From assembly GCA_003598085.1 (NCBI GenBank), contig QZKU01000145.1, positions 9,123 through 73,122 on the forward strand: a stretch of DNA of 64,000 nucleotides. Reading direction: 5' to 3'. The stretch is from Candidatus Abyssobacteria bacterium SURF_5. Lineage in GTDB: Bacteria; Abyssobacteria; SURF-5. Within the stretch, counting starts at the first letter, position 1. The number at the start of each line of letters is the position of its first letter. The notes beneath the pieces were generated by a model. It saw only the letters and a program-made list of their open reading frames with translations, ran no database searches and was not told where the DNA came from. Made by a program: the position numbers and the translations under genes. This document shows positions 1-64,000 of the stretch, piece by piece.

Positions 1-1034
1 CCGAAATCGATGCCGGGCGCGATCCCGACGCCGGCATTTTCGAGTACCTCAAAGGCAAACGCCAACGAATCCCGCGTGAATCGCCTCGCATTCGCCAACA
101 CATAGAATGCGCCGGTGGGCTCCTTCACCACCTTGAAACCAATTTCCCTGATTCGGCGGAGGATAAGCTTGCGGCGCTCATTGAAACATGCCACCATCCG
201 GTCGACGTCCGGCTGAGCCTCCTTCAGAGCCGCAACGCCCGCCCACTGAACAAACGTATTCGCAGCGATGAAGAAATTCTGCTGCATCTTCTGGATCAGT
301 CGCTGGTATTTCATGGGGGTGATGATATAACCGAGCCGCCAGCCGGTCATCGAGTACAATTTCGAGAAGCCGTTCAGAACAAATGCGTCATCCGTGTATT
401 CGAGCGCCGTGTGTTCTTTCCCCTTATAAACGAGGCCGTGGTATATCTCGTCGGAGACAACAACTGGCCCGACCGAAGCAAGCTGCCGGATCACCTCTCC
501 GTCCATTACATGGCCTGTCGGGTTGGCCGGCGAATTGAGAAGAACGGCTCTGGTTTTGGGACGGACCCGCCGGCGCACGAGTCCCGGCTCGAGCTCATAA
601 CCGGTCTCTTCTTTGACGTCGACGAAGGCGGGAGCGCCGCCAGCATACTTGATGAATTGCGGATAGCAGGCGTAATGGGGATTGGGGAGAATAACCTCAT
701 CGCGCTCTTGCAGGATGCAGGAAAGCACGAGCAGAAAGCCGGGAGACGTTCCCGAAGTGACGACGACGCGATCGGGAGAAATATCGACGCCATAGCGCGC
801 ACGATAGGATTCGCAGACTGCCTCACGCAGCGGCAGGATCCCCACGCTTGCCGAATAATGAGTCCTCTCGTCTCGCAAAGCTTTGACGGCGGCCTCTTTG
901 ATGCATTCCGGCGTCGGGAAATCCGGCTCGCCCACCTCAAGATGAATGATATGGCGTCCCTGTCGCTCGAGTTCCTGCGCGCGTTCGAGCACTTCCATCA
1001 CCAGGAACGGCGGAATATCTATAGGACGTTTCAT
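1..1034 (-). CDS. Class I/II (fold-type I) PLP aminotransferase, aspartate/aromatic-aminotransferase-like; 3' end runs off window start
   Basis: Minus-strand frame starts ATG at 1032-1034 (MKRPIDIPPFLVMEVLERAQE...). It continues NSPANPTG...NGFSKLYSMTGWRLGY, which carries the PLP-lysine SK motif, to position 1 with no stop. It is absent from the ORF track because it lacks an in-window stop. Confidence 0.8.
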   Translation of the reverse strand, partial: MKRPIDIPPFLVMEVLERAQELERQGRHIIHLEVGEPDFPTPECIKEAAVKALRDERTHYSASVGILPLREAVCESYRARYGVDISPDRVVVTSGTSPGFLLVLSCILQERDEVILPNPHYACYPQFIKYAGGAPAFVDVKEETGYELEPGLVRRRVRPKTRAVLLNSPANPTGHVMDGEVIRQLASVGPVVVSDEIYHGLVYKGKEHTALEYTDDAFVLNGFSKLYSMTGWRLGYIITPMKYQRLIQKMQQNFFIAANTFVQWAGVAALKEAQPDVDRMVACFNERRKLILRRIREIGFKVVKEPTGAFYVLANARRFTRDSLAFAFEVLENAGVGIAPGIDF

Positions 1035-1091
1035 GGAGTCACCGGAAAAACCGATTTCAGGGGAAGCGGGCACATCGCTACGGGTACGATA

Positions 1092-2021
1092 TTATACGAC
1101 CGAAAACGGCATCGGCACGAATGTCACGATGAAAATCACGGCCGCGGCCGCGCCAATCAGTTTTCGCCTGCCGTCAAGTGGAACATGGGGATGAGTCGGC
1201 GGGGGATGACGCAGACCGAACGCCATATTGAGCATGCCCCATATGGCCCAGCCGAACCAGCCGTAAATGCCCATCACCAGTAAAACGACAACGACTGCGA
1301 CCGAAATATGATAATGCCGCCTGCCAAACAATGCGTAGGAGATGTGGCCGCCGTCCATCATGCCAACCGGCAGCAGATTCATCATCGTCACCAGCAAGCC
1401 GATCCATCCGGCAAGCGCTATCGGATGCAGATTTATCGCGTAGCCGTCCGGTATCGAGGAAAAGAAAATGCCGGCGAGAACCTCCAGCAGAATCGACGAC
1501 CCAAAATTGATCCCGCCGGTGATATCCGGTACCGGATATGACAACTCGAACCCGATTACCAGCGCCGGAATCGAGAACAGGAACCCGATGATTGGGCCGG
1601 AGGCCCCGATATCCAGAAGCGCGCGCCGGTCTGGAACATTCGAGTTCACCTTGATTACCGCCCCAAAGGTACCGACGAAGGTTGGAGCGGGGATGAAATA
1701 CGGAAGAGTCGCATCGACGTTGTGGCGCCGCGACATGAGGTAATGGCCCAGCTCGTGTGAGAGCAAAATACCCATCAGAGTCAGCGAGAACGGGATCCCG
1801 CGGTAGAGCAGATGAGGATGAGTGACCGGATTGACTTCCGCAAGCATTGCGCCCGCAAAAATGGTGGTGAACAGCGTGGCGATAAACAGGATGATGTTCG
1901 TCGATATCTTTCGGCGCACCCGCGCCAGGGATGGGGCGTGCTCGTATCCATTAGCCGGACTAAAGACTTCCGGCTCTATCCCCCCAGCAGACTCTATACG
2001 CCCATTATCATTCATTTGCAA
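1092..2021 (-). CDS. Site-2 protease family (M50) membrane metalloprotease
   Basis: 309 aa. HExxH (HELGHY) and LLPVGMMDGGH (LDG motif) sit in a multi-TM hydrophobic protein. Confidence 0.85.
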   Translation of the reverse strand: MQMNDNGRIESAGGIEPEVFSPANGYEHAPSLARVRRKISTNIILFIATLFTTIFAGAMLAEVNPVTHPHLLYRGIPFSLTLMGILLSHELGHYLMSRRHNVDATLPYFIPAPTFVGTFGAVIKVNSNVPDRRALLDIGASGPIIGFLFSIPALVIGFELSYPVPDITGGINFGSSILLEVLAGIFFSSIPDGYAINLHPIALAGWIGLLVTMMNLLPVGMMDGGHISYALFGRRHYHISVAVVVVLLVMGIYGWFGWAIWGMLNMAFGLRHPPPTHPHVPLDGRRKLIGAAAAVIFIVTFVPMPFSVV

Positions 2022-2167
2022 AATTCCTTGCGACGAAGCATCTTTGAGCTAATTCTAGCATACAGGCGAGAAGGCCTGCAAGAACACCTCTGGAGGAAAC
2101 CGATGGGGACGTGAGCAACTCGCCCGGCCTGCGCCAATGAGAAGCTATGACCCAGCACCCTCGGCAC

Positions 2168-2200
2168 AAAAAAAGCAGGCCCGGCATTTTACCAGGCCTG
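2168..2200 (-). terminator. Intrinsic terminator-like hairpin on the minus strand (GCAGGCC-13 nt loop-GGCCTGC followed by T7 when read on minus strand)
   Basis: The plus strand reads AAAAAAA GCAGGCC cggcattttacca GGCCTGC. The reverse complement gives a stem followed by TTTTTTT. No minus-strand gene lies upstream of it in the window. Confidence 0.4.
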
Positions 2201-2665
2201 CGCCTGCTTGGGTCGGGCTGGTCAACGGCGGTCGGAGAGAGCCAGACCCTCTGGAAAAGAGACGCTGCGTCTTCGGCGATACAGGCGTAACGTCCTTCTT
2301 GAAATCGCAGTCGCGCAACATGCAAATTAGATGCCAGCTGACCGGAAATTGAATTGCATTGCATGGTGCGCTTATCGAGATGACCCATCATCGAACGGAT
2401 GCTCCGCGTTTTCGGGACAAATCTGCGCGAACGAGCACGCGTTTTTCCCTCAAAAAGTTTTGGGCGATCCAACATCCGCGGTCGAAGCTCCAACAGGAAT
2501 CCGGTCGACGCCCTTTTAGCTCCCTAAAAAGGACCGATATGGAGTTTTTTGAGAAAGAAGATATCCAGGCTCCGCCGCACACGATTGTCTTTCTTGACAA
2601 CAAACGCAAGCGCTTGATACGGTATTGCCGAATAGTTGGCGGCTTTATATAAAGGCATGTATTTT

Positions 2666-4189
2666 ATGGCATTAATGCTCGGACTGGATATTGGAACGAC
2701 CGGAGTCAAAGCGCTTGCGGTCAGGCCGGATGGCGCGGTCGCGTTCGAAAGTTTTTCCAGTTGCGAGATATCTTCTCCTCAACCGAAATGGGCCGAACAG
2801 AATCCGGAGGACTGGTGGCGGGCTTTTTGCCGATCCACAAGCCAGCTCTTGGCCGCGGGGCTGAAACCCGGTGAAATCGCCGCCGTGGGCCTGTCCGGCC
2901 AAATGCATTCGTCCGTATTTCTGGATTCACAACTGCGGGTGTTCCGGCCGGCCATCCTGTGGTGCGACGTTCGCACCACGCGGCAGTGCCGGGAGATAAC
3001 CGAGCGGGCCGGTCTCGATCTTTTGCGAAATGAGGCCTCAAATCCGGCGCTCGAGGGATTCACCGCACCCAAAGTCCTCTGGCTGCGAGAGCACGAACCG
3101 GCGCATTTTGAGCAACTGCAACACCTTCTCCTGGCAAAGGATTACATCCGTTTTCGCTTGACCGGCGAACTCGCGACTGATTTTTCCGATGCGGCCGGAA
3201 CACTATTGTTCGATGTGGGCGCGAGAAAATGGTCGCGTCGCATCCTGTCGGCGCTCAACCTTGATCCCGCCATCCTTCCACCCGTCATCGCTTCGCAACA
3301 GATTTCCGGCACAATCACGCATCACGCGGCGGAGGAGACCGGACTCCGCGCCGGAACCCCTGTTGTCGGCGGGGGCGCCGACAACGCGTGCGCCGCCGTC
3401 GGCGCAGGCATCGTCGAGGAGGGCGTAGCGCAGGCAAGCATCGGCTCCTCGGGGGTCTTCCTGGCAGCGTTGTCCTCTCATCGCGCGGACGAGCATATGC
3501 GGCTCCATTGCATGAATCACGCGGCCCCAGACATGTGGTACCTGATGGGGGTGATGCTGACGGCTGGCCTCTCGCTGAAATGGTTCAAGGAAGCTTTCTG
3601 CAACGAAGAAGCGGAGCAGGCGCGGCGCGAGGGCCGCGACGTCTATGATCTTCTTTCGGAATCAGCCGCTTCCGTGCCGGCAGGATCCGAAGGCCTGATC
3701 TTCCTGCCGTATCTCAACGGCGAGCGCACGCCGCATGCGGATTCGGGCGCGCGCGGCCTGCTGTGCGGCCTGACGCTCCGGCATCAGAAAGCCCACATGG
3801 TCCGGGCGATCATGGAGGGGATCGCGTTCGGCCTGCGCGACAGCCTGGAACTGGTGCGCCAACTCGGCATCGAGGTTCACGAGATCATCCTTGCAGGCGG
3901 TGGAGCGAAAAGCCCTCTGTGGCGCCAAATCCAGGCCGACGTGTTCGGGCAACCAGTCCGCACGCTCAAGGTGTCGGATGCCGCCCCCTTCGGAGCGGCG
4001 CTCTTGGCCGGGGTGGGCGCCGGCATCTTCGCGGATTGCGCGCAGGCGACGCTGGCCACTGTCCGAAAAGCCGAACAGGTCGCCCCTGTCCCTGAGCATG
4101 TGCGCGTATATAATGATCATTATCCCCTATATAAGAAACTCTATGCCCTAAACCGGGACGTTTTCCACCGCCTCGGGACCATGACGTAG
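2666..4189 (+). CDS. FGGY-family carbohydrate kinase, xylulokinase-like
   Basis: MALMLGLDIGTTGVKA is the N-terminal ATPase motif of FGGY kinases. Length is about 510 aa. The ORF track starts at 2636; an internal ATG at 2666 or 2675 is more likely, with a TTGCCG-17-TATAAA promoter-like element at 2624-2652. Confidence 0.8.
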   Translation: MALMLGLDIGTTGVKALAVRPDGAVAFESFSSCEISSPQPKWAEQNPEDWWRAFCRSTSQLLAAGLKPGEIAAVGLSGQMHSSVFLDSQLRVFRPAILWCDVRTTRQCREITERAGLDLLRNEASNPALEGFTAPKVLWLREHEPAHFEQLQHLLLAKDYIRFRLTGELATDFSDAAGTLLFDVGARKWSRRILSALNLDPAILPPVIASQQISGTITHHAAEETGLRAGTPVVGGGADNACAAVGAGIVEEGVAQASIGSSGVFLAALSSHRADEHMRLHCMNHAAPDMWYLMGVMLTAGLSLKWFKEAFCNEEAEQARREGRDVYDLLSESAASVPAGSEGLIFLPYLNGERTPHADSGARGLLCGLTLRHQKAHMVRAIMEGIAFGLRDSLELVRQLGIEVHEIILAGGGAKSPLWRQIQADVFGQPVRTLKVSDAAPFGAALLAGVGAGIFADCAQATLATVRKAEQVAPVPEHVRVYNDHYPLYKKLYALNRDVFHRLGTMT

Positions 4190-4313
4190 GGCGCGGCCAC
4201 GAAATTTTCTTCCGGTTCTAAGACCCCAAGCACTCGCCCTTGTCTAATTGAATAATTCACCGGCGACAAACCCGAATTTGCGTGTTATATTTAAAGATAA
4301 AAGGGAGAAGGCT

Positions 4314-4349
4314 CTGTCCGACCTGTCCGACGCGTCCGATCTGTCCGAC
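4314..4349. repeat. Four tandem 9-bp direct repeats CTGTCCGAC / CTGTCCGAC / GCGTCCGAT / CTGTCCGAC in the intergenic region upstream of the HMGL-family gene
   Basis: Read directly from the sequence. A partial inverted copy CCGGACA lies at 4389-4395. The array sits about 75-110 bp upstream of an extended -10 element. Confidence 0.75.
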
Positions 4350-4421
4350 AAGTCACCGGCTCATTGGCAGTTGTTTTATGCCCCCAAACCGGACAAAAAA
4401 GCTCTTATTTGGCGGCCGTTA

Positions 4422-4430
4422 TGATATAAT
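4422..4430 (+). promoter_or_regulatory. Extended -10 promoter element TGATATAAT
   Basis: TGnTATAAT at 4422-4430, about 75 nt upstream of the ATG at 4505. A GGGAG ribosome-binding site precedes that ATG. Confidence 0.35.
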
Positions 4431-4504
4431 GAAGCACATGCTCTACAGCAAAAAGCGTATCTAATACGTATGTGGGCCCCTCGGGAAGGCGGGAGTGAAA
4501 GAAG

Positions 4505-5896
4505 ATGCCGAAGAAAAGAAGATTAAAGCTGAGCAAAAAAACGTATGTACTTGAGCAGGACTATTATCATTATGAGCTGCGCGATGTGACGGAGCCGAAT
4601 CTTCATCGCACCATTTTCTCTTATGAAGATATTCCGAAAATCCCTTTTAATCACCGGCACGTTCCCATAGCAATGCCGAATGAAATCTGGATAACGGATA
4701 CCACCTTCCGCGACGGACAACAAGCGCGGCCGCCGTACACGGTCGAGCAGATCGTTCAGCTTTACAAGTTTCTTCACCGCCTGGGCGGCGCCAAGGGGAA
4801 AATCCGGCAGACCGAGTTTTTCCTTTATACGGAGAAGGACCGCGAGGCCGTCCGCAGATGTCAGGAGCTTGATTACAAGTTTCCGGAGATAACCGGCTGG
4901 ATTCGCGCAAACCGCAAAGATCTTGAACTTGTGAGAGAGATGGGCCTGAAAGAGACCGGCATCCTCACGTCCTGCTCGGATTACCACATTTTTCTCAAGC
5001 TCCACAAAACGCGGAAACAGGCGCTCGAGGATTATCTGGACGTCGTCAAGGCCACGCTCGACATGGGGATAATCCCGCGCTGCCATTTCGAGGATGCCAC
5101 GCGCGCCGATTTCCTGGGGTTCGTGATCCCGTTTGCGCAGGAATTGATGAAGCTGTCGAAGCAGTACGGCATTCCGGTCAAGATCCGCATCTGCGACACG
5201 ATGGGCTACGGCGTTCCCTACGACGGAGTATCGACGCCGCGCGGGGTTCAGCAGATTCTGTACAACATGCTCAACTACGGCGGAATCCCGAGCGAGTATC
5301 TGGAGTGGCACGGTCACAACGATTTCCACAAGGTGCTCATCAACGCATCGACTGCCTGGCTATATGGCTGTGCCGCCGCTAATGGAACTCTGCTTGGGAT
5401 TGGCGAACGCACGGGGAATCCGCCGCTCGAGGCGCTGGTGCTCGAGTATGCGGCGCTTCGCGGCGACCTCGACGGCATGCACACACCGGTGATCACCGAG
5501 ATCGGCCATTATTATCGTTCCGAACTTGGCTACAATATTCCGGCGAATTTCCCATTTGTCGGGGCCGAATTCAATACCACGCGCGCGGGCATCCACGCCG
5601 ACGGCGCCCTCAAGAACGAGGAAATATACAACATTTTCAATACCGAGAAGTTTCTGCACCGTCCGCTCGTCGTCGCGATCAACGACAAGAGCGGGCTCGC
5701 CGGCGTCGCGTTCTGGGTCAACTCGATGCTCGATCTGAAGGGTGATAAACGGCTCGACAAACAGGATGAGGGTGTGAAGAAACTCTACGATTGGGTGATG
5801 GCGCAGTATGAGAACGGTCGCACCACCGAAATCTCCAGCGACGAAATGCTGCACGCCGCCCAGCAAATCATGCCCAAAAGGTTCAGGAAGTTCTGA
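4505..5896 (+). CDS. HMGL-like (DRE-TIM metallolyase) synthase of the homocitrate / 2-isopropylmalate / Re-citrate synthase family
   Basis: ITDTTFRDGQQ motif and EWHGHNDF (HxH metal site). Length is 463 aa. Assignment within the family (possibly Re-citrate synthase, as described in Clostridium kluyveri and Syntrophus) is inference. Confidence 0.75.
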   Translation: MPKKRRLKLSKKTYVLEQDYYHYELRDVTEPNLHRTIFSYEDIPKIPFNHRHVPIAMPNEIWITDTTFRDGQQARPPYTVEQIVQLYKFLHRLGGAKGKIRQTEFFLYTEKDREAVRRCQELDYKFPEITGWIRANRKDLELVREMGLKETGILTSCSDYHIFLKLHKTRKQALEDYLDVVKATLDMGIIPRCHFEDATRADFLGFVIPFAQELMKLSKQYGIPVKIRICDTMGYGVPYDGVSTPRGVQQILYNMLNYGGIPSEYLEWHGHNDFHKVLINASTAWLYGCAAANGTLLGIGERTGNPPLEALVLEYAALRGDLDGMHTPVITEIGHYYRSELGYNIPANFPFVGAEFNTTRAGIHADGALKNEEIYNIFNTEKFLHRPLVVAINDKSGLAGVAFWVNSMLDLKGDKRLDKQDEGVKKLYDWVMAQYENGRTTEISSDEMLHAAQQIMPKRFRKF

Positions 5897-5932
5897 GTCT
5901 CGCGCTTTTCAATTGAACTGGCAGAGAAGTTC

Positions 5933-6688
5933 TCATCCCTCCTGGCCGGCTTTCAGATACTTCAACTGGAATTTGCCGTCGACATATTCGAGGTACGAGA
6001 ACTGTTCCTGCATGTCGCCGACGTTGAAGTAGCGCCTGGCTTTTCCATCGATCGAGATGGTTTCGTCGTGCGGCATGTGCGAATGGCCGGCGATCACGAT
6101 ATCAAATCCTTCCTCAAGCTTCCGGCGCGCATATTGCTGAATGCCCTCATCCTCTCGCAGTTTGCCCGCAACCGACGTGCTTTGCCGGCTGAACCGCGAA
6201 AACCGCTTCGCAATCCGCAGCAGCAAGTCCGGGTGGACCCAGCGTACGAACCACAGGATCGCCCGATTTCTTATGATTGCCTTCAGCACCAAGTAGCCGC
6301 GGTCGTATTCGTTAAGGCCGTCGCCGTGACAAATAAAAATGCGCCGCCCGTCCAACTCGATCTCTATCGGCGCATAATGTATCTTCATGCCGATGGTGTT
6401 TCTGAGAAAGTCGCCCGCCCAGTAGTCGTGGTTGCCGACGATCAGATGAACCTCGATTCCGCTCTTGACCGCTCCCGAAAGCGCAGTGAGGAAATGGAAA
6501 TAGCGAGACAGAATGACCGACTCGTACTCGAACCAAAAATCGAAGAGGTCGCCGAGAATATAAAGCGTGGACACCCCCCTCTGGGGCATCCGATCGATGA
6601 AATCCGACAGCACCCTGCCTTTCAACTCCTCGTTTGTGCCGGAGCCCAGGTGTGCGTCACAGAGAAATAGAATCTTTTTTCCTCTCAT
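5933..6688 (-). CDS. lpxH: UDP-2,3-diacylglucosamine hydrolase (calcineurin-like phosphoesterase)
   Basis: MRGKKILFLCDAHLG...LGDLFDFW...GNHDYW...ICHGD...AGHSHMP are metallophosphoesterase motifs typical of LpxH, at the expected length of about 250 aa. Confidence 0.75.
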   Translation of the reverse strand: MRGKKILFLCDAHLGSGTNEELKGRVLSDFIDRMPQRGVSTLYILGDLFDFWFEYESVILSRYFHFLTALSGAVKSGIEVHLIVGNHDYWAGDFLRNTIGMKIHYAPIEIELDGRRIFICHGDGLNEYDRGYLVLKAIIRNRAILWFVRWVHPDLLLRIAKRFSRFSRQSTSVAGKLREDEGIQQYARRKLEEGFDIVIAGHSHMPHDETISIDGKARRYFNVGDMQEQFSYLEYVDGKFQLKYLKAGQEG

Positions 6689-6712
6689 GTCTCCCACAGG
6701 TTACCATGCATG

Positions 6713-9700
6713 TTACTTCGTTTCCTCAAGCTCCTTCATCATCTCGACGAACACGCGATGCGACCGCTGGACGTGCAAGTGCAGCGTATCCAGGAGCATT
6801 TCGGCCGGGTCCCGGTCGGCCGCGGCCCGAATCCCTAGTCGAAGCGCCAGCTTGTTCAGCGCGTCCACCTCCGCCGGCAGCTCCTTGAGCGGGCGGTCGT
6901 GCATCAGGCGCAAGCGGTTCTCGATGCGCCGGAGAAAAACCAGGCCGGCGATCAGGTCATCGTGTGCTTGCCGCGGGATCCTGCCGGTGCGGGCGAGCCG
7001 ATCGAGCGCCTCGAGCGTATTCGGCGTCCGCAGTTCCGGCAGACCGTCCCCATATTTGATCTGCAAGAGCTGAACGAGAAACTCGATTTCGATGATGCCG
7101 CCTTCTGCATTTTTTATTTGTACGCCCTCGTGCTCCTCTGTTCGCGCGTTCGCGAAGATCTTCGACAGCATTTGGGCGGCATCTCTCACAACATCCGCCG
7201 AAAAGAAACCAGGCTGATAGATGAGCGCTTGCACAAATTCCTTCAGGCGCTCGCCAAGGTGCGCATCGCCGGCCACCGGACGCAATTTTGTCATGGCCCT
7301 CTTTTCCCAGAGGGCGCTCTTTCGGCGATGGTATTCCATGAAAGCATCGGCCGAAACAGCCAGCAGTCCCTGCTCGCCATCAGGTCTCAGCCGCGCATCC
7401 AGTTTATATAGATAGCCATAGGGATTCACTTCCGCCATCCTTTTCATTATACGCGCGGCCAGCGCATTAAAGAACTGCTGATTCGATATGGCGTCGGCAG
7501 TACCACCGCCAGTACCGCCGTCAGCCGAATAGACGAAAATAATATCAAGATCGGACGCATAGTTTATCTCGCCGCCGCCCAGCTTGCCTAATCCGAGAAT
7601 CGCCAGCGTGGCAGGGCGGTTATCATCCGCTCGCGGCTGGCCGAAACGCGCCAACTCCTCCGCAAGACATTGCCGATAGACGCGTTCGAGCATGACTTCG
7701 GCGACCGAGGACAGCTCTCGGATCACCTCGGCGATATCCGCCAGCCCGAGAATATCGCGTAATCCGATCCGCAAAATTTCACCGTTCTTGAATCGCTGGA
7801 TCGATTCGTAGAAGTTGGGGTTGATCTCCAGAAATTTTCCCAAGGCCCTGTCGATCAGCTCGCGCGAACTTTCTTCTTCCAGAATTCTCGTGCTCATGAG
7901 GAAATCGAGCACGCCGGGATCATTCACGAACAATCGGATGAGATAATCGCTATACGATGCAAGCGCCACGAACAATTCGATGGATTTCGGGCTGGTCGAG
8001 AGTACTTCATACAGATTCGACGGCGCCCCCATCGCCGTTATGCATTGCTGGAGATTGGTGAGTCCCATGTCGGGATCAGGCGATTGCGACAGATACTGGA
8101 TCAAAAGGGGGGCGATACTCGAGAAGAAGGTGCGCGCGCGGGAGGTGTATGGCGATTGCGGCGGGCCATCCGCAAGAAATCGCAGATTGACATATGCGAC
8201 GGACGGATTGCGAAATCCATAGCGGGAAAGCGCGCTCCGAATTTCCTCCTGGTCAGGCTCGGGATTCATCATCAGATCGACCACAGGCGAGACATGTTCA
8301 TCCGCTGAGAACAGCTTGCTGAAGAACTTGTTGAAAAGCTCGCGCACGCGGCCTGTCTGCCGCCGGTGTTCGTCGGCCAGCGCCTCGCCTGCCGATTTTG
8401 CCGGTTGATCCCGATACCCGAGGCTGCGTGCTATCACCTGAAGGGATTCGGCATCCGTTGGCAAAACGTGCAATTGCCGGTTCTGCATGATTTGCAGCCG
8501 ATTCTCAAGCCGGCGCAAGAACTTGTAGGCATCCACGAGAGAGGAGAACTCGGCGGACGTCAGGTACCCGATCTGTTCCAGTTTTCTGAGAACCGTCAGC
8601 GTATTAACACCCCGCAGCTGTTCGTTCTTCCCGCCGTGCAACAATTGGAGGAACTGAACAATGAACTCGATATCCCGGATCCCGCCTCGCCCGAGTTTTA
8701 CCTCGGTCAGCGTCCGGCCGTGCTTGTCAACCTCGATCTCGCTCCGGCGCTTGAGATTCTGAATCTCGCGAATCCCGCGGTGGTCGAGGTATTTTGGATA
8801 TACAAAAGGCCTGATCTCCGTGAGGAAGGCCTGCGCGAGCGCCAGGTCTCCCGCCACCGGCCGCGTCTTCAGGAGGGCCTGCCGCTCCCACGTCTCCCCG
8901 AAAATCTCATAATAATTCAGATGGCTTTCGAGCGAACTCACCAGCGGTCCTTTGCTTCCCATCGGGCGCAGGCGCATGTCCACTCGATACAGATGGCCCC
9001 GATCGGTCACGCGCGACAGCAAGTCGATGCACTTCTCGGCCACCTTCGAGAAGAACTGATGATTGGAAATCGGCTCGATCCGTTGATCAGGCGCCCCGGC
9101 GCGGGTCTCGCCTTCGTTCGAATACATGAACATCAGATCGATGTCGGAACTATAATTCAATTCCTCGCCGCCGAGTTTTCCGAAGGCCAGTACGACGGCA
9201 GCAGCACGGCGGTTTGTTTCATTTTCTCCAGGAATTCCGTGCCGCCGCAACACTTCCGACTGCGCGCTCTCGAAGGCAGCCTCGATACAGATATCCGCGA
9301 GAGCGGTCGTTTCTTTCAAGATTGCCTCGACATCCACTTTTCCGCATATGTCTCGCGCCCCGATGTGGAGCATCTGTCGCTGGTTGAATTCGCGCAGCAC
9401 ATCCAGTTTCCCAAGATAATCGGGCGCATCCTCGAGGCGCTCGGATAATTCCGATCGCAAACTTTCACGATCTGCGGGCGTATCTGCGAAATCGTCCGAA
9501 AGAATGCTCAGAAAAAGATGCGGCTGGCGAATCAGAATATCGGAGAGGTATTGACTCGCGCCGAGAATTTTGAGCAGGACGCCCAGCACCCGCGGTTTTG
9601 CCGCCAGATAATTGAAATGCGATTCCCGGTCGCGGATTACCTCCACAAGGCGCTCCCAGTTGTTCAACGCCATATCCGGATCGGCCGCTGAACTCAGCTC

Positions 9701-9895
9701 CTGCAGAACATCCGGCAGAATCCGGCAGAACAACTCGTAGCCGGGACCGTGGCCAGCCAAGAGCTTCAAATTCTTATCCGCCGTAACCGGATCGCGAATA
9801 CCGGCGCCGGTCAGAACGCGGCGGACGGAGTCGAACGGAATCTTTTCAGTGAAGAAGATTTCCGCAAGTCGCTCGTGCTCTTGCAAATGAGACAA
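6713..9895 (-). CDS. glnE: Bifunctional glutamine synthetase adenylyltransferase/adenylyl-removing enzyme
   Basis: 1060 aa with two nucleotidyltransferase halves (GKLGGEELNYSSDIDLMF and GLGKLGGGEINYASDLDIIFVY). This is the GlnE architecture. Confidence 0.9.
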   Translation of the reverse strand: MSHLQEHERLAEIFFTEKIPFDSVRRVLTGAGIRDPVTADKNLKLLAGHGPGYELFCRILPDVLQELSSAADPDMALNNWERLVEVIRDRESHFNYLAAKPRVLGVLLKILGASQYLSDILIRQPHLFLSILSDDFADTPADRESLRSELSERLEDAPDYLGKLDVLREFNQRQMLHIGARDICGKVDVEAILKETTALADICIEAAFESAQSEVLRRHGIPGENETNRRAAAVVLAFGKLGGEELNYSSDIDLMFMYSNEGETRAGAPDQRIEPISNHQFFSKVAEKCIDLLSRVTDRGHLYRVDMRLRPMGSKGPLVSSLESHLNYYEIFGETWERQALLKTRPVAGDLALAQAFLTEIRPFVYPKYLDHRGIREIQNLKRRSEIEVDKHGRTLTEVKLGRGGIRDIEFIVQFLQLLHGGKNEQLRGVNTLTVLRKLEQIGYLTSAEFSSLVDAYKFLRRLENRLQIMQNRQLHVLPTDAESLQVIARSLGYRDQPAKSAGEALADEHRRQTGRVRELFNKFFSKLFSADEHVSPVVDLMMNPEPDQEEIRSALSRYGFRNPSVAYVNLRFLADGPPQSPYTSRARTFFSSIAPLLIQYLSQSPDPDMGLTNLQQCITAMGAPSNLYEVLSTSPKSIELFVALASYSDYLIRLFVNDPGVLDFLMSTRILEEESSRELIDRALGKFLEINPNFYESIQRFKNGEILRIGLRDILGLADIAEVIRELSSVAEVMLERVYRQCLAEELARFGQPRADDNRPATLAILGLGKLGGGEINYASDLDIIFVYSADGGTGGGTADAISNQQFFNALAARIMKRMAEVNPYGYLYKLDARLRPDGEQGLLAVSADAFMEYHRRKSALWEKRAMTKLRPVAGDAHLGERLKEFVQALIYQPGFFSADVVRDAAQMLSKIFANARTEEHEGVQIKNAEGGIIEIEFLVQLLQIKYGDGLPELRTPNTLEALDRLARTGRIPRQAHDDLIAGLVFLRRIENRLRLMHDRPLKELPAEVDALNKLALRLGIRAAADRDPAEMLLDTLHLHVQRSHRVFVEMMKELEETK

Positions 9896-10152
9896 CCTTT
9901 TCTTTTCCGGAAGTTGTTCAACCTGGCTTATTATAACATGTTCGCCTCAAACGCCGGGGCGCAAAATGCCTTCGAGGAATCGCCCGGTCTGCCGCGATGG
10001 CGGCTATCGGCTCGCTCGGCGAAACCCGCCGGCGAGCACCAAGCGCCCCTCCTTTTTTGAAAGTGAGAGGGGCTGTGTTTCGCAGTTTCGGCAAACCGCC
10101 GCCTGCAGTAAAGACAAGCGAGCAGAAGAGTTGCCGCACTGCACTCATTGGC

Positions 10153-10181
10153 TTGACTGCAAATTTTCCACACTGTATAAT
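10153..10181 (+). promoter_or_regulatory. Sigma-70 promoter, TTGACT-17 bp-TATAAT (consensus)
   Basis: -35 at 10153-10158, a 17-nt spacer, and -10 TATAAT at 10176-10181. It lies about 115 nt upstream of the ABC ATPase start. Confidence 0.55.
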
Positions 10182-10297
10182 GAGATATTCGATTATCGGG
10201 GGCCGCTTCTACATAGGCCGCCATTGGAGTATCCGCAGCTGTTATCCTGACAGGACCAGCGGGGAGCATCAATTGTCTACAGGGGGAGAAGTTTTCT

Positions 10298-11260
10298 ATG
10301 CCGCCTGCCATTGAAATCAACGGTTTGACTAAAACGTACCGCACACTGTTCGGCCTCCGACAAGTGACCGCGGTTGACGACCTGAACCTGACGGTTGAGG
10401 AAGGAGAAGTCTTCGGTTTTCTCGGTCCGAACGGGGCGGGCAAAACGACGACGATCAAAATCTTGCTCGGAATCATTTATCCCACCGCCGGCGAGTGCAA
10501 GCTCTTTGGGGAACGGTTCGCCTCCAATTTTGCATTCGCTCCGGAATCCGCCAACAGCAGGTTGAAGGCCAACATTGGTTATCTTCCCGAAGGTCCGTAT
10601 TTCCATGAGTTCCTTTCCGGCCGGGAGGTGCTCTCGTTCTACGGCAAGTTGTACGGCCTGCGCGGAAATCATTTGAAGAGCCGGATCGATGAGACGCTCG
10701 ATATTGTGGGAATGCAGTACGCAGCCGACCGGCTTGTGCAGCATTACTCGAAGGGAATGCGCCAGCGAATTGGATTGGCGCAGGCTCTGCTGAGCGATCC
10801 AAAGCTGATGATCCTTGACGAGCCGACGGTCGGCCTCGACCCGATAGCTCGCCGCGAGATACGCGACCTGATGATCAAATTGAGGAATCTGGGGAAGACG
10901 CTGTTCGTGTGTTCGCATGAATTGAGCGAAGTCGAGATGATCTGCAACAAGATTGCAATTATCAACCGCGGAAAGATGGTCACGCATGGAAAACTCCTCG
11001 ATCTGATGCTGCAAGACCGCGCCGTGGAAATCGACGTGACCAATCTCCAGGAAGCTGTGTGGAAGAAACTGGAGACAGAAGGCTGTTTTGTCGGGAAGGC
11101 GGAGACCGGGCTGACTATGGTCCGCCTGCCCGAAAACCGCAGCCTTTACCAGATATTGGACATTCTAAAGGCTGACGCGACCGAGATAGTCGCGATCAGA
11201 CCAAAAAAAGAATCTTTGGAGGATTTGTTCATTCGATCTGTGAAGGAGGAAGTCGCGTGA
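10298..11260 (+). CDS. ABC transporter ATP-binding protein (ABC-2 type exporter ATPase)
   Basis: Walker A GPNGAGKTT, signature YSKGMRQR, Walker B ILDEPT. The stop overlaps the next gene. Confidence 0.9.
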   Translation: MPPAIEINGLTKTYRTLFGLRQVTAVDDLNLTVEEGEVFGFLGPNGAGKTTTIKILLGIIYPTAGECKLFGERFASNFAFAPESANSRLKANIGYLPEGPYFHEFLSGREVLSFYGKLYGLRGNHLKSRIDETLDIVGMQYAADRLVQHYSKGMRQRIGLAQALLSDPKLMILDEPTVGLDPIARREIRDLMIKLRNLGKTLFVCSHELSEVEMICNKIAIINRGKMVTHGKLLDLMLQDRAVEIDVTNLQEAVWKKLETEGCFVGKAETGLTMVRLPENRSLYQILDILKADATEIVAIRPKKESLEDLFIRSVKEEVA

Positions 11261-12054
11261 ATTCGCTGGTAATCGGGATGAACGCATATCGGGAATCGAT
11301 ACGGCGCAAAACCCTCATCGCTTTCTTGTTGTTCGCCATGCTCGTCATCGGCAGTTCCACGTTTTTGACCGTGCTCTCGCCGGGCGAGGAAATCAAGATG
11401 GTCAAAGATGTCTGCCTGAGCTGCATCTCCTTTTTCGGCATGTTGATCGCGGTATTTTCCGCCGGCGCCCTGCTTCCGGGGGAGACCGATAACAGGACCA
11501 TTCACACGATCCTGTCAAAACCGCTGAAGCGCGTGACTTATCTGGCGGGCAAGTACTTGGGAGCCCAGTTCACCATCCTGTTGAATATCGGATTAATGGC
11601 CGTCCTGTTCCTCGTCCTGCTGTATCTGCAATCCCGCAGATACGTTGACGAGACAGCGCCTTCGTTTTCCGTTACCGCGCTGGTCGCCTCAAAAGCCATG
11701 CTGCTGGTCTACTTCGAATTGCTCGTGCTCTCGGCGCTCGCGTTTGCCGTCTCCACCATGTCCACCTCGGCAACTCTTCCCGTGATCGGCGGCATCTTCA
11801 TTTATATCGTCGGCCATTCGGTCAATTACCTGAAGAACCTGAGCGAGCACGCCTCCTCCGAGATGATGTCGTTCATCATCAGGCAGTTTTACCTGATCCT
11901 GCCGAACTTCAGCAACTTCTACTTGAGAAATCAGTTGATCCATAACGACCCGTACGTGCCGCAGGGAATCGCAAAACTGTTTGTTTACGCCCTGCTCTAT
12001 GCCGGGTTCGGAATGCTGATTGCCTACATCTTGTTCCGAAAGAAGGATGTGTAA
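11257..12054 (+). CDS. ABC-2 family transporter permease
   Basis: 265 aa with six predicted TM segments. The ATGA overlap with the upstream ATPase indicates translational coupling. Confidence 0.75.
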   Translation: MNSLVIGMNAYRESIRRKTLIAFLLFAMLVIGSSTFLTVLSPGEEIKMVKDVCLSCISFFGMLIAVFSAGALLPGETDNRTIHTILSKPLKRVTYLAGKYLGAQFTILLNIGLMAVLFLVLLYLQSRRYVDETAPSFSVTALVASKAMLLVYFELLVLSALAFAVSTMSTSATLPVIGGIFIYIVGHSVNYLKNLSEHASSEMMSFIIRQFYLILPNFSNFYLRNQLIHNDPYVPQGIAKLFVYALLYAGFGMLIAYILFRKKDV

Positions 12055-12058
12055 GCGC

Positions 12059-13138
12059 ATGAGCAAGTTGAAGGAAAAAGCCATCTTCGGAGTTGTCGCC
12101 TTAGCTTTCCTGATTCCGATCTCGCTTGTCCAATCGGACATCGAGAGCGACACAGGAAGAATCACTTTCCTGCGATGGGTGGATAATCAAGAGGCTTACA
12201 GCCAGCAGGTGATCCAGCGCATCATCGTCGAACAGGACGAGCGCGACCCTGCGGAAACAGCCCTCTTTAATCAGGTAACGGAGCTCGGCCGCTCGTTAAA
12301 TCCCGATTTTTCGGAGCTTCCGGTGCCCGCTAAGTGGAAACTGATTAATCGGCCGGAATTCAACCCCTTATACATGCAATTCGTTGAATTGATCAGGCAG
12401 TCCAAGGCCTCCCTGATCGAGGGTGGAATCGAGTGGAGCAATCCCGATGTCAGCGCAAATGTCGGCGCCCTCGTGCTGGGGTTCAGAAAACTGGTTGCCG
12501 ATATGTTGTGGCTCAAGGTCGACGAGTACTGGCATCGCGGACAGGTGCAAAGAATGCTCCCAATGATGGAGACAGTGACCACGCTCGACCCCCATTTCAT
12601 CGAGGCGTACGCACTTGGGGCGTGGCACCTGGCCTATAACGTGACGGTCATGTTCCACTCCGCTGAAGAAAGAATGAAATATATCGAGCAGGGGGTCAGT
12701 CTCCTCAAGAAGGGCATCAAGAACAATCCCCGGAGCTCCAAGCTGTATGCGGAAATGGGATTCACCATTTACTTCCGCAAGCTCTCCGATTGGGAAAAGG
12801 CCGCGTATTATCTGGGCGAAGCGACAAAGTACGAGCACGAACCCTGGGTGGAGCGGGCATACGCCCTCTCGCTCGAGCGCTTGCGAGAAGAAGAAAAGGC
12901 GTTTGCGCTCCTGGAAGATTACGACCGCAGGCATCCGGACTTCAAGATGCAGAAGCTCACTATGAAGCGTCTGGAAAAGAAGCTCGAGGCCCGCAAGTTG
13001 GAGCGCGAAGGCGATCTTGAGGCTGCTTTCGAATTATGGCGGTTCCTGAAGGATGACGATCCCTCTGATTTCATCGCCCCGCAGGAATACCTGCGACTAA
13101 AAATGGAATTAGAGAAGGCTAACGGCCTCACGTCGTGA
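12059..13138 (+). CDS. Secreted/periplasmic hypothetical protein with TPR-like helical repeats, third gene of the ABC-2 operon
   Basis: The signal peptide KAIFGVVALAFLIPISLVQS follows the ATG at 12059, 5 nt after the permease stop. The repeated helical W/Y-rich segments are TPR-like. The ORF-track start at 12020 overlaps the upstream gene. Confidence 0.6.
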   Translation: MSKLKEKAIFGVVALAFLIPISLVQSDIESDTGRITFLRWVDNQEAYSQQVIQRIIVEQDERDPAETALFNQVTELGRSLNPDFSELPVPAKWKLINRPEFNPLYMQFVELIRQSKASLIEGGIEWSNPDVSANVGALVLGFRKLVADMLWLKVDEYWHRGQVQRMLPMMETVTTLDPHFIEAYALGAWHLAYNVTVMFHSAEERMKYIEQGVSLLKKGIKNNPRSSKLYAEMGFTIYFRKLSDWEKAAYYLGEATKYEHEPWVERAYALSLERLREEEKAFALLEDYDRRHPDFKMQKLTMKRLEKKLEARKLEREGDLEAAFELWRFLKDDDPSDFIAPQEYLRLKMELEKANGLTS

Positions 13139-13160
13139 ATCGCACCGAACAATTTTGAAG

Positions 13161-13210
13161 AACCCCCGGCCTCCTCAGCGCCGGTTGGAAGCCGGCAACG
13201 GGGGTTTTTC
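13161..13210 (+). terminator. Rho-independent terminator (nested GC hairpins then T5)
   Basis: AACCCCCG...GCCGGttggaaGCCGGC...CGGGGG TTTTT lies 25 nt after the stop at 13138. Confidence 0.6.
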
Positions 13211-13259
13211 CTCTTTCCACAGCCGGATCGGCTTCTGTTTTTACCGATATTAAGAGGAT

Positions 13260-13952
13260 ATGCGGTTCGTCATGAGCATTCAGTCGAACCTGGAGAACCT
13301 CCGCCGGCGGATTTCCGACGCCGCTCAACGAGCAGGCCGCAACCCAGCCGATATCAAATTGTGCGTCGTAACAAAGACTATTCCCGTTGCGAGAATACAA
13401 GAGGCAATCGCCTGCGGTGTCAGCATCATCGGAGAAAACCGCGTGCATGAGGCTACGCAAAAACAACCGGCGCTCGGGCGTTCGGTCGAGTGGCACATGA
13501 TAGGCCACCTGCAGTCAAGAAAGGCCAGACAGGCGGTAGAATTGTTTGACATGGTGCAGTCGGTCGATTCCGTCTCAACGGCGGCCGCGCTGGAGAAACG
13601 CTGTGCGGAAATCGATCGCCCAATGCGGGTTCTCATCGAGGTCAACACCTCTCATGAGGAACAAAAGTACGGAGCGCCGCCCGCCGATGCGGAACGCCTG
13701 GTGCGCCAATTAGGGAAAATGGGACATCTGCGAATCGAGGGGCTGATGACCATGGCGCCCCTCGTTTCAGATCCCGAACTGGCGCGGCCCTGCTTCCGGG
13801 AACTGCGGCAAACCGCGCAACGGCTGCGGGAACAGGATTTTCCGGGCGCCTCGTTTGATGTCCTGTCAATGGGCATGAGCAATGACTTTGAAGTGGCTGT
13901 CGAAGAGGGGGCCACTCTGCTGAGAATAGGAAGCGCCGTATTCGCGAAATGA
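13260..13952 (+). CDS. yggS: YggS-family pyridoxal phosphate homeostasis protein (alanine racemase N-terminal fold)
   Basis: 230 aa. KLCVVTKT carries the PLP-lysine, followed by IGENRVHEA and HMIGHLQSRKA. Confidence 0.85.
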   Translation: MRFVMSIQSNLENLRRRISDAAQRAGRNPADIKLCVVTKTIPVARIQEAIACGVSIIGENRVHEATQKQPALGRSVEWHMIGHLQSRKARQAVELFDMVQSVDSVSTAAALEKRCAEIDRPMRVLIEVNTSHEEQKYGAPPADAERLVRQLGKMGHLRIEGLMTMAPLVSDPELARPCFRELRQTAQRLREQDFPGASFDVLSMGMSNDFEVAVEEGATLLRIGSAVFAK

Positions 13953-13967
13953 ACGAGAAAGAAAACC

Positions 13968-14984
13968 ATGGAACAGCAACTTGAGAAACTTCGAGCGGAT
14001 GCGCTCGAAAAAGTGGGACAGGCTTCTGATTTATCACAATTGTCGCAGGTCCAAACCGAGTTCCTGGGACGCAAGGGAGAGCTGACAAAACTGCTCCGCC
14101 TGATGGGCTCATTGCCACCCGACCAACGCCCTGCTTTCGGCCAGAGCGCCAACCGAGTCAAACAGGAAATCCAGGACGCGATCGATCACAAGAAGAGCCT
14201 CTTCGAGCGGGAAGAGCGCGAGAAAAAACTGAAAAAAGAAAGCATCGACGTCACTCTTCCGGGTCTCAGGCCACCCATCGGCCATCTGCATCCGATCACG
14301 ATCGTCTTTGAGGAAATCCGGAGAATTTTCGAGGGACTTGGCTTCCAGGTGGCTACTGGGCCGGAAGTGGAAACAGATTATCATAATTTTGAGGCCCTCA
14401 ATTTCCCGAAGGATCACCCGTCTCGCGATATGCAGGCCACCTTCTTCATCAATGATGACGTGCTGCTGCGCACGCACACTTCTCCCGTTCAGATTCGCGC
14501 AATGACCGCACAGAGACCGCCGCTGAGAATTATTGCCCCCGGGAAAGTCTTCCGCCGCGACGACGATATCACGCACAGCCCCATGTTTCACCAGGTTGAG
14601 GGGCTTGTGGTGGACGAACAGATAACCCTCGGGGACCTGAAGGGCGTGCTTGAAGCCTTCATTCACCGCCTCTACGGCCCGCAGACCGCTCTGCGGTTCC
14701 GCCCCAGCTTCTTCCCGTTCACCGAACCGAGCGCGGAAGTCGATGTCCAGTGTGTCATCTGCGGCGGGAGCGGTTGCCGCACGTGCAAACAGTCAGGATG
14801 GCTCGAGGTATTAGGCTCTGGTATGGTGCATCCGAACGTTTTTCGCGCAGTCGGCTATGATCCCGAAGAGTATACCGGGTTTGCCTTCGGCCTGGGAGTC
14901 GACCGGCTCGCAATGCTGAAATACGGCATCGACGATATCCGCACATTATATGAGAACGACATCAGATTCCTCGAGCAATTTTAG
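13968..14984 (+). CDS. pheS: Phenylalanine--tRNA ligase alpha subunit
   Basis: FEALNFPKDHPSRDMQATFF and the class II aaRS motifs. Length is 338 aa. Confidence 0.95.
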   Translation: MEQQLEKLRADALEKVGQASDLSQLSQVQTEFLGRKGELTKLLRLMGSLPPDQRPAFGQSANRVKQEIQDAIDHKKSLFEREEREKKLKKESIDVTLPGLRPPIGHLHPITIVFEEIRRIFEGLGFQVATGPEVETDYHNFEALNFPKDHPSRDMQATFFINDDVLLRTHTSPVQIRAMTAQRPPLRIIAPGKVFRRDDDITHSPMFHQVEGLVVDEQITLGDLKGVLEAFIHRLYGPQTALRFRPSFFPFTEPSAEVDVQCVICGGSGCRTCKQSGWLEVLGSGMVHPNVFRAVGYDPEEYTGFAFGLGVDRLAMLKYGIDDIRTLYENDIRFLEQF

Positions 14985-15005
14985 GTGGATTGGAGAATGT
15001 AACGC

Positions 15006-17405
15006 ATGCGCGTTTCACTGAATTGGCTCAAAGAATTCGTTGCCGTACGCCTCTCACCCGCCGATCTCGCTCACAAATTGACTATGACCGGCACCGAGGT
15101 GGATAGCGTACAGATCATAAAGTCCGCCTTTGAAAAGGTAACCGTTGGGCGCATACTGAAGATTCGGCGGCATCCCAACGCCGACAAGCTGGTCCTGTGC
15201 GAAGTCGACGTCGGCAATTCGTCACCGCTGAAGATCGTTTGCGGCGCACCCAATATCAAAGAGGGCGACATCGTGCCCGTCGCTGTATCCGGCGCGAAGC
15301 TGGCGGGCGGCTTCTCGGTGCATAAAACCAAAATCAGGGGCGAATCTTCGGAAGGAATGCTCTGCTCGGAGCGCGAGCTCGGCATCAGCGAGGACCACAG
15401 CGGCATCATGATTCTGCCGCCCGACCTGCCGACCGGCGTCCCTCTTGACGAAGCGCTCCAGCTTTCCGACGCGTTGCTCGAGCTCGGCGTGACGCCGAAC
15501 CGGCCCGACTGCCTCAGCATATTCGGAACGGCTCGCGAGGTCGCCGCGATAACCGGCGAAAAGACAAGGCTGCCCGACATCCGGATGCGCGAAGCGGGCG
15601 CACAGATAGAATCCCTCACGTCGGTCACAATCGAAGACGAAAAAGGCTGCCCCCGCTATGCCGCGCGCGTCGTGTCCGGCGTCACGATCGGAGCATCCCC
15701 CGCATGGATGCAACAGCGGCTCCTGAAGGCGGGCCTGCGGCCGATTAATAATGTCGTCGACATAACGAATTATGTGCTGCTTGAACTCGGTCACCCGCTG
15801 CACGCGTTCGATTACCACAAGCTTTTCGAGAACAGAATCGTCGTCAGGCGCGCACTCCCGAAGGAGTCGATCGTGACCCTGGACGGAGCCAATCGCGGCC
15901 TGACCGAACAGATGCTGGTCATCGCCGACGCCGAAAAACCGGTTGCGATCGCCGGCGTCATGGGCGGAGCGAATTCAGAAGTGACCGAGCAGACGAAGAC
16001 TGTCCTTATCGAATCCGCATATTTCGACCCCGTTACGATCAGGCGCACATCGAAAGCGCTCGGGTTGTCCACGGAAGCTTCGTTCCGATTTGAGCGTGGC
16101 GCCGACCCGCAAATGCTGACGGTCGCGCTCGACCGCGCCGCCGCACTCATGGCCGAAGTTGCGGGAGGCACTGTCGCCGCCGGAAGCGTCGACCAGTACC
16201 CGCACCCGTTCAGCCCGAAGGAAATCTCGGTGCGCCATGAGCGGATCAGACGGATTCTCGGCATCCGGGTTCCACCTGACAAAGCGATATCCATTCTCGA
16301 TGCGCTCGGATTCGAAATTGTTTCCACCACCGGCGAGTCGGTCCGCGTGCGCGTGCCGAGTTACCGGCCCGACGTGGGCGAGGAAATCGATCTAATCGAA
16401 GAGGTTGCGCGCGTCTACGGATATGAAAACATTATTGCGACGTATCCCGAGGACAGGGCGCTCATGACGCGAGGACTGCCGGCAAAGTCGGCCGAAGAGG
16501 AAGTGAAAGCCCTGTTGAAGGGATGCGGTTTCACCGAGATCATCACGTTCAGCTTCGGGGACCCGGAAGAGATGAAGGATTTTTCGGGCGACGGCTATCC
16601 GGCTGCGCCGATCCGAATGAGGAATCCGCTGGCCGAGGACGAAAGCGTTTTGCGGACAACCCTTATGCCCGGACTGCTCGGAACAATCCGCAGCAATATC
16701 AATATCGGGAGGAAAAACCTGAAACTCTTCGAGGTCGGCAAGATTTTCTGGCCGGCTCCCGGAGAAACGCTGCCGGATGAACACGTGTCCGCCTGCGGCG
16801 CGGCGACCGGGCTGAGGAACTCTCTCCACTGGAAAGAGCAGCCTGCCGAGGTCGATTTCTTCGACTTGAAAGGCGTAGTTGAGACGTTGCTCGATTCTCT
16901 CGGTTTCGACGCGAGAGCTGTCAAATCTGCAAGACCCGGATTTCATCCGGGCAAATGCGCCGATATCGAAGTGGCGGGAAAAACGGTCGGCCGGGTGGGA
17001 GAGATTCACCCCGATATCATTCAGAAATATGAATTAAAACAAAAGACCTTCCTTTTCGAATTGGACCTTTCAACGCTTCTCTCGTGCCCGAAAACGGAAA
17101 AGGAATACCTGAGCGTTTCCCGCTTCCCGTACTCCGATCGCGATATGGCTGTCGTGGTCGATGAGAACATCGAAGCAGCCAAGCTGGTTTCCGCCATCAC
17201 AGAGGCCGGAGAAGAGATCTTGAGGCGGGTGCTCCTGTTCGACGTCTATCGAGGTGCGCAAGTGGAAAGCGGAAAGAAAAGCCTCGCTTTCAGCCTCAGG
17301 TTCCAAAGCGTTCAGCGAACACTGACCGATGAGGAAATCACCGCCGCGTTCAATAAAATCGTCCAGTCCGTCCAAACGCGCTTCGGCGCCCAATTGAGAA
17401 AGTAA
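15006..17405 (+). CDS. pheT: Phenylalanine--tRNA ligase beta subunit
   Basis: 799 aa. An N-terminal tRNA-binding domain and the B3/B4 and B5 domains are present. It immediately follows pheS. Confidence 0.95.
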   Translation: MRVSLNWLKEFVAVRLSPADLAHKLTMTGTEVDSVQIIKSAFEKVTVGRILKIRRHPNADKLVLCEVDVGNSSPLKIVCGAPNIKEGDIVPVAVSGAKLAGGFSVHKTKIRGESSEGMLCSERELGISEDHSGIMILPPDLPTGVPLDEALQLSDALLELGVTPNRPDCLSIFGTAREVAAITGEKTRLPDIRMREAGAQIESLTSVTIEDEKGCPRYAARVVSGVTIGASPAWMQQRLLKAGLRPINNVVDITNYVLLELGHPLHAFDYHKLFENRIVVRRALPKESIVTLDGANRGLTEQMLVIADAEKPVAIAGVMGGANSEVTEQTKTVLIESAYFDPVTIRRTSKALGLSTEASFRFERGADPQMLTVALDRAAALMAEVAGGTVAAGSVDQYPHPFSPKEISVRHERIRRILGIRVPPDKAISILDALGFEIVSTTGESVRVRVPSYRPDVGEEIDLIEEVARVYGYENIIATYPEDRALMTRGLPAKSAEEEVKALLKGCGFTEIITFSFGDPEEMKDFSGDGYPAAPIRMRNPLAEDESVLRTTLMPGLLGTIRSNINIGRKNLKLFEVGKIFWPAPGETLPDEHVSACGAATGLRNSLHWKEQPAEVDFFDLKGVVETLLDSLGFDARAVKSARPGFHPGKCADIEVAGKTVGRVGEIHPDIIQKYELKQKTFLFELDLSTLLSCPKTEKEYLSVSRFPYSDRDMAVVVDENIEAAKLVSAITEAGEEILRRVLLFDVYRGAQVESGKKSLAFSLRFQSVQRTLTDEEITAAFNKIVQSVQTRFGAQLRK

Positions 17406-17409
17406 TGAA

Positions 17410-17694
17410 ATGGACGAGAAGCTGGCCAGACTCGAAGAACAGATGAAGCGCTTGGTCAGCAGCTTCCGCGACGCCTGCGAGAAAAACGAGCACCTCCGGC
17501 GCCAGAACGAACGCCTGCTGAATGAGCTCCTGGAGAAAACGCGGCAGATGGAAGTGCTCGAAGAGCGCGGCGAACTGCTGCTTGAAGCGCAGGCGGAAAA
17601 GAAAAAGCTCGAAGCGCAGCGCGAACAGATCCGAAAAGAAATCAACGCCCTGCTCGAGCGAGTGCGTGCGCTGAAGGGCGAACAACACAGATAG
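17410..17694 (+). CDS. Small coiled-coil protein, ZapB-like
   Basis: 94 aa, entirely heptad coiled coil (LEEQMKRL...LLNELLEKTRQMEVLEE). It starts 5 nt after pheT and precedes zapA. Confidence 0.5.
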   Translation: MDEKLARLEEQMKRLVSSFRDACEKNEHLRRQNERLLNELLEKTRQMEVLEERGELLLEAQAEKKKLEAQREQIRKEINALLERVRALKGEQHR

Positions 17695-17804
17695 ACAAGA
17701 TGGGGACGGAAAATCTTCCCCCAGTTGTGCAGACGTCTTGAAAAAACTGTACGGTCTCTGTTGTCTTTAAGTTCTCCTTTGGTTTTCGAAAGGCGAAGAC
17801 GATC

Positions 17805-18116
17805 ATGAACCGACCCGCCGCCGTGACGGTCACCGTTCTCGGGACCGAGCTCAGTTTCAGAACCGAAGACCCCGAGTACATCAAACAGTTAGCCGCTTTT
17901 GTTGAAAACGAAATCCGCACAGTCGTGGATTCCGGAAAAATATCATCACAGACCAAGGCGGTTATCCTCGCGGCCTTTACCATGGCCGATGAATTGTTTC
18001 GGCTGCGCAAGGAAAAGGAACAGGTCTCCAAGCGAATCGAATCGATGCTTGAGATGGCATCAAATATGCACTGGGAGACTCCGGCGGCGCCGCCACATCC
18101 GGCCACGGAAATCTGA
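17805..18116 (+). CDS. zapA: Cell division protein ZapA-like
   Basis: 103 aa. VTVLGTELSFRTEDPEYIKQLAAFVENEI is ZapA-family sequence, and it is syntenic with the upstream coiled-coil gene. Confidence 0.65.
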   Translation: MNRPAAVTVTVLGTELSFRTEDPEYIKQLAAFVENEIRTVVDSGKISSQTKAVILAAFTMADELFRLRKEKEQVSKRIESMLEMASNMHWETPAAPPHPATEI

Positions 18117-18242
18117 GGAACACGGGAGCGATTCCACTCCGGAATCTCTTGCCGTCGCCAATTCGTTCGTACGGAATTTCGCTTTTCTTGCACCGAAATG
18201 TTCAAACAAGACTTATTCGCTTCAACCAGTGCAGGGAGAAAC

Positions 18243-19133
18243 ATGATCGAGATCGCCGACCGCATCTACTTCATCGAGTCCGAAAACAGAGGGCGCTATC
18301 CGAACTCGCACTCGCTGTTTGTCGATGACGATTTGGGTATGGTTATCGACCCGGCCTGCCGCGAAGAATTGATGCTTGAACTGGCTGCGAGTCATAAGAC
18401 GAGTATCATCCTCAACACTCACTACCACGAAGACCACAGGATCTACAATTACTGCTTCACCCGCGCACAGCTTTACACACATGAGCTCGATGCCCGCGGC
18501 TACGGCTCAATCGAGGACTTCATGCAGGATTTCTCGGTTGTCAACAGCGATACGCTCAAGAACTTCTGGCGCGATTTTCTGCTCGACAACTGCAAATACC
18601 GCCCCTATACAGTCGCTCAGACTTTTTCCGACGGCTTCCAGATCGACCTCGGACATACCGTTGTCAAAACGATTCATACCCCCGGCCACTCCGCAGGCCA
18701 CAGTTGCTTTTATTTCCCCAAGGAACAGGTGCTGTACCTGGGCGATATCGACCTCACCTCCTTCGGGCCATGGTACGCCAGCCGGAATTCCGATATCGAC
18801 GCCTGGCTGACCTCGATCGAGCGCGTCCGCCGGTTGAAACCTAAAATCGTGGTTACCTCGCATGGCGACGGCCTGGTGACTGAGAACCTCGACGCCCGAA
18901 TCCAGACGTATGCTAATACAATTCATCAGCGCGATAACCGCATCCTCGAGTTCCTGCAGCGCCCCCGCACAAAAGAGGAGATTCTGGACCTCGAAATCGT
19001 CTACCGGCGCAATCATAAATCACCCGACTCTTTCTTCTACTGGGATGACCGTATGATGATAGAAATGCACATTTTTCGGCTGGAACGGCAGGGTCGATTG
19101 AAAAGACTTGACAGAAATTATGTTATAGGATAA
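18243..19133 (+). CDS. MBL-fold metallo-hydrolase
   Basis: HYHEDH (HxHxDH) and the downstream H and D ligands are present. The start was moved to the ATG at 18243, which has a GGGAG ribosome-binding site; the ORF-track start at 18198 has none. Confidence 0.8.
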   Translation: MIEIADRIYFIESENRGRYPNSHSLFVDDDLGMVIDPACREELMLELAASHKTSIILNTHYHEDHRIYNYCFTRAQLYTHELDARGYGSIEDFMQDFSVVNSDTLKNFWRDFLLDNCKYRPYTVAQTFSDGFQIDLGHTVVKTIHTPGHSAGHSCFYFPKEQVLYLGDIDLTSFGPWYASRNSDIDAWLTSIERVRRLKPKIVVTSHGDGLVTENLDARIQTYANTIHQRDNRILEFLQRPRTKEEILDLEIVYRRNHKSPDSFFYWDDRMMIEMHIFRLERQGRLKRLDRNYVIG

Positions 19134-19198
19134 AATGTTCACTGATAACCTATATCCTGAGGCGGGGCTTCTTTCCTCGGTTACTCTCGGCAATTTTC

Positions 19199-19227
19199 TT
19201 GACATCGAATCAAAAAGGAAGTAAAAT
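19199..19227 (+). promoter_or_regulatory. Sigma-70 promoter TTGACA-17 bp-TAAAAT with a roughly 200-nt leader before the KAS gene
   Basis: -35 TTGACA at 19199-19204, a 17-nt spacer, and -10 TAAAAT at 19222-19227. The leader contains the hairpin CCGCTGT...ACAGCGG at about 19347-19379. Confidence 0.5.
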
Positions 19228-19437
19228 GTCTCATAAAAGGGGAGGGACGTAAAGTTTGGCCGCTGGTCGGTAGCAAAGAGGTACTTGATTTTTTGATGTA
19301 ATTACTTGCAGATACGCCACTTATAACCGGAGAATGTTTTCAGTCCCGCTGTCTAAGCACCCTCGCATGGAACAGCGGATCGATCCGGACCCGGCGGACA
19401 CATGGGACCGGGTAATCAGGGAGAAGGAGTAGGAGCG

Positions 19438-20730
19438 GTGAACAGGCGTTGCGTAGTGACAGGACTGGGCGTGGTTTCATCGGTGGGGATCGGCAAGGAA
19501 GCGTTTTGGGATTCACTCGTTCATGGACGTTCGGGCGTTTCCTATATTACGCGCTTCGATACATCAAAACTGCCGGTTCATCATGGCGGCGAAGTAAAGA
19601 ACTTCAATCCCACAGACTATATGGACGAACTCCGGGCGCAAATGTCCGGCCGTTACGTTCATTTTGCCGTTGCGGGCACAAAATTGGCGCTCGAGGACGC
19701 CGGCATCGAGCCTGATATGTATGACCGGTCCAGAATGGTCATGTATGGCGGCTCGACCGCGCCGGCGGCTGATTCTATCGAGAGCCACCTTCGAATCGCA
19801 ATCACCGACGACCCGTTCAATGCGCCCCCCTATGCGCTTGCCTCTATCGCAATGCATTCCGCCATAGGAGAAGCCGCCCAGACCGCAAATGTTTTCGATT
19901 CCTCGACCACAATCTCCACACACTGCACTTCCGGCCTGAACGCCATAGGGTTCGGACTCGATGAGATTCGCAAGGGTCGAAAGGATATTGTGGTGGCCGG
20001 CGCAACCGATTGTACGCTCACCTACTACGCTTTCATCAGCTATATCCTCGCGGGTCTGCTGGTGCCGGAGGAAGGGGTTCCACCCGAGAAGATCATGCGC
20101 CCGTATGACAAGAACCGTCGCGGCGGCGTGATGGCGGAGGGAGCGGGATTCCTCGTGCTTGAGGACCTGGAACATGCGCGCGCTCGCGGGGCTCACATTT
20201 ACGGCGAAATCATTGGACACGGGTATAAAGATAAAATCAACCTGTCGAAGTCGACAATGCTGACAATGTCCAGCGCCATCAGGGCGGCGCTTGCCAACGC
20301 ACGAGTAAGACCAACCGACGTGGACTACGTTCTGGCGAACGGCAATTCAACTATCGTGCAAGATAAGATGGAGACAAGGACCCTGAAGGAGGTATTCGGC
20401 GAGCACGCTTATCGATTGCCCGTGAGCGCCATAAAGTCAACGATTGGCATACCGAATTCAGCCATCGGTCCGATGCAGGTGATCGCTGCTTGCCTCGCGT
20501 TTGAATCCAACCTGATCCCTCCCACGATCAATTATGAAACCCCCGACCCCGAATGCGACCTCGACTACGTCCCAAATCACGCGCGGTTCAATCGGGTGAA
20601 TATGGCGGTTGTCAATAATTATGGCATGGACGGCGCCTGCGCCGCCGTACTCGTTAAGAGATACGGCAACGGGGAGGCCGTCTCATTTGGCGGCAGAGAC
20701 GGCGCATGCAAAAGTGACGGCGACAGCTGA
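19438..20730 (+). CDS. Beta-ketoacyl-ACP synthase II (FabF)-like protein with Cys retained but both catalytic His replaced
   Basis: VNRRCVVTGLG matches the FabF N-terminus, and a GAAGGAG ribosome-binding site precedes the GTG at 19438. The active-site Cys sits in STHCTSG (codon 19924-19926). The AHGTST His is replaced in ANGNST (Asn at 20338-20340). The KSMTGH His is replaced in KSTIGIPN (Ile at 20449-20451). The VPPTIN..CDLDYVP motifs are intact. Confidence 0.85.
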   Translation: MNRRCVVTGLGVVSSVGIGKEAFWDSLVHGRSGVSYITRFDTSKLPVHHGGEVKNFNPTDYMDELRAQMSGRYVHFAVAGTKLALEDAGIEPDMYDRSRMVMYGGSTAPAADSIESHLRIAITDDPFNAPPYALASIAMHSAIGEAAQTANVFDSSTTISTHCTSGLNAIGFGLDEIRKGRKDIVVAGATDCTLTYYAFISYILAGLLVPEEGVPPEKIMRPYDKNRRGGVMAEGAGFLVLEDLEHARARGAHIYGEIIGHGYKDKINLSKSTMLTMSSAIRAALANARVRPTDVDYVLANGNSTIVQDKMETRTLKEVFGEHAYRLPVSAIKSTIGIPNSAIGPMQVIAACLAFESNLIPPTINYETPDPECDLDYVPNHARFNRVNMAVVNNYGMDGACAAVLVKRYGNGEAVSFGGRDGACKSDGDS

Positions 20731-23277
20731 ATGGATCCGAAACCGATAAGCATTCTCGTTACTGCACTTTTCATTTTCATTCTCGGCACCTATGTCTTCG
20801 CCAAGAATTCCAAAAAGATCATTAATATCTCCTTCCTTGGCCTCGCCTATAGCTGCGGCCTGTGGGCGCTCGCGCTGTTCACCATCAGTATCGAAACCCG
20901 CTATGAGGTGTTGAAGTTTGCGGGCCATATGGCATTCGCCACCGGCGCGCTCCTCACCTGCAATTTCCTTCTGTTCGCGTATGTGTTCCCGGATAAAAGA
21001 GATGAATTCCCGCCGCTGCGAACACTGCTCATCATCTGTGCGCCGGGCGCTCTCATGGCGCTGCTCAGTTTTACGCCTTTTATCATGAAAGATATTGCGT
21101 ACGAAGGCGAGAAGGTCAGGCCGGTATACGGGGCCGGCATCTACATATTGATGTTGTACCACGTCGCCTGCGCCTTCATCGGTTTTTTCCTGCTGGCGCG
21201 GAAATTCCTCAAAACGAAAGTCCGCTTTGAGAGGGTGCAACTGAAATACACCTTCTGGGGAACCCTGCTTTCGGCCATCGGAATCGTCACGTTTGCGCTG
21301 CTTCTGCCCATTGCCGGCGTCTCTCAGTATTCGGGTCCCTTGAGCGCAGTCTTTATCGTGATTGCCAGCGCAAGCCTATCATACGCCATCGTGCGGCACC
21401 GCCTGATGGATCTGGGCGTGGTTTTCAGAAATGTCCTCATCTATATCGGAACGGTCGCGGCGCTTGGCGCCGTTATGGGACTGGTGACTCTCTTCACCCC
21501 TGTCCTGCGCCTGCAGCTCGAAGCAGTTGCCTTCCTCTCGGTTCTGGCGGCTTCGCTCCTGGTGTATCCTGTGCGCAACGGCATCGAGACGCTCGTGGAC
21601 AGGTTCTTCTTTCACGGCCGCTACAATTATCAGGCCGCCCTGACCGAGTTCAGCCATTCGATGACGAAAATCCTGGACCTCGAAGACCTGCAGAACCGGA
21701 TCGTCCATGAGGTGGCCTCCATCCTGCAGGTAAAAAGCGCCACCATCTTGCTTCACGAGACGGGCGAGAAGAAATACACGGTGAGAGCCGCGATACCCAT
21801 AGAACTTGCTGATGCTCACCATGAGATCGGCGCAGACAGCCTCATTATCCGGCAGATGATGCAGGATCACACGCTGCTCGTGAAAGAGGAAATGAAACGC
21901 TCGCTTCCGGTCTCCCGATTTCAGCCGATCGAGAGCGAGTTCGACCAGATACACGCAGAGGTGATCATCCCGCTGTTCTATCGCGAAGATCTGCTCGGAC
22001 TGCTCACATTGGGCGAGAAAATCTCGTCCGATATCTACTCGGTCGAGGACATCAATCTGCTCGTCACGCTCGGCAATCAGGCCGCCGTCGCGCTGGAGAA
22101 CGCACTGCTGCACCACACCGTCATCATGCTCAAGAATCACAACGACAACATCCTCAAGTACATGAGCAGCGGAGTCGTCGCCATCGACAAGAACCGGATG
22201 ATCAACACCTGCAACGACAAAGCCAGGGAAATTCTGCGACTCCCCCAGGACGGCGTCATCCATGGCAAGATCGATCTGCTTCCGTCTCCCCTGCGCGAGA
22301 TGCTTTCCGACACCCTCGCCGGCAAGAACCGGTACTCGAATCAGGAGGTGCAGATATTATCACCCAAAGGCTCGATCTGTTATCTGAGCGCAAGCACATC
22401 GCTGATCAAGGAAGAGAAGGGCGTCGTGACCGGCGCACTGCTGGTGGTAAACGACCTGACCGAGATCAGGATTCTTGAGGGCGAGATGTGGCGGGCAGAC
22501 AAGCTGGCCTCTCTGGGCACACTTGCCGCCGGCATGGCGCACGAAATCAAGAACCCGCTCGTCTCCATCAAGACCTTCGCCCAGTTGCTGCCCACCCGCT
22601 TCGAAGATACGGAATTCCGCGAAAAATTCTCATCCATAACGGTTGACGAGGTCGAGCGAATAAATTCTCTGGTGGAAAAACTCCTCGAATTCGCGCGACC
22701 GACGGCGCCGCTTTTTGAGACGGCTGACATCATCGACCTCATCGAAGAGGTCCTGCTCCTGCTCAGCAACGAGACGTCGAAGGTGGGCGTGACGGTCGTC
22801 CGTAATTTTGACGTCGATTCCGCTCCCATCGTCTGCGATAAGAGCCAGTTTAAGCAGGCCCTGCTCAATTTGTGCCTGAACGCGCTGCAGGCGATCGAGG
22901 CGTCCCGCAACAATTCCCATAAGGAATTGCGCGTCAGCGTCTCGCTCAGGAAAAGCAGATACTCCGGCGGGACTTCCCGCGACCAGGTCTCGGAGATGTT
23001 CTACGGCCTGGACATACCGGCCACCATCGATGACGCCCAGACCGTTGTCATCAAGGTGCGTGATTCAGGACAGGGCATCAGTCGCAAGAACCTCGGCAGG
23101 ATTTTCGATCCGTTCTTTACGACGAAAGAAAAAGGGCTGGGGCTGGGACTGGCCGTCGTTCACGGAATCATCAAGGAACACTCGGGCAGCATCACCGTAG
23201 ACAGCAAAGAGAATGTGGGGACCGAGTTCACCATCTCGCTGCCGGTGACACAGATATTCGCGAAGGAGAGGGCATGA
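20731..23277 (+). CDS. Sensor histidine kinase: N-terminal 7-8 TM sensor domain, GAF, PAS, HisKA, HATPase_c
   Basis: 848 aa. The first 270 aa or so are polytopic. The H-box reads MAHEIKNPL, and G1 (DSGQGI) and G2 (GLGLGLAVV) boxes are present. Its ATG at 20731 abuts the KAS stop (TGAATG). Confidence 0.9.
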   Translation: MDPKPISILVTALFIFILGTYVFAKNSKKIINISFLGLAYSCGLWALALFTISIETRYEVLKFAGHMAFATGALLTCNFLLFAYVFPDKRDEFPPLRTLLIICAPGALMALLSFTPFIMKDIAYEGEKVRPVYGAGIYILMLYHVACAFIGFFLLARKFLKTKVRFERVQLKYTFWGTLLSAIGIVTFALLLPIAGVSQYSGPLSAVFIVIASASLSYAIVRHRLMDLGVVFRNVLIYIGTVAALGAVMGLVTLFTPVLRLQLEAVAFLSVLAASLLVYPVRNGIETLVDRFFFHGRYNYQAALTEFSHSMTKILDLEDLQNRIVHEVASILQVKSATILLHETGEKKYTVRAAIPIELADAHHEIGADSLIIRQMMQDHTLLVKEEMKRSLPVSRFQPIESEFDQIHAEVIIPLFYREDLLGLLTLGEKISSDIYSVEDINLLVTLGNQAAVALENALLHHTVIMLKNHNDNILKYMSSGVVAIDKNRMINTCNDKAREILRLPQDGVIHGKIDLLPSPLREMLSDTLAGKNRYSNQEVQILSPKGSICYLSASTSLIKEEKGVVTGALLVVNDLTEIRILEGEMWRADKLASLGTLAAGMAHEIKNPLVSIKTFAQLLPTRFEDTEFREKFSSITVDEVERINSLVEKLLEFARPTAPLFETADIIDLIEEVLLLLSNETSKVGVTVVRNFDVDSAPIVCDKSQFKQALLNLCLNALQAIEASRNNSHKELRVSVSLRKSRYSGGTSRDQVSEMFYGLDIPATIDDAQTVVIKVRDSGQGISRKNLGRIFDPFFTTKEKGLGLGLAVVHGIIKEHSGSITVDSKENVGTEFTISLPVTQIFAKERA

Positions 23278-23278
23278 T

Positions 23279-25288
23279 ATGGATGTAGTCGTCATTGCAT
23301 CAAATGAAAACAGCATTCAGGAATCTCTCCGGATGCTGCTCGGCGAACGATACATGGTTCTGGTGGCGCGCTCGCTCCCGCAGCTCATCAATATCGTAAA
23401 CGATCACCCGGTTGATGTGGTCATTCTCGATGAGTTCCTTGGGGCGGAGAACTGCGCCTGGGCGTTCGACCAACTGCGCTCGGTTTCGCCCGAGATTACC
23501 TGCATCGTGCTGGCGCTCCAGACCATATCCGAGGCGGCCAGCGAGCTGCGCGCCAAAGGCGCATACGATATCGTGAGCAAACCCTTTGACCGCGAGGTCC
23601 TCCTGACCGTTATCTCGCGGGCGGTCGAAAGATCGCGCCTGATGGCGCGGCTGGCGGCGGCAAAACAACCCGTCCGCACCACCGAACCGCTCCCCTTCGA
23701 CGCCGTCGAACCGTCGAGCGAGCGAAAGGAGATGCTCGATTCGCTGCGACGATTCCTGCGGGCCGTCACCGACGTGCTTGCGCCCGAGCGCCTGCATGCC
23801 CTCGTGCTCGATGCGGTCGTCGAGATGTTCTCGCTCAATAAGGCCGTCCTGCTCCTCTGGAACGAGGAAAAACAGCGGATGGTGATGAAGGCGGCGGTGG
23901 GCCTCCAGGTGACCGGCCTCGAAGGGTACGAGGCGCCGTGGAAAAGCCTGATGCAGTGGCTCCACCGGCACGACCAGATTCTCAATCTTGACGACCCGGC
24001 GCGGGAGGCCGAGCCGGGCGAGATGCTCGAAGTGCGGAAAGAAATGGCCCTGCTCCAAGGCCGCCTGTGCGTGCCGCTGACGGCAAAAGGAAAAATGAGC
24101 GGCGTGCTCGTGCTGGGCAGGAAGATAACCGGAAAACGCCTCTCGGACGTCGAGATCGAGTTCCTGTACCTGCTTTCCCAGCAGATCGCCGCAATCATCG
24201 AAAATGCCCGGCATCATCGCGCTGTCCTCGTACAGAAGGAACGATACAAAGACATCCTGCAGGGCGTTACTTCCGGCCTCATCGCGACCGATGCCGCCGG
24301 CAGGCTCCTTCTTCTGAATAAGGCGGCCGAGCAAATCCTGAAAGTAAAGGCGGCGGATGTCACCGGACATGACGTCCAGCGGATCGGCTCGATGTTCGCC
24401 GATATCGTCAATCGCACGTTGCGCGAAGGAAAATCGTTTTGCAGGCATGAGGTGACCGACCCGGCCACCAAAGCGCTCCTCGGCATCAGCACCTCGGTCT
24501 TGACCGACGACGCCGGGAAACCCGTCGGTGCGGTCGCGCTCTTCACCGATCTGTCCACCGTCAAGTCCCACGCCGGAATGGATGTCGATGAAGCATGGCA
24601 ACGCTGCGCGCTGTGCATGGCGCAGGAGATCAAGAACCCGCTGGTCGCCATCCGGACCTTCACCCAATTGTTTCCACAGAATTATGCGGACGAAAAATTC
24701 CGAACAGAATTTGCTCAAATTGCGCTCAAGGAGATAGATAAGCTCGATGCCGTCGTCGAGAAACTCCTTAAATTCTCTCAGCCGCTGCAACTTCGTCCGG
24801 AACAGGGCAACATCAATAACCTTATCGAAGAGGCCCTCAACCAGGCCCTGCAGGATGCGGACAAGCCAAACGTGGTGATTAACAAAAATTTCGAGACGGC
24901 CAACGGCATTGGAATGTTCGACAGGAATCTGCTCGGCGAGGCTTTTGTCCAGGTATTCCGGAATGCGCTGGATTCGATGCCTTCGGGCGGAACCCTGAAC
25001 ATCTCGGCTGCAACTCGAACCGGCGAGACCTCCGCCGCCGGCGCCCAGGGAAATGGGTCCTCGGTGCCGACCGTCACGGAAATTTGTATTTCCGACTCCG
25101 GCTCCGGAATCGCACCGGAGGATATGGGCAACCTGTTCAAGCCGTTCTATTCCAAGAAGGTCAAAGGGATGGGCCTCGGCCTGGCGATATCCCGGAAGAT
25201 CATTCAGGGTCATAAAGGCGACATAAGCGTCTTGAGCGAACCGAACCGAGGGACGACCGTGAAGGTAGTTTTACCACATGGAGCATAA
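23279..25288 (+). CDS. Histidine-kinase-like protein lacking the phospho-acceptor His (H-box MAQEIKNPL): degenerate N-terminal receiver, GAF, PAS, DHp-like, intact HATPase_c
   Basis: 669 aa. The receiver acidic pocket DD is replaced by SN (VVVIASNEN), but the Asp of ILDEF and the Lys of SKPF are retained. The DHp His is replaced by Gln. N-box, G1 and G2 are present. The start lies 2 nt after the upstream kinase stop. Confidence 0.85.
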   Translation: MDVVVIASNENSIQESLRMLLGERYMVLVARSLPQLINIVNDHPVDVVILDEFLGAENCAWAFDQLRSVSPEITCIVLALQTISEAASELRAKGAYDIVSKPFDREVLLTVISRAVERSRLMARLAAAKQPVRTTEPLPFDAVEPSSERKEMLDSLRRFLRAVTDVLAPERLHALVLDAVVEMFSLNKAVLLLWNEEKQRMVMKAAVGLQVTGLEGYEAPWKSLMQWLHRHDQILNLDDPAREAEPGEMLEVRKEMALLQGRLCVPLTAKGKMSGVLVLGRKITGKRLSDVEIEFLYLLSQQIAAIIENARHHRAVLVQKERYKDILQGVTSGLIATDAAGRLLLLNKAAEQILKVKAADVTGHDVQRIGSMFADIVNRTLREGKSFCRHEVTDPATKALLGISTSVLTDDAGKPVGAVALFTDLSTVKSHAGMDVDEAWQRCALCMAQEIKNPLVAIRTFTQLFPQNYADEKFRTEFAQIALKEIDKLDAVVEKLLKFSQPLQLRPEQGNINNLIEEALNQALQDADKPNVVINKNFETANGIGMFDRNLLGEAFVQVFRNALDSMPSGGTLNISAATRTGETSAAGAQGNGSSVPTVTEICISDSGSGIAPEDMGNLFKPFYSKKVKGMGLGLAISRKIIQGHKGDISVLSEPNRGTTVKVVLPHGA

Positions 25289-25289
25289 G

Positions 25290-26885
25290 ATGCATAAAAT
25301 TCTTGTGGTCGATGACGAATTAAGCGTGCGCGAAGCGTTGCGCATCATCTTGAAGGACAACTTCGAGGTTATCCTGAAGGATTCCGCCGAAGCGGGACTC
25401 GAATACTTGAATTTCAATGAAGTGGATCTCGTGTTTCTCGATATCCTGATGCCGGGGATGTCGGGGCTCGAGGCGCTCAAGATCATCAAAACGCGGCCGC
25501 AGCCGCCGGAGGTAGTCATCGTTACGGCGACGCGTACCGTAAAGAACGCCGTCGAGGCGATGAAGCACGGCGCATTCGAATACGTAACCAAGCCCTTCGA
25601 CGTCGATGAGATCAAGTTGATCGCCGAGCGCGGAATCGAAAATCATCACCTCGTCCTTGAGTGCTCATCGCTCAGGCAGCAGATGGAAAACGAGAAGGAG
25701 CGGTTTTACAAGGAGCTCGAGGGCAAGGTGCGCGAGCGGACGGCGGAGCTCGAGGAAGCCAACCGGAAACTGCGGGAGACACATGAGCAGCTGGTGCGGT
25801 CGGAAAAACTGGCGTCTCTCGGCGAGTTGGTCGCAGGGGTCGCCCACGAACTCAACAATAAGCTGCTGCCCGTCCTCGCGTACGCGCAACTGCTGAAAGA
25901 GCAGAAATTCCCCGACGGCATCCTGCGCTACGTCGATACCATTGAGCGTTCGGCCTCGGCCGCGGCCTCGGTCGTCAGTTCGCTGCTGAATTTCTCGCGT
26001 CCCTCAAGCGCCACCAGAAACCCGGTGGACCTGAACGCGACCATGCGGGAAACCCTTTCTTTGCTCGATTACAAGATCAAGGCCGGCCGCGTGCGCGTCA
26101 AAGTCGAGCTCGAGGAAAGGATTCCGCTTACCATGGCGGATGAAAAGCAGATCGCCCAGGTGTTCCTCAACATCATCAATAATGCGTTTCAGGCGATGGA
26201 GCCGAACGGAGGCGAACTGAACATTCGCTCCACGCGAAAAGGCGACAACATCTTCTTCACGTTCACCGATACCGGCTGCGGGATTTCCGAGGAACACATG
26301 CTGAAAATCTTCGACCCCTTCTTCTCAACGAAAGGCAGCGGAGGCACCGGCCTCGGCCTCAGCGTCTCGCACGGATTGATTAGCGCCCACAAGGGCGAGA
26401 TCACCGTAAAAAGCAAAGTGGGCAAGGGGACCACGTTCACCATTCGACTTCCCATCACGAGAGTCATGGAAGAAAGCGCTGTCAAGGAGGAACCGATCCG
26501 CTATACTCCTCAGAGGACAAAGCCCCGCGTTCTCGTCGCGGAGGATGATCCCGATTGCATGCTGGCGATCACCGATATTCTGAAGGCCGAACATGAGGTT
26601 ATTTCGGTGTGCAATGGCCAGGAGGCGGTGAAAAACCTGAAGAAGGAGAATTTCGACCTCCTGATTGTGGATTGCAGAATGCCGGGCTTGAACGGGGTGG
26701 AATTGTATCGGTGGCTCATCGAGAACAAGAGCGAGCTCCAGCGGCGCGTCATCTTCATGACCGGCGATATTTTCGTGCCCGAAATCAAGTCCTTCCTAGA
26801 GAAATCCGGCTGTCCGTACATCACGAAACCGTTCGTTATGGATGACTTCAAGCGAACGATTACCGCCGCTCTCACGGCGCCATAG
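25290..26885 (+). CDS. Hybrid histidine kinase REC-HisKA-HATPase_c-REC
   Basis: The N-terminal receiver carries DxxMPGMSG. The H-box reads VAHELNNKL. The C-terminal receiver carries LLIVDCRMPGLNG. The start was taken at the ATG at 25290, which has a GGAG ribosome-binding site and lies 2 nt after the upstream stop; the track start at 25278 overlaps. Confidence 0.9.
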   Translation: MHKILVVDDELSVREALRIILKDNFEVILKDSAEAGLEYLNFNEVDLVFLDILMPGMSGLEALKIIKTRPQPPEVVIVTATRTVKNAVEAMKHGAFEYVTKPFDVDEIKLIAERGIENHHLVLECSSLRQQMENEKERFYKELEGKVRERTAELEEANRKLRETHEQLVRSEKLASLGELVAGVAHELNNKLLPVLAYAQLLKEQKFPDGILRYVDTIERSASAAASVVSSLLNFSRPSSATRNPVDLNATMRETLSLLDYKIKAGRVRVKVELEERIPLTMADEKQIAQVFLNIINNAFQAMEPNGGELNIRSTRKGDNIFFTFTDTGCGISEEHMLKIFDPFFSTKGSGGTGLGLSVSHGLISAHKGEITVKSKVGKGTTFTIRLPITRVMEESAVKEEPIRYTPQRTKPRVLVAEDDPDCMLAITDILKAEHEVISVCNGQEAVKNLKKENFDLLIVDCRMPGLNGVELYRWLIENKSELQRRVIFMTGDIFVPEIKSFLEKSGCPYITKPFVMDDFKRTITAALTAP

Positions 26886-26890
26886 GCGGA

Positions 26891-29224
26891 ATGCGACCTG
26901 CACATATGATTGCAAACCTCGTCAGCAAGCGCCCGTGGTATATCCTCATGTTTTCCGTTCTTGTCACTCTTGTGCTCGCAGTCGGAATACCCCGCCTCAA
27001 AATGCGCCCTTTCTTCGAGGGAGATCTCCCGGCCACCGATCCCGTCCTCGTCGCCAACGAGCACTATAGCTCCATATTCGGCAAGGACGAGGTGGCTTAT
27101 CTGGCGCTGGTGAGGGATGATTCCATTTATCACGCCGACACGCTCGAAAAAATCGCCGCAATTACAGAAGAATTGAATTCGCTCGATCATGTGCTGGCCG
27201 AGCAAACGCTCAGCCTGGCCACCGCACGGAAAGTGACCTGGCGCGATTGGGGGCTCGACGTGCGAAAACACCTGTCGCCGCCGCCCGAATCGTCCGATGA
27301 CATCGAGCGCCTGCGCCAGGACGTGCGACACGATCCCGATATCTACGACCGGCTCGTTTCGAAGGACGAAAAGGCGACGCTCCTTATCATCAGGCTCCAG
27401 CCGGGCTATAACCAGCGGCAGTTGTATCGGTCGCTTCATGCAATCGCAGATGAGTATGCCGGACCCGAGCGGATTTATCCTTTCGGACACCAGGTTATGA
27501 ATGAAGAGGCGAATCTGGGAATCCTCCACGATGCCCGCGTCCTCGGTCCTGCGGCGCTGCTGCTCATGGCGGTCGGCATCTCGATTTTCTTCCGGTCGCC
27601 CCGCCTGGCGATCGGACCGGTGCTGATGGTGACCATGAGCATCGTGTGGACGATCGGCTTCATGCATTACATCCGCTTCCCCATGTCGGTGCTCAGCTCT
27701 TCGATACCTGCAATGCTGATAGCGATCGGCAGTTCTTACATGATCCACGTGATTTACAGCTACATCGAGCAGTCATCGAAGGGAAACGCGGCGGAAGCGA
27801 TGGCGCAGGGGATTCGAAAGGTGGGTCCGCCGATCCTGCTTGCAGCCGTAACCTCAATGGTCGGCTTCCTCACCTTGATCGTTTTCAAGATTCTCACCAT
27901 ACGCGAGTTTGGGGTCACGGTGGCGATCGGCGTGGGGTTTTGCGCGCTCCTCGCCCTCATGGTGCTGCCGTCGATTATTATCTTGCAGAAGAAGTCCGTT
28001 CCACCTCGATCCATTAAGAACATGGATGTTCTCGATAGATTTCTGGCGTGGATCGGGCACGTCGGGGTGAACCATCGATACCGGGTGGCGATCGCGGGGT
28101 TGGCGCTTTTGATAGTATCCGGCCTGGGCGTATCTCGCATCAAGATCGGATACGCTCCCGAGGAGATTTTCCCGGAGAATCACCCGGCGCGCACCGTCGT
28201 CTCCCTCTTCATCAACGAGTTCAACGGGCCGTACTCGATCAACGTGATGTTTTCGACTACCGAAGTCGACGGGCTGAAGTCGCCCGACGTTCTGCGGCGG
28301 ATTGACGATTTTCAGGCGTTCGCCGAGAGCCTGTCGAAGGTCAAACATTCGACCTCGATCGTCAATATCGTGAAAAAGATGAACCGCATCCTCAACGAGG
28401 ATGATCCTGCTCACGACAAGGTTCCTGAAAGCAGAGAAATGGTGGCGCAGTTGTTGCTGCTCCACTCGATGACACAGGACCCCGTGCAATTCGAGAACCT
28501 GGTGGACTACGATATTCAGCGCTGCAAAGTCGCAATTGCCACGACCGCCATCGACAGCATGCAGCTCGAAGCCATCTTTGATCGGCTTGCCGAATATTGC
28601 AGCACGCACTTCGGCGAAGATGTAACGGTCTCTTTCGGCGGACGCAGCCTGATCTGGATGGCGATGAACGATTACATCATCCGCGGCAAGATCATGAATA
28701 TCATCATGAATACCGTGCTCATCTGGATCATCTGCGCAGTCGCCTTCCGTTCGGTCCGATTTGGACTTGTCGGAATCATGCCGCTCACGCTGGCGACTCT
28801 CGCAACTTTTGGGCTGATGGGGCATCTTGGAATCAGGCTCGATACGGCCACCGCGGTTTTAACCGGCATCTCGGTTGGTGTCGGAGTTGATTTCGCCATC
28901 CATTTCATTTCTCGCCTGCGAAGCGAGGCGCGCACAGCTCAAACACTGAATGACGCGGTCGGGGTTACCGTTATCAAAAGCGGACGCGCCATCGTCTTTG
29001 ACGCTGCTTCTAATATCCTCGGGTTCATGACGTTCATCTTTTCCGGCTTTGGGCCGGTGCGCAACCTGGGCATCCTGATGTGCTTCACCATGGTGGCGTG
29101 CCTCCTGCTCACCCTCCTCCTTATTCCAACCCTCCTTGCGCTCTTCCCGATACCGTTCCGCCGTTTACGGGAAGAAACGCTCTTTCTCCGGCCCGTCTCC
29201 GTCGAAGCAACACGGCCTGATTGA
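26891..29224 (+). CDS. MMPL/RND-superfamily exporter (sterol-sensing-domain type, 12 TM with two periplasmic loops)
   Basis: 777 aa. The topology has two hydrophobic 6-TM blocks separated by large soluble loops. It is the last gene of the KAS-kinase operon. Confidence 0.85.
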   Translation: MRPAHMIANLVSKRPWYILMFSVLVTLVLAVGIPRLKMRPFFEGDLPATDPVLVANEHYSSIFGKDEVAYLALVRDDSIYHADTLEKIAAITEELNSLDHVLAEQTLSLATARKVTWRDWGLDVRKHLSPPPESSDDIERLRQDVRHDPDIYDRLVSKDEKATLLIIRLQPGYNQRQLYRSLHAIADEYAGPERIYPFGHQVMNEEANLGILHDARVLGPAALLLMAVGISIFFRSPRLAIGPVLMVTMSIVWTIGFMHYIRFPMSVLSSSIPAMLIAIGSSYMIHVIYSYIEQSSKGNAAEAMAQGIRKVGPPILLAAVTSMVGFLTLIVFKILTIREFGVTVAIGVGFCALLALMVLPSIIILQKKSVPPRSIKNMDVLDRFLAWIGHVGVNHRYRVAIAGLALLIVSGLGVSRIKIGYAPEEIFPENHPARTVVSLFINEFNGPYSINVMFSTTEVDGLKSPDVLRRIDDFQAFAESLSKVKHSTSIVNIVKKMNRILNEDDPAHDKVPESREMVAQLLLLHSMTQDPVQFENLVDYDIQRCKVAIATTAIDSMQLEAIFDRLAEYCSTHFGEDVTVSFGGRSLIWMAMNDYIIRGKIMNIIMNTVLIWIICAVAFRSVRFGLVGIMPLTLATLATFGLMGHLGIRLDTATAVLTGISVGVGVDFAIHFISRLRSEARTAQTLNDAVGVTVIKSGRAIVFDAASNILGFMTFIFSGFGPVRNLGILMCFTMVACLLLTLLLIPTLLALFPIPFRRLREETLFLRPVSVEATRPD

Positions 29225-29325
29225 TTGTTCTACAGCTATTGCGGAATTGGATCAAGATCTTCCTGAAAAGTACGGGTATGAAGGGGCGTGCGGGAGAGTG
29301 CTATCTCCAGATGGCGGAATGAAAT

Positions 29326-30426
29326 CTAAGATATGTTTTGACTGCCGATCCTTTTACCCGTGCCTTCCTCGAACAGGAGCAGCTTATCTTGTGGAATCGA
29401 ATAGGCAACGCGACTGCCCGGCGCCAAATCCAGGAACCCGAGCGACCTCGCGCAAAAGCTAATGCTCCCATCTTCGAGGTGAATGACTGTCTCGCCGGCC
29501 ATTGGTTCTATCAAATGCACCAGCGCCGTCCCTGACAACGAAGCATTTTCTCCGGCGTTGCCAAGCAAAACATCTTCCGGCCGGAAGGCAAGACTGATGC
29601 GAGGCGGCACCGGCGAAACGTCCAATTGGAACTTCTTTCCTTCGTCATTTCCGCAGACAAGCTCGGTGCGGCCGTTCTTCATTTCGGCGCGGCACTCGAC
29701 GAAATTGATCGGCGGGGTTCCCAGAAAGCCGGCAACAAACAGGTTCCCGGGGCGGCAGTACAAATCGGACGGCGTCCCCACTTGTTCCAGCACGCCCGCT
29801 CGCAAAATTGCGACGCGCCGCCCGATGAGCATGGCCTCGTGCTGGTCGTGCGTAACATAAACGACTGTCGCTCCGAGCGCGTCATGAATCTGCTTGATCT
29901 CCTGGCGCAGCTGCACCCGCAGGGCCGGATCGAGATTGCTCAGCGGCTCATCGAAAAGAAACACCTTCGGCTTTCGCACCAGCGCCCGTCCGAGCGCCAC
30001 CCGCTGGCGCTGGCCGCCCGATAATTCTTTTGGTTTGCGTTCGAGCAGCCCATCGATCCCCAGCATCCGCGCGGTCTCCAGAACACGGGCCTGAATCTCG
30101 CTCTTGGGAACGCGGCGCATTTTCAGGCCGAACCCGAGATTTTGCGCAACGTTGAAGTGCGGGTACAGCGCGTAGTCCTGGAACACCATCGCGATGTCGC
30201 GCTCGCGCGGCGGCGTGTGCGTTGCCGGTTTTCCGCCGATAAAGATTTCGCCTGAACTCGGTTTGTCGAGGCCGGCGATCAGGCGCAATATCGTGGATTT
30301 TCCGCTGCCCGACGGCCCAAGAATGACCAACAGTTCGCCCTCATCGACTTCAAGACAGACTCTGTCGAGGGCGACAACTTTATTATCGAACACTTTGGTC
30401 AGACTTTTTAGCACCAGCGCAGACAT
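29326..30426 (-). CDS. ABC transporter ATP-binding protein, MalK/UgpC/PotA-type with C-terminal TOBE domain
   Basis: Walker A GPSGSGKST, signature LSGGQRQRVALGRAL, Walker B FLFDEPLSNLD. No permease or binding protein is adjacent. Confidence 0.9.
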   Translation of the reverse strand: MSALVLKSLTKVFDNKVVALDRVCLEVDEGELLVILGPSGSGKSTILRLIAGLDKPSSGEIFIGGKPATHTPPRERDIAMVFQDYALYPHFNVAQNLGFGLKMRRVPKSEIQARVLETARMLGIDGLLERKPKELSGGQRQRVALGRALVRKPKVFLFDEPLSNLDPALRVQLRQEIKQIHDALGATVVYVTHDQHEAMLIGRRVAILRAGVLEQVGTPSDLYCRPGNLFVAGFLGTPPINFVECRAEMKNGRTELVCGNDEGKKFQLDVSPVPPRISLAFRPEDVLLGNAGENASLSGTALVHLIEPMAGETVIHLEDGSISFCARSLGFLDLAPGSRVAYSIPQDKLLLFEEGTGKRIGSQNIS

Positions 30427-30430
30427 CGAT

Positions 30431-30949
30431 TCATCCCATCAATTCCGAAATCTTTTTGTTCAGCTTCCGCCGGCGGCGCACGTTTGAGCCGAGAAGAACA
30501 GTCCACCGCAACACGTAGTAAGCGACGATTCCCAGAAACGCGCCATAGAGCGCTCCCCACATGATGTCCGGCGTCGCGCCCACGAGCGCGCCCGTCACCT
30601 TGAAGGCGGTATTCGCATCATCGACTCGCTTCGACAGGTCCTCGCCGAGCACGATCCTGAGGGAATCGCCCAACCGCTGCTCTTCGCCGATCAGCGGATA
30701 TAACGCCTTTGCGGCCTGATATTCAGCGCCGGCTATCAAGCCTATGAAGGGCGCTCCATAGCGCAGGACGAATCCGCTCGCTCCCGAAAACAGCCTGCCG
30801 GCCAACGAGCGCCTCCGCAATGGACCGTAGCGGCGGGCCATCTCACGCACCTCGTCACGGTCGATTGTGGCAGGAAGATAATCAAGCTCCCGGTCGAGCA
30901 ACTGGTTCCGCGCAATGTTCCGCTTCAATCGCTTTCCAACCGTCCCCAT
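30431..30949 (-). CDS. Hypothetical protein (172 aa, C-terminal TM helix), immediately upstream of and co-oriented with the orphan ABC ATPase
   Basis: It is the only long ORF in this span on either strand and lies 4 bp from the next gene. I recognise no domain. Confidence 0.45.
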   Translation of the reverse strand: MGTVGKRLKRNIARNQLLDRELDYLPATIDRDEVREMARRYGPLRRRSLAGRLFSGASGFVLRYGAPFIGLIAGAEYQAAKALYPLIGEEQRLGDSLRIVLGEDLSKRVDDANTAFKVTGALVGATPDIMWGALYGAFLGIVAYYVLRWTVLLGSNVRRRRKLNKKISELMG

Positions 30950-31324
30950 TACTTCTCCCTCCGATCAAAGATGCAGCGGCCTTTGGAGGATCTCTCTAGT
31001 TATGGTAGTTTAACCGACCGCTTCTGTCAACCCGCTCAGCCAGAGCGATCCGGGCACCTGCGATTCTTGACTTGTCGCCTCCGCCGACTTTATAGTGACA
31101 GTGAATTTGTCCAACGGTCGCGATGAGAACTGCCCAATGCAGTGGGGACTGACACCACATACGGAAGTGCGAAGGGACCGGCTCCGGGAAGTGATGCCTT
31201 TTTGAATTCGCAGGATGGCGCCTGTCCCCAAAGCAAGAACAGCCGTCCAACCGTCGGACAGTCTCGCAGTCACACTTCGGCGGATTAACGAGGCGCATCA
31301 GACAGAGAGGAAAGGAGCGGCTAC

Positions 31325-32059
31325 ATGGACTACAGCCATTACAAGGATATTGCCGTCGAGCGCAAAGGCCGGATTTTGTCGTTGACCCTGAATCGACCCG
31401 AAAGTCTTAACGCCGTTACGCCCGCCATGCATGCGGAGCTTGCCGCTATTTTCAGCGACATTCGAAAGGACGATGAGGCTGACGTGGTGACGCTGACCGG
31501 CGCGGGCAGGGGCTTTTGCGCAGGAGCCGATCTGAAGCATCCGATCCCCGACAAGGAAACCGCCGACCGGATATTCGTTGAAGGAAAGGAAATCATTCTG
31601 AATATCCTCGAGATCGACAAGCCGATCATCACCGGCGTGAACGGCCCGGCGGCCGGCCTCGGCGCCACGCTTGCCGTGTTCGGCGATATCGTCATAGCGT
31701 CTGATCGCGCCCGCATCGGCGACACGCACGTGAAAGTCGGGCTGGCAGCCGGTGACGGAGGCGCCGTCATCTGGCCGATTCTGGTCGGCGTGAACAAAGC
31801 GAAGGAGCTGCTGATGACCGGCGAGGTGATCGACGCTCAGGAAGCCCTGCGGATCGGGCTCGTCAATCATGTGGTTCCGCACGAGAAACTGAATGAGACC
31901 GTCATGGAGATGGCGCAACGGCTCGCTTCCGGCGATACCATGGCCATCCGTAACACCAAGAAAGCGGTCAACCTGTACGTGAAATGGATGATGAACCAGG
32001 TATTCGAGTATTCGCTCCTTCTGGAATACCAATGCGCAATGAGAGTTTTCGGGCGCTGA
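31325..32059 (+). CDS. Enoyl-CoA hydratase/isomerase (crotonase) family protein
   Basis: GAGRGFCAGADLK is the oxyanion-hole motif. Length is 244 aa. Confidence 0.9.
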   Translation: MDYSHYKDIAVERKGRILSLTLNRPESLNAVTPAMHAELAAIFSDIRKDDEADVVTLTGAGRGFCAGADLKHPIPDKETADRIFVEGKEIILNILEIDKPIITGVNGPAAGLGATLAVFGDIVIASDRARIGDTHVKVGLAAGDGGAVIWPILVGVNKAKELLMTGEVIDAQEALRIGLVNHVVPHEKLNETVMEMAQRLASGDTMAIRNTKKAVNLYVKWMMNQVFEYSLLLEYQCAMRVFGR

Positions 32060-32063
32060 ACTG

Positions 32064-33014
32064 CTATTCGTGCGTTACGCTCGATTTGACCTGGTAATAA
32101 AGAACTCCATCCCGAAGGACTTGGTGCAGGAGATTTTCTTCGAGGAGTTTCTGCAGATGTTTCACTGCTTCATTTCGGTGAATTCCGAGCCCTTTCGAGA
32201 TGTCTTCGAGCGTGCATGGACGGCGTCGCAACAGAGCAAGCACTTCCTCAGTCACCCTTTGCTGCTCCGGCTCGGCCGGATGCCGGCCATATGGCGTTAT
32301 TACCTCAGCATTCTCAAAAAAATCGCAGATACGCGCCATTTCAGCGTCGGGCACCCTCTCGGCCCAGCCTTCCGCGGGCGGACGGATCACCGTGTTCAGT
32401 TGGAGCTTGTCCGCAACAATTCGCTCCGCACATTTTTTTATTCGATCAAGGGCGGGTGCGGACGTGTTGATGTTATTGACCAGAAACACTTCAAGCCATA
32501 GTTGTCCGGAATATTCCTTTCGGAAGAGAGAAAGTCCTTCAACGACCTGATCGAATTTCAATTCGGGAGCGGGCCGATTGATCTTCTGGAAAAGAGCTTC
32601 GTCGCCCGCATCGAGCGAGGGCACCACAAGGTCGGCCGGCAGAAGGTCCGCCCGCACCGCCTCATCCCATAAGAGCGATCCGTTCGTGAGGACGGCAACA
32701 GGAATCGCGCTCTTGTGCTTGATCGCTTTGATGAGCTTGCCGATTTCCGAGTGAAGCGTCGGTTCTCCCGAACCCGAAAGCGTTATATAGTCCGGCCGCT
32801 CGCCTCCTTCAAGCTTCCGCCAGAGCTGGCTCAAGATGTCCGAAAGCGGAACGTATTCTTTACGAGCAATGGTTCGACAAGTTGTCCGGCCTAGCTGACA
32901 GTATATGCAATCGAAGCTGCATGTCTTGAAGGGAACCAGATCAAGCCCCAGAGAGCGCCCCAACCGCCTCGAGGGAACCGGCCCAAAAACGTACCTGCAG
33001 TTTGGCTTCGTCAT
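32064..33014 (-). CDS. Radical SAM enzyme (CX3CX2C) with C-terminal winged-helix-like domain
   Basis: MTKPNCRYVFGPVPSRRLGRSLGLDLVPFKTCSFDCIYCQ carries the CxxxCxxC cluster, followed by SGSGEPT and LDAGDE. The C-terminal 60 aa or so are helix-turn-helix-like (CTLEDISKGLGIHRNEAVKHLQKLLEENLL). The start was taken at the ATG at 33014, which has a GGAGAG ribosome-binding site; the ORF track uses the GTG at 33038. Confidence 0.85.
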   Translation of the reverse strand: MTKPNCRYVFGPVPSRRLGRSLGLDLVPFKTCSFDCIYCQLGRTTCRTIARKEYVPLSDILSQLWRKLEGGERPDYITLSGSGEPTLHSEIGKLIKAIKHKSAIPVAVLTNGSLLWDEAVRADLLPADLVVPSLDAGDEALFQKINRPAPELKFDQVVEGLSLFRKEYSGQLWLEVFLVNNINTSAPALDRIKKCAERIVADKLQLNTVIRPPAEGWAERVPDAEMARICDFFENAEVITPYGRHPAEPEQQRVTEEVLALLRRRPCTLEDISKGLGIHRNEAVKHLQKLLEENLLHQVLRDGVLYYQVKSSVTHE

Positions 33015-33113
33015 CTCTCTCCGTAGTTGGGTGACCACCGACTATGAAATGGCCGCCTGAGCACAAGCGGCGCCCTCACCAGCCGGTTGGCTTCGCCAAC
33101 CCTGCCCCCTCGC

Positions 33114-33314
33114 TTACTGCTCCCTCGCCATAACCGAGCCGCACTTCGGACATTTGACCTGATAGCATGGCACTCCCCGCTCGTGAGTCGCTTTATGGCC
33201 GCAGTTGGGGCACACGCAATTGCCGCCGGGTCCCAGCCGGAAACCGCCGCCTCTTCCCATCCCGCCGCCCATCCCGCCGCCGCCTCCGCGGCGTCCCGAA
33301 CCTGTTCCAGTCAT
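33114..33314 (-). CDS. 66-aa glycine-rich protein with C-terminal C4 zinc-ribbon (CVCPNCG...CPKCG)
   Basis: A perfect AGGAGGA Shine-Dalgarno sits 5 nt upstream of the ATG at 33314. Translation is MTGTGSGRRGGGGGMGGGMGRGGGFRLGPGGNCVCPNCGHKATHERGVPCYQVKCPKCGSVMAREQ. It lies 100 nt upstream of the radical SAM gene on the same strand. The ORF track extends it to a TTG at 33347 that has no ribosome-binding site. Confidence 0.55.
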   Translation of the reverse strand: MTGTGSGRRGGGGGMGGGMGRGGGFRLGPGGNCVCPNCGHKATHERGVPCYQVKCPKCGSVMAREQ

Positions 33315-33455
33315 CTCAGTTCCTCCTCGCATACTTGGGTAACCCAAATGCTTGTTTAAAAGTTGCCGAGGCGTCCCTATATCAGCTTAACCTTCCCATC
33401 CAAAATTGAATAACGCCTCAGTCCGGCACATCGTTCTCCACTCACTCTCGTTCTG

Positions 33456-33471
33456 AGCATCAATAATGCCA
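33456..33471 (-). promoter_or_regulatory. Candidate sigma-54 promoter (minus strand TGGCAT-N5-GATGCT) upstream of the Gly-rich peptide gene
   Basis: The reverse complement of 33456-33471 is TGGCATTATTGATGCT. GG and GC are correctly spaced. The -12 element is ATGC rather than TTGC. Confidence 0.3.
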
Positions 33472-33865
33472 ACGAAAAAGACTCTCCGCTTGCCAAGTCG
33501 CAAGGCATTGACAACACGTGCTTTAAATCCTTGCCTGTTGAGCTTTTGTCAACGCCACGAGGAATGGGGATTGCAGCCGCGCAAAACAATGTCTCTTCTC
33601 AATTGCACTCTTGCAAAAGAATTGGGCGATCTCGCTCACAACGAACTGCGGGAATGTATCCGTGCGGATATGTAGAGGATATGGATTGGATGGTGCGGAA
33701 CAACGCGCTCGATATATTTTCCACCGCATTGGCGGCCGTATGATCATAAAACGAGCAGGATTGTCCATCGGAAACGTCTCTTCCGTTGATTCGGGTGGAG
33801 CGACCACCGATAGGGGAAGCCTCTATCGCGCGCGTGTTTCGCTGTCAGCGCAGGACGAATAAAGT

Positions 33866-34258
33866 TTAGGAAGCCTCCTCACGAGGACATGCCAGCGCTT
33901 CCTCTACCGCCGCGAGAAATTTATCCGGATCGACGGGCTTATCAAACACCGCGGCCGGTTTTCTGACGGCGAGGTCGCGCCCGGCAAGGCCGCTGACCAC
34001 GATGATGGGCGTATGCTTCAGCTCCTTGTCTCTGGATAACTTGCGCGCGAAATCCGTGCCGGTCCTCTTCGGCATCAGAAGGTCGAGAATCACAAGATCC
34101 GGCTTTTCGCGGCGAGCCGCTTCGTAGGCCTCCTCCACGTTGTACGTCGGAATCGGTTGGTAGCCGTTCTTTCGCAAGAGCGTCTCGAAGAAGACCACTA
34201 CGTGTTTCTCGTCATCCAGAATCAGAATCTTCTTCTTTTCTTGATCGCCGTTCTTCAT
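33866..34258 (-). CDS. Stand-alone response regulator receiver protein
   Basis: 130 aa. ILILDDEKH, LDLLMPKRTG, IIVVSG and K are all present. It is a close paralog of the receiver at 48096-48659. Confidence 0.85.
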   Translation of the reverse strand: MKNGDQEKKKILILDDEKHVVVFFETLLRKNGYQPIPTYNVEEAYEAARREKPDLVILDLLMPKRTGTDFARKLSRDKELKHTPIIVVSGLAGRDLAVRKPAAVFDKPVDPDKFLAAVEEALACPREEAS

Positions 34259-34414
34259 TCGTTTATCCTTTCGTATGACCGGCAGCTCAGACCGGTTGAT
34301 GCCGAGTGATGATCTTTTGTCATGTTGCTCCTCCTCGAAGCCTTCCTTTCGCTGATCTCATGCCGATTCGTTTGCGATTGGGCGCACGGCGGAAATCCCG
34401 CCAGTTCTTGGATG

Positions 34415-35404
34415 TCACACTTCTTTCAGAATATCGTTTATGTAGTACTTGGAGTACAGAGCGCTCACCGGATTGTTTGCGAGCGACTTGTCTTTTACGA
34501 ACAGGGTGGACATGGGCGCCTCGCTGTATCGCGCGAAAATGCAGTCGCATCCCACGCACAGTCCCACCGCCGCGTTGATATCCGTCTTCAGGCTGTTCAG
34601 TACGCGCGCCTGCCCGATCGGATTGCAGCACATCCCTTCGACGGCCGTTATGGCATCATGCTGCGTCTGCCCCCCGATTCTGCAGCACACAGTGCTCACC
34701 TTGAAAAAGCGCCGGAGCAGGCGCGTGAGTATCTCGACTTCCTGAAACATCTCCACGCAGAAAGCGATCCCGATATGTTTGTATTCCATGCCGAGGCAGT
34801 AATAAATAAACTCGGCAATGCGACACAGCTTCCTGTCTGTCTCCGCGGATATATCCGCAGTGACTTCCATCGAATGCCGAAGGTCAGAGTACTCGTCCGC
34901 CAAGAAAAGGTCCTTCGTGTCATTCGTGCAACTCTTGTTCTCCATGCACGGACGATCGATACATTCCACACAATCGATCCTGTCCTTCTTCTGCGCGGAT
35001 TCTTCTACCGGCTCCCTGTCGAGCAGGATCGCCCTCACGCTCGAAGCAAGCGCGCCGGCCTGGTTCGATAATCCGAACCCTGTCTCCAAACGGCCGCTGA
35101 GAAGGGCGGAAAGGATATCCTCTACTTCAGCCGCCACGTTGTAAATGACTCTTATCCCGAATGAATCCGCCCTCTCGATAAAATCCTCTTCTATTGCGCC
35201 GCAGATGAAGAGATCGATGCGCAGATTTACCAGTTGCGCGAGCCGTTCTTCATCACTCATGCCGCCTGTATCTATGATTTTCCTCGAGACCACTTCATTG
35301 TCTTTAATGCTGACGAGCAACATCTGGTCCGAATAGATACACCGGGGAGATACCCGCGTGCCGAATAAGGGGATTGCAACTCTCACAATCTGGTTCCTGT
35401 TCAT
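34415..35404 (-). CDS. Fusion protein: N-terminal NifX/NifB-C-like (dinitrogenase FeMo-cofactor-binding fold) domain plus C-terminal cysteine-rich domain (DUF1847-like)
   Basis: The N-terminal 110 aa (RVAIPLFGTRVSP...IDLFICGAIEEDFIERADSFGIRVI) match the NifX-family fold pattern. The C-terminal 200 aa carry at least 14 Cys in CxxC/CC/CxC clusters (CVECIDRPC, CCRIGGQ, MCCNPIGQ, GLCVGCDC). The DUF1847 label is from memory and is not verified. Confidence 0.7.
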   Translation of the reverse strand: MNRNQIVRVAIPLFGTRVSPRCIYSDQMLLVSIKDNEVVSRKIIDTGGMSDEERLAQLVNLRIDLFICGAIEEDFIERADSFGIRVIYNVAAEVEDILSALLSGRLETGFGLSNQAGALASSVRAILLDREPVEESAQKKDRIDCVECIDRPCMENKSCTNDTKDLFLADEYSDLRHSMEVTADISAETDRKLCRIAEFIYYCLGMEYKHIGIAFCVEMFQEVEILTRLLRRFFKVSTVCCRIGGQTQHDAITAVEGMCCNPIGQARVLNSLKTDINAAVGLCVGCDCIFARYSEAPMSTLFVKDKSLANNPVSALYSKYYINDILKEV

Positions 35405-35500
35405 TCCCTCAGCGCGCGAAGCGCATGTCCTCCAACCGAATGAATTGCCGGCGCACTCGCTCTTCTCTTGCCCGCCGGAATTCCTTCCAAAAACAATTCG

Positions 35501-35516
35501 GGCAATAACTGTGCCA
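35501..35516 (-). promoter_or_regulatory. Sigma-54 promoter (minus strand TGGCACAGTTATTGCC) for the NifX-like/receiver operon
   Basis: The reverse complement of 35501-35516 is TGGCAC-N5-TTGC with exact -24/-12 spacing. It lies about 95 nt upstream of the ATG at 35404. A TCCGC-N5-GCGGA inverted repeat at 35590-35604 lies about 75 nt further upstream and is a candidate enhancer site. Confidence 0.6.
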
Positions 35517-35807
35517 AACCCCCGCGCCGTTGTTTCCGTCGCGGACGGAGCGGCAACATGCCCCCTTTATCGACGTTCACTGCATCTTCTCCGCAAAAAG
35601 CGGAGCGCTCGGGGACGCCGCCGGTGTTACATCGGGTGCTGCATGCAGCGCTGCACCGCAATAGTTCTTGATCGCGCGCTGCCCGCCCGCCCGTAAGACT
35701 GCGGCAACCCGTAAGCCGCCTTCGAAAAATTTTCTTTAGCGGAGCGACAGCCAGTGTCGATGTATTCCGCGGCATGACCTGCCGCGGCCGTGCGGAGCAT
35801 TTGACGG

Positions 35808-35823
35808 TGGCATAGTTTTTGCC
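35808..35823 (+). promoter_or_regulatory. Sigma-54 promoter TGGCATAGTTTTTGCC for the Hdr-like operon
   Basis: TGGCAT-N5-TTGC with exact spacing. It lies about 100 nt upstream of the ATG at 35922, which has an AGGAGG ribosome-binding site. An 8-bp-arm inverted repeat CCGCGGCA-tgacc-TGCCGCGG sits 20 bp upstream at 35767-35787. A TGCATGCA/GCAGCGCTGC palindrome pair sits at 35640-35654. Confidence 0.6.
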
Positions 35824-35921
35824 CAACTAAAAGACGGTGGTGGCATCCGACGCCATGAGGAAACGGCGAGCGAGCATTGAGCCGCCCCGCAAATGGAGCT
35901 TGAGAACAGGAGGTTCTTCAT

Positions 35922-37061
35922 ATGGCTTCTGTTTCCCCGATGCTTGAAATAACCGACGCCATCATGGAGGTCGGCGGCAAGACTCTGAAGGTATGCATGC
36001 AGTGCGGCACGTGCACGGGAGTATGTCCCTGGAATCTGGTGGACGAATTCAGCCCGAGGCTCTTGATCCGGCTGGTCAGCCTGGGCATCGAAGGATATGA
36101 ACAGGACAGCCTGTGGAATTGCGTCACCTGCGCCACGTGCGTCACCCGGTGCCCCCGTGGAATCGATATCATCGATGTCATCAGATCGACGCGGAGCGTC
36201 ATGCTCGAGAGCGGAATCGTGCCGCCGGCCTATCGCGTGCCTCTCGCAAGCCTGCGCAATGAGGGGAATCCGTGGAGCTCTCCCCGCTCGGAACGCGCGG
36301 ATTGGGCGGCAAAATTGAATATTCCCGAGTTCTCCGAGGCGACCGAACATCTGCTTTTCGCCTGCTGCACCCATGCGTATGACGCCCGAAACAGGAAGGT
36401 CCTGAAGGAGACGGCCGAACTGCTTCTAAAAGGAGGCGCCTCCGTCGGCATTATCGGAACCGAGGAAAGCTGCTGCGGCGACCAGGCGCATAAATGCGGC
36501 GCTCTGGAAACATATACGGCGCTGCAGGAAGCCAATACCGAGCTTTTTGCCGCTCGCGGAGTCAGAAAGATCATCACCACGTCTCCTCATTGCCTGAATC
36601 TGTTCATCAAGGAGTATAAAGGCGAGTTCGATGCAGTCCATTACACGCAAGTCTTCGCGAAGCTCATCAAGGAGAAAAAGCTTGTTCCTGCAAAACCGGT
36701 CCCATTGAAGGTCGCCTATCACGATCCCTGCTACCTGGGCCGCCACAACAACATTTATGATGAGCCGAGAGACGTTCTCCGCAGCATTCCCGCACTGGAG
36801 TACGTGGAACTTCCCCGATGCAAGCAAAGGAGCCTGTGCTGCGGCGGAGGCGGAGGCGGCATCTGGTCTGAAATCGAAGTCGAAAAACGTTTCAGCGTGC
36901 TGCGCATACGGGAGGCGAAGGAAGCCGGCGCAAACGTGATAGCCACCGCGTGCCCGTTCTGCATGATCATGCTCGAGGACGGCCTGAAGGCTTCAGGCAT
37001 CGATGAGAGCGAGATGAAGATTCTCGATGTGAGCGAGTTACTCTATGAATCGGTCGAATAA
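35922..37061 (+). CDS. HdrD-like (Fe-S)-binding protein with two 4Fe-4S ferredoxin motifs and two CCG domains
   Basis: CMQCGTCTGVCP and CVTCATCVTRCP ferredoxin motifs. The CCG motifs are CCG...C and CCGGGGGG...CPFC. Confidence 0.85.
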   Translation: MASVSPMLEITDAIMEVGGKTLKVCMQCGTCTGVCPWNLVDEFSPRLLIRLVSLGIEGYEQDSLWNCVTCATCVTRCPRGIDIIDVIRSTRSVMLESGIVPPAYRVPLASLRNEGNPWSSPRSERADWAAKLNIPEFSEATEHLLFACCTHAYDARNRKVLKETAELLLKGGASVGIIGTEESCCGDQAHKCGALETYTALQEANTELFAARGVRKIITTSPHCLNLFIKEYKGEFDAVHYTQVFAKLIKEKKLVPAKPVPLKVAYHDPCYLGRHNNIYDEPRDVLRSIPALEYVELPRCKQRSLCCGGGGGGIWSEIEVEKRFSVLRIREAKEAGANVIATACPFCMIMLEDGLKASGIDESEMKILDVSELLYESVE

Positions 37062-37076
37062 AACGGCGGGGAAATC

Positions 37077-40000
37077 ATGAGCAGAGAATTTCCATTAAGA
37101 GAGGAACGAATCGGTTTCTATATCTGTCATTGCGGTATCAATATCGCATTCAAGGTCAGATGCGCTGAAGTAGCCGAGTATATCGGAACATTGCCCGGCG
37201 TCGCCGTCTCGCGCGATTACCTGTTCATGTGCTCTGATCCCGGGCAGGAGATTATCGAGAAAGACATCAGGGAGCTCGACCTGACGCGCGTGGTGGTCGC
37301 TTCCTGCTCCCCCCGCATGCACGAGCATACCTTCAGGGCGGCATGCGCGCGAGCCGGCCTCAACCCCTTCCGGGCATTTCATCATGTCTGCGTCCGGGAG
37401 CATGTATCCTGGGTCACTCTCGACGAAGACCAGGCCACCGAGAAAGCAAAACTGCTCGCTCGCGCCGGCATCAGGCGCGTGCGATATCAATCCGACCTCT
37501 TTCCCAAAACCTTCCCCGTCAATCCCAACACGCTCGTGGTCGGCGGCGGAATCACCGGAATGCAAGCGTCGCTTGACGTCGCAAAGGCAGGTTACAAGGT
37601 GTATCTCGTCGAGCGGCAGGCCACTATCGGCGGCCACATGCTCCAATACGACAAGACCTTCCCGACCATGGACTGCGCCGCCTGCATCGGTACGCCCAAG
37701 ATGGTCGCCGTCGGCCAGAATCCGAACATCGAAATTCTCTCCCTGAGCGAGGTCGAAGAGATCAGCGGTTTCGTCGGCAACTTCAAGGTCAAAGTGAGAA
37801 AGCACGCCCGCTACGTGAAAGCTGACAAGTGCACAGGCTGCGCCGAATGCACCAAGTATTGTCCCATCATCGTGCCGAATGAATGGGATGTGAACACGAA
37901 GCAGCGCAACGCCGTGTACCGGCCGTTCCCGCAAGCGGTCCCCATCACGTTCGCCATCGATAAAAAGGACAGGGGCCCCTGCGTCCAGACGTGTCCCGCC
38001 GGCACCAATGTGCAAGGCTACGTCACGATGATCCGAGAGGGCAAATACAAGGAAGCCCTCAAGATAATCATGGAAAACCTCCCGCTCCCGGGCGTGCTCG
38101 GCAGAGTCTGTCCGGCCCCATGCGAAAAAGAGTGCAGGAGAGGCGAAGTCGATGAGCCGGTTTCAATCCGGAACCTGAAGCGCTTCGCCGCCGACCAGGC
38201 GGATTGGGAAACGCTCGAACTGCCCGAAATCGATATGAAGCCGCCTGAGGAAAAGGTGGCGATCGTGGGATCGGGCCCGGCAGGCCTTGCCTGCGCGTAT
38301 TTCCTCGCCCGAAAAGGATATCATCCGACCGTCTTCGAGGCCTTGCCGGAGGTCGGCGGCATGCTGCGGGCCGGCATCCCCGATTACCGCCTGCCGCCCG
38401 AGGTGCTCAATCGCGAAGTGAATTATATCCGCCGCCTGGGAGTCGAGATCAAGACCAACGCTCCCATCGGCGGAGAAACAACAATCGAGAGCCTCCTCGC
38501 CAATGGCTTCAAGGCAGTGTTCTTGTCGACCGGCGCCCACAACGAATTCAAACTCGGTGTCGAGGGCGAAGACGCCGCAGGCGTGCTGAAAGGAATCTCG
38601 TTCCTGCGCGACGTGAATTTCTGCGCGAATGGAGAGGTGGGCAAGAAGGCCGTCGTTATCGGCGGCGGCGCGGTCGCCATGGACGTGGCCCGCGTCGCTC
38701 GGCGCAAGGGCGCCTCGGAAGTGCACGTCTATTGCCTTGAGAAGCGACACGAAATGCCCGCGTGGGTCGAGGAGATCGAAGCCGCCGAGGCCGAAGGAAT
38801 CGAGATTCATAATGCATGGGGCGTCAAACGGATATTGACGAACGACGCGAAAGTCAAGGGCATCGAGTTCAAGCGATGTACCGCGGTATTTGACGAAAAC
38901 AAGAGATTCAGTCCGCAGTACGATGATTCTGAAACCATAACCGAAAACTGCAATACGGTTCTGGTTGCAATCGGCCAGAGACCTGATCTGTCCTGCCTCA
39001 ACGGCTCGAAGGATGTCCAGCTTACCCGAAGAGGCCTTATTGCCGCCGATCCGGTCACCTTGCAGACCAGCAAGCCCGGCGTTTTTGCGGGCGGCGAAAT
39101 GTATTCCGGGCCCTCGCTTGTGGTGCAGGCGGTGGCGACCGGCAAGGAGGCCGCCATTTCCATCGAGCGCTACTTGAAGAGCGAAGACCTTGTTCTCGAC
39201 AGGCCCGAGCGTCCAAAGGGCGAGAACTGGGCCCCCATCCCTGAAGACGTCCAGAAGGCCGCTCGTGCGAAAATGCCCGAACTCGCGCCCGCTGACAGAG
39301 TGAACGGCTTCGTCGAAGTCGAGACGGGCTTCACCGAGGAGCAAGCCAGAGCCGAAGCCGCCCGCTGTCTCTCGTGCGGCGTGTGCTGCGAGTGCAAGCA
39401 GTGCGTGCCCGCTTGCGAGGCGAAGGCAATCGACCACGATGCCAAGGACGAAATCGTCACGCTCGACGTGGGCTCAATTATCCTGGCCACCGGCTTCGAC
39501 ATCATGGACCCGACGCCGATGCAGGAGTACGGCTACGGCAAATACCGCAATGTTCTGACAAGCTTGGAATTCGAGCGCCTCTCCAACGCCACGGGTCCCA
39601 CCTCCGGCAAAATCCTTCTCCGGGACCCGAACGACAGGTGGAACCACACCCGGCCCCCCAAGAGCGTCGCATTCCTGCACTGCGTCGGCAGCCGCGACAA
39701 AAACTATCACGACTATTGCTCGCGAACCTGCTGTATGTACGCGCTGAAAATGGCGCACCTGGTTAAGGACAAGTGCGGCCATGACACGCAGGTGTTCAAT
39801 TTCTACATCGATATGCGGTGCTTCGGAAAAGGACAGGAGGAGTTTTACCGCCGCATCCAGGATGAGGGCGTGAGGATGGTCCGGGGCAAGGCCGTCGAGG
39901 TGACCGATAAGGCGGAGGACCCGAGCGAAGAAGGAATGCTCATCGTACGGGCGGAAGACTCGCTGATCGGCAAAATGCTGAGGGTGCCGGTCGAGATGGT

Positions 40001-40508
40001 GGTTCTGTGCACGGCCATGGAACCGCGGCCGGACGCCCTGGAGGTGGCCAGAATCTTCGGCCTATCACTCAGCGCCGACGGCTTCTTCATGGAAGAACAT
40101 CCGAAGCTCGAGCCGGTCTCGACCCCAACCTCCGGCGTCTTCCTCGCCGGCGCTTGCCAGGGTCCGAAGGACATAACTGATTCAGTCGCGCAGGCAAAAG
40201 CGGCCGCCAGCGAAGCGCAGGCGCTTTCCACCCTGGGGAAAGTGATCGTCCCGCCGATGATAAGCCATATCGACGAAGACATCTGCATCGGCTGTCAAGT
40301 CTGCATCGGGTTGTGCCCGTACTCTGCGATCGAATTCGACGAATTCAAAAAGGTTAGCGTGGTGAATGAGGCTGTTTGTAAAGGATGCGGGAGCTGCGCC
40401 GCCTACTGCCCGAGCGGCGCCGCCGACATACGCCATTTCACCCAAAAACAGATTTTCGGTGAAATCGAGGGAATCCTCGTAGGAGCCAAGGAGACACGCG
40501 ATGAGTAA
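37077..40508 (+). CDS. Large HdrA-like flavoprotein fused to a GltD/NfnB-like NAD(P)H-binding FAD domain (HdrL-like)
   Basis: 1143 aa. The N-terminal HdrA FAD fold is VVGGGITGMQASLDVAKAGYKVYLVE, with several 4Fe-4S motifs. An internal glutamate-synthase-small-subunit-like region reads VAIVGSGPAGLACAYFLARKGYHPTVFEALPEVGGML. The C-terminal HdrA ferredoxin part follows. Confidence 0.85.
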   Translation: MSREFPLREERIGFYICHCGINIAFKVRCAEVAEYIGTLPGVAVSRDYLFMCSDPGQEIIEKDIRELDLTRVVVASCSPRMHEHTFRAACARAGLNPFRAFHHVCVREHVSWVTLDEDQATEKAKLLARAGIRRVRYQSDLFPKTFPVNPNTLVVGGGITGMQASLDVAKAGYKVYLVERQATIGGHMLQYDKTFPTMDCAACIGTPKMVAVGQNPNIEILSLSEVEEISGFVGNFKVKVRKHARYVKADKCTGCAECTKYCPIIVPNEWDVNTKQRNAVYRPFPQAVPITFAIDKKDRGPCVQTCPAGTNVQGYVTMIREGKYKEALKIIMENLPLPGVLGRVCPAPCEKECRRGEVDEPVSIRNLKRFAADQADWETLELPEIDMKPPEEKVAIVGSGPAGLACAYFLARKGYHPTVFEALPEVGGMLRAGIPDYRLPPEVLNREVNYIRRLGVEIKTNAPIGGETTIESLLANGFKAVFLSTGAHNEFKLGVEGEDAAGVLKGISFLRDVNFCANGEVGKKAVVIGGGAVAMDVARVARRKGASEVHVYCLEKRHEMPAWVEEIEAAEAEGIEIHNAWGVKRILTNDAKVKGIEFKRCTAVFDENKRFSPQYDDSETITENCNTVLVAIGQRPDLSCLNGSKDVQLTRRGLIAADPVTLQTSKPGVFAGGEMYSGPSLVVQAVATGKEAAISIERYLKSEDLVLDRPERPKGENWAPIPEDVQKAARAKMPELAPADRVNGFVEVETGFTEEQARAEAARCLSCGVCCECKQCVPACEAKAIDHDAKDEIVTLDVGSIILATGFDIMDPTPMQEYGYGKYRNVLTSLEFERLSNATGPTSGKILLRDPNDRWNHTRPPKSVAFLHCVGSRDKNYHDYCSRTCCMYALKMAHLVKDKCGHDTQVFNFYIDMRCFGKGQEEFYRRIQDEGVRMVRGKAVEVTDKAEDPSEEGMLIVRAEDSLIGKMLRVPVEMVVLCTAMEPRPDALEVARIFGLSLSADGFFMEEHPKLEPVSTPTSGVFLAGACQGPKDITDSVAQAKAAASEAQALSTLGKVIVPPMISHIDEDICIGCQVCIGLCPYSAIEFDEFKKVSVVNEAVCKGCGSCAAYCPSGAADIRHFTQKQIFGEIEGILVGAKETRDE

Positions 40509-40929
40509 GGAGTTCGAACCCACAATTGTTGCTTTCCTCTGCAACTGGTGCACGTTCACCGCTGCGGACCTCGCCGGCACGTCGCGCCTCAGTTATCCCG
40601 AGAACGTCAAGATAATCCGCATGATGTGCAGCGGCATGGTCGATCCGCTCTATGTTCTCAAAGCCTTCATGGAGGGGGCGGACGGCGTTTTCATCGGAGG
40701 ATGCTGGCCCGGCGACTGCCATTATATCAACGGCAACCTGAAGGCGCGCCGGCGAGTGGCGTTGCTTACGGAAATTCTGAAGCAGTTCGGAATCGAGGAG
40801 GACAGGTTCTGGCTGCGCTGGGTTGCCGCCAGCGACGGCGTCATGTTCCAGGAGTTCTCCAAACAGATGACTGAAAAGCTCCGACAAATGGGGCCGAGCC
40901 CGCTCAGTGTCAATCAAACAATCGCGTGA
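40501..40929 (+). CDS. MvhD-like (methyl-viologen-reducing hydrogenase delta subunit family) protein
   Basis: 142 aa with the MvhD-type Cys pattern (CNWC...C..GC...C). It overlaps the HdrL stop by 8 nt. Confidence 0.8.
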   Translation: MSKEFEPTIVAFLCNWCTFTAADLAGTSRLSYPENVKIIRMMCSGMVDPLYVLKAFMEGADGVFIGGCWPGDCHYINGNLKARRRVALLTEILKQFGIEEDRFWLRWVAASDGVMFQEFSKQMTEKLRQMGPSPLSVNQTIA

Positions 40930-40951
40930 GGATTCGCTGAGGAGAATTGAG

Positions 40952-42088
40952 ATGACGGAATACAGCAAACTGGTTGCTCAAGATGGTTCGATAAACAAAT
41001 CGCTGGCCTCTTTTTTCAGGACCATGCTCGAGAAGAATGTCGTGGACGCCGTCCTCGTGCCGGCCCACCAGAATCCAAAGGGAGTCATGCAGACGCTGAT
41101 TACCGCCCCGGAAGCGCTCGATGCCGTTGACCCCTTCGCGCCTGTAGCGCCGACGAATTCGGCAAGACTCGTGACCCGGCTCACGAACGTCCCCTCCGGG
41201 AGGCCGGTGGCGGTGGTGATGCGGTCGTGCGAGATACGGGCGCTCCTCGAACTGGTCAAACTCAAGCAGGCGAACGTCGACGACCTCCTTTTGATCGGAA
41301 TTGACTGTCTCGGCAGATACGAAAATGCCGATTACTTGAAATACGAACAAGGCGGCGCCACGACCGAGGACTTCCTCAAAGCCGCTTGCGGAGACAAAGG
41401 AACCAAAAGCGCCGACGGGTTCGACGTTGCCGTCGCCTGCCGGATCTGCGAATATCCGGCGGCAGACAATGCGGATGTCCGCCTCTGCGTCATTGGCGCC
41501 TCTCCGGGCGAGGTCTTTGTCGAGTGGGCCACGGAGAAAGGGCTGAATGCACGCAAGGCGATGGGACTCGAAGCGGAAGCAGGCCCGGCCGGCCGCGACG
41601 CGGCGGTGCAACAGATCAAGAAAACGAGAACCGCGCAACGAGACAAGGTGTTCTCCGATATGTATGAGCACGTCGGGAGCATGGAGAAGCTGCGGGATCA
41701 TCTGGCTGGTTGCATAAATTGCTATAACTGCCGCGCGGCCTGCCCCGTCTGTTATTGCAAAGAATGCGTCTTCGTCACCGATACCTTCCGCCACCCCGGC
41801 GACCAATACCTCTCATGGGGCGATAAGCGCGGCTTCATGAAGATGCCAACCGAGACAGTGCTGTTCCACCTGACTCGCATGACTCACATGAGCGCGCTGT
41901 GCGTGGGCTGCGGCCAGTGCTCGAGCGCGTGCCCGAATGATATCCATGTGACCGAGCTTTTCAGGTCGGTCGCCAACAGGACTCAGGCCAGATTCGACTA
42001 CCATCCGGGCAGATCGCTCGATGAGCCTCAGCCGCTGGCGGTGTTCTATGCGGAAGAGCTTACGGAAGTAACCGGACAAGTTAAGTAG
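40952..42088 (+). CDS. FrhB/FdhB-family flavin/Fe-S protein (coenzyme F420 hydrogenase beta-subunit-like)
   Basis: A C-terminal 4Fe-4S dicluster (CINCYNCRAACP, CVGCGQCSSACP) follows an N-terminal FrhB-like fold. The start was taken at the ATG at 40952, which has a GAGGAG ribosome-binding site; the track start at 40907 overlaps mvhD. Confidence 0.7.
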   Translation: MTEYSKLVAQDGSINKSLASFFRTMLEKNVVDAVLVPAHQNPKGVMQTLITAPEALDAVDPFAPVAPTNSARLVTRLTNVPSGRPVAVVMRSCEIRALLELVKLKQANVDDLLLIGIDCLGRYENADYLKYEQGGATTEDFLKAACGDKGTKSADGFDVAVACRICEYPAADNADVRLCVIGASPGEVFVEWATEKGLNARKAMGLEAEAGPAGRDAAVQQIKKTRTAQRDKVFSDMYEHVGSMEKLRDHLAGCINCYNCRAACPVCYCKECVFVTDTFRHPGDQYLSWGDKRGFMKMPTETVLFHLTRMTHMSALCVGCGQCSSACPNDIHVTELFRSVANRTQARFDYHPGRSLDEPQPLAVFYAEELTEVTGQVK

Positions 42089-42097
42089 GAGAAACCA

Positions 42098-45000
42098 ATG
42101 ACTGAGGAAAACGCTGTCGGAACAGTGCTCGTCGTGGGCGCCGGCATCGCCGGAATCAAATCCGCCCTCGAATTGGCCGAGACGGGTTATAAAGTTATCC
42201 TTACCGACAATTCGCCTTCTGTCGGCGGCATCCTGCAAAAGCTCGACCATCAGTTCCCAACCGACCACTGCGGAATGTGCAGGATGCTGCCGCTGGTCGG
42301 ACGCGAACACGCGTCGCAGCACTGCATGCGCAAAAGCCTGTTCCATGACAACATCGAGATTCTTCCGTTCACCGAGATCACATCCGTTAAAGGAGACGCA
42401 GGCGCCTACACAGTGGAGCTGCTCAGACGGGCGCGGCATGTCAATACCGATATCTGCAACGGACTCGGCAAGTGCATCGACGTGTGCCCGGTGGAAGCGC
42501 CCGACGAATTCAATCAGGGCCTTACCCGGCGCAAAGCCATCTACAAGCCTGTCCCTCATAATGTCCCCCAAATGCTGCTCATAGATATGCAAGCCTGCAC
42601 CAGGTGCGGCGAGTGCGTGAAGGCGTGTCCGGTGAACGCGATCGACCTGGAGGCGCAGGACGAAGCGAGCCTGGTCGAGGTGAATGCAATAATACTCGCG
42701 GCCGGCGCGACTCTCTATGATCCCGCCACAGATGATGACGCGAAAGCATATGCGGTCTCGCCCGACGTCGTCAGCTCGTTGGCCTTCGAGCGCATCTTGA
42801 GCGGATCGGGCCTCTACGACGGGACGATCCGCCGCCCGTCGGATGGCAAGCCCGCCAAACGCATTGCCTGGATTCAATGCGTCGGCTCCCGCAACCGCAG
42901 GAAGGGCCGAGATTATTGCTCGTCCATTTGCTGCATGTTCGCGCTCAAAGAGGCGGTGCTCGCCCATGAAAAGGGAGGGCCGGACACCGAGACAACCATC
43001 TTTTACATGGATATGCGCACCTTCGGGAAGGAGTTTTATCAGTACCGCGAGCGGGCCGAACGCGAATACGGCGTGCGCCTTGTTCGCTGCCGCGTTCAGA
43101 GCGTGTTGCGGGAGGCCGACGGCTCGCTGCTGGTCCGATACCTCGATCAGAAAACCGGAGAATTTGTCGAAGACTCCTATGACATGGTGGTGCTTTCGAC
43201 CGGTCAGGCGCCTTTCGAAGACCATCGCAGGCTCGCCGAATTGCTCGGCTTGGATCGCGCGCCCTCGGGACTGCTCCCCCTGCTCGACTTCGAGAAAGTG
43301 AAGCTGGTGAAGCCGGGAATCTTTATCTGCGGCTCGCTGATGGGGCTCACCGACATCAGCGAGGCCATCACCAGCGGGATCGCAGCGGCAGGTGAAACAT
43401 CGAAAATGCTTCTTGCCTCCGGGATCAAAAGGCTGGAAGACGAGCCGGCTCCGGAACGGCCGGTGGACAAACAGGCTCCGCTTGTATCGGTCGTTCTGTG
43501 CAGTTGTAAAGGAGTCAAGGCGCCCGAAGGGCTCGACCTCGAGCCGCTGATCTCGACCATCAAGAAATATCCCGGAGTGGGTGAAGCTCATCTCGTGGAG
43601 GCGCTGTGCCGGGAAGAGGGAGAGCAGGAGCTTAAGGAAATCCTCGAGCAGACAAAATGCAACCGGCTCATCATCGGAGCCTGCCTCCCGTACGTGTACC
43701 GGCAGCGGTTCAGGAAGCTGGCTCAAACCGCAGGTTTCAATCCGGCCCTGGTGGAGATATTTGATCTGTTGAGCGCGGCGAGACATGGCCTGCCGGAGAC
43801 AAACGGGACCGATTGGGTGCAGTTGGCTTTAGAGGAAATGAGCGCGCTGCTCGAAAAACTTAAGCTGGCGCAGGCGCTTCACTCTCATGCTCTGCCCATC
43901 CATCAGACGGCGCTCGTGGTCGGCGGCGGCGTCGCAGGTATGCGAGCCGCCCTCTCCCTTGCCGATCGAGGGATCAAAACACACCTGGTGGAAAAATCCG
44001 ACCGGCTCGGCGGGCATGCGGCCAATGGATTGCATTACACGATTGACGGATTAGACCCCGCCGGCCTGGTCTCCGAACTGAACCGGAAAATCGAGGAGCA
44101 GCGGAACCTGACAGTCCATTTGAACAGCGAGATTATTGGCTCCAAGGGTGCGCTCGGACGCTTCACTACCGAAATCCGCAGCAGCGACAGCAACCAAAAA
44201 CTCGAGCACGGCGCGGTGATCATAGCCACCGGCGGTCATGAAGCCAAAACCACTGAATACGCCTACGGCCAGAGCGAGCGCGTTGTGACCCAGGTTGAAC
44301 TGGAGGAGCGACTGACAGCCGGGGAACTCGATGCGGCAACTCTGGAGAACGTGGTGATGATTCAATGCGTCGGCTCGCGGGAGAAAGGCGCGCGCGAGTA
44401 CTGCAGCCGCATCTGCTGCGCGGCCGCATTGAAGAACGCATTCAAGATCCTTGAGAAGAATCCTGCGGCCCGCATCTACATCCTCAATCGGGACATGATG
44501 ACCTACGGCTTCCTCGAGAAATACTATACCAGGGCGCGAGGCGAAGGGATCATGTTCATCAATTATGAACTCGATCAGAAGCCGCAGGTGGAGATCGTTG
44601 ACGACAAGCCGCTCGTGAAATTCACCGATCCGGTCCTCCAGATGCCGCTCGAGGTGACCGCCGATCTGCTGGCGCTCGCCACCGGCATACAGCCCCCTTC
44701 ATCCAACGAACAGCTTGCCCAAAGCTTCGGCTTGCCGCTCACGTCGGAAGGCTTCTTTCAGGAGGCCGATTCGAAATGGCGGCCGGTCGAATTCAAGAAG
44801 CTGGGCGTCTTTCTCGCGGGCACGGCGCACAGCCCGCTGCCACTGAACGAATCGCTCATGCAGGCTGAGGCCGCGGCGCAGAAAGCCTACGCCCATATCT
44901 CCCGACGCACGATTCAAACGGCACGAGCCGTATCCAAAGTGCACGACGCCATCTGCGCCCGCTGCCAAATATGCGTGGAAATCTGCCCGTACAATGCGCG

Positions 45001-45199
45001 CGCGTTTGATCCTGAACAGAACTGCATCGTCGTCGACTCGGCAGCATGCCAGGCCTGCGGCCTGTGCGCGGTCGCTTGCCCGAACAAAGCCGCGGAAGTG
45101 CAGGGCTGGAGCGAGAAACAGACGCTGGCGATAATCGACGCGAAGCTGAGAAGCACCGGCCATTCGCGGCGGCGGGCCGGCAAGGAGGTAACAACGTGA
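42098..45199 (+). CDS. Tandem HdrA-like fusion (two HdrA FAD modules separated by an MvhD-like Cys insert)
   Basis: 1033 aa. The first HdrA start reads VLVVGAGIAGIKSALELAETGYKVIL. The second module, around residue 605, reads ALVVGGGVAGMRAALSLADRGIKTHLVE. Several CxxCxxCxxxCP motifs are present. The internal LCSCKGVKAP...IIGACLPYVY segment is MvhD/FlpD-like. Confidence 0.85.
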   Translation: MTEENAVGTVLVVGAGIAGIKSALELAETGYKVILTDNSPSVGGILQKLDHQFPTDHCGMCRMLPLVGREHASQHCMRKSLFHDNIEILPFTEITSVKGDAGAYTVELLRRARHVNTDICNGLGKCIDVCPVEAPDEFNQGLTRRKAIYKPVPHNVPQMLLIDMQACTRCGECVKACPVNAIDLEAQDEASLVEVNAIILAAGATLYDPATDDDAKAYAVSPDVVSSLAFERILSGSGLYDGTIRRPSDGKPAKRIAWIQCVGSRNRRKGRDYCSSICCMFALKEAVLAHEKGGPDTETTIFYMDMRTFGKEFYQYRERAEREYGVRLVRCRVQSVLREADGSLLVRYLDQKTGEFVEDSYDMVVLSTGQAPFEDHRRLAELLGLDRAPSGLLPLLDFEKVKLVKPGIFICGSLMGLTDISEAITSGIAAAGETSKMLLASGIKRLEDEPAPERPVDKQAPLVSVVLCSCKGVKAPEGLDLEPLISTIKKYPGVGEAHLVEALCREEGEQELKEILEQTKCNRLIIGACLPYVYRQRFRKLAQTAGFNPALVEIFDLLSAARHGLPETNGTDWVQLALEEMSALLEKLKLAQALHSHALPIHQTALVVGGGVAGMRAALSLADRGIKTHLVEKSDRLGGHAANGLHYTIDGLDPAGLVSELNRKIEEQRNLTVHLNSEIIGSKGALGRFTTEIRSSDSNQKLEHGAVIIATGGHEAKTTEYAYGQSERVVTQVELEERLTAGELDAATLENVVMIQCVGSREKGAREYCSRICCAAALKNAFKILEKNPAARIYILNRDMMTYGFLEKYYTRARGEGIMFINYELDQKPQVEIVDDKPLVKFTDPVLQMPLEVTADLLALATGIQPPSSNEQLAQSFGLPLTSEGFFQEADSKWRPVEFKKLGVFLAGTAHSPLPLNESLMQAEAAAQKAYAHISRRTIQTARAVSKVHDAICARCQICVEICPYNARAFDPEQNCIVVDSAACQACGLCAVACPNKAAEVQGWSEKQTLAIIDAKLRSTGHSRRRAGKEVTT

Positions 45200-45705
45200 C
45201 TGATCTTGCGACAGCGAATAAGGACCTGTGGCGGGACGTCTTCGACAGCGAAGACCTGCGCTATTGCTTCAATTGCAGCACCTGCATCTCCGGCTGTCCC
45301 GCATCCAATGCGAACCCGCCGCTTCTGATCAGGAGCCTTGTTCGCATGGTAATCCTCGGGCTGGAAGACGAATTGCTCGAGCAGGACACGCCGTGGACCT
45401 GTGTCACCTGTTCGCGGTGCGAGGAGTTCTGTCCCATGGATGTGAAACCGTTTGAGCTGTGCCTCGCGGTGCGCCGGTGGCAAAGCCGCAACGACGAGAC
45501 GCGCATCCCGCCGTCGATCGTCGAGATTTACAGCCGGGGCTACACGCAGGCGGTGGAACGAAACACTGAACAGAGAAAATCACTCGGTTTGCCCGAAAAA
45601 CTGCCGGTAATCACCGAATATCCGGAACTGCTGGAAAAGTTCCGGCAAATGCTCATGCAAACCAAGGTGATCAGCGATAACGCCTATATGTTCGAAGGGG
45701 TGTGA
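45196..45705 (+). CDS. HdrC-like 4Fe-4S dicluster subunit
   Basis: CFNCSTCISGCP and CVTCSRCEEFCP. The start was taken at the GTG at 45196, which has an AAGGAGG ribosome-binding site and overlaps the HdrA stop as GTGA; the track ORF at 45046 overlaps the upstream gene by 150 nt. Confidence 0.75.
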   Translation: MTDLATANKDLWRDVFDSEDLRYCFNCSTCISGCPASNANPPLLIRSLVRMVILGLEDELLEQDTPWTCVTCSRCEEFCPMDVKPFELCLAVRRWQSRNDETRIPPSIVEIYSRGYTQAVERNTEQRKSLGLPEKLPVITEYPELLEKFRQMLMQTKVISDNAYMFEGV

Positions 45706-45706
45706 A

Positions 45707-46585
45707 ATGGAATTCGGACTCTTTCTCGGATGTAATACCCCCGCAATCAGGCCGGACGTCGAGCGCGCAATCCGGCTCACCATGCCGAAGCTCGGAGTCG
45801 ATCTGATAGACCTCGAGGGCTACGTCTGCTGCCCGGCTTTCGGCACGTTTCCCTCAGCCGATGAAGACTCCCACCTGGCGGTCAGCGGTTGGAATCTCTC
45901 GCTCGCCGAGCAGAAGGGGCTCGATCTGCTGGTCGAATGCGGCTCGTGCTACAGCTCATTGCGGATGGGGAGGGAACACATCCTCCATGATGAAAAGAAA
46001 AGGGCGCGCGTGAACGAACTGCTGCAGCCGGTGGGGAGGACGGTCGAGGGCAAAACGAAGGTGCGCCATATCAGCGACGTTCTCTACAACGACGTAGGCC
46101 TGGAGAAGATCGCCGCCAGCATCGACAAGAAACTCGAAGGATTGCACGCCGTCGTGCAATACCCCTGCCACACTCTGTTTCCCAGCGAACACGTGGGTTT
46201 TGACAGCCCGCCGGCGCGGCCCCATATCATGCGTGACCTCGTCGAGGCGCTGGGAGCGAAAGTCGACGCCTTCAGCCGCGAGTACCAATGCTGCGGCGGC
46301 GCTGGCGGCTTCCATGGAACTTCTTCCGCTGAAGCGCGCGCTTTTGCGCAAAGCAAATTCGACGCCATTAAAAAAGAGACGCAGGCGGATTTTATTGTCG
46401 TCTCCTGCATTACCTGCCTCATGTTCCTCGATAATGTTCAAAAAGAGTTGAATGAAGGCAACGGTAAATACAATCTTCCCGTTTTTGATTACAACCAGAT
46501 ACTGGCGCTCTGCATGGGCTTCGATCCGAAACAGGTGGCTCCCATCTGCAGCGTTCCAAGAGACACAATCATTAGCAGGCTCTGA
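45707..46585 (+). CDS. HdrB-like CCG-domain subunit
   Basis: Two CCG-type Cys-rich motifs (VCCPAFGTF and CCGGAGGFHG...CITCLM). It starts 2 nt after hdrC. Confidence 0.85.
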   Translation: MEFGLFLGCNTPAIRPDVERAIRLTMPKLGVDLIDLEGYVCCPAFGTFPSADEDSHLAVSGWNLSLAEQKGLDLLVECGSCYSSLRMGREHILHDEKKRARVNELLQPVGRTVEGKTKVRHISDVLYNDVGLEKIAASIDKKLEGLHAVVQYPCHTLFPSEHVGFDSPPARPHIMRDLVEALGAKVDAFSREYQCCGGAGGFHGTSSAEARAFAQSKFDAIKKETQADFIVVSCITCLMFLDNVQKELNEGNGKYNLPVFDYNQILALCMGFDPKQVAPICSVPRDTIISRL

Positions 46586-46618
46586 AGCCTGCTTGAGATT
46601 CATGGGAAACGTGATTTT

Positions 46619-48085
46619 ATGGTTGAAAGAGATTTTACGCAGTGGCTTCACGCCGAGCTTTTTGATCGGGTCCCGAGCAACGTCGCGATAATTAATCGAA
46701 AGTATCACATCATCGATGCCAACCAAAACTTCTCCGCCGAGTTCGGTGAGTGGAACGGCAAGTTCTGCTATGAGGTTTTCAGGGGACGCAAGACTCCGTG
46801 CCTCTCCTGCAAGGCGGACTTGACGTTCGCCGACGGCAAGGGGCGCGTGAGCGAAGAGCGGCGCCTGAACCGCAACGGCAAATATTCCTACTATGTCGTA
46901 TATTTTGAGCCGATCAAGAACAGCGCGGGCGACATCCTGTACGTGATCGAGATGTCCTCCGATATCACCGAGACGCGCCTGCTCCAGAGAGAGCACGACA
47001 TCATCTTTGACCGCGTCCCCTGTTATGTGGCCGTCATCGACAACGACATGACAATCTCCCGCAACAACGAGCTGTTCCGCAAGACCTTCGGCGAATCCAT
47101 CGGGAGAAAATGCTATGATATCTATCAGCACCGATCCGAGCCGTGCGAGGATTGCCCCGCCATGCAAACATTCACCGACGGTCAGACGCACGTCGCCAGC
47201 AAAACGGGTTTGGATAAAACCGGCCAGCCGGTTTATTATCACGTGACCACTGCTCCTCTCTCGCGGGAAGGTCGTGAGCCTTCGCACGTGATCGAAATGG
47301 CCCTGGACATCACCGAGGTAAAGCAACTGGAACGGGAAGTGCTCGAGGCCGAGCGGCTCGCGGCGGTCGGAGAGACAGTGGCCGGCCTGGCGCATGGCAT
47401 AAAAAACGTGCTCCAGGGCCTCGAGGGCGGCGTCTACGTGCTGAAGACCGCCATGGAAACCGATGACAAGGACCTCACAGGGCAAGGCTGGGACATGCTG
47501 GAGGAAAATGTCGACCGCATCAGCGCCTACGTGAAAGACTTCCTGAATTTCGCCAAAGGACACGCGCCGCACGTGGAGCGGGTCGATCCGGTGCAGGTGG
47601 CAAAAGCGGTTTATGACCTCTACAAGGATGTGGCCGACCGGAGCGGCGTAAAGCTGCTGTTCGACCCTCAGGAAGGCATCGATCCCGCCAACCTCGACCA
47701 CGAAGGTATTCACGTGTGCCTCTCGAACCTGATCTCCAACGCCGTCGACGCCTGTGAAATGAGCGACAATCCGCATTGCGAGGTTCGGCTCTCGGTGTTC
47801 GAGCGAAACGGCAGTCTGATCTATGAGGTCGCCGACGACGGCTGCGGAATGGACTACGAAGTCAAAAAAAAGGTGTTTACGACCTTCTTTTCCACCAAAG
47901 GAACCGCCAGGGGAACGGGTCTGGGATTGCTCGTCACCCGCAGGATCACCCAGCAGCACGGGGGGAAGGTCGTCTTCGAATCAATCGAGGGTGAAGGCTC
48001 CATTTTCCGACTGAAGTTCCCGCGAAATCGGCTGCCCGAATTGTCCCAGCCGCAGCCGGACAACGGGGAAGCCGCTGATCAATGA
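46619..48085 (+). CDS. Cytoplasmic PAS-domain sensor histidine kinase
   Basis: 488 aa with two PAS-like segments containing Cys pairs (CLSCKAD, CEDCPAMQ). The H-box reads LAHGIKNVL. HATPase_c carries DDGCGM and GTGLGL. Confidence 0.9.
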   Translation: MVERDFTQWLHAELFDRVPSNVAIINRKYHIIDANQNFSAEFGEWNGKFCYEVFRGRKTPCLSCKADLTFADGKGRVSEERRLNRNGKYSYYVVYFEPIKNSAGDILYVIEMSSDITETRLLQREHDIIFDRVPCYVAVIDNDMTISRNNELFRKTFGESIGRKCYDIYQHRSEPCEDCPAMQTFTDGQTHVASKTGLDKTGQPVYYHVTTAPLSREGREPSHVIEMALDITEVKQLEREVLEAERLAAVGETVAGLAHGIKNVLQGLEGGVYVLKTAMETDDKDLTGQGWDMLEENVDRISAYVKDFLNFAKGHAPHVERVDPVQVAKAVYDLYKDVADRSGVKLLFDPQEGIDPANLDHEGIHVCLSNLISNAVDACEMSDNPHCEVRLSVFERNGSLIYEVADDGCGMDYEVKKKVFTTFFSTKGTARGTGLGLLVTRRITQQHGGKVVFESIEGEGSIFRLKFPRNRLPELSQPQPDNGEAADQ

Positions 48086-48095
48086 AAAGGAGGGT

Positions 48096-48659
48096 ATGCC
48101 GGTGACGCAACCTTCGGAAAAAACCGTTCTCGTGGTTGATGATGAAAAAAACGTGAGGCTCTTTCTGAAGACCGTTCTCGAGAAGGCCGGTTTCAGAGTC
48201 GAGACCGCCGCCGACGGTCTCGAGGCGCTGGAAAAGGTGAAGGCGAATCCTCCGGATGTGATTTCGCTTGACCTCGTGATGCCAAAGAAATCGGGAGCCA
48301 CATTTCTGCTCGAAATCCGCAAAGACAAGGAACTGCAGAACATCCCGGTAGTCTTGGTCACCGCCCACGCAAAGGATGCCTTAGGCAAGGAAGATTTTGA
48401 TACGATCATGTCCGGCGAAACGATCCGAAGCCCGGAGTCGTACCTGACAAAACCGGTCAAGGCCGAAACCTATCTCAACAGCATAAAGCGCGCGCTCGAC
48501 ACCAAACACATCAAGACGCTGGTGACCGCCGGAGTCACCGGGTCAACATCAAAGAATATCAAAGATGAAATCAAAGAACTGCTCGATGAAGCGGATCCGG
48601 CCAAACTGCAAGAGGCGCTTCGCATCCTGAAGGAAAGAAAACAAGGCGAAGAAAAGTAA
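48096..48659 (+). CDS. Response regulator receiver protein with a short C-terminal extension
   Basis: VLVVDDEKN, LDLVMPKKSG, VVLVTA and K are present. No DNA-binding domain is evident. Confidence 0.85.
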   Translation: MPVTQPSEKTVLVVDDEKNVRLFLKTVLEKAGFRVETAADGLEALEKVKANPPDVISLDLVMPKKSGATFLLEIRKDKELQNIPVVLVTAHAKDALGKEDFDTIMSGETIRSPESYLTKPVKAETYLNSIKRALDTKHIKTLVTAGVTGSTSKNIKDEIKELLDEADPAKLQEALRILKERKQGEEK

Positions 48660-48771
48660 CGGCTTCCTCATCGCGCCGGCCTCATGTGCTCCGCCCGGCA
48701 AAAGCAACACGACCATCGCTTCCCCCGATTCAGCTAACGCGCCCCCCATGGCGCAAGCGCTCGAACCACTC

Positions 48772-50151
48772 TTAAGATGGGGGCATACTCTCTGCGGTTT
48801 CGCCGTTATTGGCCAGAATGCCGTACTTCGACATTTTCCTCCAGAGCGTAACGCGATGCATGCCGAGCTCGCGGGCTGACCTGCTGCAGTTGCCTCCGTT
48901 CCGAATCAGCGCCTCTCGAATGATTGCTTCTTCTGAACTGTTCCCATTGAACGAGCCATTATGGCCGTTCTCGACGTTTTGCACCGCCTCCAGTATCCTC
49001 TGAGGGAGGTGCTCTGCCTCTATCACATTCCCCTCGCAAATCACAAACGCGTGCTCGATGGCGTTCTCCAGTTCCCGCACGTTTCCCGGGAAATCGTGCT
49101 TTCTCAGAAGATTCAATGCTCCATCGGATACCCGGCGGATGTCCTTCTTGCGCTTCCCCCGAAATTTCCTGATGAAGTGCTCAATGAGAATCGGCAAATC
49201 CTCCAGCCGCTCCCGGAGCGGAGGAACCACGATACTGATGACGTTAATACGATAATACAGATCCTCCCGAAACGCGCCCTGCTCGACCATGTGCTTGATA
49301 TCCTGATTTGTGGACGTGATTATCCGGGCGTCCGCCTGCAGCATGCGCGTCGATCCCAGGGGTTGGTATTCCCCGTTATTCAACACCCTCAGCAGCTTCA
49401 CCTGCAGCGAAAGCGGCATATCTCCGATCTCATCCAGAAGCAGCGTGCCGCCTTGAGCCAAATAAAACATTCCCGGCTTGTCCCGCTTCGCATCGGTGAA
49501 AGCTCCCCGCGCATACCCGAACAGCTCCGATTCCAGCAACGTCTCCGGCAGCGCGGCGCAGTTGATGCGGATGTACGCGTTATGTTTGCGCGGACTCATG
49601 TTATGAAGCGCCTGCGCCAACAGCTCCTTCCCCGACCCGCTGGGGCCCTGGATCACCACGTTGCATTCCGACTCGGCAATGTTGGGCAACAGCTTGAAGA
49701 TGTGTTGCATCTTCTCATTGCAACTGACGATGTTCTCCAACCCCCGCAGCTTGCTGATCCTGTTCTGCAGGTTCTCGATTTCCGAAAGATCGCGAAAAAA
49801 TTCCACCGCGCCGACACAACGATCGGAACCGTCCCGCAACAGCGTCGTGCTGACACTGACCGGAAGCTTGCGACCATCCCGCCTGATGATGGTCACGCGT
49901 ACGTTGCTCGCGGACTTCCCGTTCTCCAGCGTGCTCCGCAACGCGCAGCCTCTCTGACACAGGTCCGTCCTGAATATGTCAAAACAGTACTTCCCAATGA
50001 CCTCCTCCCGCGTGAATCCCGATATCCTTTCCGCCGACCGGTTCAGCGATGTGATTCGGCACTCCTTGTCCGTCGTGAATACGCCCTCATCGATGCTGTC
50101 AAAGATAATCTGCGAAATGCCCTTCTGTTCACGGTCTTCTATTGTTGTCAT
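48772..50151 (-). CDS. Sigma-54-dependent transcriptional activator (bEBP) with N-terminal PAS sensor and C-terminal Fis-type HTH; no receiver domain
   Basis: The AAA+ sigma-54 interaction domain carries GPSGSGKE, GAFTDA and ESELFGY (a GAFTGA variant), and PGNVRELEN. The PAS segment contains CFDIFRTDLCQRGC. Confidence 0.95.
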   Translation of the reverse strand: MTTIEDREQKGISQIIFDSIDEGVFTTDKECRITSLNRSAERISGFTREEVIGKYCFDIFRTDLCQRGCALRSTLENGKSASNVRVTIIRRDGRKLPVSVSTTLLRDGSDRCVGAVEFFRDLSEIENLQNRISKLRGLENIVSCNEKMQHIFKLLPNIAESECNVVIQGPSGSGKELLAQALHNMSPRKHNAYIRINCAALPETLLESELFGYARGAFTDAKRDKPGMFYLAQGGTLLLDEIGDMPLSLQVKLLRVLNNGEYQPLGSTRMLQADARIITSTNQDIKHMVEQGAFREDLYYRINVISIVVPPLRERLEDLPILIEHFIRKFRGKRKKDIRRVSDGALNLLRKHDFPGNVRELENAIEHAFVICEGNVIEAEHLPQRILEAVQNVENGHNGSFNGNSSEEAIIREALIRNGGNCSRSARELGMHRVTLWRKMSKYGILANNGETAESMPPS

Positions 50152-50198
50152 TGCTCCTCACCAAAAATATCTCTCCTTGCCTCTTTCAGAAAGATAAC

Positions 50199-50214
50199 TG
50201 CATCGATCGTGCCA
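50199..50214 (-). promoter_or_regulatory. Sigma-54 promoter (minus strand TGGCACGATCGATGCA) upstream of the bEBP gene
   Basis: The reverse complement of 50199-50214 gives TGGCACG-N4-ATGC with exact spacing. It lies about 50 nt upstream of the ATG at 50151, which has a GGTGAGGAG ribosome-binding site. Confidence 0.5.
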
Positions 50215-50522
50215 TGTTGGACCAACAATGGACAGCCTCCTCTAACTCATTCGTAATCAATACGATACGGATGACAACAGCACAGCTCAGTAACAAGTCC
50301 GCAACCCGCAAATAGTAGAAATGCAATAGTCGGTGTAACACGGCTGTTGCATCCCTGCAGCATTCTGCTCCAGCGGAAGGCATTGCTTCCCTCCGACCTG
50401 CCCGACGGAAACCTTGTTTCGCGGTCGACTTTCAGCGGGAAATCAGAGAGGACGAGAAACGGCAACTGGAGGGTTTGCATCCTGCAGAAAAGCACGCAAC
50501 GGCTGAATATTCGACCACCAGC

Positions 50523-51848
50523 CTACGCGCCGAGCTTGAGGAGATATCTCAACACGAACAGGAACGCAAAAGTATAGACGAACGCATTTACTTCCCTGCC
50601 GCGCCCGCTCATCAGCTTCAGCAGGGCATAGGCGATGAAGCCGAAGGCGATTCCGTCGGTAATGCTGAAAGTCAGCGGCATGACGATCAGCGTCAGGAAC
50701 GCGGGCAGCGACTCGGTGTAGTCCTCCCATTTGATCGATCTCACGCTGGTCATCATCATGCTGCCGACGATAATCAGCGGGGGAGCTATGACCGGGTAAA
50801 GGGGAATGCCTCCATACTCGACCGCGCCTCCAACCATCCGGGTCAGCGGATAAAAGAAAAGGGCGAGCAGGAAGAGGCCCGCCGTCACCATGTTGGCCAG
50901 CCCGGTGCGCGCCCCCGCCGTGACTCCCGCAGCGCTCTCGATATAGCTGGTGACAGTCGACGTGCCGAGCAGCGTTCCGCTGACCGTTCCGATTGCGTCC
51001 GACAACAGCGCCTGCCCCGCCCGCGGCAGTTTCCCATTGACCAGGAAACCGGCCCGTTCGCTGATACCGATAAGGGTGCCGACCGTGTCGAACAGATCGA
51101 GGAAGAAGAACACGAAAATGATCGCCAGCAGATTCGACAGCCCTTGATCCCTGAATAATCCAAGGATATCCAGCTTCAAAAAGGTCGGCGCAATCGATGG
51201 CGGACGTCCGATGATCCCCTGAAATTCTATCAGGTGAAAAATCCATCCGAGCAGGGTGGTCACGAGGATTCCAATCAGAATGGCGCCGCGCACACGAAGC
51301 GCAAGAAGACCCGAGATAACCAGAATCCCGAACAGCGACAACAGGACTGGCGGGCTATGCAGATCGCCCAGCCCCACCAGTGTCCCTTCCCGCGCCACGA
51401 CCAGGCCCGACCACTCCATCCCCACCATCGCGATCAGGAGCCCGATTCCGACAGCTATCGCGCTCTTGAGCGACTGCGGAATCGCCTCCATGATCCGGAC
51501 GCGGAACTTGACAGTGGATAAGATGATGAACAACGTGCCCGAAATGCAATTCGCGGCGAGCGCTTGCTGCCAGGTGTAACCCATGAATTGGCATACGGTG
51601 AAGACAAAGAAGAAGTTGTGACCCATTGCCGGCGCGAGCGCGACGGGATAGCCGGCCAGCACCCCCATCAGAAAGGTGGCCAATGCGCTCGAGAGACAGG
51701 TCGCGGCGAGGACGGCTCCGTGGTCCATCCCGCAGATGCTCAGCACCGTCGGTTGAACGAACACGATATAGGACATCGTCATGAAGGTGGTGGCGCCGCC
51801 CACAACTTCCGTCCGAATGTCGGCGCCTCTGAGCTGGAGGTTGAACAT
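50523..51848 (-). CDS. NCS2-family nucleobase permease (AzgA/adenine-guanine-hypoxanthine permease-like)
   Basis: 441 aa, polytopic. The N-terminus VVGGATTFMTMSYIVFVQP matches the AzgA-like family. Confidence 0.8.
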   Translation of the reverse strand: MFNLQLRGADIRTEVVGGATTFMTMSYIVFVQPTVLSICGMDHGAVLAATCLSSALATFLMGVLAGYPVALAPAMGHNFFFVFTVCQFMGYTWQQALAANCISGTLFIILSTVKFRVRIMEAIPQSLKSAIAVGIGLLIAMVGMEWSGLVVAREGTLVGLGDLHSPPVLLSLFGILVISGLLALRVRGAILIGILVTTLLGWIFHLIEFQGIIGRPPSIAPTFLKLDILGLFRDQGLSNLLAIIFVFFFLDLFDTVGTLIGISERAGFLVNGKLPRAGQALLSDAIGTVSGTLLGTSTVTSYIESAAGVTAGARTGLANMVTAGLFLLALFFYPLTRMVGGAVEYGGIPLYPVIAPPLIIVGSMMMTSVRSIKWEDYTESLPAFLTLIVMPLTFSITDGIAFGFIAYALLKLMSGRGREVNAFVYTFAFLFVLRYLLKLGA

Positions 51849-51913
51849 GAGGAGTCTCCTCTGTTCATAAAAGGGAGAGCGTCACATCAGCGAGCGTAAC
51901 GGGCGTTGAGGGT

Positions 51914-52408
51914 TTACTGTTCTCGCTGAACGTAGAATTTCTCTTTCAGCCTGCGCTCGACCACCTCGGGAACGAACGCGCTGATATCTCCGCCGAACTC
52001 TATCAGTTCTTTCACCAGGCTCGAGCTGATGAACGAATAGTTTTCATGTGTCATCAAGAAAATCGTCTCAAAGTTGTCATTCAATTTCCGATTCGTCAAG
52101 GCCATCTGGAATTCGAATTCAAAATCGGAAAATGCGCGCAGGCCCCGCACGACGCAGCACGCACCACATCTGCGCACGTAATCGACGAGCAGGCCGTCAA
52201 ACGAATCGACGCGCACCGTCGGATATTCCATGGTCAACTCGCGGATCATCTTCAGCCTTTCCTGAATCGAGAACAAGCCGGCTTTGCGAATATTATGGGC
52301 AACGGCGACAATAAGTTCGTCGAACAGACCCACGGCGCGCTCGATAAGATCGATATGGCCGTAGGTGATAGGGTCAAAACTGCCAGGATAGATAGCCGTT
52401 CGCTTCAT
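51914..52408 (-). CDS. coaD: Phosphopantetheine adenylyltransferase
   Basis: IYPGSFDPITYGHIDLIERA (the nucleotidyltransferase H/T-x-G-H motif). Length is 164 aa. Confidence 0.9.
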   Translation of the reverse strand: MKRTAIYPGSFDPITYGHIDLIERAVGLFDELIVAVAHNIRKAGLFSIQERLKMIRELTMEYPTVRVDSFDGLLVDYVRRCGACCVVRGLRAFSDFEFEFQMALTNRKLNDNFETIFLMTHENYSFISSSLVKELIEFGGDISAFVPEVVERRLKEKFYVQREQ

Positions 52409-53592
52409 GCCAAATCTCCTAAATCCCTTCTTGCCGCATATTTTGCCGCGTCATAAACCGCCTTCAGAGGTATGTTCCGATTCCGGGCAAGCGCCTTGCA
52501 ATCTTCGAATTCCGGCGACACCGAAAGCGTCCGTTCCTGTCCCGTTCCGATCTTCACCCTCACCTTCCCCCATTCGGTCTCCACCTCGATCACCCGCCGG
52601 TGCAGTTTCAGCCGCGCCTCACGATGATAGCGGATGCCGAAGGTTGTGGATTCGGAAAAAATGATCTCGGCCATCGCAGCGGTTCGGGACGGCTCGCACA
52701 ATATGGTGAGCAGCGTACCCGGTCGCGTCTTTTTCGACTGCGTCCCGGAAAGATAAACCTCGAGGGCTCCGTTCTCGAACAGCCGCTCCATGAGGTATTC
52801 GAAATTTTCAGGATTCATGTCGTCTATGGTGGTGTTCATGACCACAATGTCATCCGCGGCGTACGCATCCGCCGGCTCGGCAATGAGAGCGCGCAACAGG
52901 TTCGGCCAATCCGGGAAATCATTCTTGCCGGCGCCATAACCCTGTGCGAGCACCGTCTGCGGAGGAATCGGGCCGAAGCCGGACGCCAGCGATCGCAAAA
53001 GGACCGCCCCCGTCGGCGTCGCCAACTCCGCCTGTGGTCCTCTGGAATAGATAGGTATTCCCTCGAGCAGTTTCATTGTCGCCGGAGCGGGAACCGGCAG
53101 AACGCCGTGCCTGCACTCCACGAAACCGCCGCCGACGTTCACCGGCGAGGCCTGTACCTCCTGGATCCCCAATTTGTCCAGGGCAATCAGAGTGCCGACC
53201 ACGTCCACAATAGCGTCTATGGCGCCGACTTCATGAAAATGGATTTTATCCGGAGTAGTGGCATGAAGCGCCGCTTCCGTTTCGGCCAGGAACGAGAAAA
53301 TCCGCTTTGCCTTCTCCACAATCGGCTCGGCAAGCGAGCTGCGATCGAGAAGGCTCTGAATCTGGTGGAGTCCGCGCTCGCCCGGCCGTTCTTCGTCCAC
53401 GTGAACGAAGAAGTTGGTAGCGCTTAGATGTCGCCGCATCGTCTTCTCGGCATGCAGATGATATCCTTCAAGCGGCACGAGCCGAAGGCCTTCGCGCAGG
53501 GCATCGAGTTCCAGACCGGCATCGATCAACGAGCCGAGAATCATGTCTCCGCTGACGCCGGAAAAACAGTCAAGGTACAGGCAGCGGCGCAC
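52405..53592 (-). CDS. larC: LarC-family nickel insertion protein (DUF111)
   Basis: The N-terminus LYLDCFSGVSGDMILGSLIDAGL is characteristic of LarC. Length is 395 aa. It overlaps coaD by 4 nt. Confidence 0.8.
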   Translation of the reverse strand: MRRCLYLDCFSGVSGDMILGSLIDAGLELDALREGLRLVPLEGYHLHAEKTMRRHLSATNFFVHVDEERPGERGLHQIQSLLDRSSLAEPIVEKAKRIFSFLAETEAALHATTPDKIHFHEVGAIDAIVDVVGTLIALDKLGIQEVQASPVNVGGGFVECRHGVLPVPAPATMKLLEGIPIYSRGPQAELATPTGAVLLRSLASGFGPIPPQTVLAQGYGAGKNDFPDWPNLLRALIAEPADAYAADDIVVMNTTIDDMNPENFEYLMERLFENGALEVYLSGTQSKKTRPGTLLTILCEPSRTAAMAEIIFSESTTFGIRYHREARLKLHRRVIEVETEWGKVRVKIGTGQERTLSVSPEFEDCKALARNRNIPLKAVYDAAKYAARRDLGDLA

Positions 53593-53623
53593 GTGTTACA
53601 TTCTCCGTGAGGTCACACGACCC

Positions 53624-54373
53624 CTATTTTTGCCGGGCGATAAGGCTGGCGAAGTAACCGGCGCCAAACCCGTTGTCGATGTTCACCACCGCAACGCCGG
53701 GCGAACAGGTATTCAGCATTCCCAGGAGCGCGGCCAGCCCATCAAAACTCGCGCCGTACCCAACGCTCGTGGGAACGGCGACTACAGGGCATTCTACCAG
53801 ACCGCCCACCACGCTTGCAAGCGCGCCCTCCATTCCGGCCGCCACCACCAACGCGTCCGCCTTCGCTATCTCTTTCCTGCGGTCGAAAAGCCGGTGGATG
53901 CCGGCCACGCCCACGTCGAAGATGCGCCTGACGCGGCAGCCCATCATCTCAGAGGTCAAGGCAGCCTCCTCGGCGACCGGAATGTCCGAGGTGCCCGCCG
54001 TTATGACCGTGACTGCCCCCTTTTTCCGCTTGATCGGATGCAGAATGATGGTCATCACGCGCGCGTCCTGATGGTAAACCGCCGTGGGGTGCACCTGGCG
54101 GACCGCCTCATAGATTTCGCGCGAAACCCGTGTCGCCAGCACGTTTCCATCGCGTTCGATCATCTTCCCCGTGATCGCCACCACCTGCTCCTTGGTTTTC
54201 CTTTCGCACAAGATGACTTCCGGAAAGCCCCTTCTCAAATGGCGGTGATGGTCGAGCTTGGCGAAACCGAGGTCCTCATACGGGAGCGACTTCAACGCGG
54301 AAACCGCCTCTTCAACGCTCACCTCGCCGCGTGACACTGCGGCAATAAGAGAGCGCAGTTTATCTGGATGCAT
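53624..54373 (-). CDS. larB: LarB-like (PurE-fold) nickel-pincer-cofactor biosynthesis carboxylase/hydrolase
   Basis: The C-terminal half, VTVITAGTSDIPVAEEA...VVAAGMEGALASVVGGLVECPVVAVPTS, is the PurE/AIR-carboxylase fold. The N-terminal extension is as in LarB. Confidence 0.75.
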   Translation of the reverse strand: MHPDKLRSLIAAVSRGEVSVEEAVSALKSLPYEDLGFAKLDHHRHLRRGFPEVILCERKTKEQVVAITGKMIERDGNVLATRVSREIYEAVRQVHPTAVYHQDARVMTIILHPIKRKKGAVTVITAGTSDIPVAEEAALTSEMMGCRVRRIFDVGVAGIHRLFDRRKEIAKADALVVAAGMEGALASVVGGLVECPVVAVPTSVGYGASFDGLAALLGMLNTCSPGVAVVNIDNGFGAGYFASLIARQK

Positions 54374-54388
54374 GTATGGCCCTCTCCG

Positions 54389-57300
54389 TCAGATTTTCTT
54401 TTTGCTGGCTCTTTTGACGGCGGCGCCGAAGATCGGCTCCTTTTTGTACTTCTTCGACATACCGATCATCAGCAGGATATCCCGCCCCAGAACCTCATCT
54501 ATTATAGCGCGAAGATATCCGAATGTGGAAGAGGGCAGTTTGGTGACGCTGTCGCAGTCGTCGATGAGGATCACATGCGACTTGATCAGCCGGTTCAGCA
54601 GGCCGTTCCAGTCGAACGCCTGCTTTTTCGAGAGAACCGTCACAAGCCGCTCGATCGAGAGGGAGGAAACCGGCCCGGTGAATACGCCTTGCAGCCGGTG
54701 GGCCAACGCATTGAAGAAGTGGTTGCGGCGCTGGCGGTCGTCTTCCATGACCAGCAAAGGAAACTTGTTGCGCCAGCGCTTGTTGGGGTTCTTGAAAATC
54801 TCCTCGAATTCCTCGAACAGCTCTTTCCCCTGGAAATTGGCGCTTGTCAACGCGGTATTCGCCTGCAGGAACTCCTCGAAGAAATCTTTTTTCACCTCCG
54901 GGGCGGCCGGCTCCGGCGAAGGCGCCGTCTCCGCCGCACGCGTCTCAGCTTCCTGTTTTTCCTGCTGTCCGGCGAACGGAATCCGGGCAACATGAACGAA
55001 AGCCTCAATCGCTTCCTTCTGCTCTTCTTGCACTTGAGCATCAACCTCCAGTTTTGCCAACAGTCCAGCCTCAATAAAATGCAGCATGCTTTCCTCGATA
55101 CTCTGCATCTTTATCGGAGGCACTTCCGAAGCAATGACTATCTGGGTCCCGCTCTTCAGCATCGCGGAGAGCAATCCGTATAGAGATGCCTGTATCTCCC
55201 GGGGAACATCGGAAATCTCGAAATCGTCTAGAATGAGCAGCCGCAGGCTCCTCGGCCATTTCTCCAGATTCTCGCGCTCCCTTTTCATGCGCTCGATAAG
55301 CGAGCCGAGCGAAATTACCACGGCGCTCAATTTCGGGTTCTGTTTGGTGGCCAGTAATCCGAGCGCGTGCATGATATGCGTCTTTCCCGCGCCGGACTGC
55401 CCGTATATGCAAAGCGGGTTATACAGCGTTCCGGGACTCTTGGCTATTTTCTCCGCCATCGTTATCGTGAAACTGTTCGCCTCGCTGCCCCTGAATCCCG
55501 CAAAATCATGCAACCATTCCACCGGCTCGAACTGCACGTCGCCGGCCGGTTCTTCCGGCTCAGCCTGCGCGTCGCTCGCATCGGCAGCCGGCTCTTCCGC
55601 CGATGCCGGAGGAGGCGAAACGTCGGCCTCCTGCTCCGCCGCCGTCGGGAGTTTGGCGCTGTCAGGCTGAGACGCCTGTTCATGCTCGAGCGTGGTGAGA
55701 CGCCCGCGCAGGACATCGTTTTCCTTTCGCTGCCGGAGTAGGAGCTCTTCATACTCCTGCCGCACCTTCGCGAGTTGGGCGTCGGCGGTTTGAGCATGCT
55801 CTTCCAGAGATCTGGCGGCTTCCTTTTGCGCGGCGGACAGGCGCTCTATTTCCTTATCCTTCGAAGCGACTATCTCCCGGGCCGACTCCCGACCGCGTTG
55901 TTCCGCCGCTTGCAGCATATCGTCTTTTTTAGCGGTAATCCGCTCCAGTTCCTGAATGCGGGCAAGAGCGCCTGCATCCTCTTGCTCGACTTGCGCCCGC
56001 AGCTTCGTCAGTTCTTCTTGCAACGCCTTGATCTGATCGTCGCGAGACTTGAGCGCCTGCTCTGTCTTTTTCTTCTCCGACTGCAGCTTGCTTCCGCTCT
56101 TCTCGGCCTTGACCATTTCGGCTCTCAGTTTGTCGTAGTCGACTTGAAGCTCCGAATAATCGTGGCGTACCGCCGCCAGCGCGCGCTCCTTGGCCGTCAA
56201 TTCTTTCTCCAGCGCTGAAAAATGGCCCTGCGCCTCCGCCCCTTGAGCGGTGCTTTGCGAAAAACTCTCCCGCAACGCCTCAAGCGCCTTTTGCGACTCG
56301 GCCACGCGCAGGTCTTTCTCCTCGATCAGGGTCGCCAGCCGCGCCGCATCCTGCTCGGCCAGCTCCCGCAGTTCGACCTGTCTTTCCAGGTCCTGCTGCG
56401 CCTCGTTCATCTTCTTCTTTAACTTCTGCACCTGTTCGGATAGCGACTTCATCTCGAGCTCGGCGGCGCTACTTGCGTCGGAATGCGCCTTCTCGCGCGC
56501 GGTCGATTCCAGCCGCTGGCGCTCGAGTCGTTCGGTCAATGCAGCCTTTTCCTGCTCGAATCGCGACAGTAACTCGCCTTCGCGCGCCTGCGCCTCTCTC
56601 AGTTGAACGCGAGCCTCCTGCAGACGCTCTCCGGCCGCCTGGACCGCAGCTTCCGCCTCGTGCGTAACCTCCTCCACCCGTGCGGCAACTTCCTGTTCTT
56701 TGGCGGCGAGCGAAGCCTTTTCGTTTTCAGCGGCGGCGAGTTCAGCCCGCAGCGCCGCCAGCGCCTCCTCGCTCGATTGTATCCGCCGCTCATAGTCGCC
56801 GAGCCGACTTTCGAATTCCCGAACCTGTTCGTTCCGCTGAGTCAACTGCGTCTCGAGCTCGCTCGCGCGCTCCCTGGCTTCCTGTATCTGCTTATCGAAC
56901 AGATCCCGCGCGGCCGCGGACGAATCTTCCGCCTGCTGCCTCTCTTCCTTTACGGCCGCCAGCTCGTGCGCGAGTTCCGAGACTCGCCGCTCGAACTCAT
57001 CGCCGCGCTCGTTTGCCGCCACAATATCTTCGAACGTTTTCTGCAGCTCATCGTTCCGGCGTTTCAGCTCGTCTTTCAGCTTCAGGATATGCTCGGCCTC
57101 GCCCTTTTCCTTCGCATCCAAAAGCTGATCGCGCTGGCGCACGCGGTCCTCGAGATCAGAAACGTGGGTCTTTAATCGCTTAATGATGCCGGCCGATTCC
57201 TGAACTTCGCGCTGTGAGGCGGCGATTTTTTCCGCGAGATCCTTCTCATGCAAGGCGAGCTCGTCGCGTTGTCGCTCGAGGCGTTCCTCCCAACTCTTCT

Positions 57301-59533
57301 GCGCTTCCTCAAATTGTCTTCCTATTTCCTCCGCGCGCGCTTCGGCCTCTTCCGCTTCCGCTTTTGCCTGGTTCAGAATCTCTTCGTTCCTTTGCAGCTT
57401 GGCGGTGGCTTCCTCGAGCGATTTCGAGAGGTTCTGCTCAGAAGCCTCTTTCTCTTTCAGGACAGCCTTCAACTGTTCGATCTCGTCGTTCAGCTCGGCC
57501 GCCAGCATCTTCCGTTGCTCGCGTGTCTCCTTCAGGACCGCTTCCTGCTTCTTGCGTTCCAACTCCGCCGCATGCAACTCGTCATCCAGCTTCTTCACCT
57601 GCTCATGAAACGCTCGAATACGCTCTGCATCCTCTCGTTCCTTGAGCAGGAGAGCCTGCTCGCGTTCCGACACATGATTCTGCAGCTTCAGGTTTTCGGA
57701 AGCCAATTCCTCAAGTTTCTTGCTTTTTTCGCCGATCTCCCGTTCATGCTGCTCCACCATCGATTTCGAGGAAGCGAGTTCCGCAGTGATTTCCGAGAGG
57801 TCCTGTTTCATCTTCTCGCGTTCGGAGCGCACTCGCTCGAGCTCCTCGCGCGCGCGCTGATGGTTCTGAGAGACTTCTTTCAGGCGCTCCTCGATCTCAG
57901 CACTAGCGGATTCCGCCGCACTCGCGCGCTTCGACAGCGTGGCGTTTTTTTGTTCCCGCGATTGGGAAAGTGCGCGTTCGGCCTCGAGCGCCTGCGAGAG
58001 AGCGTTGATCTCCTCCTGCAACTGCTGCTCCCGAGCGGCCGCCTCCGAGAGCTTGGCGGAACTCTCCTCCGTCCTCTGCGCCCGAATGTGTTCAAGGTTG
58101 TCCTCGAGTTCCTTGATGCGAGCGTTTAATTGCTCCGCCGCCTTCTTGAGCAGCTCGTTCTCTTCGCGCGTCTCTGCATAGCTATCCTCGAGGTCCAACT
58201 TCTCTCTTTGCTCCTTCGAGCTGCGCTTTTCACGCTCCTCTCGAAGCAGCACAAGTTTTTCGTCTTTGTCCTCGAGCTGGATTTTCAGGGCGAGCAGATC
58301 ATCTTCTTTTTCTTTCTGCAGTTGCTCGATTCGGGCTTGCAGGGCCTGCAATTTCTGCTCCGCCTGCTTCTGGTGGTCTGCGTGGAGGGCAAGATCGCTG
58401 AAATTCTTTTTCAGCAGTTGCTCCAGCTCCGAAATTCGTGCTTCTTTTTCCGACAGAGCCGCGTCGCGATCCCTCAGGGCCTCCTCGGCGCGCTCTTCCC
58501 GCTCTTTCAGCTCCTTCGACAACTGGGCGATTTCGCTCGAGATAACCTTGCCCTGTGATTTCAGCAGATTATTTTTCTCGTCAAGCTCTCCCTTGATCTT
58601 CTTTAATCTCAAGGTGAGCGAAGCATTGTCAGCGGCAGTCGCCTTCTCACGAGCCGCAAGTTCTTCAATCTGGCGCTGCATCTGCTGAACGATTTCATCA
58701 TGCGAGCTCAATTTCTGCTCGTACTCGCGCAAGGTGACCTGGAGACCGTCCTCGTGTTTCTTCGCCTGGCGCTGCATCCACGTGCTGAGAATCTCCTCCG
58801 TCGTGGCAGTATCCTTCTGCTCGCCCGCCTGCTCGCGAATGGCGGATAGAAATTCCGCCACCTTCTCCTTCGTGAGGGGCTGGCGATTGAGCGTGGAGAA
58901 GGTCTTGAGGTGGCCGGGCAACCGTTTCAGGTAAGCCGAATTCTTCCCGGCCTCCTTCATCAGCATCTGCATAACATCGAGATCAAGCTCCAGGTCCAGA
59001 CGAGCACACTCGCTCTTCAAAATCTTGAGGCGCGTTTCCGGAAGCGGCGGCACGAGGTGCGCGTCGATTCCGCCGCGGAGCCTGCTGAGAAACCGCTTGT
59101 CGAACCCGCGCAGGTCCTTGATCGGAACCGAAGACGCCAGCAGAATCTGCTTTCCGCTGTCTACAAAGGAATTGAAGAGGGAAGAAAACTTGTCTTTGGC
59201 GGCGGGAACATCCAGAATCCGCTCGAAATCATCGACAATCAGAAAGTCCTTTCGAACGAGTTCACGGGCCAACGCTTCATCGGAAGACGCACCGTTTCCG
59301 AATACCTGCTCGACCGTGTCTTCTTCAGATACAAAAAGCAGGGATATCTCGGGATGCGCCCGGGACAATTCGGTGCTTACCGCGGTAAGCAGATGCGTTT
59401 TTCCGGAACCCGCCTCGCCGTGGATCAGCAGAGGCGAGTATCCTTTTTCGAGATTGACGACCGCTTTACACAGAGCGACGGCAAATTTGTTGGAATCGTC
59501 GACCTCGAATGAATCAAGCATAACTTCAGGCAC
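54389..59533 (-). CDS. Giant (about 1715 aa) protein: N-terminal DnaA-type AAA+ module, about 1000-aa coiled coil, second DnaA-type AAA+ module and a third degenerate one at the C-terminus
   Basis: N-terminal module: LLIHGEAGSGKTHLL (Walker A), FLIVDDFERI (Walker B), and RFLSRLRGGIDAHLVPPLPETRLKILK, which matches the DnaA box VI-VII region. Residues 270-1300 or so are E/K/L/Q-rich heptads. Second module: Walker A CIYGQSGAGKTHIM at about 55376-55402, then LLILDDFE. The C-terminal segment LVMEDD...VILIDDCDSV has no P-loop. The start was taken at the GTG at 59533, which has a GGAGGA ribosome-binding site; the track start at 59629 overlaps tldD by about 100 nt. Confidence 0.85.
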   Translation of the reverse strand: MPEVMLDSFEVDDSNKFAVALCKAVVNLEKGYSPLLIHGEAGSGKTHLLTAVSTELSRAHPEISLLFVSEEDTVEQVFGNGASSDEALARELVRKDFLIVDDFERILDVPAAKDKFSSLFNSFVDSGKQILLASSVPIKDLRGFDKRFLSRLRGGIDAHLVPPLPETRLKILKSECARLDLELDLDVMQMLMKEAGKNSAYLKRLPGHLKTFSTLNRQPLTKEKVAEFLSAIREQAGEQKDTATTEEILSTWMQRQAKKHEDGLQVTLREYEQKLSSHDEIVQQMQRQIEELAAREKATAADNASLTLRLKKIKGELDEKNNLLKSQGKVISSEIAQLSKELKEREERAEEALRDRDAALSEKEARISELEQLLKKNFSDLALHADHQKQAEQKLQALQARIEQLQKEKEDDLLALKIQLEDKDEKLVLLREEREKRSSKEQREKLDLEDSYAETREENELLKKAAEQLNARIKELEDNLEHIRAQRTEESSAKLSEAAAREQQLQEEINALSQALEAERALSQSREQKNATLSKRASAAESASAEIEERLKEVSQNHQRAREELERVRSEREKMKQDLSEITAELASSKSMVEQHEREIGEKSKKLEELASENLKLQNHVSEREQALLLKEREDAERIRAFHEQVKKLDDELHAAELERKKQEAVLKETREQRKMLAAELNDEIEQLKAVLKEKEASEQNLSKSLEEATAKLQRNEEILNQAKAEAEEAEARAEEIGRQFEEAQKSWEERLERQRDELALHEKDLAEKIAASQREVQESAGIIKRLKTHVSDLEDRVRQRDQLLDAKEKGEAEHILKLKDELKRRNDELQKTFEDIVAANERGDEFERRVSELAHELAAVKEERQQAEDSSAAARDLFDKQIQEARERASELETQLTQRNEQVREFESRLGDYERRIQSSEEALAALRAELAAAENEKASLAAKEQEVAARVEEVTHEAEAAVQAAGERLQEARVQLREAQAREGELLSRFEQEKAALTERLERQRLESTAREKAHSDASSAAELEMKSLSEQVQKLKKKMNEAQQDLERQVELRELAEQDAARLATLIEEKDLRVAESQKALEALRESFSQSTAQGAEAQGHFSALEKELTAKERALAAVRHDYSELQVDYDKLRAEMVKAEKSGSKLQSEKKKTEQALKSRDDQIKALQEELTKLRAQVEQEDAGALARIQELERITAKKDDMLQAAEQRGRESAREIVASKDKEIERLSAAQKEAARSLEEHAQTADAQLAKVRQEYEELLLRQRKENDVLRGRLTTLEHEQASQPDSAKLPTAAEQEADVSPPPASAEEPAADASDAQAEPEEPAGDVQFEPVEWLHDFAGFRGSEANSFTITMAEKIAKSPGTLYNPLCIYGQSGAGKTHIMHALGLLATKQNPKLSAVVISLGSLIERMKRERENLEKWPRSLRLLILDDFEISDVPREIQASLYGLLSAMLKSGTQIVIASEVPPIKMQSIEESMLHFIEAGLLAKLEVDAQVQEEQKEAIEAFVHVARIPFAGQQEKQEAETRAAETAPSPEPAAPEVKKDFFEEFLQANTALTSANFQGKELFEEFEEIFKNPNKRWRNKFPLLVMEDDRQRRNHFFNALAHRLQGVFTGPVSSLSIERLVTVLSKKQAFDWNGLLNRLIKSHVILIDDCDSVTKLPSSTFGYLRAIIDEVLGRDILLMIGMSKKYKKEPIFGAAVKRASKKKI

Positions 59534-60908
59534 TGGTTCCTCCGACCGTAATCCCTCGTATCCGAAGCGTCGGCTGTGCGTCGGAAACCGGGGCCCCCTG
59601 CCCGTCTTTTCCGCACGTTCCGAGGCCAAAACCGAGATCGTTGGCCACCATGTCTATTCCCGATAAAACCTTGAGCGAGTTTCCGATCAAAGACGCACCC
59701 CGAACCGGTTCCTTGATTTCCCCATTGCGGATCAGGTAGCCCTCGCTTACCTCAAACATGAAATCCCCGCTCACCGTGTTCACCTGTCCGCCGCCCATCC
59801 GCCGCACGAACAGACCTTTGTCGGTCGCTGATATGACATCCTCCGGGCGCGCACCGCCGGGAACAATCAAGGTGTTCGTCATGCGGGGGATCGGCCGGTG
59901 GCGGTACGACTCGCGACGTCCGTTGCCCGTGGAGGCACGGCCCTCCTTGCGCGCGCCAATGACGTCGTACAGGTAGCTCTTCAAAACTCCATTCTCCACG
60001 AGCACCGTGCGCTCGGCCGGCGTCCCCTCGTCGTCCACCTTGAACGTGCCCCGCCTCCGCGGGATCGTGGCATCGTCGTGCACCGAAACCGATTCCGAAG
60101 CGATCCGCTGTCCGATCTTGCCCGCAAACACCGAGAGACCCTTCTGCACCAGGTCGGCCTCAAGACCGTGCCCGACCGCCTCGTGGATCATCGTTCCGCC
60201 GGCTTCGGCGCCGACAACAACGGGCATGATACCCGTCGGCGCCGGCGATGCGTCCAGCATTCGCAGCGCCTGCTCGGCCGCTGTTCGCGCCACCTTCGCG
60301 GGGGTCGTATCTTCAAACATCTCGAATCCCATTGTCCCGCCGACCGGCTCGTAGCCCGTCTGAATAAGGTCTCCTCGCTTTGCGACCGAATGCACAAGAA
60401 AGATGATGTGGTCGCGCTCATCGGTCACGAGCAGACCGCTGGAGTTCGCGATGATGACGCGCTGCCGCGAGTCACCATACCGAACGAGTACCTGCACAAC
60501 CTCTTTGCCGGCGCTCCATGCGGTTTCGTTCGCTTCCAGCACCTTCGAGACTTTTTCACTCGCAGGAACCGCCGACGGATACTTTATCCTCTTCTTCTCG
60601 AAGCTCACCTTGACGGCTTCGGGAAAGGTGTATTTTTGAACCGGCGCACGGATGCCTTTGCTCACCCGCTCGGCCAGATCCCGCAAGGCCGCCGCCGTCA
60701 ACTGGTTGGTGGAAGCATATGCGGTCATATCTCCCACAACCACACGCAGACCGGCGCCACGATCGGTTCCGCTGATTACGCGCTCTATCTTGTTCGCTTC
60801 ACAACCGATCGAAACGGAAAACCGTTCCTCAATGAAAAGCTCTGCAAAATCTCCGCCATTTTTCAGCGCTAACTGCAAAATCTTTGGAATTTCCCGAACT
60901 ATTTTCAT
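59526..60908 (-). CDS. tldD: TldD-family metalloprotease
   Basis: 460 aa. HEAVGHGLE (HExxxH) is typical of TldD rather than PmbA. An AAGGAG ribosome-binding site is present. Confidence 0.85.
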   Translation of the reverse strand: MKIVREIPKILQLALKNGGDFAELFIEERFSVSIGCEANKIERVISGTDRGAGLRVVVGDMTAYASTNQLTAAALRDLAERVSKGIRAPVQKYTFPEAVKVSFEKKRIKYPSAVPASEKVSKVLEANETAWSAGKEVVQVLVRYGDSRQRVIIANSSGLLVTDERDHIIFLVHSVAKRGDLIQTGYEPVGGTMGFEMFEDTTPAKVARTAAEQALRMLDASPAPTGIMPVVVGAEAGGTMIHEAVGHGLEADLVQKGLSVFAGKIGQRIASESVSVHDDATIPRRRGTFKVDDEGTPAERTVLVENGVLKSYLYDVIGARKEGRASTGNGRRESYRHRPIPRMTNTLIVPGGARPEDVISATDKGLFVRRMGGGQVNTVSGDFMFEVSEGYLIRNGEIKEPVRGASLIGNSLKVLSGIDMVANDLGFGLGTCGKDGQGAPVSDAQPTLRIRGITVGGTSA

Positions 60909-60942
60909 ATGCGGTTACTCCTTTTTGGGATGGTAATGGTCA

Positions 60943-60971
60943 ATTATAGAAACGCTTCTTCGGGAAGTCAA
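60943..60971 (-). promoter_or_regulatory. Sigma-70 promoter (minus strand TTGACT-17 bp-TATAAT) driving tldD and downstream genes
   Basis: Reverse complement: -35 TTGACT at 60971-60966, a 17-nt spacer, and -10 TATAAT at 60948-60943. It lies about 35 nt upstream of the tldD ATG. Confidence 0.55.
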
Positions 60972-61143
60972 GATAACCACCCTTGCTTCATGTATAACTC
61001 TCGCATGCTTATAGTCTTATGAGGCAAAGGGCTCATGAAGAAGGCGGCTCCTCAGATCGACTACCATAGTTTAACACCGCGCCCCCGCCGTAAATACGTG
61101 AGGGGCAAAAAATGCCTAATTTCCGGGCACTGCCGGAATCTGC

Positions 61144-61172
61144 TTGACATAAAAGGGCTTCTGCGGTAAAAA
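61144..61172 (+). promoter_or_regulatory. Sigma-70-like promoter TTGACA-17 bp-TAAAAA upstream of ilvD
   Basis: -35 TTGACA at 61144-61149 and -10 TAAAAA at 61167-61172, with a roughly 125-nt leader. Confidence 0.4.
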
Positions 61173-61298
61173 TTGTACGAAATTGTTTTCCAAAGTGTAT
61201 CCTCAGGCGCACGGTTTGCCGATACTCCTCCTTCTCTTCATGGGGCCGTTTTGCCCTCTTCAGTGGGGGAGGGATGCCCCGGCGAAAGGGATAATCTG

Positions 61299-62915
61299 AT
61301 GGTGAAGAAGAGACAGAGCAGCGTCCTCCTCGAGAATGTCGATCGGACGGCGACCGCACTCGTGCGCCGCGAGCTCCTGAAATGTATCGGACTGACCGAA
61401 GAAGAGATGAAGCGTCCGCTTGTCGGGGTCGTGAATTCCTGGACCGAGTTGACCCCCGGCCATCTTCACCTGCGCGAGGTGGCCGAGGCAGTCAAAGCGG
61501 GCGTTCGCATCGGAGGCGGAACGCCGCTTGAATTCAATACGCCGGCCCCGTGCGACGGGTACGGCAACGGCCTCGATGGGATGAAGTATGTCTTGCCACT
61601 GCGCGACCTGATCGCCGATTCCGTCGAGACAATGGTGCTCGCGCATCATCTGGATGCCCTCGTATTTATCTCCTCATGCGACAAGATCGTGCCGGCCCAC
61701 CTCCTTGCAGCGGCCCGGCTGGATCTGCCCTCCGTATTCGTTACCGGCGGCCCGATGCTCCCCTTCGACCTGTTCTTGCCGAAGGACGCGCCCCGAATTC
61801 TCAGCCAACTGGTCTGCCCGTCCTCCGGCGCATGTCCCGGAATGGGAACCGCCAATACCATGCAGTTTCTGGTCGAAGCCCTGGGAATGAGCCTTCCGGC
61901 CTCCGCGACAACCCATGCCGTGCAATCCGAGAAAATCGTGCAGGCCAAGCAGAGCGGAATGCTGGTGATGAAGGCGCTCGAAGCCGGCCTCAGCCCGCGC
62001 GCCGTCATGACGCGGCAGGCCCTTGAAAACGCGGTCTCCGTGCAGATGGCCTCCGGCGGATCGACCAACGCCGTCCTGCACGTGCTCGCGCTCGCCGATG
62101 AGCTCGGAATCGAATTCGATATCTCGGAATATAACCTCTTCTCACAACGCGTGCCGCATATCTGCGGAGGACTGCCGTCCGGACCGTATTCGATTCTGGA
62201 TATTCACAAGGCCGGCGGCGTGCCGGCTATCATGATTCAGCTTGGCGACCTGATTCACGGCGACGCGCTCACGGTAACCGGAAGAACAGTAGCCGACAAC
62301 CTGGTGGGCAAATGGGCGCTTGATGAGGAAGTCATCCGCCCGCGCTCGAACCCATTTCATGCCGAGGGCGGAATCGCCATTTTGCGGGGCAATCTGGCGC
62401 CCGACAGCGCCGTCGTCAAACAAAGCGGCGTGCCGGAATCGATGCTGGTTTTTCGGGGACCTGCGCGCATTTTCGAGAATGAGGCCGAATCGGTTGAGGC
62501 CGCGCTGAATCGCGTGTTCCAGCCCGGCGAAGTCATCGTCATCCGCAACGAAGGCCCGAGGGGCGGGCCGGGCATGCGCGAGATACTCACCGTGACCGAA
62601 CAGTTATTCCAGATGGGACTCGAGGAGCAGGTCGCAATCATCACCGACGCCCGCTTCTCGGGTTTCACCCGCGGCCCCGCCATCGGACACGTTTGTCCCG
62701 AGGCCTACGAAGGCGGGCCGCTGGCCGCCGTCAGAAACGGCGACTTCATTAAAATCGATATACCGGCGCGGACCGTCGATGTCGAGATATCGCGAGAGGA
62801 GATGGATAAGCGGCTGCGCCAATGGAAAAGGCCGGAGAGGAATCTGAAGGGCTATCTCGCAAAATATGCTGCCCTCGTTTCGCCCGCATATCGAGGAGCG
62901 GTGGTAAAGGTCTGA
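61299..62915 (+). CDS. ilvD: IlvD/EDD-family dehydratase, most likely dihydroxy-acid dehydratase
   Basis: NSWTELTPGHLHL, SSCDKIVPA (the Fe-S Cys), and the CPGMGTANT and SGG motifs. The start was taken at the ATG at 61299 (MVKKRQ...) rather than the track's upstream ATG at 61173. Confidence 0.85.
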   Translation: MVKKRQSSVLLENVDRTATALVRRELLKCIGLTEEEMKRPLVGVVNSWTELTPGHLHLREVAEAVKAGVRIGGGTPLEFNTPAPCDGYGNGLDGMKYVLPLRDLIADSVETMVLAHHLDALVFISSCDKIVPAHLLAAARLDLPSVFVTGGPMLPFDLFLPKDAPRILSQLVCPSSGACPGMGTANTMQFLVEALGMSLPASATTHAVQSEKIVQAKQSGMLVMKALEAGLSPRAVMTRQALENAVSVQMASGGSTNAVLHVLALADELGIEFDISEYNLFSQRVPHICGGLPSGPYSILDIHKAGGVPAIMIQLGDLIHGDALTVTGRTVADNLVGKWALDEEVIRPRSNPFHAEGGIAILRGNLAPDSAVVKQSGVPESMLVFRGPARIFENEAESVEAALNRVFQPGEVIVIRNEGPRGGPGMREILTVTEQLFQMGLEEQVAIITDARFSGFTRGPAIGHVCPEAYEGGPLAAVRNGDFIKIDIPARTVDVEISREEMDKRLRQWKRPERNLKGYLAKYAALVSPAYRGAVVKV

Positions 62916-62936
62916 ATACCATAAAGGAGACAACGA

Positions 62937-63218
62937 ATGGAACTGAAAAAAGTACTCGCCGGATGGAATAAAGTTTGCCCCGGTTGTAATATCGCCCGAA
63001 AATATCCAAAATCCTTTATCGGCCGAAAGGTGCGCGCTCACTGGGAGAACGGATGCCCGGTGCATGACGCGTACGTGGAGGTCTACGGCGCGAACGAGCC
63101 TACTTCGAAAAAGAAGGCATCAAGGAAAAACGCGCCGAAGAAAAAAGTCGCGGCCAAGGCCGGCGCCGGCAATCCGGGCAAACCACAGGCAAAAGGTGGA
63201 CAGAAGAAAAAGAAATGA
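62937..63218 (+). CDS. Small basic protein: N-terminal Cys/His metal-binding-like motif (CPGC...HWENGCPVH) plus lysine-rich histone-H1-like tail
   Basis: 93 aa. A GGAGA ribosome-binding site is present. The tail reads KKKASRKNAPKKKVAAKAGAGNPGKPQAKGGQKKKK. It lies 22 nt after ilvD. Confidence 0.55.
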   Translation: MELKKVLAGWNKVCPGCNIARKYPKSFIGRKVRAHWENGCPVHDAYVEVYGANEPTSKKKASRKNAPKKKVAAKAGAGNPGKPQAKGGQKKKK

Positions 63219-63251
63219 TTACCCTGACGTAAGGGGGAGAATTCGCAAGGT

Positions 63252-63270
63252 CTCGCCCGTTTCCCAGACG
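63252..63270. terminator. Hairpin GCCCGT-ttcccag-ACGGGC between convergent genes (possible bidirectional terminator, no clear U-tract)
   Basis: Seen directly in the sequence between the stop at 63218 and the convergent stop at 63276. Confidence 0.3.
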
Positions 63271-63275
63271 GGCCC

Positions 63276-64000
63276 TTAGAGAAAATCCTCGAGGCCCCGC
63301 TTCTTCAGTTCATCGACGACTCGGCGGACGTCGGGCGCGCGCTCCTTCTTGCATACCAGCAGCGCGTCCTCCGTCTCGATGATAACGATGTCTTCGAGCC
63401 CGATGACCGCCACCAGCTTCTTGGTGCTGTGAATGATGTTTCCGGTGGATTCAATTGAAACGACCTTGGCGTCGAGGAAATTGTTGTCCTTATCCTTCGG
63501 CCAGATCTGCTCCATCGCAGCCCAACTGCCGATATCGTTCCAGCCGAAGTCGCCTTTGAGCAGAGCCACGTCGCTTGATTTTTCCATAACGCCGAAGTCG
63601 ATCGACTCGGCTTTGAGCGACGGATAAATCTTCTCGATCGTCTTTTCTTCGCTTCCCTTGCCGATCGCGCTCTCTATTTTCATCAGGCCCTCATACAGAT
63701 CGGGCAGGTGAACCTTGATCTGTTCGAGAATGACCGACACCTTCCACACGAACATGCCGCTGTTCCACATGTAGTGGCCGGTTTTCAAGAATTTTTGCGC
63801 CACCGCCTTGGTGGGTTTCTCGCGGAACGCGACAACCTTATAAATATTTTCCTCCTGCACCGAATCTATCTTGTGTCCGATCTGTATGTAACCGTAGCCG
63901 GTTTCGGGAAACGTGGGCTGGATGCCGATGGTAACCAGTTTGTCTTCCTTTTGCGCGAAAGCAACTGCGGCTCTTACTATTTTGCGGAACCGATCGGCGT
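63276..64000 (-). CDS. Mannose-1-phosphate guanylyltransferase-like nucleotidyltransferase, C-terminal part (N-terminus beyond window end)
   Basis: VVAFREKPTKAVAQKFLKTGHYMWNSGMFVWK is typical of the ManC/CpsB nucleotidyltransferase region. The frame stays open to position 64000. Confidence 0.75.
   Translation of the reverse strand, partial: ADRFRKIVRAAVAFAQKEDKLVTIGIQPTFPETGYGYIQIGHKIDSVQEENIYKVVAFREKPTKAVAQKFLKTGHYMWNSGMFVWKVSVILEQIKVHLPDLYEGLMKIESAIGKGSEEKTIEKIYPSLKAESIDFGVMEKSSDVALLKGDFGWNDIGSWAAMEQIWPKDKDNNFLDAKVVSIESTGNIIHSTKKLVAVIGLEDIVIIETEDALLVCKKERAPDVRRVVDELKKRGLEDFL

What the first reader, a model, noticed from the sequence alone, without database searches (positions are those of the whole stretch)
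19199..29224. Five-gene operon: crippled ketosynthase, three histidine kinases (one a pseudo-kinase) and an MMPL exporter
All five genes are packed tightly from a TTGACA-17-TAAAAT promoter at 19199 with a roughly 200-nt structured leader. The order is a FabF-like KAS, a 7TM-GAF-PAS histidine kinase, a His-less histidine-kinase-like protein, a REC-HK-REC hybrid kinase, and an MMPL/RND exporter.

The gene junctions are tight: TGAATG at 20728-20733, a 2-nt gap at 23277-23279, a stop/start at 25286-25290, and a 5-nt gap at 26885-26891.

A fatty-acid-type condensing-enzyme homolog translationally coupled to a multi-kinase phosphorelay and an SSD-type lipid exporter is not a standard fab, pks or two-component layout. 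One reading is a self-contained module that makes or acylates, exports and senses a lipid-like signal. No acyl carrier protein, acyltransferase or dehydratase is in the operon, so the KAS would have to use a housekeeping ACP.
Basis: partly seen in the sequence, partly recalled or inferred. Interest (0 to 1): 0.8.

Follow-up and report, generated by a model that had tools for sequence, protein, structure and literature searches.

The report
Ketosynthase-like gene wired to sensor kinases
A tightly packed five-gene operon pairs a fatty-acid-enzyme look-alike that lacks two catalytic histidines with three sensor kinases and a lipid transporter; the enzyme-plus-kinase core recurs in at least four other bacterial phyla, so it is probably an undescribed way of linking a lipid to signalling.

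Summary
Five co-directional genes (19438-29224) follow a perfect TTGACA-17-TAAAAT promoter at 19199 with 0-5 nt junctions: a FabF-like protein, a 7TM-GAF-PAS kinase, a REC-GAF-PAS kinase with Gln for the H-box His, a REC-HK-REC hybrid and an MMPL/RND transporter.

Corrections:
- A second identical-consensus promoter lies at 19108.
- The leader is not detectably structured.
- HK2 carries a degenerate N-terminal receiver.
- HK2's His loss is lineage-specific.

The same five-gene order occurs in all 10 informative loci of Candidatus Hydrogenedentota (Abyssobacteria-like) relatives. Protein identities match or exceed PheT, while both flanks vary.

The KS-like protein belongs to a clade that always keeps Cys163 and Lys335 but has Asn for His303 and Ile for His340. 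Its nearest relatives (C-H-Q/N/I) in Lentisphaerae, Thermodesulfobacteriota and unassigned MAGs also sit upstream of a 7TM-GAF kinase; three canonical or near-canonical KS genes in Nitrospirota and Verrucomicrobiae do too. Neighbours there include B12-radical-SAM genes, ACP, a thioester reductase, FadL-type channels and sigma-54 or HD-GYP regulators.

Best reading: a lipid-linked sensing circuit, not a fab or pks cluster. The chemistry and the signal are unknown, and no paper describing it was found.

The parts
19108..19136 (+). Promoter-like site P1 (TTGACA-17-TAAAAT); its -10 element overlaps the stop codon of the upstream MBL-fold gene
   Evidence: Conserved in position and partly in spacer sequence in L001, L003 and L086 (exact-pattern scan), and as a TAATAT -10 variant in L090 (alignment).
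19199..19227 (+).
   Evidence: CTTGACAT...AGTAAAAT is conserved 124-239 nt upstream of the KS-like gene in L001, L003, L086 and L090. In L091 it lies upstream of the inserted B12-rSAM gene.
19228..19437 (+). About 200-nt 5' leader with no detectable conserved structure
   Evidence: Fold z = +0.9. No Rfam hit. No consensus pairs in 5 orthologous leaders. Length varies from about 100 to 210 nt among loci.
19438..20730 (+). FabF-derived KS-like protein (430 aa from GTG 19438). Cys163, Lys335, Asp311 and Glu314 are kept. His303 is Asn, His340 is Ile, Phe400 is Met, Gly401 is Asp and Asp265 is Lys.
   Evidence: TIGR03150 fabF scores 334 bits against a cut-off of 493.75. A clade of about 45 clusters at 54-100% identity is followed by a drop to 46% or less.
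20731..23277 (+). HK1: HisKA_7TM - GAF - PAS - HisKA - HATPase_c membrane sensor kinase with canonical H, N, G1, F and G2 boxes
   Evidence: PrsK-like architecture, with TIGR02916 at 116.6 bits against a cut-off of 300.
23279..25288 (+). HK2: degenerate receiver (no acidic pair) - GAF - PAS - DHp with Gln in place of the phospho-accepting His - intact ATP-binding domain. It is a paralogue of the cytoplasmic part of HK1.
   Evidence: (28% identity to HK1 over GAF-PAS-DHp-CA, E = 1e-64).
25290..26885 (+). HK3: REC - HisKA - HATPase_c - REC hybrid kinase, the best conserved protein of the operon
   Evidence: (67-78% identity among orthologues), and 89 (REC1 is the positional orthologue of the module's response-regulator receiver).
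26891..29224 (+). MMPL/RND (HAE3-like, sterol-sensing-domain) inner-membrane transporter. The TM10 Asp and TM4 Tyr are invariant.
   Evidence: (TIGR00921 scores 232.9 against a cut-off of 351.9).
18198..19133 (+). Upstream MBL-fold hydrolase. It is a frequent but not constant neighbour, lies outside the promoter-defined unit, and its membership is uncertain.
   Evidence: Absent in L086 and L090.

Best explanation
This is the Candidatus Hydrogenedentota (Abyssobacteria-like) version of an undescribed multi-phylum module. In that module a FabF-derived KS-like protein is encoded just upstream of a PrsK-like 7TM-GAF sensor kinase, and usually also a degenerate REC-GAF-PAS kinase paralogue. Within one well-supported clade the protein keeps its nucleophilic Cys but lacks His340.

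Shown:
- The five genes form one conserved, tightly coupled unit behind two conserved sigma-70-type promoters.
- All five proteins are under purifying selection comparable to PheT.
- The KS-like protein cannot use the canonical Cys-His-His mechanism, yet it keeps Cys163 and Lys335 and has acquired its own invariant residues.

Inferred mechanism:
1. The KS-like protein takes a fatty-acyl or related hydrophobic group onto Cys163 and transfers or releases it without FabF-type decarboxylative elongation.
2. In sister lineages the same position is served together with B12-radical-SAM enzymes, an ACP or a thioester reductase.
3. The resulting lipid, or its effect on the membrane, is read inside the bilayer by the 7TM domain of HK1.
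4. HK1 phosphorylates the first receiver of HK3, which here replaces the sigma-54, HTH or HD-GYP regulator found in other phyla.
5. HK2 acts as a modulator that does not need its own His.
6. The MMPL protein moves the lipid out of the inner membrane.

Whether the lipid is a cell-cell signal or a membrane component under homeostatic control is open.
For: Operon: junctions of 0-5 nt. The HK1-HK2 1-nt and HK3-MMPL 5-6-nt junctions are conserved in the orthologues.

Promoters: two perfect promoters against an expectation of 0.08, conserved in orthologous loci.

Synteny: the same gene order occurs in 10 of 10 informative loci while the flanks differ.

Identity to the window: KS 54-70%, HK1 59-69%, HK2 55-65%, HK3 67-78%, MMPL 57-63%, against PheT 61-68%.

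KS residues across the clade:
- Cys163 in 46 of 46
- Asn303 in 44 of 46
- Ile340 in 46 of 46
- Asp401 in 45 of 46
- Lys or Arg at position 265 in 42 of 46

Roles of Cys163, His303, His340 and Phe400 are taken from bioRxiv 10.1101/2021.02.13.431092.

Wider module: KS-like plus 7TM-GAF kinase in L111, L035, L026, L014, L020 and L073, and KS-like plus a GAF kinase with no recorded 7TM hit in JGI 3300075153. Accessory genes are ACP, thioester reductase, B12-rSAM, FadL, and NtrC-type, HTH_8 or HD-GYP regulators.

Phylogeny: all His340-less KS form one NJ clade in 160 of 200 bootstraps.

HK3 REC1 is the best match of the third-gene receivers in other phyla, at 82-109 bits against 38-50 for REC2.

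Control: none of the 5 kinase-linked genome loci has AcpP or FabG nearby, against 36 of 80 loci in the whole generic FabF set that have both.
Against: - No experiment or transcript data exist. All organisms are uncultivated.
- All 10 five-gene loci come from one lineage in which pheST-zapA synteny is conserved too, so part of the gene-order conservation is inheritance.
- No ACP, acyltransferase or output regulator lies in the window.
- The substrate, the product and even catalytic competence of the Cys-Asn-Ile site are unknown.
- The AlphaFold model was too poor to inspect the pocket.
- The wider survey rests on about 7 loci found opportunistically, not on a systematic census.
Confidence: 0.45

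Rival explanations
1. The KS-like enzyme still condenses, using substitute residues such as Asn303 and Asn342 in a FabH-like Cys-His-Asn logic. It makes a beta-keto lipid autoinducer that MMPL exports and HK1 senses, giving a self-contained quorum-type circuit.
For: - Sister clades have C-H-N or C-H-Q triads. By established knowledge of KAS III and chalcone synthases, this triad is compatible with condensation.
- The G-x-P motif is shared between GNPVA in C-H-N members and GIPNS in the window clade.
- Nitrospirota versions carry their own ACP and a thioester reductase.
- One version ends in a REC-HD-GYP regulator, as in Rpf/DSF (PMC4159695).
Against: - In the window clade both His are gone.
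- The phosphopantetheine-anchoring H-x-T-x-P motif is replaced and the gating loop is rewritten.
- No ACP or tailoring gene is in the operon.
- Nothing shows secretion or autoinduction.
Confidence: 0.2
2. The KS-like protein is a non-enzymatic, or merely self-acylating, co-sensor. It reports the acyl-ACP or acyl-CoA pool to the kinases by binding HK1 or HK2. The transporter is the regulated output.
For: - Translational coupling of KS to HK1 (TGAATG here; a 4-nt overlap in L035) suggests stoichiometric partners.
- The triad decays stepwise from C-H-H to C-H-Q/N/I to C-N-I while linkage to the kinase persists.
- There is no dedicated ACP here.
Against: - The invariant Cys163 and Lys335 and newly fixed polar residues argue for chemistry, not only binding.
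- B12-rSAM, ACP and reductase genes next to relatives imply a biosynthetic role.
Confidence: 0.17
3. The KS-like protein is a chain-length-factor-like partner. It heterodimerises with the housekeeping FabF and changes its product profile.
For: FabF homologues with mutated triads form KS/CLF-type heterodimers in anammox bacteria (bioRxiv 10.64898/2026.05.19.726425). PDB 9s5h is the third-best sequence match among solved structures; that it is the structure from that preprint is my inference.
Against: - CLFs and amxFabFmut lose the Cys, whereas here Cys is invariant.
- KS/CLF genes are adjacent, and no second KS is in any of the loci.
Confidence: 0.06
4. There is no functional link. The five genes are neighbours only by inherited synteny in one lineage and act independently.
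For: The upstream pheS-pheT-zapA block is conserved in the same loci.
Against: - Both immediate flanks vary while the block stays intact.
- The junctions are 0-6 nt.
- KS-kinase linkage recurs in other phyla with unrelated flanks.
Confidence: 0.07

Closest known systems
FabF / KAS II (beta-ketoacyl-ACP synthase II)
   Same: Same two-domain thiolase fold (PF00109 and PF02801). About 40% identity to B. subtilis FabF (PDB 4ls5, E = 6.5e-84). Cys163, Lys335, Asp311 and Glu314 are kept.
   Different: - His303 is Asn and His340 is Ile.
- The Phe400 gate is Met or Leu, Gly401 is Asp and Asp265 is Lys or Arg.
- The H268-x-T270-x-P272 motif is lost.
- It scores below the fabF cut-off.
- It is not in a fab cluster.
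Non-elongating ketosynthases (KS0) of trans-AT polyketide synthases
   Same: Cys retained and catalytic His lost. From established knowledge, these are expected to accept and pass on an acyl chain without condensation.
   Different: KS0 are domains inside PKS modules with flanking ACPs. This protein is free-standing and encoded with kinases.
Chain-length factors and anammox amxFabFmut
   Same: FabF homologues with a broken triad.
   Different: Those lose the Cys and are encoded next to an active KS partner. This one keeps the Cys and has no partner gene.
RpfF-RpfC-RpfG (DSF) and CqsA-CqsS type synthase plus membrane-sensor-kinase loci
   Same: A lipid-handling enzyme gene lies next to a polytopic sensor kinase that reads a hydrophobic ligand. 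One relative (L020) ends in a REC-HD-GYP regulator like RpfG (PMC4159695).
   Different: The enzyme family is different (KS fold, not crotonase or PLP-dependent). The sensor domain is different (HisKA_7TM-GAF). An extra degenerate kinase is present. No signal molecule is known.
Des pathway (des-desK-desR) of Bacillus subtilis
   Same: A lipid-modifying enzyme gene lies beside a membrane-embedded kinase that senses bilayer state (PMC11237406, PMC6879721). Adjacency of des to desKR is from my own knowledge.
   Different: DesK has 5 TM helices and no GAF or PAS domains. The enzyme is a desaturase, the system has two components, and there is no transporter.
PrsK/PrsR (PEP-CTERM/exosortase two-component system)
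   Same: Multi-TM - GAF - HisKA - HATPase architecture. The Nitrospirota relative aligns end to end with TIGR02916, and sigma-54 NtrC-type regulators occur in L035 and L073.
   Different: All scores are below the family cut-offs (116.6-154.6 against 300). No PEP-CTERM or exosortase genes were seen nearby.
His-less or degenerate kinases that modulate a partner kinase (DivL-CckA, RetS-GacS)
   Same: HK2 lacks the phospho-accepting His in 6 of 9 orthologues, or the ATP-binding boxes in Nitrospirota relatives, yet is conserved next to a bona fide kinase.
   Different: No demonstrated interaction. The domain make-up is different (pseudo-REC-GAF-PAS). The comparison is from my own knowledge.
HpnN / HAE3 / MmpL lipid exporters
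   Same: 12-TM RND protein with two MMPL repeats and a sterol-sensing-type core.
   Different: Only about 39 bits to HpnN structures. It is below the HAE3 and HpnN cut-offs. The nearest outgroup is 31% identical and sits in a TetR-MMPL-LolA-like-DUF1302 operon. The TM4 Asp is replaced by Tyr.

Membership tests
FabF / KAS II | Two-domain ketoacyl-synthase fold (PF00109 + PF02801) | tested here: met
   107.3 and 85.7 bits.
FabF / KAS II | Cys-His-His catalytic triad (Cys163, His303, His340) | tested here: not met
   Cys kept, His303 is Asn, His340 is Ile. The same holds in at least 44 of 46 clade members.
FabF / KAS II | Score at or above the NCBIfam equivalog cut-off (TIGR03150) | tested here: not met
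   334.2 bits against 493.75.
FabF / KAS II | Located in a fab cluster with acpP and fabG | tested here: not met
   No ACP or fab genes in the 64-kb window. None of the 5 kinase-linked loci has AcpP or FabG nearby, against 36 of 80 loci in the generic FabF set with both.
Chain-length factor (KS-beta) | Active-site Cys replaced | tested here: not met
   Cys present in 46 of 46.
Chain-length factor (KS-beta) | Encoded next to an active KS partner | tested here: not met
   A single KS gene in every locus.
Non-elongating KS0 (trans-AT PKS) | Cys kept, catalytic His lost | tested here: met
Non-elongating KS0 (trans-AT PKS) | Domain embedded in a PKS module with ACP | tested here: not met
   A free-standing 430-aa protein.
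HisKA-type histidine kinase (HK1, HK3) | H-box His plus N, G1, F and G2 boxes | tested here: met
HisKA-type histidine kinase (HK2) | Phospho-accepting His in the H-box | tested here: not met
   Gln in the window and in 5 other orthologues. His in L004, L088 and L091.
HisKA-type histidine kinase (HK2) | ATP-binding N, G1, F and G2 boxes | tested here: met
Response-regulator receiver (HK2 N-terminus) | Acidic pair, phospho-Asp and conserved Lys | tested here: not met
   The acidic pair is replaced (A-S-N/S-E) in all orthologues and in relatives from other phyla. The Asp is kept in every sequence examined; the Lys is kept in the Hydrogenedentota orthologues and in L111 and L035.
PrsK (XrtA/PEP-CTERM kinase) | TIGR02916 score at or above the cut-off | tested here: not met
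   116.6 bits against 300.
PrsK (XrtA/PEP-CTERM kinase) | Exosortase / PEP-CTERM genomic context | not tested
   None seen in the window. No genome-wide check was possible.
MMPL / RND superfamily | Two MMPL repeats with a sterol-sensing-type TM core | tested here: met
   PF03176 at 152.9 bits in two stretches; PF12349 at 58.7 bits.
HAE3 / HpnN subfamilies | Score at or above the subfamily cut-offs | tested here: not met
   TIGR00921 at 232.9 against 351.9. TIGR03480 at 129.2 against 751.85.
RND proton relay | Membrane-embedded carboxylates in TM4 and TM10 | tested here: inconclusive
   The TM10 Asp is invariant (33 of 33). The TM4 Asp of the outgroup is replaced by an invariant Tyr.
Riboswitch or structured leader | Stable or covarying structure, or an Rfam match | tested here: not met

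The most novel reading that the evidence does not exclude
A widespread, so far unrecognised class of bacterial lipid-signalling circuit. A FabF-derived ketosynthase-like enzyme with a rebuilt active site, helped in some phyla by B12-radical-SAM enzymes, an ACP and a reductase, produces a hydrophobic messenger. FadL or MMPL proteins traffic it, and the HisKA_7TM domain of a PrsK-like kinase reads it in the membrane. A degenerate kinase acts as a built-in modulator. This would give the HisKA_7TM sensor family its first ligand class.
Probability: 0.25. Interest if true: 0.85.

Novelty: new variant of a known kind. Interest (0 to 1): 0.66.

Why it matters
- It defines a coherent, conserved gene module. 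The KS-like gene plus 7TM-GAF kinase occurs in every locus examined, and a degenerate kinase accompanies them in all but one. The module spans at least five phyla, and no paper describing it was found.
- It gives a genomic handle on what the HisKA_7TM/PrsK-type sensor domain may sense. No ligand is named in the two census papers that mention this domain.
- It documents a stepwise, selection-maintained rebuilding of the FabF active site, from C-H-H to C-H-Q/N/I to C-N-I with Cys always kept. This points to non-condensing chemistry on a ketosynthase scaffold.
- It shows the phospho-accepting His of a conserved kinase being lost, probably more than once, without loss of the gene.
- The organisms are uncultivated, so the value now is as a hypothesis generator. 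The proteins are soluble or ordinary membrane proteins and could be tested heterologously.

Tried and rejected
1. The genome-contig scan with the clade alignment picked motifs shared with all FabFs. It returned 80 loci at 34-41% identity and none from the clade. Re-mining them by tblastn later salvaged five kinase-linked loci.
2. The homologue search with the HK1 7TM region gave only 2 hits. It served only to show that the L003 gene is annotated 'partial'.
3. I first read L003 (CP070779) as a minimal KS + 7TM pair. I rejected this because runs of N interrupt the locus and an MMPL orthologue marked 'partial' exists in the same genome.
4. The metagenome DNA-pattern scan gave 17 matches, of which only 2 were real clade members.
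5. The structured-leader or riboswitch idea was rejected.
6. The AlphaFold2 model of the KS-like protein had mean pLDDT 57.6. That is too poor for pocket analysis or fold search, so it was not used.
7. The representative-library search was swamped by giant multi-KS polyketide synthases. It gave only a lower bound of about 9 clusters at 50% identity for His340-less stand-alone KS.
8. Literature searches for this gene combination, for HisKA_7TM and for Abyssubacteria found no description of the operon.
9. The MBL-fold gene, the AMP-ligase and the CoA-transferase were considered as operon members. They were left out because they are present only in some loci and lie upstream of the conserved promoters.

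Full report
**1. What is in the window**

Five co-directional ORFs fill 19.4-29.2 kb. Pfam and NCBIfam give the following:

| Gene | Coordinates | Content |
|---|---|---|
| KS-like | 19438-20730 | Two-domain ketoacyl synthase, best NCBIfam model fabF at 334 bits against a cut-off of 493.75. An upstream in-frame ATG lies at 19402. |
| HK1 | 20731-23277 | HisKA_7TM - GAF - PAS - HisKA - HATPase_c |
| HK2 | 23279-25288 | Receiver - GAF - PAS - HisKA - HATPase_c |
| HK3 | 25290-26885 | REC - HisKA - HATPase_c - REC |
| MMPL | 26891-29224 | MMPL/RND protein with a sterol-sensing-type core. HAE3 model at 232.9 against 351.9; HpnN at 129 against 752. |

- TGAATG at 20728-20733.
- TGA-T-ATG at 23275-23281.
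- TAA-G-ATG at 25286-25292.
- TAG-GCGGA-ATG at 26883-26893.

The promoter TTGACA-17-TAAAAT at 19199 is exact. A second exact copy lies at 19108. These are the only two perfect matches in 64 kb; allowing one mismatch, chance expectation is 0.08 and three were found.

The 'structured leader' does not hold:
- The folding z-score is +0.9.
- There is no Rfam match, even at E = 1.
- Five orthologous leaders share no consensus pairs.

The flanks are housekeeping or unrelated genes. Upstream are pheS, pheT, a 94-aa ORF, zapA and an MBL-fold hydrolase. Downstream is a convergent UgpC-like ABC ATPase. No ACP, fab gene or DNA-binding response regulator lies in or beside the operon. The only sigma-54 activator in the window (48772-50151) has a PAS domain in place of a receiver.

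**2. The ketosynthase-like protein**

I aligned it to B. subtilis FabF (PDB 4ls5, E = 6.5e-84) and to E. coli FabF numbering.

Residues kept:
- Cys163, Lys335, Asp311 and Glu314.

Residues changed:
- His303 is Asn and His340 is Ile.
- The gate Phe400 is Met, Gly401 is Asp and Asp265 is Lys.
- The H268-x-T270-x-P272 stretch that helps hold the phosphopantetheine arm is gone.
- The pocket residues Ile108 and Phe133 are small.

According to bioRxiv 10.1101/2021.02.13.431092, Cys163 is the acyl-accepting nucleophile. The two histidines act in the decarboxylation and condensation step, and Phe400 gates the site. The sequence therefore predicts that acyl loading may survive but FabF-type elongation does not.

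This is not decay. A homologue search finds about 45 clusters at 54-100% identity and then a sharp drop to ordinary FabFs at 46% or less. Within the clade the counts are:

| Position | Residue | Count |
|---|---|---|
| 163 | Cys | 46 of 46 |
| 303 | Asn | 44 of 46 |
| 340 | Ile | 46 of 46 |
| 401 | Asp | 45 of 46 |
| 265 | Lys or Arg | 42 of 46 |

**3. Conservation of the operon**

Every clade member on a long enough contig has the same order, KS - HK1 - HK2 - HK3 - MMPL. The loci are L001, L004/L005, L086, a JGI contig without DNA, L088, L089 (frameshifted), L090, L091 and L105. With the window that makes 10 loci and no counter-example.

L003, a Hydrogenedentota genome, is cut by runs of N inside HK1 and is uninformative. 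The same genome holds a 'partial' MMPL orthologue.

Source labels are Candidatus Abyssobacteria, Hydrogenedentota and one 'Lindowbacteria' MAG. The upstream pheST-zapA block is syntenic too, so these loci represent one lineage.

Three things argue for a selected unit rather than inherited order:
- The region between zapA and the KS gene varies. An AMP-ligase, a CoA-transferase, the MBL gene and a B12-radical-SAM gene come and go. The gene after MMPL also varies.
- The 1-nt HK1-HK2 junction and the 5-6-nt HK3-MMPL junction are kept in all loci but L090, where the HK3-MMPL gap is 27 nt.
- Identities to the window equal or exceed PheT: KS 54-70%, HK1 59-69%, HK2 55-65%, HK3 67-78%, MMPL 57-63%, PheT 61-68%.

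Both promoters are conserved in place and partly in spacer sequence in L001, L003 and L086. P2 is also conserved in L090. In L091 the P2-like site lies upstream of a B12-radical-SAM gene that sits 15 nt in front of the KS gene. That radical-SAM protein resembles the 'lipid biosynthesis B12-binding/radical SAM' family TIGR04072 over its full length, at 233 bits, below the cut-off of 360.

**4. The module is not confined to this lineage**

The two nearest outgroup KS proteins that I could place on contigs are about 42% identical, with C-H-Q and C-H-N triads. They lie in these arrangements:
- FadL(-) | B12-rSAM - KS - B12-rSAM - 7TM-GAF-PAS kinase - REC-GAF-PAS kinase - REC-HTH_8 (L111).
- B12-rSAM - KS - GAF kinase - REC-GAF-PAS kinase (a JGI contig).

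Re-mining the 80 loci from the otherwise unhelpful genome scan gave five more:

| Locus | Taxon label | KS triad | Gene order |
|---|---|---|---|
| L035 | Lentisphaerae | C-H-I, with GIPQN like the window's GIPNS | KS - 7TM-GAF-PAS kinase - degenerate REC-kinase - NtrC-type regulator |
| L026 | Thermodesulfobacteriota | C-H-Q | KS - 7TM-GAF kinase |
| L014 | Nitrospirota | C-H-H | FadL(-) \| KS - ACP - unknown - 7TM-GAF kinase - GAF-PAS-DHp protein - REC-PAS kinase |
| L020 | Nitrospiraceae | C-Y-H | KS - ACP - thioester reductase - 7TM kinase - GAF-PAS-DHp protein - REC-HD-GYP |
| L073 | Verrucomicrobiae | C-H-H | GAF kinase - KS - GAF-PAS-DHp protein - NtrC-type regulator - FadL |

As a control, 36 of the 80 loci carry AcpP plus FabG near the KS. 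None of the five kinase-linked loci does.

In a neighbour-joining tree, all His340-less KS proteins form one clade in 160 of 200 bootstraps. The Hydrogenedentota group has 200 of 200 support. The L014/L020 pair forms a separate group whose relation to them is unresolved.

A profile search of 1.84 billion representatives gave at least nine clusters at 50% identity of stand-alone C-H-N/Q/M or C-N-I proteins among the top hits. This is a lower bound, because giant polyketide synthases filled the list.

**5. The kinases**

HK1 and HK3 have canonical boxes.

HK2 is a paralogue of the cytoplasmic part of HK1, at 28% identity over GAF-PAS-DHp-CA with E = 1e-64.
- Its receiver lacks the acidic pair in every orthologue and in the relatives from other phyla.
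- Its H-box His is Gln in the window, L001, L086, L089, L090 and L105. It is His in L004, L088 and L091.
- A midpoint-rooted NJ tree suggests at least two independent losses. This is weak evidence.
- In the Nitrospirota and Verrucomicrobiae relatives, the ATP-binding boxes are degenerate or missing instead.

HK2 is thus conserved but does not need autophosphorylation. I infer a modulator role.

HK3's first receiver is the best match of the third-gene receivers elsewhere, at 34-51% identity and 82-109 bits, against 38-50 bits for REC2. In this lineage the module's response regulator therefore seems to have swapped its sigma-54, HTH or HD-GYP output for a kinase-receiver unit. The inferred flow is HK1 to REC1 of HK3. 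The final output is not encoded in the operon.

**6. The transporter**

The MMPL protein shows the same clade-then-gap pattern: about 36 clusters at 57% or more, then 31%. The nearest outgroup sits in a TetR - MMPL - LolA-like - DUF1302 operon with no KS or kinase. Solved structures match only at about 40 bits (Patched, HpnN).

The TM10 Asp is invariant. The TM4 Asp of the outgroup is replaced by an invariant Tyr. This is compatible with proton-driven transport but does not prove it. MMPL is an add-on specific to this lineage; other versions carry a FadL-type outer-membrane channel instead.

**7. Mechanism**

Shown: a conserved, tightly coupled, promoter-led operon, and a KS-fold protein with a rebuilt active site that keeps its nucleophile. 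Its linkage to a membrane-embedded 7TM-GAF kinase spans several phyla, and its neighbours are always lipid- or hydrophobe-related.

Inferred: the KS-like protein loads and passes on, or releases, a hydrophobic acyl compound. That compound, or its effect on the bilayer, is what the 7TM domain reads. HK2 tunes HK1, HK3 relays the signal, and MMPL moves the lipid.

I cannot tell a cell-cell signal (Rpf/Cqs-like) from homeostatic control of a special membrane lipid (Des-like).

Rivals:
- The enzyme still condenses with substitute residues.
- It is a pure acyl-pool sensor.
- It is a chain-length-factor-like partner of FabF. This is disfavoured because the Cys is kept and no partner gene is present.
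- The genes are merely syntenic. This is disfavoured by section 4.

**8. Comparison with known systems, and novelty**

It is not a FabF. The triad, the family cut-off and the genomic context all fail. It behaves on paper like a non-elongating KS0, but it is free-standing.

HK1 resembles PrsK in architecture but scores below the family cut-off. The layout recalls synthase-sensor pairs such as RpfF/RpfC/RpfG (PMC4159695) and DesK with its desaturase (PMC11237406, PMC6879721), but it is built from different families.

Searches of the paper library found nothing on this combination. I rate it a new variant of a known kind: a lipid-linked two-component circuit. The main interest is the multi-phylum KS-kinase linkage rather than the single operon.

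**9. Dead ends** are listed under 'tried and rejected'. The most important gap is the lack of a systematic census and of any biochemical or transcript data.

Noticed in passing
window 54389-59629 (-): A 1746-aa ORF with two stretches matching the DnaA-type ATPase domain (PF00308, 169 bits) and a weak NACHT hit. This is an unusually large DnaA-ATPase-containing protein.
   Followed up: no
P0067 (571 aa, 22 member sequences) and P0264, P0291, P0301, P0308, P0314, P0318, P0322, P0337: P0067 is a canonical C-H-H ketosynthase whose precomputed Pfam domains are PilZ (PF07238) plus KS. Eight other N-terminally extended C-H-H KS proteins were seen, but their extensions were not scanned. P0067 is another link between a KS and signalling (c-di-GMP).
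   Followed up: partly
window 19108-19136 and the stop codon at 19131-19133: The -10 hexamer of the upstream promoter-like site P1 contains the TAA stop codon of the MBL-fold gene. The tandem P1/P2 arrangement, 68-91 nt apart, recurs in L001, L003 and L086.
   Followed up: partly
L088 8516-9985; L091 4082-5551; L087 9-779; L111 2730-4394 and 5632-7032: B12-binding radical-SAM genes lie directly in front of, and in L111 also behind, the KS-like gene. They resemble TIGR04072 'lipid biosynthesis' and HpnR hopanoid C-3 methylase but score below the cut-offs. The gene is absent from the window.
   Followed up: partly
window 20671-20730: The window's KS-like protein has a C-terminal extension of about 10-17 aa (430 aa against 413-421 in most orthologues) that runs up to the HK1 start. 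In orthologues an 18-103 nt spacer occupies this place, which suggests read-through of an older stop codon.
   Followed up: no
L003 (CP070779.1) about 8950-9060 and 12250-12350: A Hydrogenedentota record labelled as a 3.5-Mb single contig has runs of N inside the MBL gene and inside HK1. Apparent gene truncations there are assembly or masking artefacts.
   Followed up: yes
window 35922-45199 (+): A cluster of heterodisulfide-reductase-like and MvhD-like redox genes (CCG domain, two large Pyr_redox_2/4Fe-4S proteins, FlpD). It fits an anaerobic, possibly acetogenic or sulfur-cycling host.
   Followed up: no
window 45956-47959 (-), 53543-54334 (+), 59898-60872 (+), 30431-30949 (-), 17642-18265 (-): ORFs of 172-667 aa with no Pfam match at the thresholds used. 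The last one overlaps zapA on the other strand and may not be a gene.
   Followed up: no
window 33866-34258 (-) and 48096-48659 (+): Two stand-alone receiver-domain proteins lie 5 and 19 kb downstream. They match the HK3 receivers only weakly (27-37 bits), so there is no sign that they are the missing output.
   Followed up: partly

What the first reader, a model, noticed from the sequence alone, without database searches (positions are those of the whole stretch)
23279..25288. Histidine-kinase-like protein with Gln in place of the phospho-His and a degenerate receiver
Its H-box is MAQEIKNPL. The flanking kinases read MAHEIKNPL and VAHELNNKL. The N-terminal receiver-like domain has lost the acidic DD pocket (VVVIASNEN) but keeps the aspartate and lysine positions. 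The CA domain (N-box, G1 DSGSGI, G2 GLGLAI) looks intact.

This is a pseudo-kinase, or a trans-phosphorylating ATPase partner, built into the array between two bona fide kinases. It may act as a regulator or scaffold.
Basis: seen in the sequence. Interest (0 to 1): 0.55.

Follow-up and report, generated by a model that had tools for sequence, protein, structure and literature searches.

The report
Histidine-less sensor kinase paralogue, probably phosphatase-only
This gene encodes a sensor histidine kinase look-alike whose phosphorylatable histidine is replaced by glutamine; it belongs to a widespread, undescribed family that has lost kinase-specific residues many times but kept the phosphatase and ATP-binding residues, so it most likely switches a shared response regulator off rather than on.

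Summary
ORF 23279-25288 (+), 669 aa, from the MAG Candidatus Abyssubacteria SURF_5, has five domains: a pseudo-receiver, GAF, PAS, HisKA and HATPase_c. Gln449 (CAG, 24623-24625) sits exactly where KinB, ZraS and ThkA carry the phospho-His. The receiver's acidic pair is Ser8-Asn9, while Asp51 and Lys101 are kept. The N, G1, F and G2 boxes are intact.

It is not a sequencing error. Of 43 orthologues, 30 have Gln, 13 have His, and none has anything else. The position has switched at least 5-6 times, once between proteins that are 92% identical.

The operon is syntenic: a degenerate KAS, a 7TM kinase with His, this gene, a REC protein, and usually an MMPL transporter. In distant lineages the REC protein is an NtrC-type regulator.

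Across 63 representatives of the wider family:
- 17 lack His, compared with 0 of 30 in the paralogous 7TM kinase.
- Only 37 keep both His and the adjacent acidic residue.
- 61 keep the phosphatase Asn.

My best reading (about 0.45) is a kinase-dead, nucleotide-binding, phosphatase-competent cytoplasmic co-sensor. It would act on the same receiver as the upstream kinase. The rivals are a heterodimer partner and a DivL-like allosteric pseudokinase. This is a new member, or a new family, of a known kind. No biochemistry was done.

The parts
23279..25288 (+). The gene in the finding: a pseudo-receiver-GAF-PAS-HisKA(Gln)-HATPase_c protein of 669 aa.
   Evidence: ORF list. Pfam domains. 100% identical to a protein of the MAG Candidatus Abyssobacteria bacterium SURF_5.
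23279..23662 (+). N-terminal pseudo-receiver (aa 1-128). The CheY positions D12/D13/D57/T87/K109 read S8/N9/D51/A79/K101.
   Evidence: Pfam Response_reg, 2.8e-11. The AF2 model has a (beta-alpha)5 fold at pLDDT of about 90. Alignment with CheY and canonical receivers. BLASTP against REC1 of the downstream gene.
23795..24208 (+). GAF domain (aa 173-310), a presumed cytoplasmic ligand-sensing module.
   Evidence: Pfam GAF_3, 4.4e-10.
24233..24562 (+). PAS domain (aa 319-428).
   Evidence: Pfam PAS_4 at 1.1e-8 and PAS at 5.7e-7.
24584..24778 (+). DHp (HisKA) helical hairpin (aa 436-500). It is the most conserved domain of the family.
   Evidence: Pfam HisKA. Mean pairwise identity is 0.80 in both the Gln and the His subsets. 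AF2 helices at 436-463 and 472-500.
24623..24625 (+). Codon CAG for Gln449, at the position of the phospho-accepting His. It is followed by Glu450 (the kinase acid) and Asn453 (the phosphatase residue).
   Evidence: Sequence. Alignment to KinB, ZraS and ThkA. Orthologue codons are CAG for Gln and CAT or CAC for His.
24911..25279 (+). Catalytic ATP-binding (CA) domain (aa 545-667) with intact N, G1, F and G2 boxes.
   Evidence: Pfam HATPase_c, 2.6e-18. N562, D606, G608, G610, F620, G630, G632 and G634 are invariant in 43 orthologues.
20731..23277 (+). Upstream paralogue: a 7TM-GAF-PAS-HisKA(His604)-CA sensor kinase. It is the presumed phosphodonor of the system.
   Evidence: Pfam. 28% identity over 541 aa to the finding, rising to 44-57% in the DHp. 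His, Glu and Asn of the H-box are invariant in 30 family representatives.
25278..26885 (+). Downstream REC-HisKA(His)-CA-REC hybrid kinase. It overlaps the finding by 11 nt. REC1 (about 25299-25652) is the proposed shared target.
   Evidence: Pfam. REC1 is 41% identical over 163 aa to the receiver of the NtrC-type regulator that occupies this position in a distant lineage. Both receivers carry the canonical five residues.
19402..20730 (+). First gene of the operon: a beta-ketoacyl-synthase-like protein that keeps the active-site Cys but lacks both catalytic His residues.
   Evidence: Pfam. Alignment to B. subtilis FabF 4ls5. Conserved position and substitutions in 7 lineages.
26891..29224 (+). 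Last gene of the operon: an HAE3/MMPL-type RND transporter.
   Evidence: Pfam MMPL at 1.4e-44 and TIGR00921 at 6e-69. Syntenic in Abyssubacteria-clade loci.
19108..19227 (+). Two sigma-70-like promoter matches (11 of 12 positions: TTGACA-17-TAAAAT) ahead of the KAS gene. They are candidate operon promoters.
   Evidence: Consensus scan. The genes from KAS to MMPL are separated by 0, 1, -11 and 5 nt.

Best explanation
The protein is a kinase-dead but otherwise intact paralogue of the upstream 7TM sensor kinase. It cannot be phosphorylated at the canonical site because Gln449 replaces the His.

I infer three things about how it works:
- It still dimerises through its DHp.
- It binds ATP or ADP in its CA domain.
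- It docks the same NtrC-type receiver as the upstream kinase. Here that receiver is REC1 of the downstream REC-HisKA-CA-REC protein.

On that receiver it would act as a transmitter phosphatase. Asn453 would be the catalytic residue. Gln449 would take over the water-positioning role that His normally plays.

Its GAF and PAS domains, and its N-terminal pseudo-receiver, would set how much phosphatase activity opposes the membrane kinase. The operon would then integrate a membrane signal (kinase input) with a cytoplasmic signal (phosphatase input) on one receiver.

Shown: the sequence features, their conservation, the synteny, and the evolutionary pattern. Inferred: the phosphatase activity, the identity of the target receiver, and the role of the pseudo-receiver.
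For: 1. Gln is at the phospho-His position by alignment to solved kinases.
2. It is not an error. Of 43 orthologues, 30 have Gln, 13 have His, and no other residue occurs. There were at least 5-6 independent switches (6 in 98 of 100 bootstrap trees). One pair that is 92% identical differs by CAC versus CAG in otherwise near-identical DNA. If any single-nucleotide replacement were acceptable, six His/Gln-only events would have a probability of about 2-5e-4. So the side chain is constrained to His or Gln.
3. There is no relaxation in the Gln lineages. The DHp is 0.80 identical and the CA 0.64-0.69 identical in both the Gln and His subsets, and all ATP-binding motifs are invariant.
4. Across 63 representatives of the wider pseudo-receiver-GAF-PAS-kinase family:
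   - Only 37 keep His together with an acidic +1 residue, the residues needed for kinase activity.
   - 61 keep Asn at +4.
   - The 26 kinase-incompetent members keep Asn +4 (24 of 26) and the N, G1 and G2 boxes (24-26 of 26).
   - The paralogous 7TM kinase keeps His, Glu and Asn in 30 of 30 (Fisher p = 0.001).
   - Published background for His-less HisKA domains is 0.9% (PMC12632262).
5. Experimental precedent exists in the same HEIKNP-type subfamily:
   - CrdS H371A is kinase-dead but still cuts the CrdA~P half-life from 53.5 to 2.6 min. N375A abolishes phosphatase activity. E372 is needed only for kinase activity (PMC3510030).
   - NRII H139N acts only as a phosphatase (bioRxiv 10.1101/122606).
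   - In HisKA kinases the His positions the nucleophilic water, and the nucleotide-bound CA domain stimulates the phosphatase reaction (PMC7005713). This explains why the ATP-binding motifs are retained.
6. The two paralogues appear to share a partner. Overall they are 28% identical, but 44-57% in the DHp. Helix alpha-1 below the His is nearly identical (VSIKTF versus VAIRTF), whereas the downstream kinase differs (LPVLAY).
7. In distant lineages the module is [7TM kinase with His][this family, His or Gln][NtrC-type sigma-54 regulator]. That regulator's receiver is 41% identical to REC1 here.
Against: - No biochemistry exists for any family member.
- Glu450 is kept in all Gln forms (14 of 14 representatives, 41 of 43 orthologues). 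In CrdS this residue is required only for kinase activity. A pure phosphatase would not obviously need it, and this is unexplained.
- The repeated presence or return of His shows that some lineages may use the protein as a bifunctional kinase.
- The requirement for His in HisKA phosphatase activity varies between kinases. PleC H610A loses both activities (cited in PMC3510030).
- The target receiver is inferred from synteny and helix similarity only.
- The shared DHp features would equally fit heterodimerisation with the upstream kinase.
Confidence: 0.45

Rival explanations
1. Heterodimer partner of the upstream 7TM kinase (FasB/FasC-like or RetS/GacS-like). The two paralogous DHp domains pair. 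The intact CA domain of the Gln protein then either phosphorylates His604 of the membrane partner in trans, or the pairing blocks the partner's autophosphorylation.
For: - The genes are adjacent and translationally coupled paralogues, with a 1-nt gap.
- The DHp is the most similar region between them, at 44-57% against 28% overall.
- The ATP-binding motifs are strictly conserved although the protein's own acceptor is missing.
- There are precedents. FasB and FasC heterodimerise with a division of labour (PMC12675982). RetS-GacS and ChrS-HrrS form heterodimers.
Against: - The upstream kinase has its own complete CA domain, so there is no complementary loss.
- A partner that only donates a CA domain would not need His or Gln specifically at position 449, nor Asn453. 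Yet these are constrained.
- No interaction data exist. The structure tool offered here predicts single chains only, so I did not model the complex.
Confidence: 0.2
2. DivL-like allosteric pseudokinase. The DHp/CA module is used in reverse, as a sensor that binds the phosphorylated receiver or the pseudo-receiver. It then allosterically controls one of the neighbouring true kinases, without catalysing any phosphoryl chemistry.
For: - DivL (4q20) is among the sequence and fold matches.
- DivL lacks the His and regulates CckA through DivK~P (PMC4211667 and PMC5361649, listed; PMC9491836 discussion).
- Pseudo-receivers in ShkA and CikA regulate their own kinase cores (PMC12632262).
Against: [quoted passage not shown]
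- In the pseudokinase PsmA, the acceptor position varies freely (E, D, Q, V, Y), the ATP motifs are degenerate, and the D/ExxT/N motif is absent (PMC12963549).
- Here all three features are under tight constraint, which suggests that catalysis is retained.
Confidence: 0.15
3. The protein is still a kinase but uses a non-canonical acceptor: another His, its own Asp51, or a Ser, Thr or Tyr.
For: The CA domain and Glu450 are conserved although His449 is absent. Asp51 and Lys101 of the pseudo-receiver are conserved in the close orthologues.
Against: - No other His is conserved in the DHp. The only invariant His is H645, inside the CA domain.
- The receiver lacks both metal-binding acidic residues in all 63 representatives, which makes Asp phosphorylation unlikely (role of DD in PMC12632262).
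Confidence: 0.04
4. An artefact: a sequencing or assembly error, or a decaying pseudogene.
For: His to Gln needs only one third-position change (CAY to CAG).
Against: - The same Gln occurs in 30 orthologues from independent assemblies and in 14 of 63 distant representatives.
- The reading frame is intact.
- The DHp is the best-conserved domain.
Confidence: 0.01

Closest known systems
NtrB (NRII) H139N and CrdS H371A: engineered His-less HisKA kinases of the HEIKNP type
   Same: The H-box context is the same (xAxEIKNPL). Loss of the His abolishes kinase activity but leaves transmitter phosphatase activity, which depends on the Asn at +4 (PMC3510030; bioRxiv 10.1101/122606). The nucleotide-bound CA domain stimulates the phosphatase (PMC7005713).
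   Different: Those are laboratory mutants with Asn or Ala. Here the replacement is natural, is always Gln, recurs many times, and sits in a separate paralogue alongside a true kinase. The activity of this protein is untested.
DivL of Caulobacter (pseudo-histidine kinase, Tyr in place of His)
   Same: A HisKA/CA protein without the phospho-His that is integrated into a multi-kinase pathway. It is detectable as a sequence and fold relative.
   Different: DivL function does not need its ATPase domain or its acceptor residue. Here the ATP motifs, the Asn at +4, and the His/Gln restriction are all conserved. DivL has no N-terminal pseudo-receiver, and the domain order differs.
PsmA of Streptomyces (hybrid histidine pseudokinase)
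   Same: A conserved family of kinase-like proteins lacking the H-box His. One homologue has Gln (PMC12963549).
   Different: In PsmA the acceptor position varies freely, the ATP-binding motifs are degenerate, the D/ExxT/N motif is missing, and its partner is DivIVA. The present family keeps all of the catalytic motifs except the His.
FasB/FasC of group A Streptococcus, and RetS/GacS of Pseudomonas
   Same: Two kinase-like proteins work on one pathway. In Fas they are encoded side by side ahead of a single regulator, and non-canonical kinase-kinase interplay is present (PMC12675982; PMC8498467).
   Different: Fas belongs to a different kinase class (ComD-like, 6TM) with complementary dispensable domains. 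Heterodimerisation is not shown here.
Pseudo-receiver domains in kinases (ShkA, CikA)
   Same: A receiver fold lacking active-site residues, fused to a kinase core and likely regulating it (PMC12632262).
   Different: Here the pseudo-receiver is N-terminal, ahead of GAF-PAS. It always lacks DD1 (Ser or Thr instead). Its ligand or partner is unknown.

Membership tests
Bona fide HisKA-family sensor histidine kinase | DHp domain matching HisKA (PF00512), followed by HATPase_c | tested here: met
   HisKA 1.3e-7 (32 bits, cut-off 26.9). HATPase_c 2.6e-18.
Bona fide HisKA-family sensor histidine kinase | Phospho-accepting His at the start of the H-box | tested here: not met
   Gln449 aligns with the phospho-His of KinB, ZraS and ThkA. 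The codon is CAG.
Bona fide HisKA-family sensor histidine kinase | N, G1, F and G2 nucleotide-binding boxes | tested here: met
   N562, D606/G608/G610, F620/P622/F623 and G630/G632/G634 are invariant in 43 orthologues.
Bona fide HisKA-family sensor histidine kinase | ATP-dependent autophosphorylation | not testable with these tools
   Needs a gamma-32P-ATP assay.
Pseudo-histidine kinase (HisKA domain lacking the His; 0.9% of HisKA domains, PMC12632262) | A recognisable HisKA domain with a non-His residue at the phosphorylation site, conserved rather than sporadic | tested here: met
   Gln in 30 of 43 orthologues. 17 of 63 family representatives are His-less.
HisKA transmitter phosphatase (E/D-x-x-T/N motif) | Thr or Asn four residues after the His position | tested here: met
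   Asn453. N or T in 41 of 43 orthologues and N in 61 of 63 representatives.
HisKA transmitter phosphatase (E/D-x-x-T/N motif) | Accelerated dephosphorylation of a cognate phospho-receiver | not testable with these tools
   Inferred only, from the CrdS and NRII precedents.
HisKA transmitter phosphatase (E/D-x-x-T/N motif) | A cognate receiver encoded with it | tested here: inconclusive
   A canonical receiver always follows the gene. It is REC1 of the hybrid kinase here, and an NtrC-type regulator in L088 and L125. The pairing itself is not demonstrated.
Pseudo-receiver domain (definition of PMC12632262: receiver fold lacking any of DD, D, T, K) | Receiver (beta-alpha)5 fold detected computationally | tested here: met
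   PF00072 at 2.8e-11. The AF2 model has five beta-alpha units at 3-128 with pLDDT of about 90.
Pseudo-receiver domain (definition of PMC12632262: receiver fold lacking any of DD, D, T, K) | At least one of the five active-site residues is missing | tested here: met
   DD is S8 N9 and T is A79, while D51 and K101 are kept. DD1 is non-acidic in 63 of 63 representatives.
DivL-type allosteric pseudokinase | Function independent of the ATPase domain and the acceptor residue, so those residues are free to vary | tested here: not met
   The ATP motifs are invariant, and the acceptor position is restricted to His or Gln.
FasBC-like obligate heterodimeric kinase pair | Adjacent paralogous kinase genes with complementary dispensable domains | tested here: not met
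   The genes are adjacent paralogues. But the upstream kinase keeps both its His and a complete CA domain, so the loss is one-sided.
FasBC-like obligate heterodimeric kinase pair | A physical heterodimer | not testable with these tools
   No multimer prediction or interaction assay was available.

The most novel reading that the evidence does not exclude
The His/Gln position may be a recurrent evolutionary toggle. One nucleotide (CAY to CAG and back) would convert a bifunctional co-sensor into a phosphatase-only one. Gln would be a genuine catalytic substitute that positions the hydrolytic water, analogous to the Gln of the HisKA_3 DxxxQ motif. The whole conserved module would then be an undescribed three-component architecture in which kinase and phosphatase inputs are split between two paralogues. 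The module consists of a degenerate ketoacyl-synthase-like protein, a 7TM kinase, a pseudo-receiver kinase with His or Gln, and a receiver protein. It might report lipid or acyl status.
Probability: 0.3. Interest if true: 0.65.

Novelty: new member of a known kind. Interest (0 to 1): 0.45.

Why it matters
His-less HisKA proteins are rare, at about 0.9% of domains. The few that have been studied (DivL, PsmA) work as non-catalytic scaffolds.

This family is different. It is large and widely distributed among uncultured bacteria. It always sits next to a true kinase paralogue and ahead of a receiver. It has lost kinase-specific residues again and again while keeping the phosphatase and nucleotide-binding residues.

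If the phosphatase-only reading holds, it would be a natural counterpart of the engineered NRII H139N 'phosphatase-only' device. It would also be a clear case of kinase and phosphatase functions being split between two sensors that read different signals. Finally, it offers a simple test of whether Gln can replace His in the HisKA phosphatase mechanism.

Tried and rejected
1. A genome-contig scan with the full-length alignment. It was useful only as a control: 99 other H-boxes of this type all carry His.
2. A metagenome-contig scan with a family-specific degenerate DNA pattern found nothing, although the pattern matches the window and four fetched family contigs (five locus records, L002-L006). 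A second scan, using the pseudo-receiver alignment, gave only three true family loci. Two could be tied to orthologues already in hand (L089 = P0020, L090 = P0040); the third (L091) is a broken contig that gave no H-box.
3. Locus L001 (CP070779, labelled a complete genome) could not be used for context. The called upstream gene translates with many stop codons, the downstream gene is truncated, and genes there are spaced at regular gaps of about 100 nt.
4. A first bootstrap script timed out. I repeated it with a faster distance calculation.
5. The fold search of the AF2 model returned only generic histidine kinases and phytochromes. It added nothing beyond the sequence search.
6. dN/dS was not attempted. 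DNA is available for only a few orthologues, and at 55-65% amino-acid identity the synonymous sites would be saturated.
7. The sequencing-error or pseudogene idea was rejected, because Gln is conserved in orthologues and the DHp is the best-conserved domain.
8. An alternative His acceptor in the DHp was rejected, because no such residue is conserved.
Full report
**What is there**

The window comes from the metagenome-assembled genome Candidatus Abyssubacteria (written 'Abyssobacteria' in the record) bacterium SURF_5. The 669-aa product of ORF 23279..25288 (+) is 100% identical to a protein of that MAG annotated only as 'response regulator'. The paper describing this MAG does not mention two-component proteins (PMC6121073).

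Pfam finds Response_reg (4-112), GAF (175-309), PAS (321-427), HisKA (447-501) and HATPase_c (548-667). The best NCBIfam matches are AtoS, ZraS and NtrB-type kinases, all far below their equivalog cut-offs.

The H-box reads C-M-A-Q-E-I-K-N-P-L, and Gln449 is encoded by CAG at 24623-24625. In phmmer alignments to solved structures, Gln449 lies exactly on the phospho-His of KinB (3d36), ZraS (9jfj) and ThkA (3a0r).

The ATP-binding motifs are present: N562, D606-G608-G610, F620/P622/F623 and G630-G632-G634.

I aligned the N-terminal domain with CheY and three canonical receivers. The five active-site positions D12/D13/D57/T87/K109 read S8/N9/D51/A79/K101. An AlphaFold2 model (mean pLDDT 77, about 90 in this domain) gives a regular (beta-alpha)5 fold for residues 3-128. 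By the definition used in PMC12632262, this is a pseudo-receiver.

**Not an error, and not decay**

A search of 5.8 billion proteins returned 43 full-length relatives with the same architecture, at 33-100% identity. At the His position, 30 have Gln and 13 have His. No other residue occurs.

On neighbour-joining trees built without that column, Fitch parsimony needs 6 His/Gln changes. In 100 bootstraps, 98 trees need 6 and 2 need 5.

Some specific comparisons:
- P0009 (Gln) and P0017 (His) are 92% identical. At the DNA level they differ at this codon only by CAG versus CAC, within a nearly identical stretch.
- SURF_5 (Gln) and its sister MAG SURF_17 (His, CAT) come from the same borehole (PMC6121073).

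If any non-synonymous single-nucleotide change were tolerated, six events that all stay within {His, Gln} would have a probability of about 2-5e-4.

The Gln lineages show no relaxation. The DHp is the most conserved domain, with mean pairwise identity of 0.80 in both subsets. The CA domain is equally conserved in both, at 0.64 and 0.69.

**Genomic context**

From 19402 to 29224 there are five genes, separated by 0, 1, -11 and 5 nt:
1. A beta-ketoacyl-synthase-like protein.
2. A 7TM-GAF-PAS-HisKA-CA kinase.
3. The finding.
4. A REC-HisKA-CA-REC hybrid kinase.
5. An HAE3/MMPL transporter.

Two 11-of-12 sigma-70-like matches precede the first gene.

The same order is found in five other Abyssubacteria-clade contigs. 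Some carry Gln and some carry His. The flanking kinases always keep their His.

The finding is a paralogue of the upstream kinase, at 28% identity over GAF-PAS-DHp-CA (E = 8e-58). Identity rises to 44-57% in the DHp. Helix alpha-1 below the acceptor position is almost the same in the two proteins (H/Q-EIKNPLV-S/A-I-K/R-TF), whereas the downstream kinase reads HELNNKLLPVLAY.

It is established knowledge that positions +7, +8, +11, +12 and +15 of this helix carry most of the kinase-regulator specificity, and that paralogues normally diverge there to insulate their pathways (Skerker/Laub and Casino/Marina work, from my own knowledge). The two paralogues share four of those five positions. So they are not insulated from each other. 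Either they dock the same receiver, or they pair with one another.

**Deep conservation and the likely target**

A profile search of 1.84 billion cluster representatives found many full-length relatives of 650-700 aa. Three distant members were placed on contigs:
- L087 (35% identity, Gln): KAS, 7TM kinase, then this family. The contig ends there.
- L088 (33% identity, His): [kinase with an identical GMAHEIKNPLVSIKTF H-box], this family, then an NtrC-type sigma-54 activator.
- L125 and L126 (about 28% identity, Gln, CAG): KAS, 7TM kinase with His, this family, then an NtrC-type sigma-54 activator.

The receiver of the L088 activator is 41% identical (69% similar) over 163 residues to REC1 of the window's downstream hybrid kinase. 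REC1 also scores as AtoC/NtrC-like in NCBIfam.

I infer that the ancestral unit was two kinases plus one NtrC-type regulator. In Abyssubacteria the sigma-54 output appears to have been exchanged for a HisKA-CA-REC module. REC1 would then be the receiver on which both HEIKNPL-type proteins act.

**Family-wide pattern**

I examined 63 full-length representatives, which are clusters at 50% identity.
- The acceptor position is His in 46, Gln in 14, Asp in 2 and Thr in 1. That is 27% His-less, against a published 0.9% for HisKA domains (PMC12632262). The binomial p-value is about 1e-20.
- A further nine His-bearing members have lost the adjacent acidic residue. Only 37 of 63 therefore have a kinase-competent H-box.
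- Asn at +4 is present in 61 of 63.
- The 26 kinase-incompetent members keep Asn +4 (24 of 26) and the N, G1 and G2 boxes (24-26 of 26).
- The first residue of the receiver's acidic pair is non-acidic in all 63. The pseudo-receiver is therefore the hallmark of the family.

As an internal control I took 30 representatives of the paralogous 7TM kinase from the same search. They keep His, Glu +1 and Asn +4 without exception (Fisher p = 0.001).

**Interpretation**

The residues that mutagenesis of the closely related CrdS showed to be kinase-specific (His371 and Glu372) are exactly the ones this family loses. The phosphatase-specific Asn375 equivalent is almost never lost (PMC3510030).

Published data on related proteins point the same way:
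- CrdS H371A still shortens the CrdA~P half-life from 53.5 to 2.6 min.
- NRII H139N works as a phosphatase only.
- In HisKA kinases the His merely helps to position the nucleophilic water.
- The nucleotide-bound CA domain stimulates the phosphatase reaction (PMC7005713).

An amide side chain is a plausible substitute for the His in that role. This would explain three observations: only Gln replaces His among the close orthologues, Gln dominates family-wide, and the ATP-binding motifs are retained.

I therefore favour a kinase-dead, phosphatase-competent cytoplasmic co-sensor that opposes the membrane kinase on REC1. It would be gated by GAF, PAS and the pseudo-receiver. My confidence is about 0.45. 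The steps from 'motifs retained' to 'phosphatase active on REC1' are inference.

**Rivals**

- *Heterodimer with the 7TM kinase* (about 0.2). This is a FasBC- or RetS/GacS-like arrangement. It fits the adjacency, the DHp similarity and the intact CA domain. It does not explain the His/Gln and Asn constraints, and the loss is not complementary.
- *DivL- or PsmA-like non-catalytic pseudokinase* (about 0.15). This is less likely, because in those proteins the acceptor and the ATP motifs are dispensable or degenerate.
- *A non-canonical acceptor* (about 0.04). It lacks any conserved candidate residue.
- *An artefact* (about 0.01). It is excluded by the orthologue data.

One observation remains unexplained under every model: Glu450 is strictly retained in the Gln forms.

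**Comparison with what is known, and novelty**

Pseudo-histidine kinases, pseudo-receivers and multi-kinase systems are all known kinds. I found no description of this particular family in the literature searches.

It fails the membership test for a bona fide histidine kinase, because it has no His. It meets the tests for a pseudo-histidine kinase and for a pseudo-receiver. It carries the sequence motif of a HisKA transmitter phosphatase, but the activity is untested. It does not fit the DivL/PsmA pattern of free variation.

I rate it as a new member, in effect a new conserved family, of a known kind. Its unusual evolutionary signature is the recurrent His/Gln switching. Interest is moderate, at 0.45. 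A specialist would find the pattern notable and directly testable, but it does not overturn current concepts.

Noticed in passing
window 19402-20730 (+); also L002, L004, L005, L006, L087, L125: The first gene of the operon is a FabF-like beta-ketoacyl synthase. It keeps the active-site Cys but lacks both catalytic His residues. Compared with B. subtilis FabF (4ls5), AHGTST is ANGNST and GHLLGA is GIPNSA. The second His is missing in all 7 lineages checked. The first is missing only in the Abyssubacteria clade. So a condensation-dead KAS-like protein is a conserved partner of the 7TM kinase and pseudo-receiver kinase pair. It might bind an acyl group and feed a lipid signal to the sensors.
   Followed up: partly
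window 24605-24616 (Cys443, Cys446), and Cys59, Cys75, Cys264, Cys388 of the same protein: A C-x-x-C pair lies on the DHp helix, 3 and 6 residues before the His/Gln position. Cys443 is present in 40 of 43 orthologues. Cys446 is present in 28 of 30 Gln forms but in only 4 of 13 His forms, where it is Arg or Ser instead. Four further cysteines are conserved, in the pseudo-receiver, GAF and PAS domains. This could indicate redox or metal sensing. The Cys446/Gln association may simply reflect phylogeny.
   Followed up: partly
window 25278-26885 (+) compared with L088:3632-4999 and L125:7925-9310: The gene after the finding is a REC-HisKA-CA-REC hybrid kinase in Abyssubacteria, but an NtrC-type sigma-54 activator in distant lineages. 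The first receivers are 41% identical. This suggests an output-domain swap: the sigma-54 AAA+ and HTH modules were replaced by a second kinase plus receiver.
   Followed up: partly
window 19108-19136 and 19199-19227 (+): Two sigma-70-like matches with identical hexamers (TTGACA, 17 nt, TAAAAT; 11 of 12 positions) lie 91 nt apart, around the end of the metallo-beta-lactamase-fold gene and upstream of the KAS gene. This may be a duplicated promoter or a short repeat.
   Followed up: no
window 26891-29224 (+): An HAE3/MMPL-type RND transporter (TIGR00921, 6e-69) ends the operon, but only in the Abyssubacteria clade. In related contigs it is followed by radical-SAM and DUF362 genes. Together with the KAS-like gene, this hints that the sensors control export of a lipid or another hydrophobic compound.
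   Followed up: no
L001 (CP070779.1, 144214-166244): In this record, labelled a complete Hydrogenedentota genome, the called genes are spaced at regular gaps of about 100 nt. The gene upstream of the orthologue translates with many stop codons at the listed coordinates. The downstream hybrid kinase stops after 171 aa. The locus may be scaffolded or error-rich, so I did not use it for synteny.
   Followed up: partly
63 family representatives (alignment A4): Nine His-bearing members of the wider family have a non-acidic residue right after the His (Q, R, Y, G, K or A). This is a second, independent route to a kinase-incompetent H-box. Three members carry Asp or Thr instead of His or Gln.
   Followed up: partly
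window 20731-23277 (+), residues about 720-775: The upstream 7TM kinase has an insertion of roughly 30-40 residues between its N-box and G1-box, relative to the finding and to the solved kinases it was aligned with.
   Followed up: no

What the first reader, a model, noticed from the sequence alone, without database searches (positions are those of the whole stretch)
32064..33314. 66-aa Gly-rich zinc-ribbon peptide with a perfect Shine-Dalgarno, encoded directly upstream of a radical SAM enzyme
MTGTGSGRRGGGGGMGGGMGRGGGFRLGPGGN-CVCPNCG-x18-CPKCGSVMAREQ is preceded by AGGAGGA at optimal spacing. It is followed, after 100 nt containing two stable hairpins, by a 316-aa radical SAM protein (CSFDCIYCQ) that ends in a winged-helix-like domain.

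Small peptide plus radical SAM is the hallmark layout of peptide-modifying (RiPP-like) or cofactor-maturation systems. The low-complexity Gly-rich N-terminus loosely recalls DUF5320-type proteins that accompany NifX-like and Fe-S maturation genes in anaerobes. A NifX-like/Cys-rich fusion protein sits 1.1 kb upstream on the same strand. Homology to DUF5320 is not established here.
Basis: partly seen in the sequence, partly recalled or inferred. Interest (0 to 1): 0.7.

Follow-up and report, generated by a model that had tools for sequence, protein, structure and literature searches.

The report
Metal-binding mini-protein beside radical SAM enzyme
The small glycine-rich protein and the radical SAM enzyme are real, conserved genes, but the peptide is almost certainly not an antibiotic-like precursor: both are optional parts of a widespread, poorly understood gene cluster that anaerobes appear to use for handling iron-sulfur or other metal-sulfur cofactors.

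Summary
On the minus strand, a 66-aa Gly/Arg-rich Cys-rich protein (33114-33314) with an AGGAGGA ribosome-binding site lies 99 nt upstream of a 316-aa radical SAM (rSAM) protein (32064-33014) that ends in a winged helix. The record is Ca. Abyssubacteria SURF_5.

The RiPP reading is not supported.
- The peptide's C-terminal core, C-x-C-x2-C-x5-H-x5-C-x4-C-x2-C, has fixed spacing in 107/107 copies.
- It occurs in bacteria and archaea: 565 confirmed stretches in species genomes and 1460 clusters at 50% identity.
- It is also found fused to DUF134, to cation-efflux transporters, and in several copies inside PDZ-NifX proteins.

In well-flanked loci its neighbours are NifX-like genes (31/33), MinD-type ferredoxin ATPases (28/33) and DUF5320 (22/33). 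This rSAM family is present in only 12/33. Anchoring on the rSAM gives the same neighbourhood, with the peptide in 6/21.

Both genes are therefore accessory members of the orange-protein (ORP)-type cluster of anaerobes. The window holds a detached compact version behind a sigma-54-like promoter. The rSAM has one cluster motif, no SPASM domain and an ArsR-like winged helix, and it is not TYW1. Function remains inferred.

The parts
33456..33471 (-). sigma-54-type -24/-12 promoter-like motif TGGCATTATTGATGCT, 142 nt upstream of the peptide ATG
   Evidence: the pattern TGGCAY-N5-WTGCW occurs 4 times in the window against 0.23 expected, and none of 100 shuffles reached 4; in related loci the same motif is found 16 times on the cluster strand and 5 on the opposite strand, several of them directly upstream of peptide, rSAM, NifX or Mrp genes. 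Function was not tested.
33321..33327 (-). Shine-Dalgarno AGGAGGA, 6-nt spacer to the ATG
   Evidence: Read directly from the sequence.
33114..33314 (-). 66-aa small protein. Residues 1-32 form a cationic Gly-rich disordered tail. Residues 33-58 form the Cys6His rubredoxin/zinc-ribbon-like core.
   Evidence: 100% identical to RJP14021.1, with 89 homologues. C33, C35, C38, H44, C50, C55 and C58 are invariant. AlphaFold pLDDT is below 56 for residues 1-30 and 85-91 for residues 31-66.
33141..33218 (-). Core motif C-x-C-x2-C-x5-H-x5-C-x4-C-x2-C, with two CPxCG knuckles plus Cys33, His44 and Cys50
   Evidence: identical spacing in 107/107 copies from 94 loci; the fold resembles generic zinc ribbons and rubredoxins only weakly (Foldseek E>=0.56).
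33015..33113 (-). 99-nt GC-rich intergenic spacer able to form a long imperfect hairpin
   Evidence: -43.9 kcal/mol, z=-1.85, 10 of 200 shuffles fold as well; no terminator-like T-run; no Rfam match.
32064..33014 (-). 316-aa radical SAM protein with one CX3CX2C motif (C32, C36, C39), an N-terminal FGPVPSRRLGRSLG motif and a C-terminal ArsR-like winged helix
32088..32270 (-). Winged helix-turn-helix domain of the rSAM protein (about residues 249-309) with the invariant RRRPC motif
34415..35404 (-). NifX-like (weak) plus DUF1847 Cys-rich fusion protein, upstream on the same strand
   Evidence: DUF1847 E=1.2e-31; Nitro_FeMo-Co E=0.0018, below cut-off; matches the C-terminal NifX-like part of MrpORP at E=5e-4.
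33866..34258 (-). Single-domain response regulator between the NifX-like fusion gene and the peptide
   Evidence: Response_reg E=9.6e-17. DVU0259 family, 118.5 bits, below the cut-off of 160. Whether it belongs to the system was not tested.

Best explanation
The two genes are a compact, detached piece of the anaerobe-specific ORP-type gene neighbourhood. That neighbourhood comprises NifX-like carriers, MinD-type ATPases with ferredoxin domains, Mrp/NBP35, DUF5320 and DUF134. Its characterised parts bind and transfer Fe-S or Mo-Cu-S clusters.

The peptide is not a precursor to be processed. It is a small metalloprotein module. A rubredoxin/zinc-ribbon-like core carries seven fixed ligands (six Cys and one His), enough for more than one metal or for a shared cluster. 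In front of it is a disordered, cationic Gly/Arg tail.

Inferred: the core binds Fe, Zn or an Fe-S unit. The tail contacts an anionic partner, either a metal-sulfide species (as proposed for the IssA tail) or nucleic acid. The module works with NifX-like domains.

The rSAM enzyme has a single [4Fe-4S]/SAM site and an ArsR-like winged helix. Inferred: it performs one SAM-dependent radical step on the cluster or cofactor, or on a small Cys-rich protein partner within the same system.

Both genes are probably transcribed from a sigma-54 promoter. The strong ribosome-binding site would make the peptide abundant.
For: Shown:

- Peptide neighbourhood. In 33 peptide-anchored loci with at least 5 kb on both sides, the neighbours are NifX 31, MinD-Fer4 28, DUF5320 22, DUF134 20, Mrp 15 and rSAM 12. 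Pfam confirmed the identities of these clusters.
- rSAM neighbourhood. In 21 rSAM-anchored loci the counts are NifX 14, Mrp 13, MinD-Fer4 12, DUF5320 12, FmdB 10 and peptide 6 (maps).
- Sister genome. An Abyssubacteria contig carries NifX, DUF5320, a peptide homologue, MinD-Fer4, CDF/Band7, MinD-Fer4, Mrp, NifX and the rSAM (63% identity) in one 9-kb array.
- Closest peptide homologue. It lies between DUF5320 and two MinD-Fer4 genes.
- Core motif. The spacing is invariant in 107/107 copies.
- Domain fusions. The module is fused to DUF134 and to Cation_efflux+ZT_dimer. It occurs 2-5 times in PDZ-NifX proteins and in a rhodanese-NifX protein.
- Tail composition. 41% Gly, 17% Arg+Lys, 3% acidic, median net charge +5; predicted disordered.
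- rSAM features. Only the CX3CX2C motif plus C267 are invariant cysteines. The core fold is closest to NifB and PFL-AE, and the winged helix is ArsR-like.
- Promoter. The sigma-54-like motif is enriched in the window and on the cluster strand of relatives.

From the literature:

- ORP operons are sigma-54/OrpR-dependent, and their proteins bind Fe-S or Mo-Cu-S clusters (PMC6345978, PMC8359166).
- The cationic Gly-rich tail of the NifX-family protein IssA is proposed to bind anionic thioferrate (PMC5524996).
Against: - The window itself has no MinD-Fer4, Mrp or canonical DUF5320 gene. Its NifX-like domain is below the Pfam threshold. Membership therefore rests on relatives, not on the local context.
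- No metal content, substrate or activity is known for the peptide family or for this rSAM family.
- I found no paper on either. The DUF5320 search gave only 2 irrelevant hits and COG0731 gave none.
- 10 of 36 long rSAM loci show none of the cluster genes within 10 kb, so the rSAM may also act outside the cluster.
- The tail-binds-metal-sulfide idea is an analogy only.
Confidence: 0.6

Rival explanations
1. Direct partner pair. The Cys6His mini-protein is the protein substrate or obligate partner of the rSAM enzyme, but not a RiPP. For example, the enzyme modifies it or acts on a cluster held by it. NifX-like protein + rSAM + peptide would then form a minimal functional module.
For: - Compact modules recur on unrelated contigs. 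L060 has two copies of [sigma-54-like motif, NifX-like, rSAM, peptide], with the rSAMs 81% identical. L109 has rSAM then peptide. L151 has peptide then rSAM. L117 has peptide, NifX, rSAM. L070 has peptide then rSAM.
- The window has the same compact form.
- In 12/62 other rSAM loci a different small Cys-rich zinc-ribbon protein (FmdB type) ends 0-76 bp upstream of the rSAM. A small Cys-rich protein at that position is therefore a recurrent theme.
- The rSAM core resembles PFL-AE, which acts on a protein.
Against: - Most peptide loci lack the rSAM nearby (21/33) and most rSAM loci lack the peptide (15/21).
- Order and distance vary.
- The L060 duplication is a single evolutionary event.
- The module also works as a domain of transporters and DNA-binding proteins, with no rSAM implied.
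Confidence: 0.22
2. Regulatory module. The Cys6His domain is a metal- or redox-sensing domain that works with DNA-binding proteins (DUF134, or the winged helix of the rSAM) to control expression of the cluster. The Gly/Arg tail binds nucleic acid.
For: - 28 of 107 copies are the C-terminal domain of DUF134, a sigma-70 region-4-like HTH protein.
- C-terminal fusion to CDF metal exporters fits a metal-sensing tail.
- The rSAM winged helix is structurally closest to the ArsR/SmtB/CzrA metal sensors.
Against: - Multi-copy arrays inside PDZ-NifX and rhodanese-NifX proteins are hard to read as transcription control.
- The strong ribosome-binding site suggests an abundant structural or carrier role.
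- No DNA target is known.
Confidence: 0.12
3. RiPP-like system. The peptide is a ribosomal precursor, with a Gly-rich leader and a Cys-rich core, matured by the adjacent rSAM enzyme.
For: - The layout is a small ORF directly upstream of an rSAM gene.
- A C-terminal winged helix could in principle recognise a peptide.
Against: - No SPASM/twitch, B12 or PqqD domain.
- Only one cluster motif is conserved.
- The core is conserved with fixed spacing from DPANN archaea to Deltaproteobacteria instead of being hypervariable.
- It is fused to transporters, DNA-binding proteins and NifX proteins.
- No protease or exporter gene is linked.
- Co-localisation is only 29-36%.
Confidence: 0.04
4. Chance adjacency. 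The rSAM is a TYW1-like tRNA-modifying enzyme (the COG0731 name used by JGI) and is unrelated to the peptide.
For: JGI names many homologues 'wyosine synthetase'. TYW1 is the best NCBIfam and PDB sequence match.
Against: - TYW1 scores 48.9 bits against a cut-off of 317.95. The PDB match has E about 7e-5 and covers only about 110 residues of the core.
- The family is embedded in ORP-type clusters in about 26 of 36 long loci.
- The peptide lies within 10 kb in 36% of well-flanked peptide loci. By my own rough estimate, a single-copy gene in a 3-Mb genome would do so in under 1%.
Confidence: 0.02

Closest known systems
Orange protein (ORP) complex and orp operons of Desulfovibrio vulgaris (Orp3/Orp4 MinD-type ferredoxin ATPases, Orp5, Orp8 NifX-like orange protein, Orp9 = MrpORP; sigma-54/OrpR controlled)
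   Same: - Relatives of both window genes lie among NifX-like, MinD-Fer4 and Mrp/NBP35 genes.
- There is a sigma-54-like promoter.
- A PAS/sigma-54 activator with three Cys in its PAS domain lies 15 kb away in the window.
- The distribution is restricted to anaerobes.
   Different: - The published ORP complex has no rSAM enzyme and no Cys6His mini-protein (PMC6345978).
- The window lacks the ATPases.
- The physiological role of ORP itself is unsettled; PMC6345978 describes it as putatively involved in cell division.
DUF5320 (PF17253)
   Same: - The N-terminal motif MPxGDxTGPxGxGxxGR and a Gly/Arg-rich low-complexity region are shared at family level (hhalign 94.5%).
- Some family members reach the Pfam threshold through that part. 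P0086 scores 45.6 bits.
- DUF5320 genes lie next to the peptide gene in 22/33 loci.
   Different: - The window peptide has no Pfam DUF5320 hit and lacks most of the motif.
- DUF5320 ends in a coiled coil, whereas this family ends in the Cys6His core.
NifB (rSAM domain fused to a NifX-like domain; nitrogenase cofactor core synthesis)
   Same: - The rSAM gene often directly follows a NifX-like gene, giving a split NifB-like arrangement (L161; L117, L142, L135, L069, L073 and L060).
   Different: - There is no conserved set of extra Cys/His ligands for auxiliary clusters.
- No NifB model appears among the NCBIfam hits.
IssA of Pyrococcus furiosus (NifX-family domain plus cationic Gly-rich tail; stores Fe and S as thioferrate)
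   Same: The protein has a disordered, cationic, Gly-rich tail in a NifX-linked setting (PMC5524996).
   Different: - In IssA the tail is C-terminal to a NifX-family domain and is rich in aromatic residues.
- Here the tail is N-terminal to a Cys6His core and has few aromatics (4.4%).
- There is no sequence homology. The comparison is an analogy only.
FmpB of Desulfovibrio magneticus RS-1 (magnetochrome + PDZ + NifX/NifB domain; needed for normal magnetosome number)
   Same: Large relatives have PDZ domains, then 2-5 Cys6His modules, then a NifX-like domain. That is the same layout with the Cys6His module in the place of the haem-binding magnetochrome (PMC4287615).
   Different: - The metal-binding unit is different.
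- No magnetosome genes were seen.
- The window protein is a single free-standing module.
rSAM-dependent RiPP systems (sactipeptides, ranthipeptides, streptide, PQQ)
   Same: A small ORF lies next to an rSAM gene.
   Different: There is no SPASM/twitch domain, no PqqD-type recognition element, no hypervariable core, no linked protease or exporter, and no obligate pairing.

Membership tests
rSAM-dependent RiPP system | The maturase carries a SPASM/twitch or other auxiliary-cluster domain | tested here: not met
   Pfam finds only Radical_SAM and HTH families. SPASM-type NCBIfam models match the core only and score far below their cut-offs. The only invariant cysteines are C32, C36, C39 and C267.
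rSAM-dependent RiPP system | A PqqD-like RiPP recognition element is present | tested here: not met
   [not shown]
rSAM-dependent RiPP system | The precursor has a variable core, a narrow distribution and obligate linkage to the maturase | tested here: not met
   The core spacing is invariant in 107/107 copies across archaea and bacteria. The module is fused to other proteins. The rSAM is near the peptide in 12/33 loci and the peptide is near the rSAM in 6/21.
DUF5320 (PF17253) | Score above the Pfam gathering threshold (27 bits) | tested here: not met
   The window peptide has no DUF5320 hit at E<=0.01. Some relatives do reach the threshold, such as P0086 at 45.6 bits.
DUF5320 (PF17253) | N-terminal MPxGDxTGPxGxGPxTGR motif | tested here: inconclusive
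   The family profile aligns to it (94.5%, E=8e-8, 20 columns). The window sequence is mostly gapped there, reading M----------TGTGSGR.
DUF5320 (PF17253) | C-terminal coiled-coil region | tested here: not met
   It is replaced by the Cys6His core.
ORP-type (orange protein) gene cluster | A NifX-like (Nitro_FeMo-Co) gene is in the cluster | tested here: inconclusive
   In the window there is only a weak N-terminal NifX-like region in the 34415-35404 protein (E=0.0018, below cut-off; MrpORP C-terminal part at E=5e-4). In relatives it is present in 31/33 loci.
ORP-type (orange protein) gene cluster | MinD-type ATPases with two ferredoxin motifs (Orp3/Orp4) and an Mrp/NBP35 protein (Orp9) | tested here: not met
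   There are none in the 64-kb window. In relatives MinD-Fer4 is present in 28/33 loci and Mrp/NBP35 in 15/33. The rest of the SURF_5 genome could not be searched.
ORP-type (orange protein) gene cluster | Sigma-54 promoter and cognate PAS-domain activator (OrpR) | tested here: inconclusive
   The motif is present at 33456-33471 and is enriched. A PAS/sigma-54/HTH_8 activator lies at 48772-50151, 40% identical to one that sits beside a peptide locus. The regulatory link was not tested.
TYW1 / 4-demethylwyosine synthase (TIGR03972) | Equivalog score at or above 317.95 bits | tested here: not met
   48.9 bits.
NifB | Conserved ligands for auxiliary K-cluster [4Fe-4S] pairs, and NifB family models | tested here: not met
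   [not shown]
Zinc ribbon / rubredoxin-like knuckle fold | Two CPxCG knuckles forming a Cys4 site | tested here: inconclusive
   The sequence has CPNCG and CPKCG. The Pfam zinc-ribbon models score below their cut-offs. The best Foldseek matches (Rpb12, LysW, rubredoxin) have E>=0.56. Metal identity is not testable with these tools.

The most novel reading that the evidence does not exclude
The Cys6His module, a NifX-like carrier and this single-cluster rSAM enzyme together form a split, NifB-like machine. It would build or remodel an as yet unknown metal-sulfur cofactor, or a thioferrate-like Fe-S store, in anaerobes. The mini-protein would supply in trans the auxiliary metal site that the enzyme lacks. 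Its cationic Gly/Arg tail would hold the anionic metal-sulfide species. The same module, repeated in PDZ-NifX proteins and attached to metal exporters, would then mark a broad, undescribed pathway of metal-sulfide handling shared by bacteria and DPANN archaea.
Probability: 0.15. Interest if true: 0.85.

Novelty: new variant of a known kind. Interest (0 to 1): 0.5.

Why it matters
The ORP-type neighbourhood is one of the most widespread 'known unknowns' of anaerobe genomes. It is kept even in the very small genomes of DPANN archaea, yet only a few of its proteins have been studied.

This work contributes three things:
- It places two further families inside that neighbourhood: a 7-ligand Cys6His module that matched no Pfam or NCBIfam model above threshold, and a winged-helix rSAM enzyme.
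- It uses domain fusions to tie the module to NifX-like domains, sulfur transfer (rhodanese) and metal export.
- It gives a compact two-gene unit that could be expressed and tested directly.

If the rSAM enzyme acts on a metal-sulfur species or on a small Cys-rich carrier, that would be a new branch of radical SAM metallocofactor chemistry. If not, the finding is still a useful correction: a small ORF next to an rSAM gene is not in itself a RiPP signature.

Tried and rejected
- **First genome scan.** The scan with the full peptide alignment failed because it had no conserved stretch. I redid it with the 39-residue core.
- **First clustering.** Single-linkage clustering of neighbours chained unrelated families through Gly-rich segments. 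I redid it with stricter coverage and then with domain-level HMMs that separate DUF134 from the Cys6His core.
- **Intergenic hairpins.** I tested them as a regulatory element. They are not significant (z=-1.85) and have no T-run.
- **Riboswitch or other RNA family.** None was found in 31800-36000 at E<=1.
- **Sequence search of solved structures.** Only remote rSAM-core matches came back (E about 7e-5 to 1e-4), so no close structure exists.
- **Literature.** 'DUF5320' gave 2 irrelevant papers. 'COG0731' gave none. 'DUF134' with 'radical SAM' gave 3 irrelevant papers. The 2011 paper that defined the orp operons is not held. A Methanococcus molybdenum paper turned out to be unrelated.
- **TYW1, NifB, PFL-AE and RiPP-maturase identities.** I considered each and rejected it as a membership claim.
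- **P0348.** This 10-repeat hit lacks the motif on inspection. I treated it as a false positive.
- **Inverted-repeat search.** A search of the promoter region for activator sites failed on a strand-format error, and I did not repeat it.
Full report
**1. The observation**

All the features lie on the minus strand. The 66-aa ORF runs from 33314 to 33114 and reads MTGTGSGRRGGGGGMGGGMGRGGGFRLGPGGNCVCPNCGHKATHERGVPCYQVKCPKCGSVMAREQ. AGGAGGA sits at 33321-33327, six bases before the ATG.

Ninety-nine bases after the stop codon, a 316-aa radical SAM (rSAM) protein starts at 33014 and ends at 32064. It has CSFDCIYCQ, a Pfam Radical_SAM match (E=1.4e-14) and a C-terminal HTH_20 match just above threshold.

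The protein at 34415-35404 is a DUF1847 protein (E=1.2e-31) with a weak NifX-like N-terminus (E=0.0018).

The spacer folds into one long imperfect hairpin of -43.9 kcal/mol. Ten of 200 shuffles fold as well, and there is no T-run. I do not count it as a feature.

The contig is from Ca. Abyssubacteria bacterium SURF_5. Both genes are already annotated there as a hypothetical protein (UniRef: 'Ferredoxin') and a radical SAM protein.

**2. The peptide is a conserved protein family, not an orphan ORF**

A search of 5.8 billion proteins found 89 relatives, all matching the C-terminal half. An alignment of 35 of them shows C33, C35, C38, H44, C50, C55 and C58 invariant.

They come from DPANN and methanogen-related archaea, Chloroflexota, Brocadiia, Omnitrophota, Nitrospirota, Desulfobacterota and others.

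In 94 loci I found 107 copies of the motif C-x-C-x2-C-x5-H-x5-C-x4-C-x2-C, every one with the same spacing. A full HMMER scan of 1.84 billion representatives with the 39-residue core gave 1460 clusters at E<=0.001.

No Pfam or NCBIfam model reaches its cut-off on the window peptide. AlphaFold predicts residues 1-30 disordered and 31-66 folded (pLDDT 85-91). The fold resembles generic zinc ribbons and rubredoxins only weakly.

The 35 residues before the core are 41% Gly, 17% Arg/Lys and 3% acidic across the family.

**3. Where the module occurs**

Besides free-standing small proteins, the module is found in several other architectures:
- as the C-terminal domain of DUF134 proteins, in 28 of 107 copies;
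- as the C-terminal domain of Cation_efflux+ZT_dimer transporters in DPANN archaea;
- in two to five copies inside large proteins with two PDZ domains and one to three NifX-like domains;
- in a rhodanese, 3x module, NifX protein;
- in a double zinc ribbon, trypsin, PDZ protein.

These fusions tie the module to NifX-like domains, sulfur transfer and metal export. They are incompatible with a peptide that exists only to be processed.

The PDZ, module, NifX layout parallels FmpB of Desulfovibrio magneticus, which has magnetochrome, PDZ and NifX/NifB domains (PMC4287615).

**4. Neighbours of the peptide**

I clustered ORFs around the 80 fetched loci and confirmed the clusters with Pfam. I then recounted with domain-level HMMs in the 33 loci that have at least 5 kb on both sides:

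| Neighbour | Loci (of 33) |
|---|---|
| NifX-like | 31 |
| MinD-type ATPase with ferredoxin motifs | 28 |
| DUF5320 | 22 |
| DUF134 | 20 |
| Mrp/NBP35 | 15 |
| Metallo-beta-lactamase (MBL) fold | 14 |
| FmdB-type zinc ribbon | 12 |
| This rSAM family | 12 |
| NifU | 9 |

This is the ORP-type neighbourhood. In Desulfovibrio vulgaris the ORP complex consists of Orp3/Orp4 (MinD-type, two ferredoxin motifs), Orp5, Orp8 (the NifX-like orange protein) and Orp9 (MrpORP). It is expressed from sigma-54 promoters under OrpR (PMC6345978, PMC8359166).

**5. Neighbours of the rSAM**

The rSAM family is large: 8000 candidates scored, with the best 120 at 51-71% identity apart from the window's own record. 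It has a very conserved N-terminal FGPVPSRRLGRSLG motif, one CX3CX2C motif and an invariant RRRPC in the winged helix.

Among 80 metagenome loci anchored on the rSAM, 21 have at least 5 kb on both sides:

| Neighbour | Loci (of 21) |
|---|---|
| NifX | 14 |
| Mrp | 13 |
| MinD-Fer4 | 12 |
| DUF5320 | 12 |
| FmdB | 10 |
| NifU | 10 |
| MBL | 9 |
| Cys6His peptide | 6 |

Maps of the 36 loci of at least 8 kb show the rSAM embedded in such clusters in about 26 of them and alone in 10.

In the sister Abyssubacteria contig the peptide homologue and the rSAM (63% identical) lie at the two ends of one 9-kb array. The closest peptide homologue lies between DUF5320 and two MinD-Fer4 genes.

The window has none of the ATPases. 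Its peptide-rSAM pair is therefore a detached, compact version.

**6. Is the pair nevertheless a unit?**

Direct adjacency recurs. L060 has two copies of [sigma-54-like motif, NifX-like, rSAM, peptide], with the rSAMs 81% identical. L109, L151, L070 and L117 also show adjacency, in either order.

In 12 of 62 evaluable rSAM loci, a different small zinc-ribbon protein ends 0-76 bp upstream of the rSAM. It is an FmdB-type protein with a ...TCCGRxERCxxPxC tail.

A small Cys-rich protein next to this enzyme is therefore a recurring theme. That keeps a direct-partner model alive as the main rival.

**7. The enzyme**

- NCBIfam gives TYW1 as best hit, at 48.9 bits against a cut-off of 318. No family passes its cut-off.
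- The AlphaFold model is confident, with pLDDT 90.5.
- There is no SPASM/twitch, B12 or PqqD domain.
- A shorter subfamily of about 260 aa without the winged helix also lies in peptide-containing clusters. The winged helix is therefore not required for that association.

**8. Regulation**

TGGCATTATTGATGCT at 33456-33471 matches the sigma-54 -24/-12 pattern. The pattern occurs 4 times in the window against 0.23 expected. In the related loci it occurs 16 times on the cluster strand and 5 times on the other strand, several of them just upstream of cluster genes.

A PAS/sigma-54/HTH_8 activator lies at 48772-50151 with its own such motif at 50199-50214. It is 40% identical to an activator next to a peptide locus, and it has three Cys in its PAS domain. 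OrpR uses three PAS cysteines to bind a [4Fe-4S] cluster (PMC8359166).

This link is a lead, not a result. No Rfam family matches the region.

**9. Relation to DUF5320**

A profile-profile comparison aligns the family's N-terminus with the DUF5320 N-terminal motif (94.5%, 20 columns). The window sequence is mostly gapped there. Some relatives pass the Pfam threshold through that part.

The two families thus share an N-terminal motif and a Gly/Arg-rich region but differ in their C-terminal halves. The shared motif may be a docking element for a common partner (my inference).

**10. Mechanism**

Shown:
- conservation of seven potential ligands;
- a disordered cationic tail;
- the fusions;
- the neighbourhoods;
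- a single-cluster rSAM with an ArsR-like winged helix;
- the sigma-54-like motif.

Inferred:
- The core binds Fe, Zn or an Fe-S unit.
- The tail contacts an anionic partner. By analogy this could be thioferrate-like or thiomolybdate-like species, as proposed for the IssA tail (PMC5524996) and as bound non-covalently by the orange protein (PMC6345978).
- The rSAM enzyme performs one radical step on a cluster or on a small Cys-rich protein of the system.

**11. Verdict**

The RiPP reading is rejected, and the cofactor-maturation reading is supported at the level of genomic context.

The window shows a compact variant of a known but poorly understood kind of cluster. It contains two families that I did not find described in the literature available here.

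Interest is moderate (0.5). The most novel reading the evidence does not exclude, a split NifB-like metal-sulfur pathway, has about 15% probability.

Noticed in passing
L125, L143, L090, L157, L113, L114, L123, L154, L105, L088, L103, L122 (immediately upstream of the rSAM match in each): An FmdB-type zinc-ribbon protein (Pfam Zn_ribbon_8) of about 80-90 aa, with a Gly-rich linker and a Cys-rich tail (...TCCGRxERCxxPxC), ends 0-76 bp before the rSAM gene in 12 of 62 evaluable loci. This is a tighter small-protein/rSAM pairing than the one flagged in the window.
   Followed up: partly
P0213, P0215, P0217, P0219, P0221, P0222, P0228 (Planctomycetota and other MAGs); P0216; P0226 (Riflebacteria): The Cys6His module occurs 2-5 times, separated by Pro/Gly-rich repeats, in proteins of 600-1500 aa. 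These carry two PDZ domains and one to three NifX-like domains. It also occurs in a rhodanese, 3x module, NifX protein and in a trypsin-PDZ protein. The layout resembles the magnetosome-related FmpB.
   Followed up: partly
L002 8999-10117, L003 7340-8410, L008 3397-4452, L001 1-663: In DPANN archaea the same module is the C-terminal tail of cation-diffusion-facilitator transporters (Cation_efflux + ZT_dimer). These are often followed directly by a DUF134-module fusion gene.
   Followed up: partly
window 48772-50151 (-) and 50199-50214 (-): A PAS/sigma-54 activator/HTH_8 protein has three Cys in its PAS domain, the same architecture as OrpR. A sigma-54-like motif, TGGCACGATCGATGCA, lies just upstream of its own start. 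It is 40% identical to an activator next to a peptide locus (L019).
   Followed up: partly
window 2321-2336 (-) and 18055-18070 (+): There are two further sigma-54-like -24/-12 motifs in the window. The one at 18055 lies upstream of a metallo-beta-lactamase-fold gene (18198-19133), a family that also recurs in ORP-type clusters.
   Followed up: no
L060 489-1775 and 8577-10114: In an uncultured deltaproteobacterium the block [sigma-54-like motif, NifX-like, rSAM, peptide] is duplicated (rSAMs 81% identical). A third peptide copy lies at 3430-3879.
   Followed up: yes
L029, L069, L055, L028, L026, L073, L013, L058, L076, L023 (rSAM matches): A shorter rSAM subfamily of about 260 aa, without the C-terminal winged helix, sits in the same clusters. 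The winged helix is therefore an optional addition.
   Followed up: no
window 35922-37061 (+) and 37077-40508 (+): Transcribed divergently from the NifX-like/DUF1847 gene are an HdrD-like protein (two CCG domains plus a ferredoxin domain) and a 1143-aa Cys-rich ORF. The large ORF resembles HdrA in my reading of its sequence, but I did not scan it against any family library. Whether they are linked to the flagged genes is unknown.
   Followed up: no
window 30431-30949 (-): A 172-aa ORF with no Pfam match lies between an ABC ATPase gene and the enoyl-CoA hydratase gene.
   Followed up: no
L161 2013-5787: In the sister Abyssubacteria cluster, a Cation_efflux+Band_7 fusion gene and two further Band_7 genes are inserted between the MinD-Fer4 genes. 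This again links the cluster to metal export.
   Followed up: no
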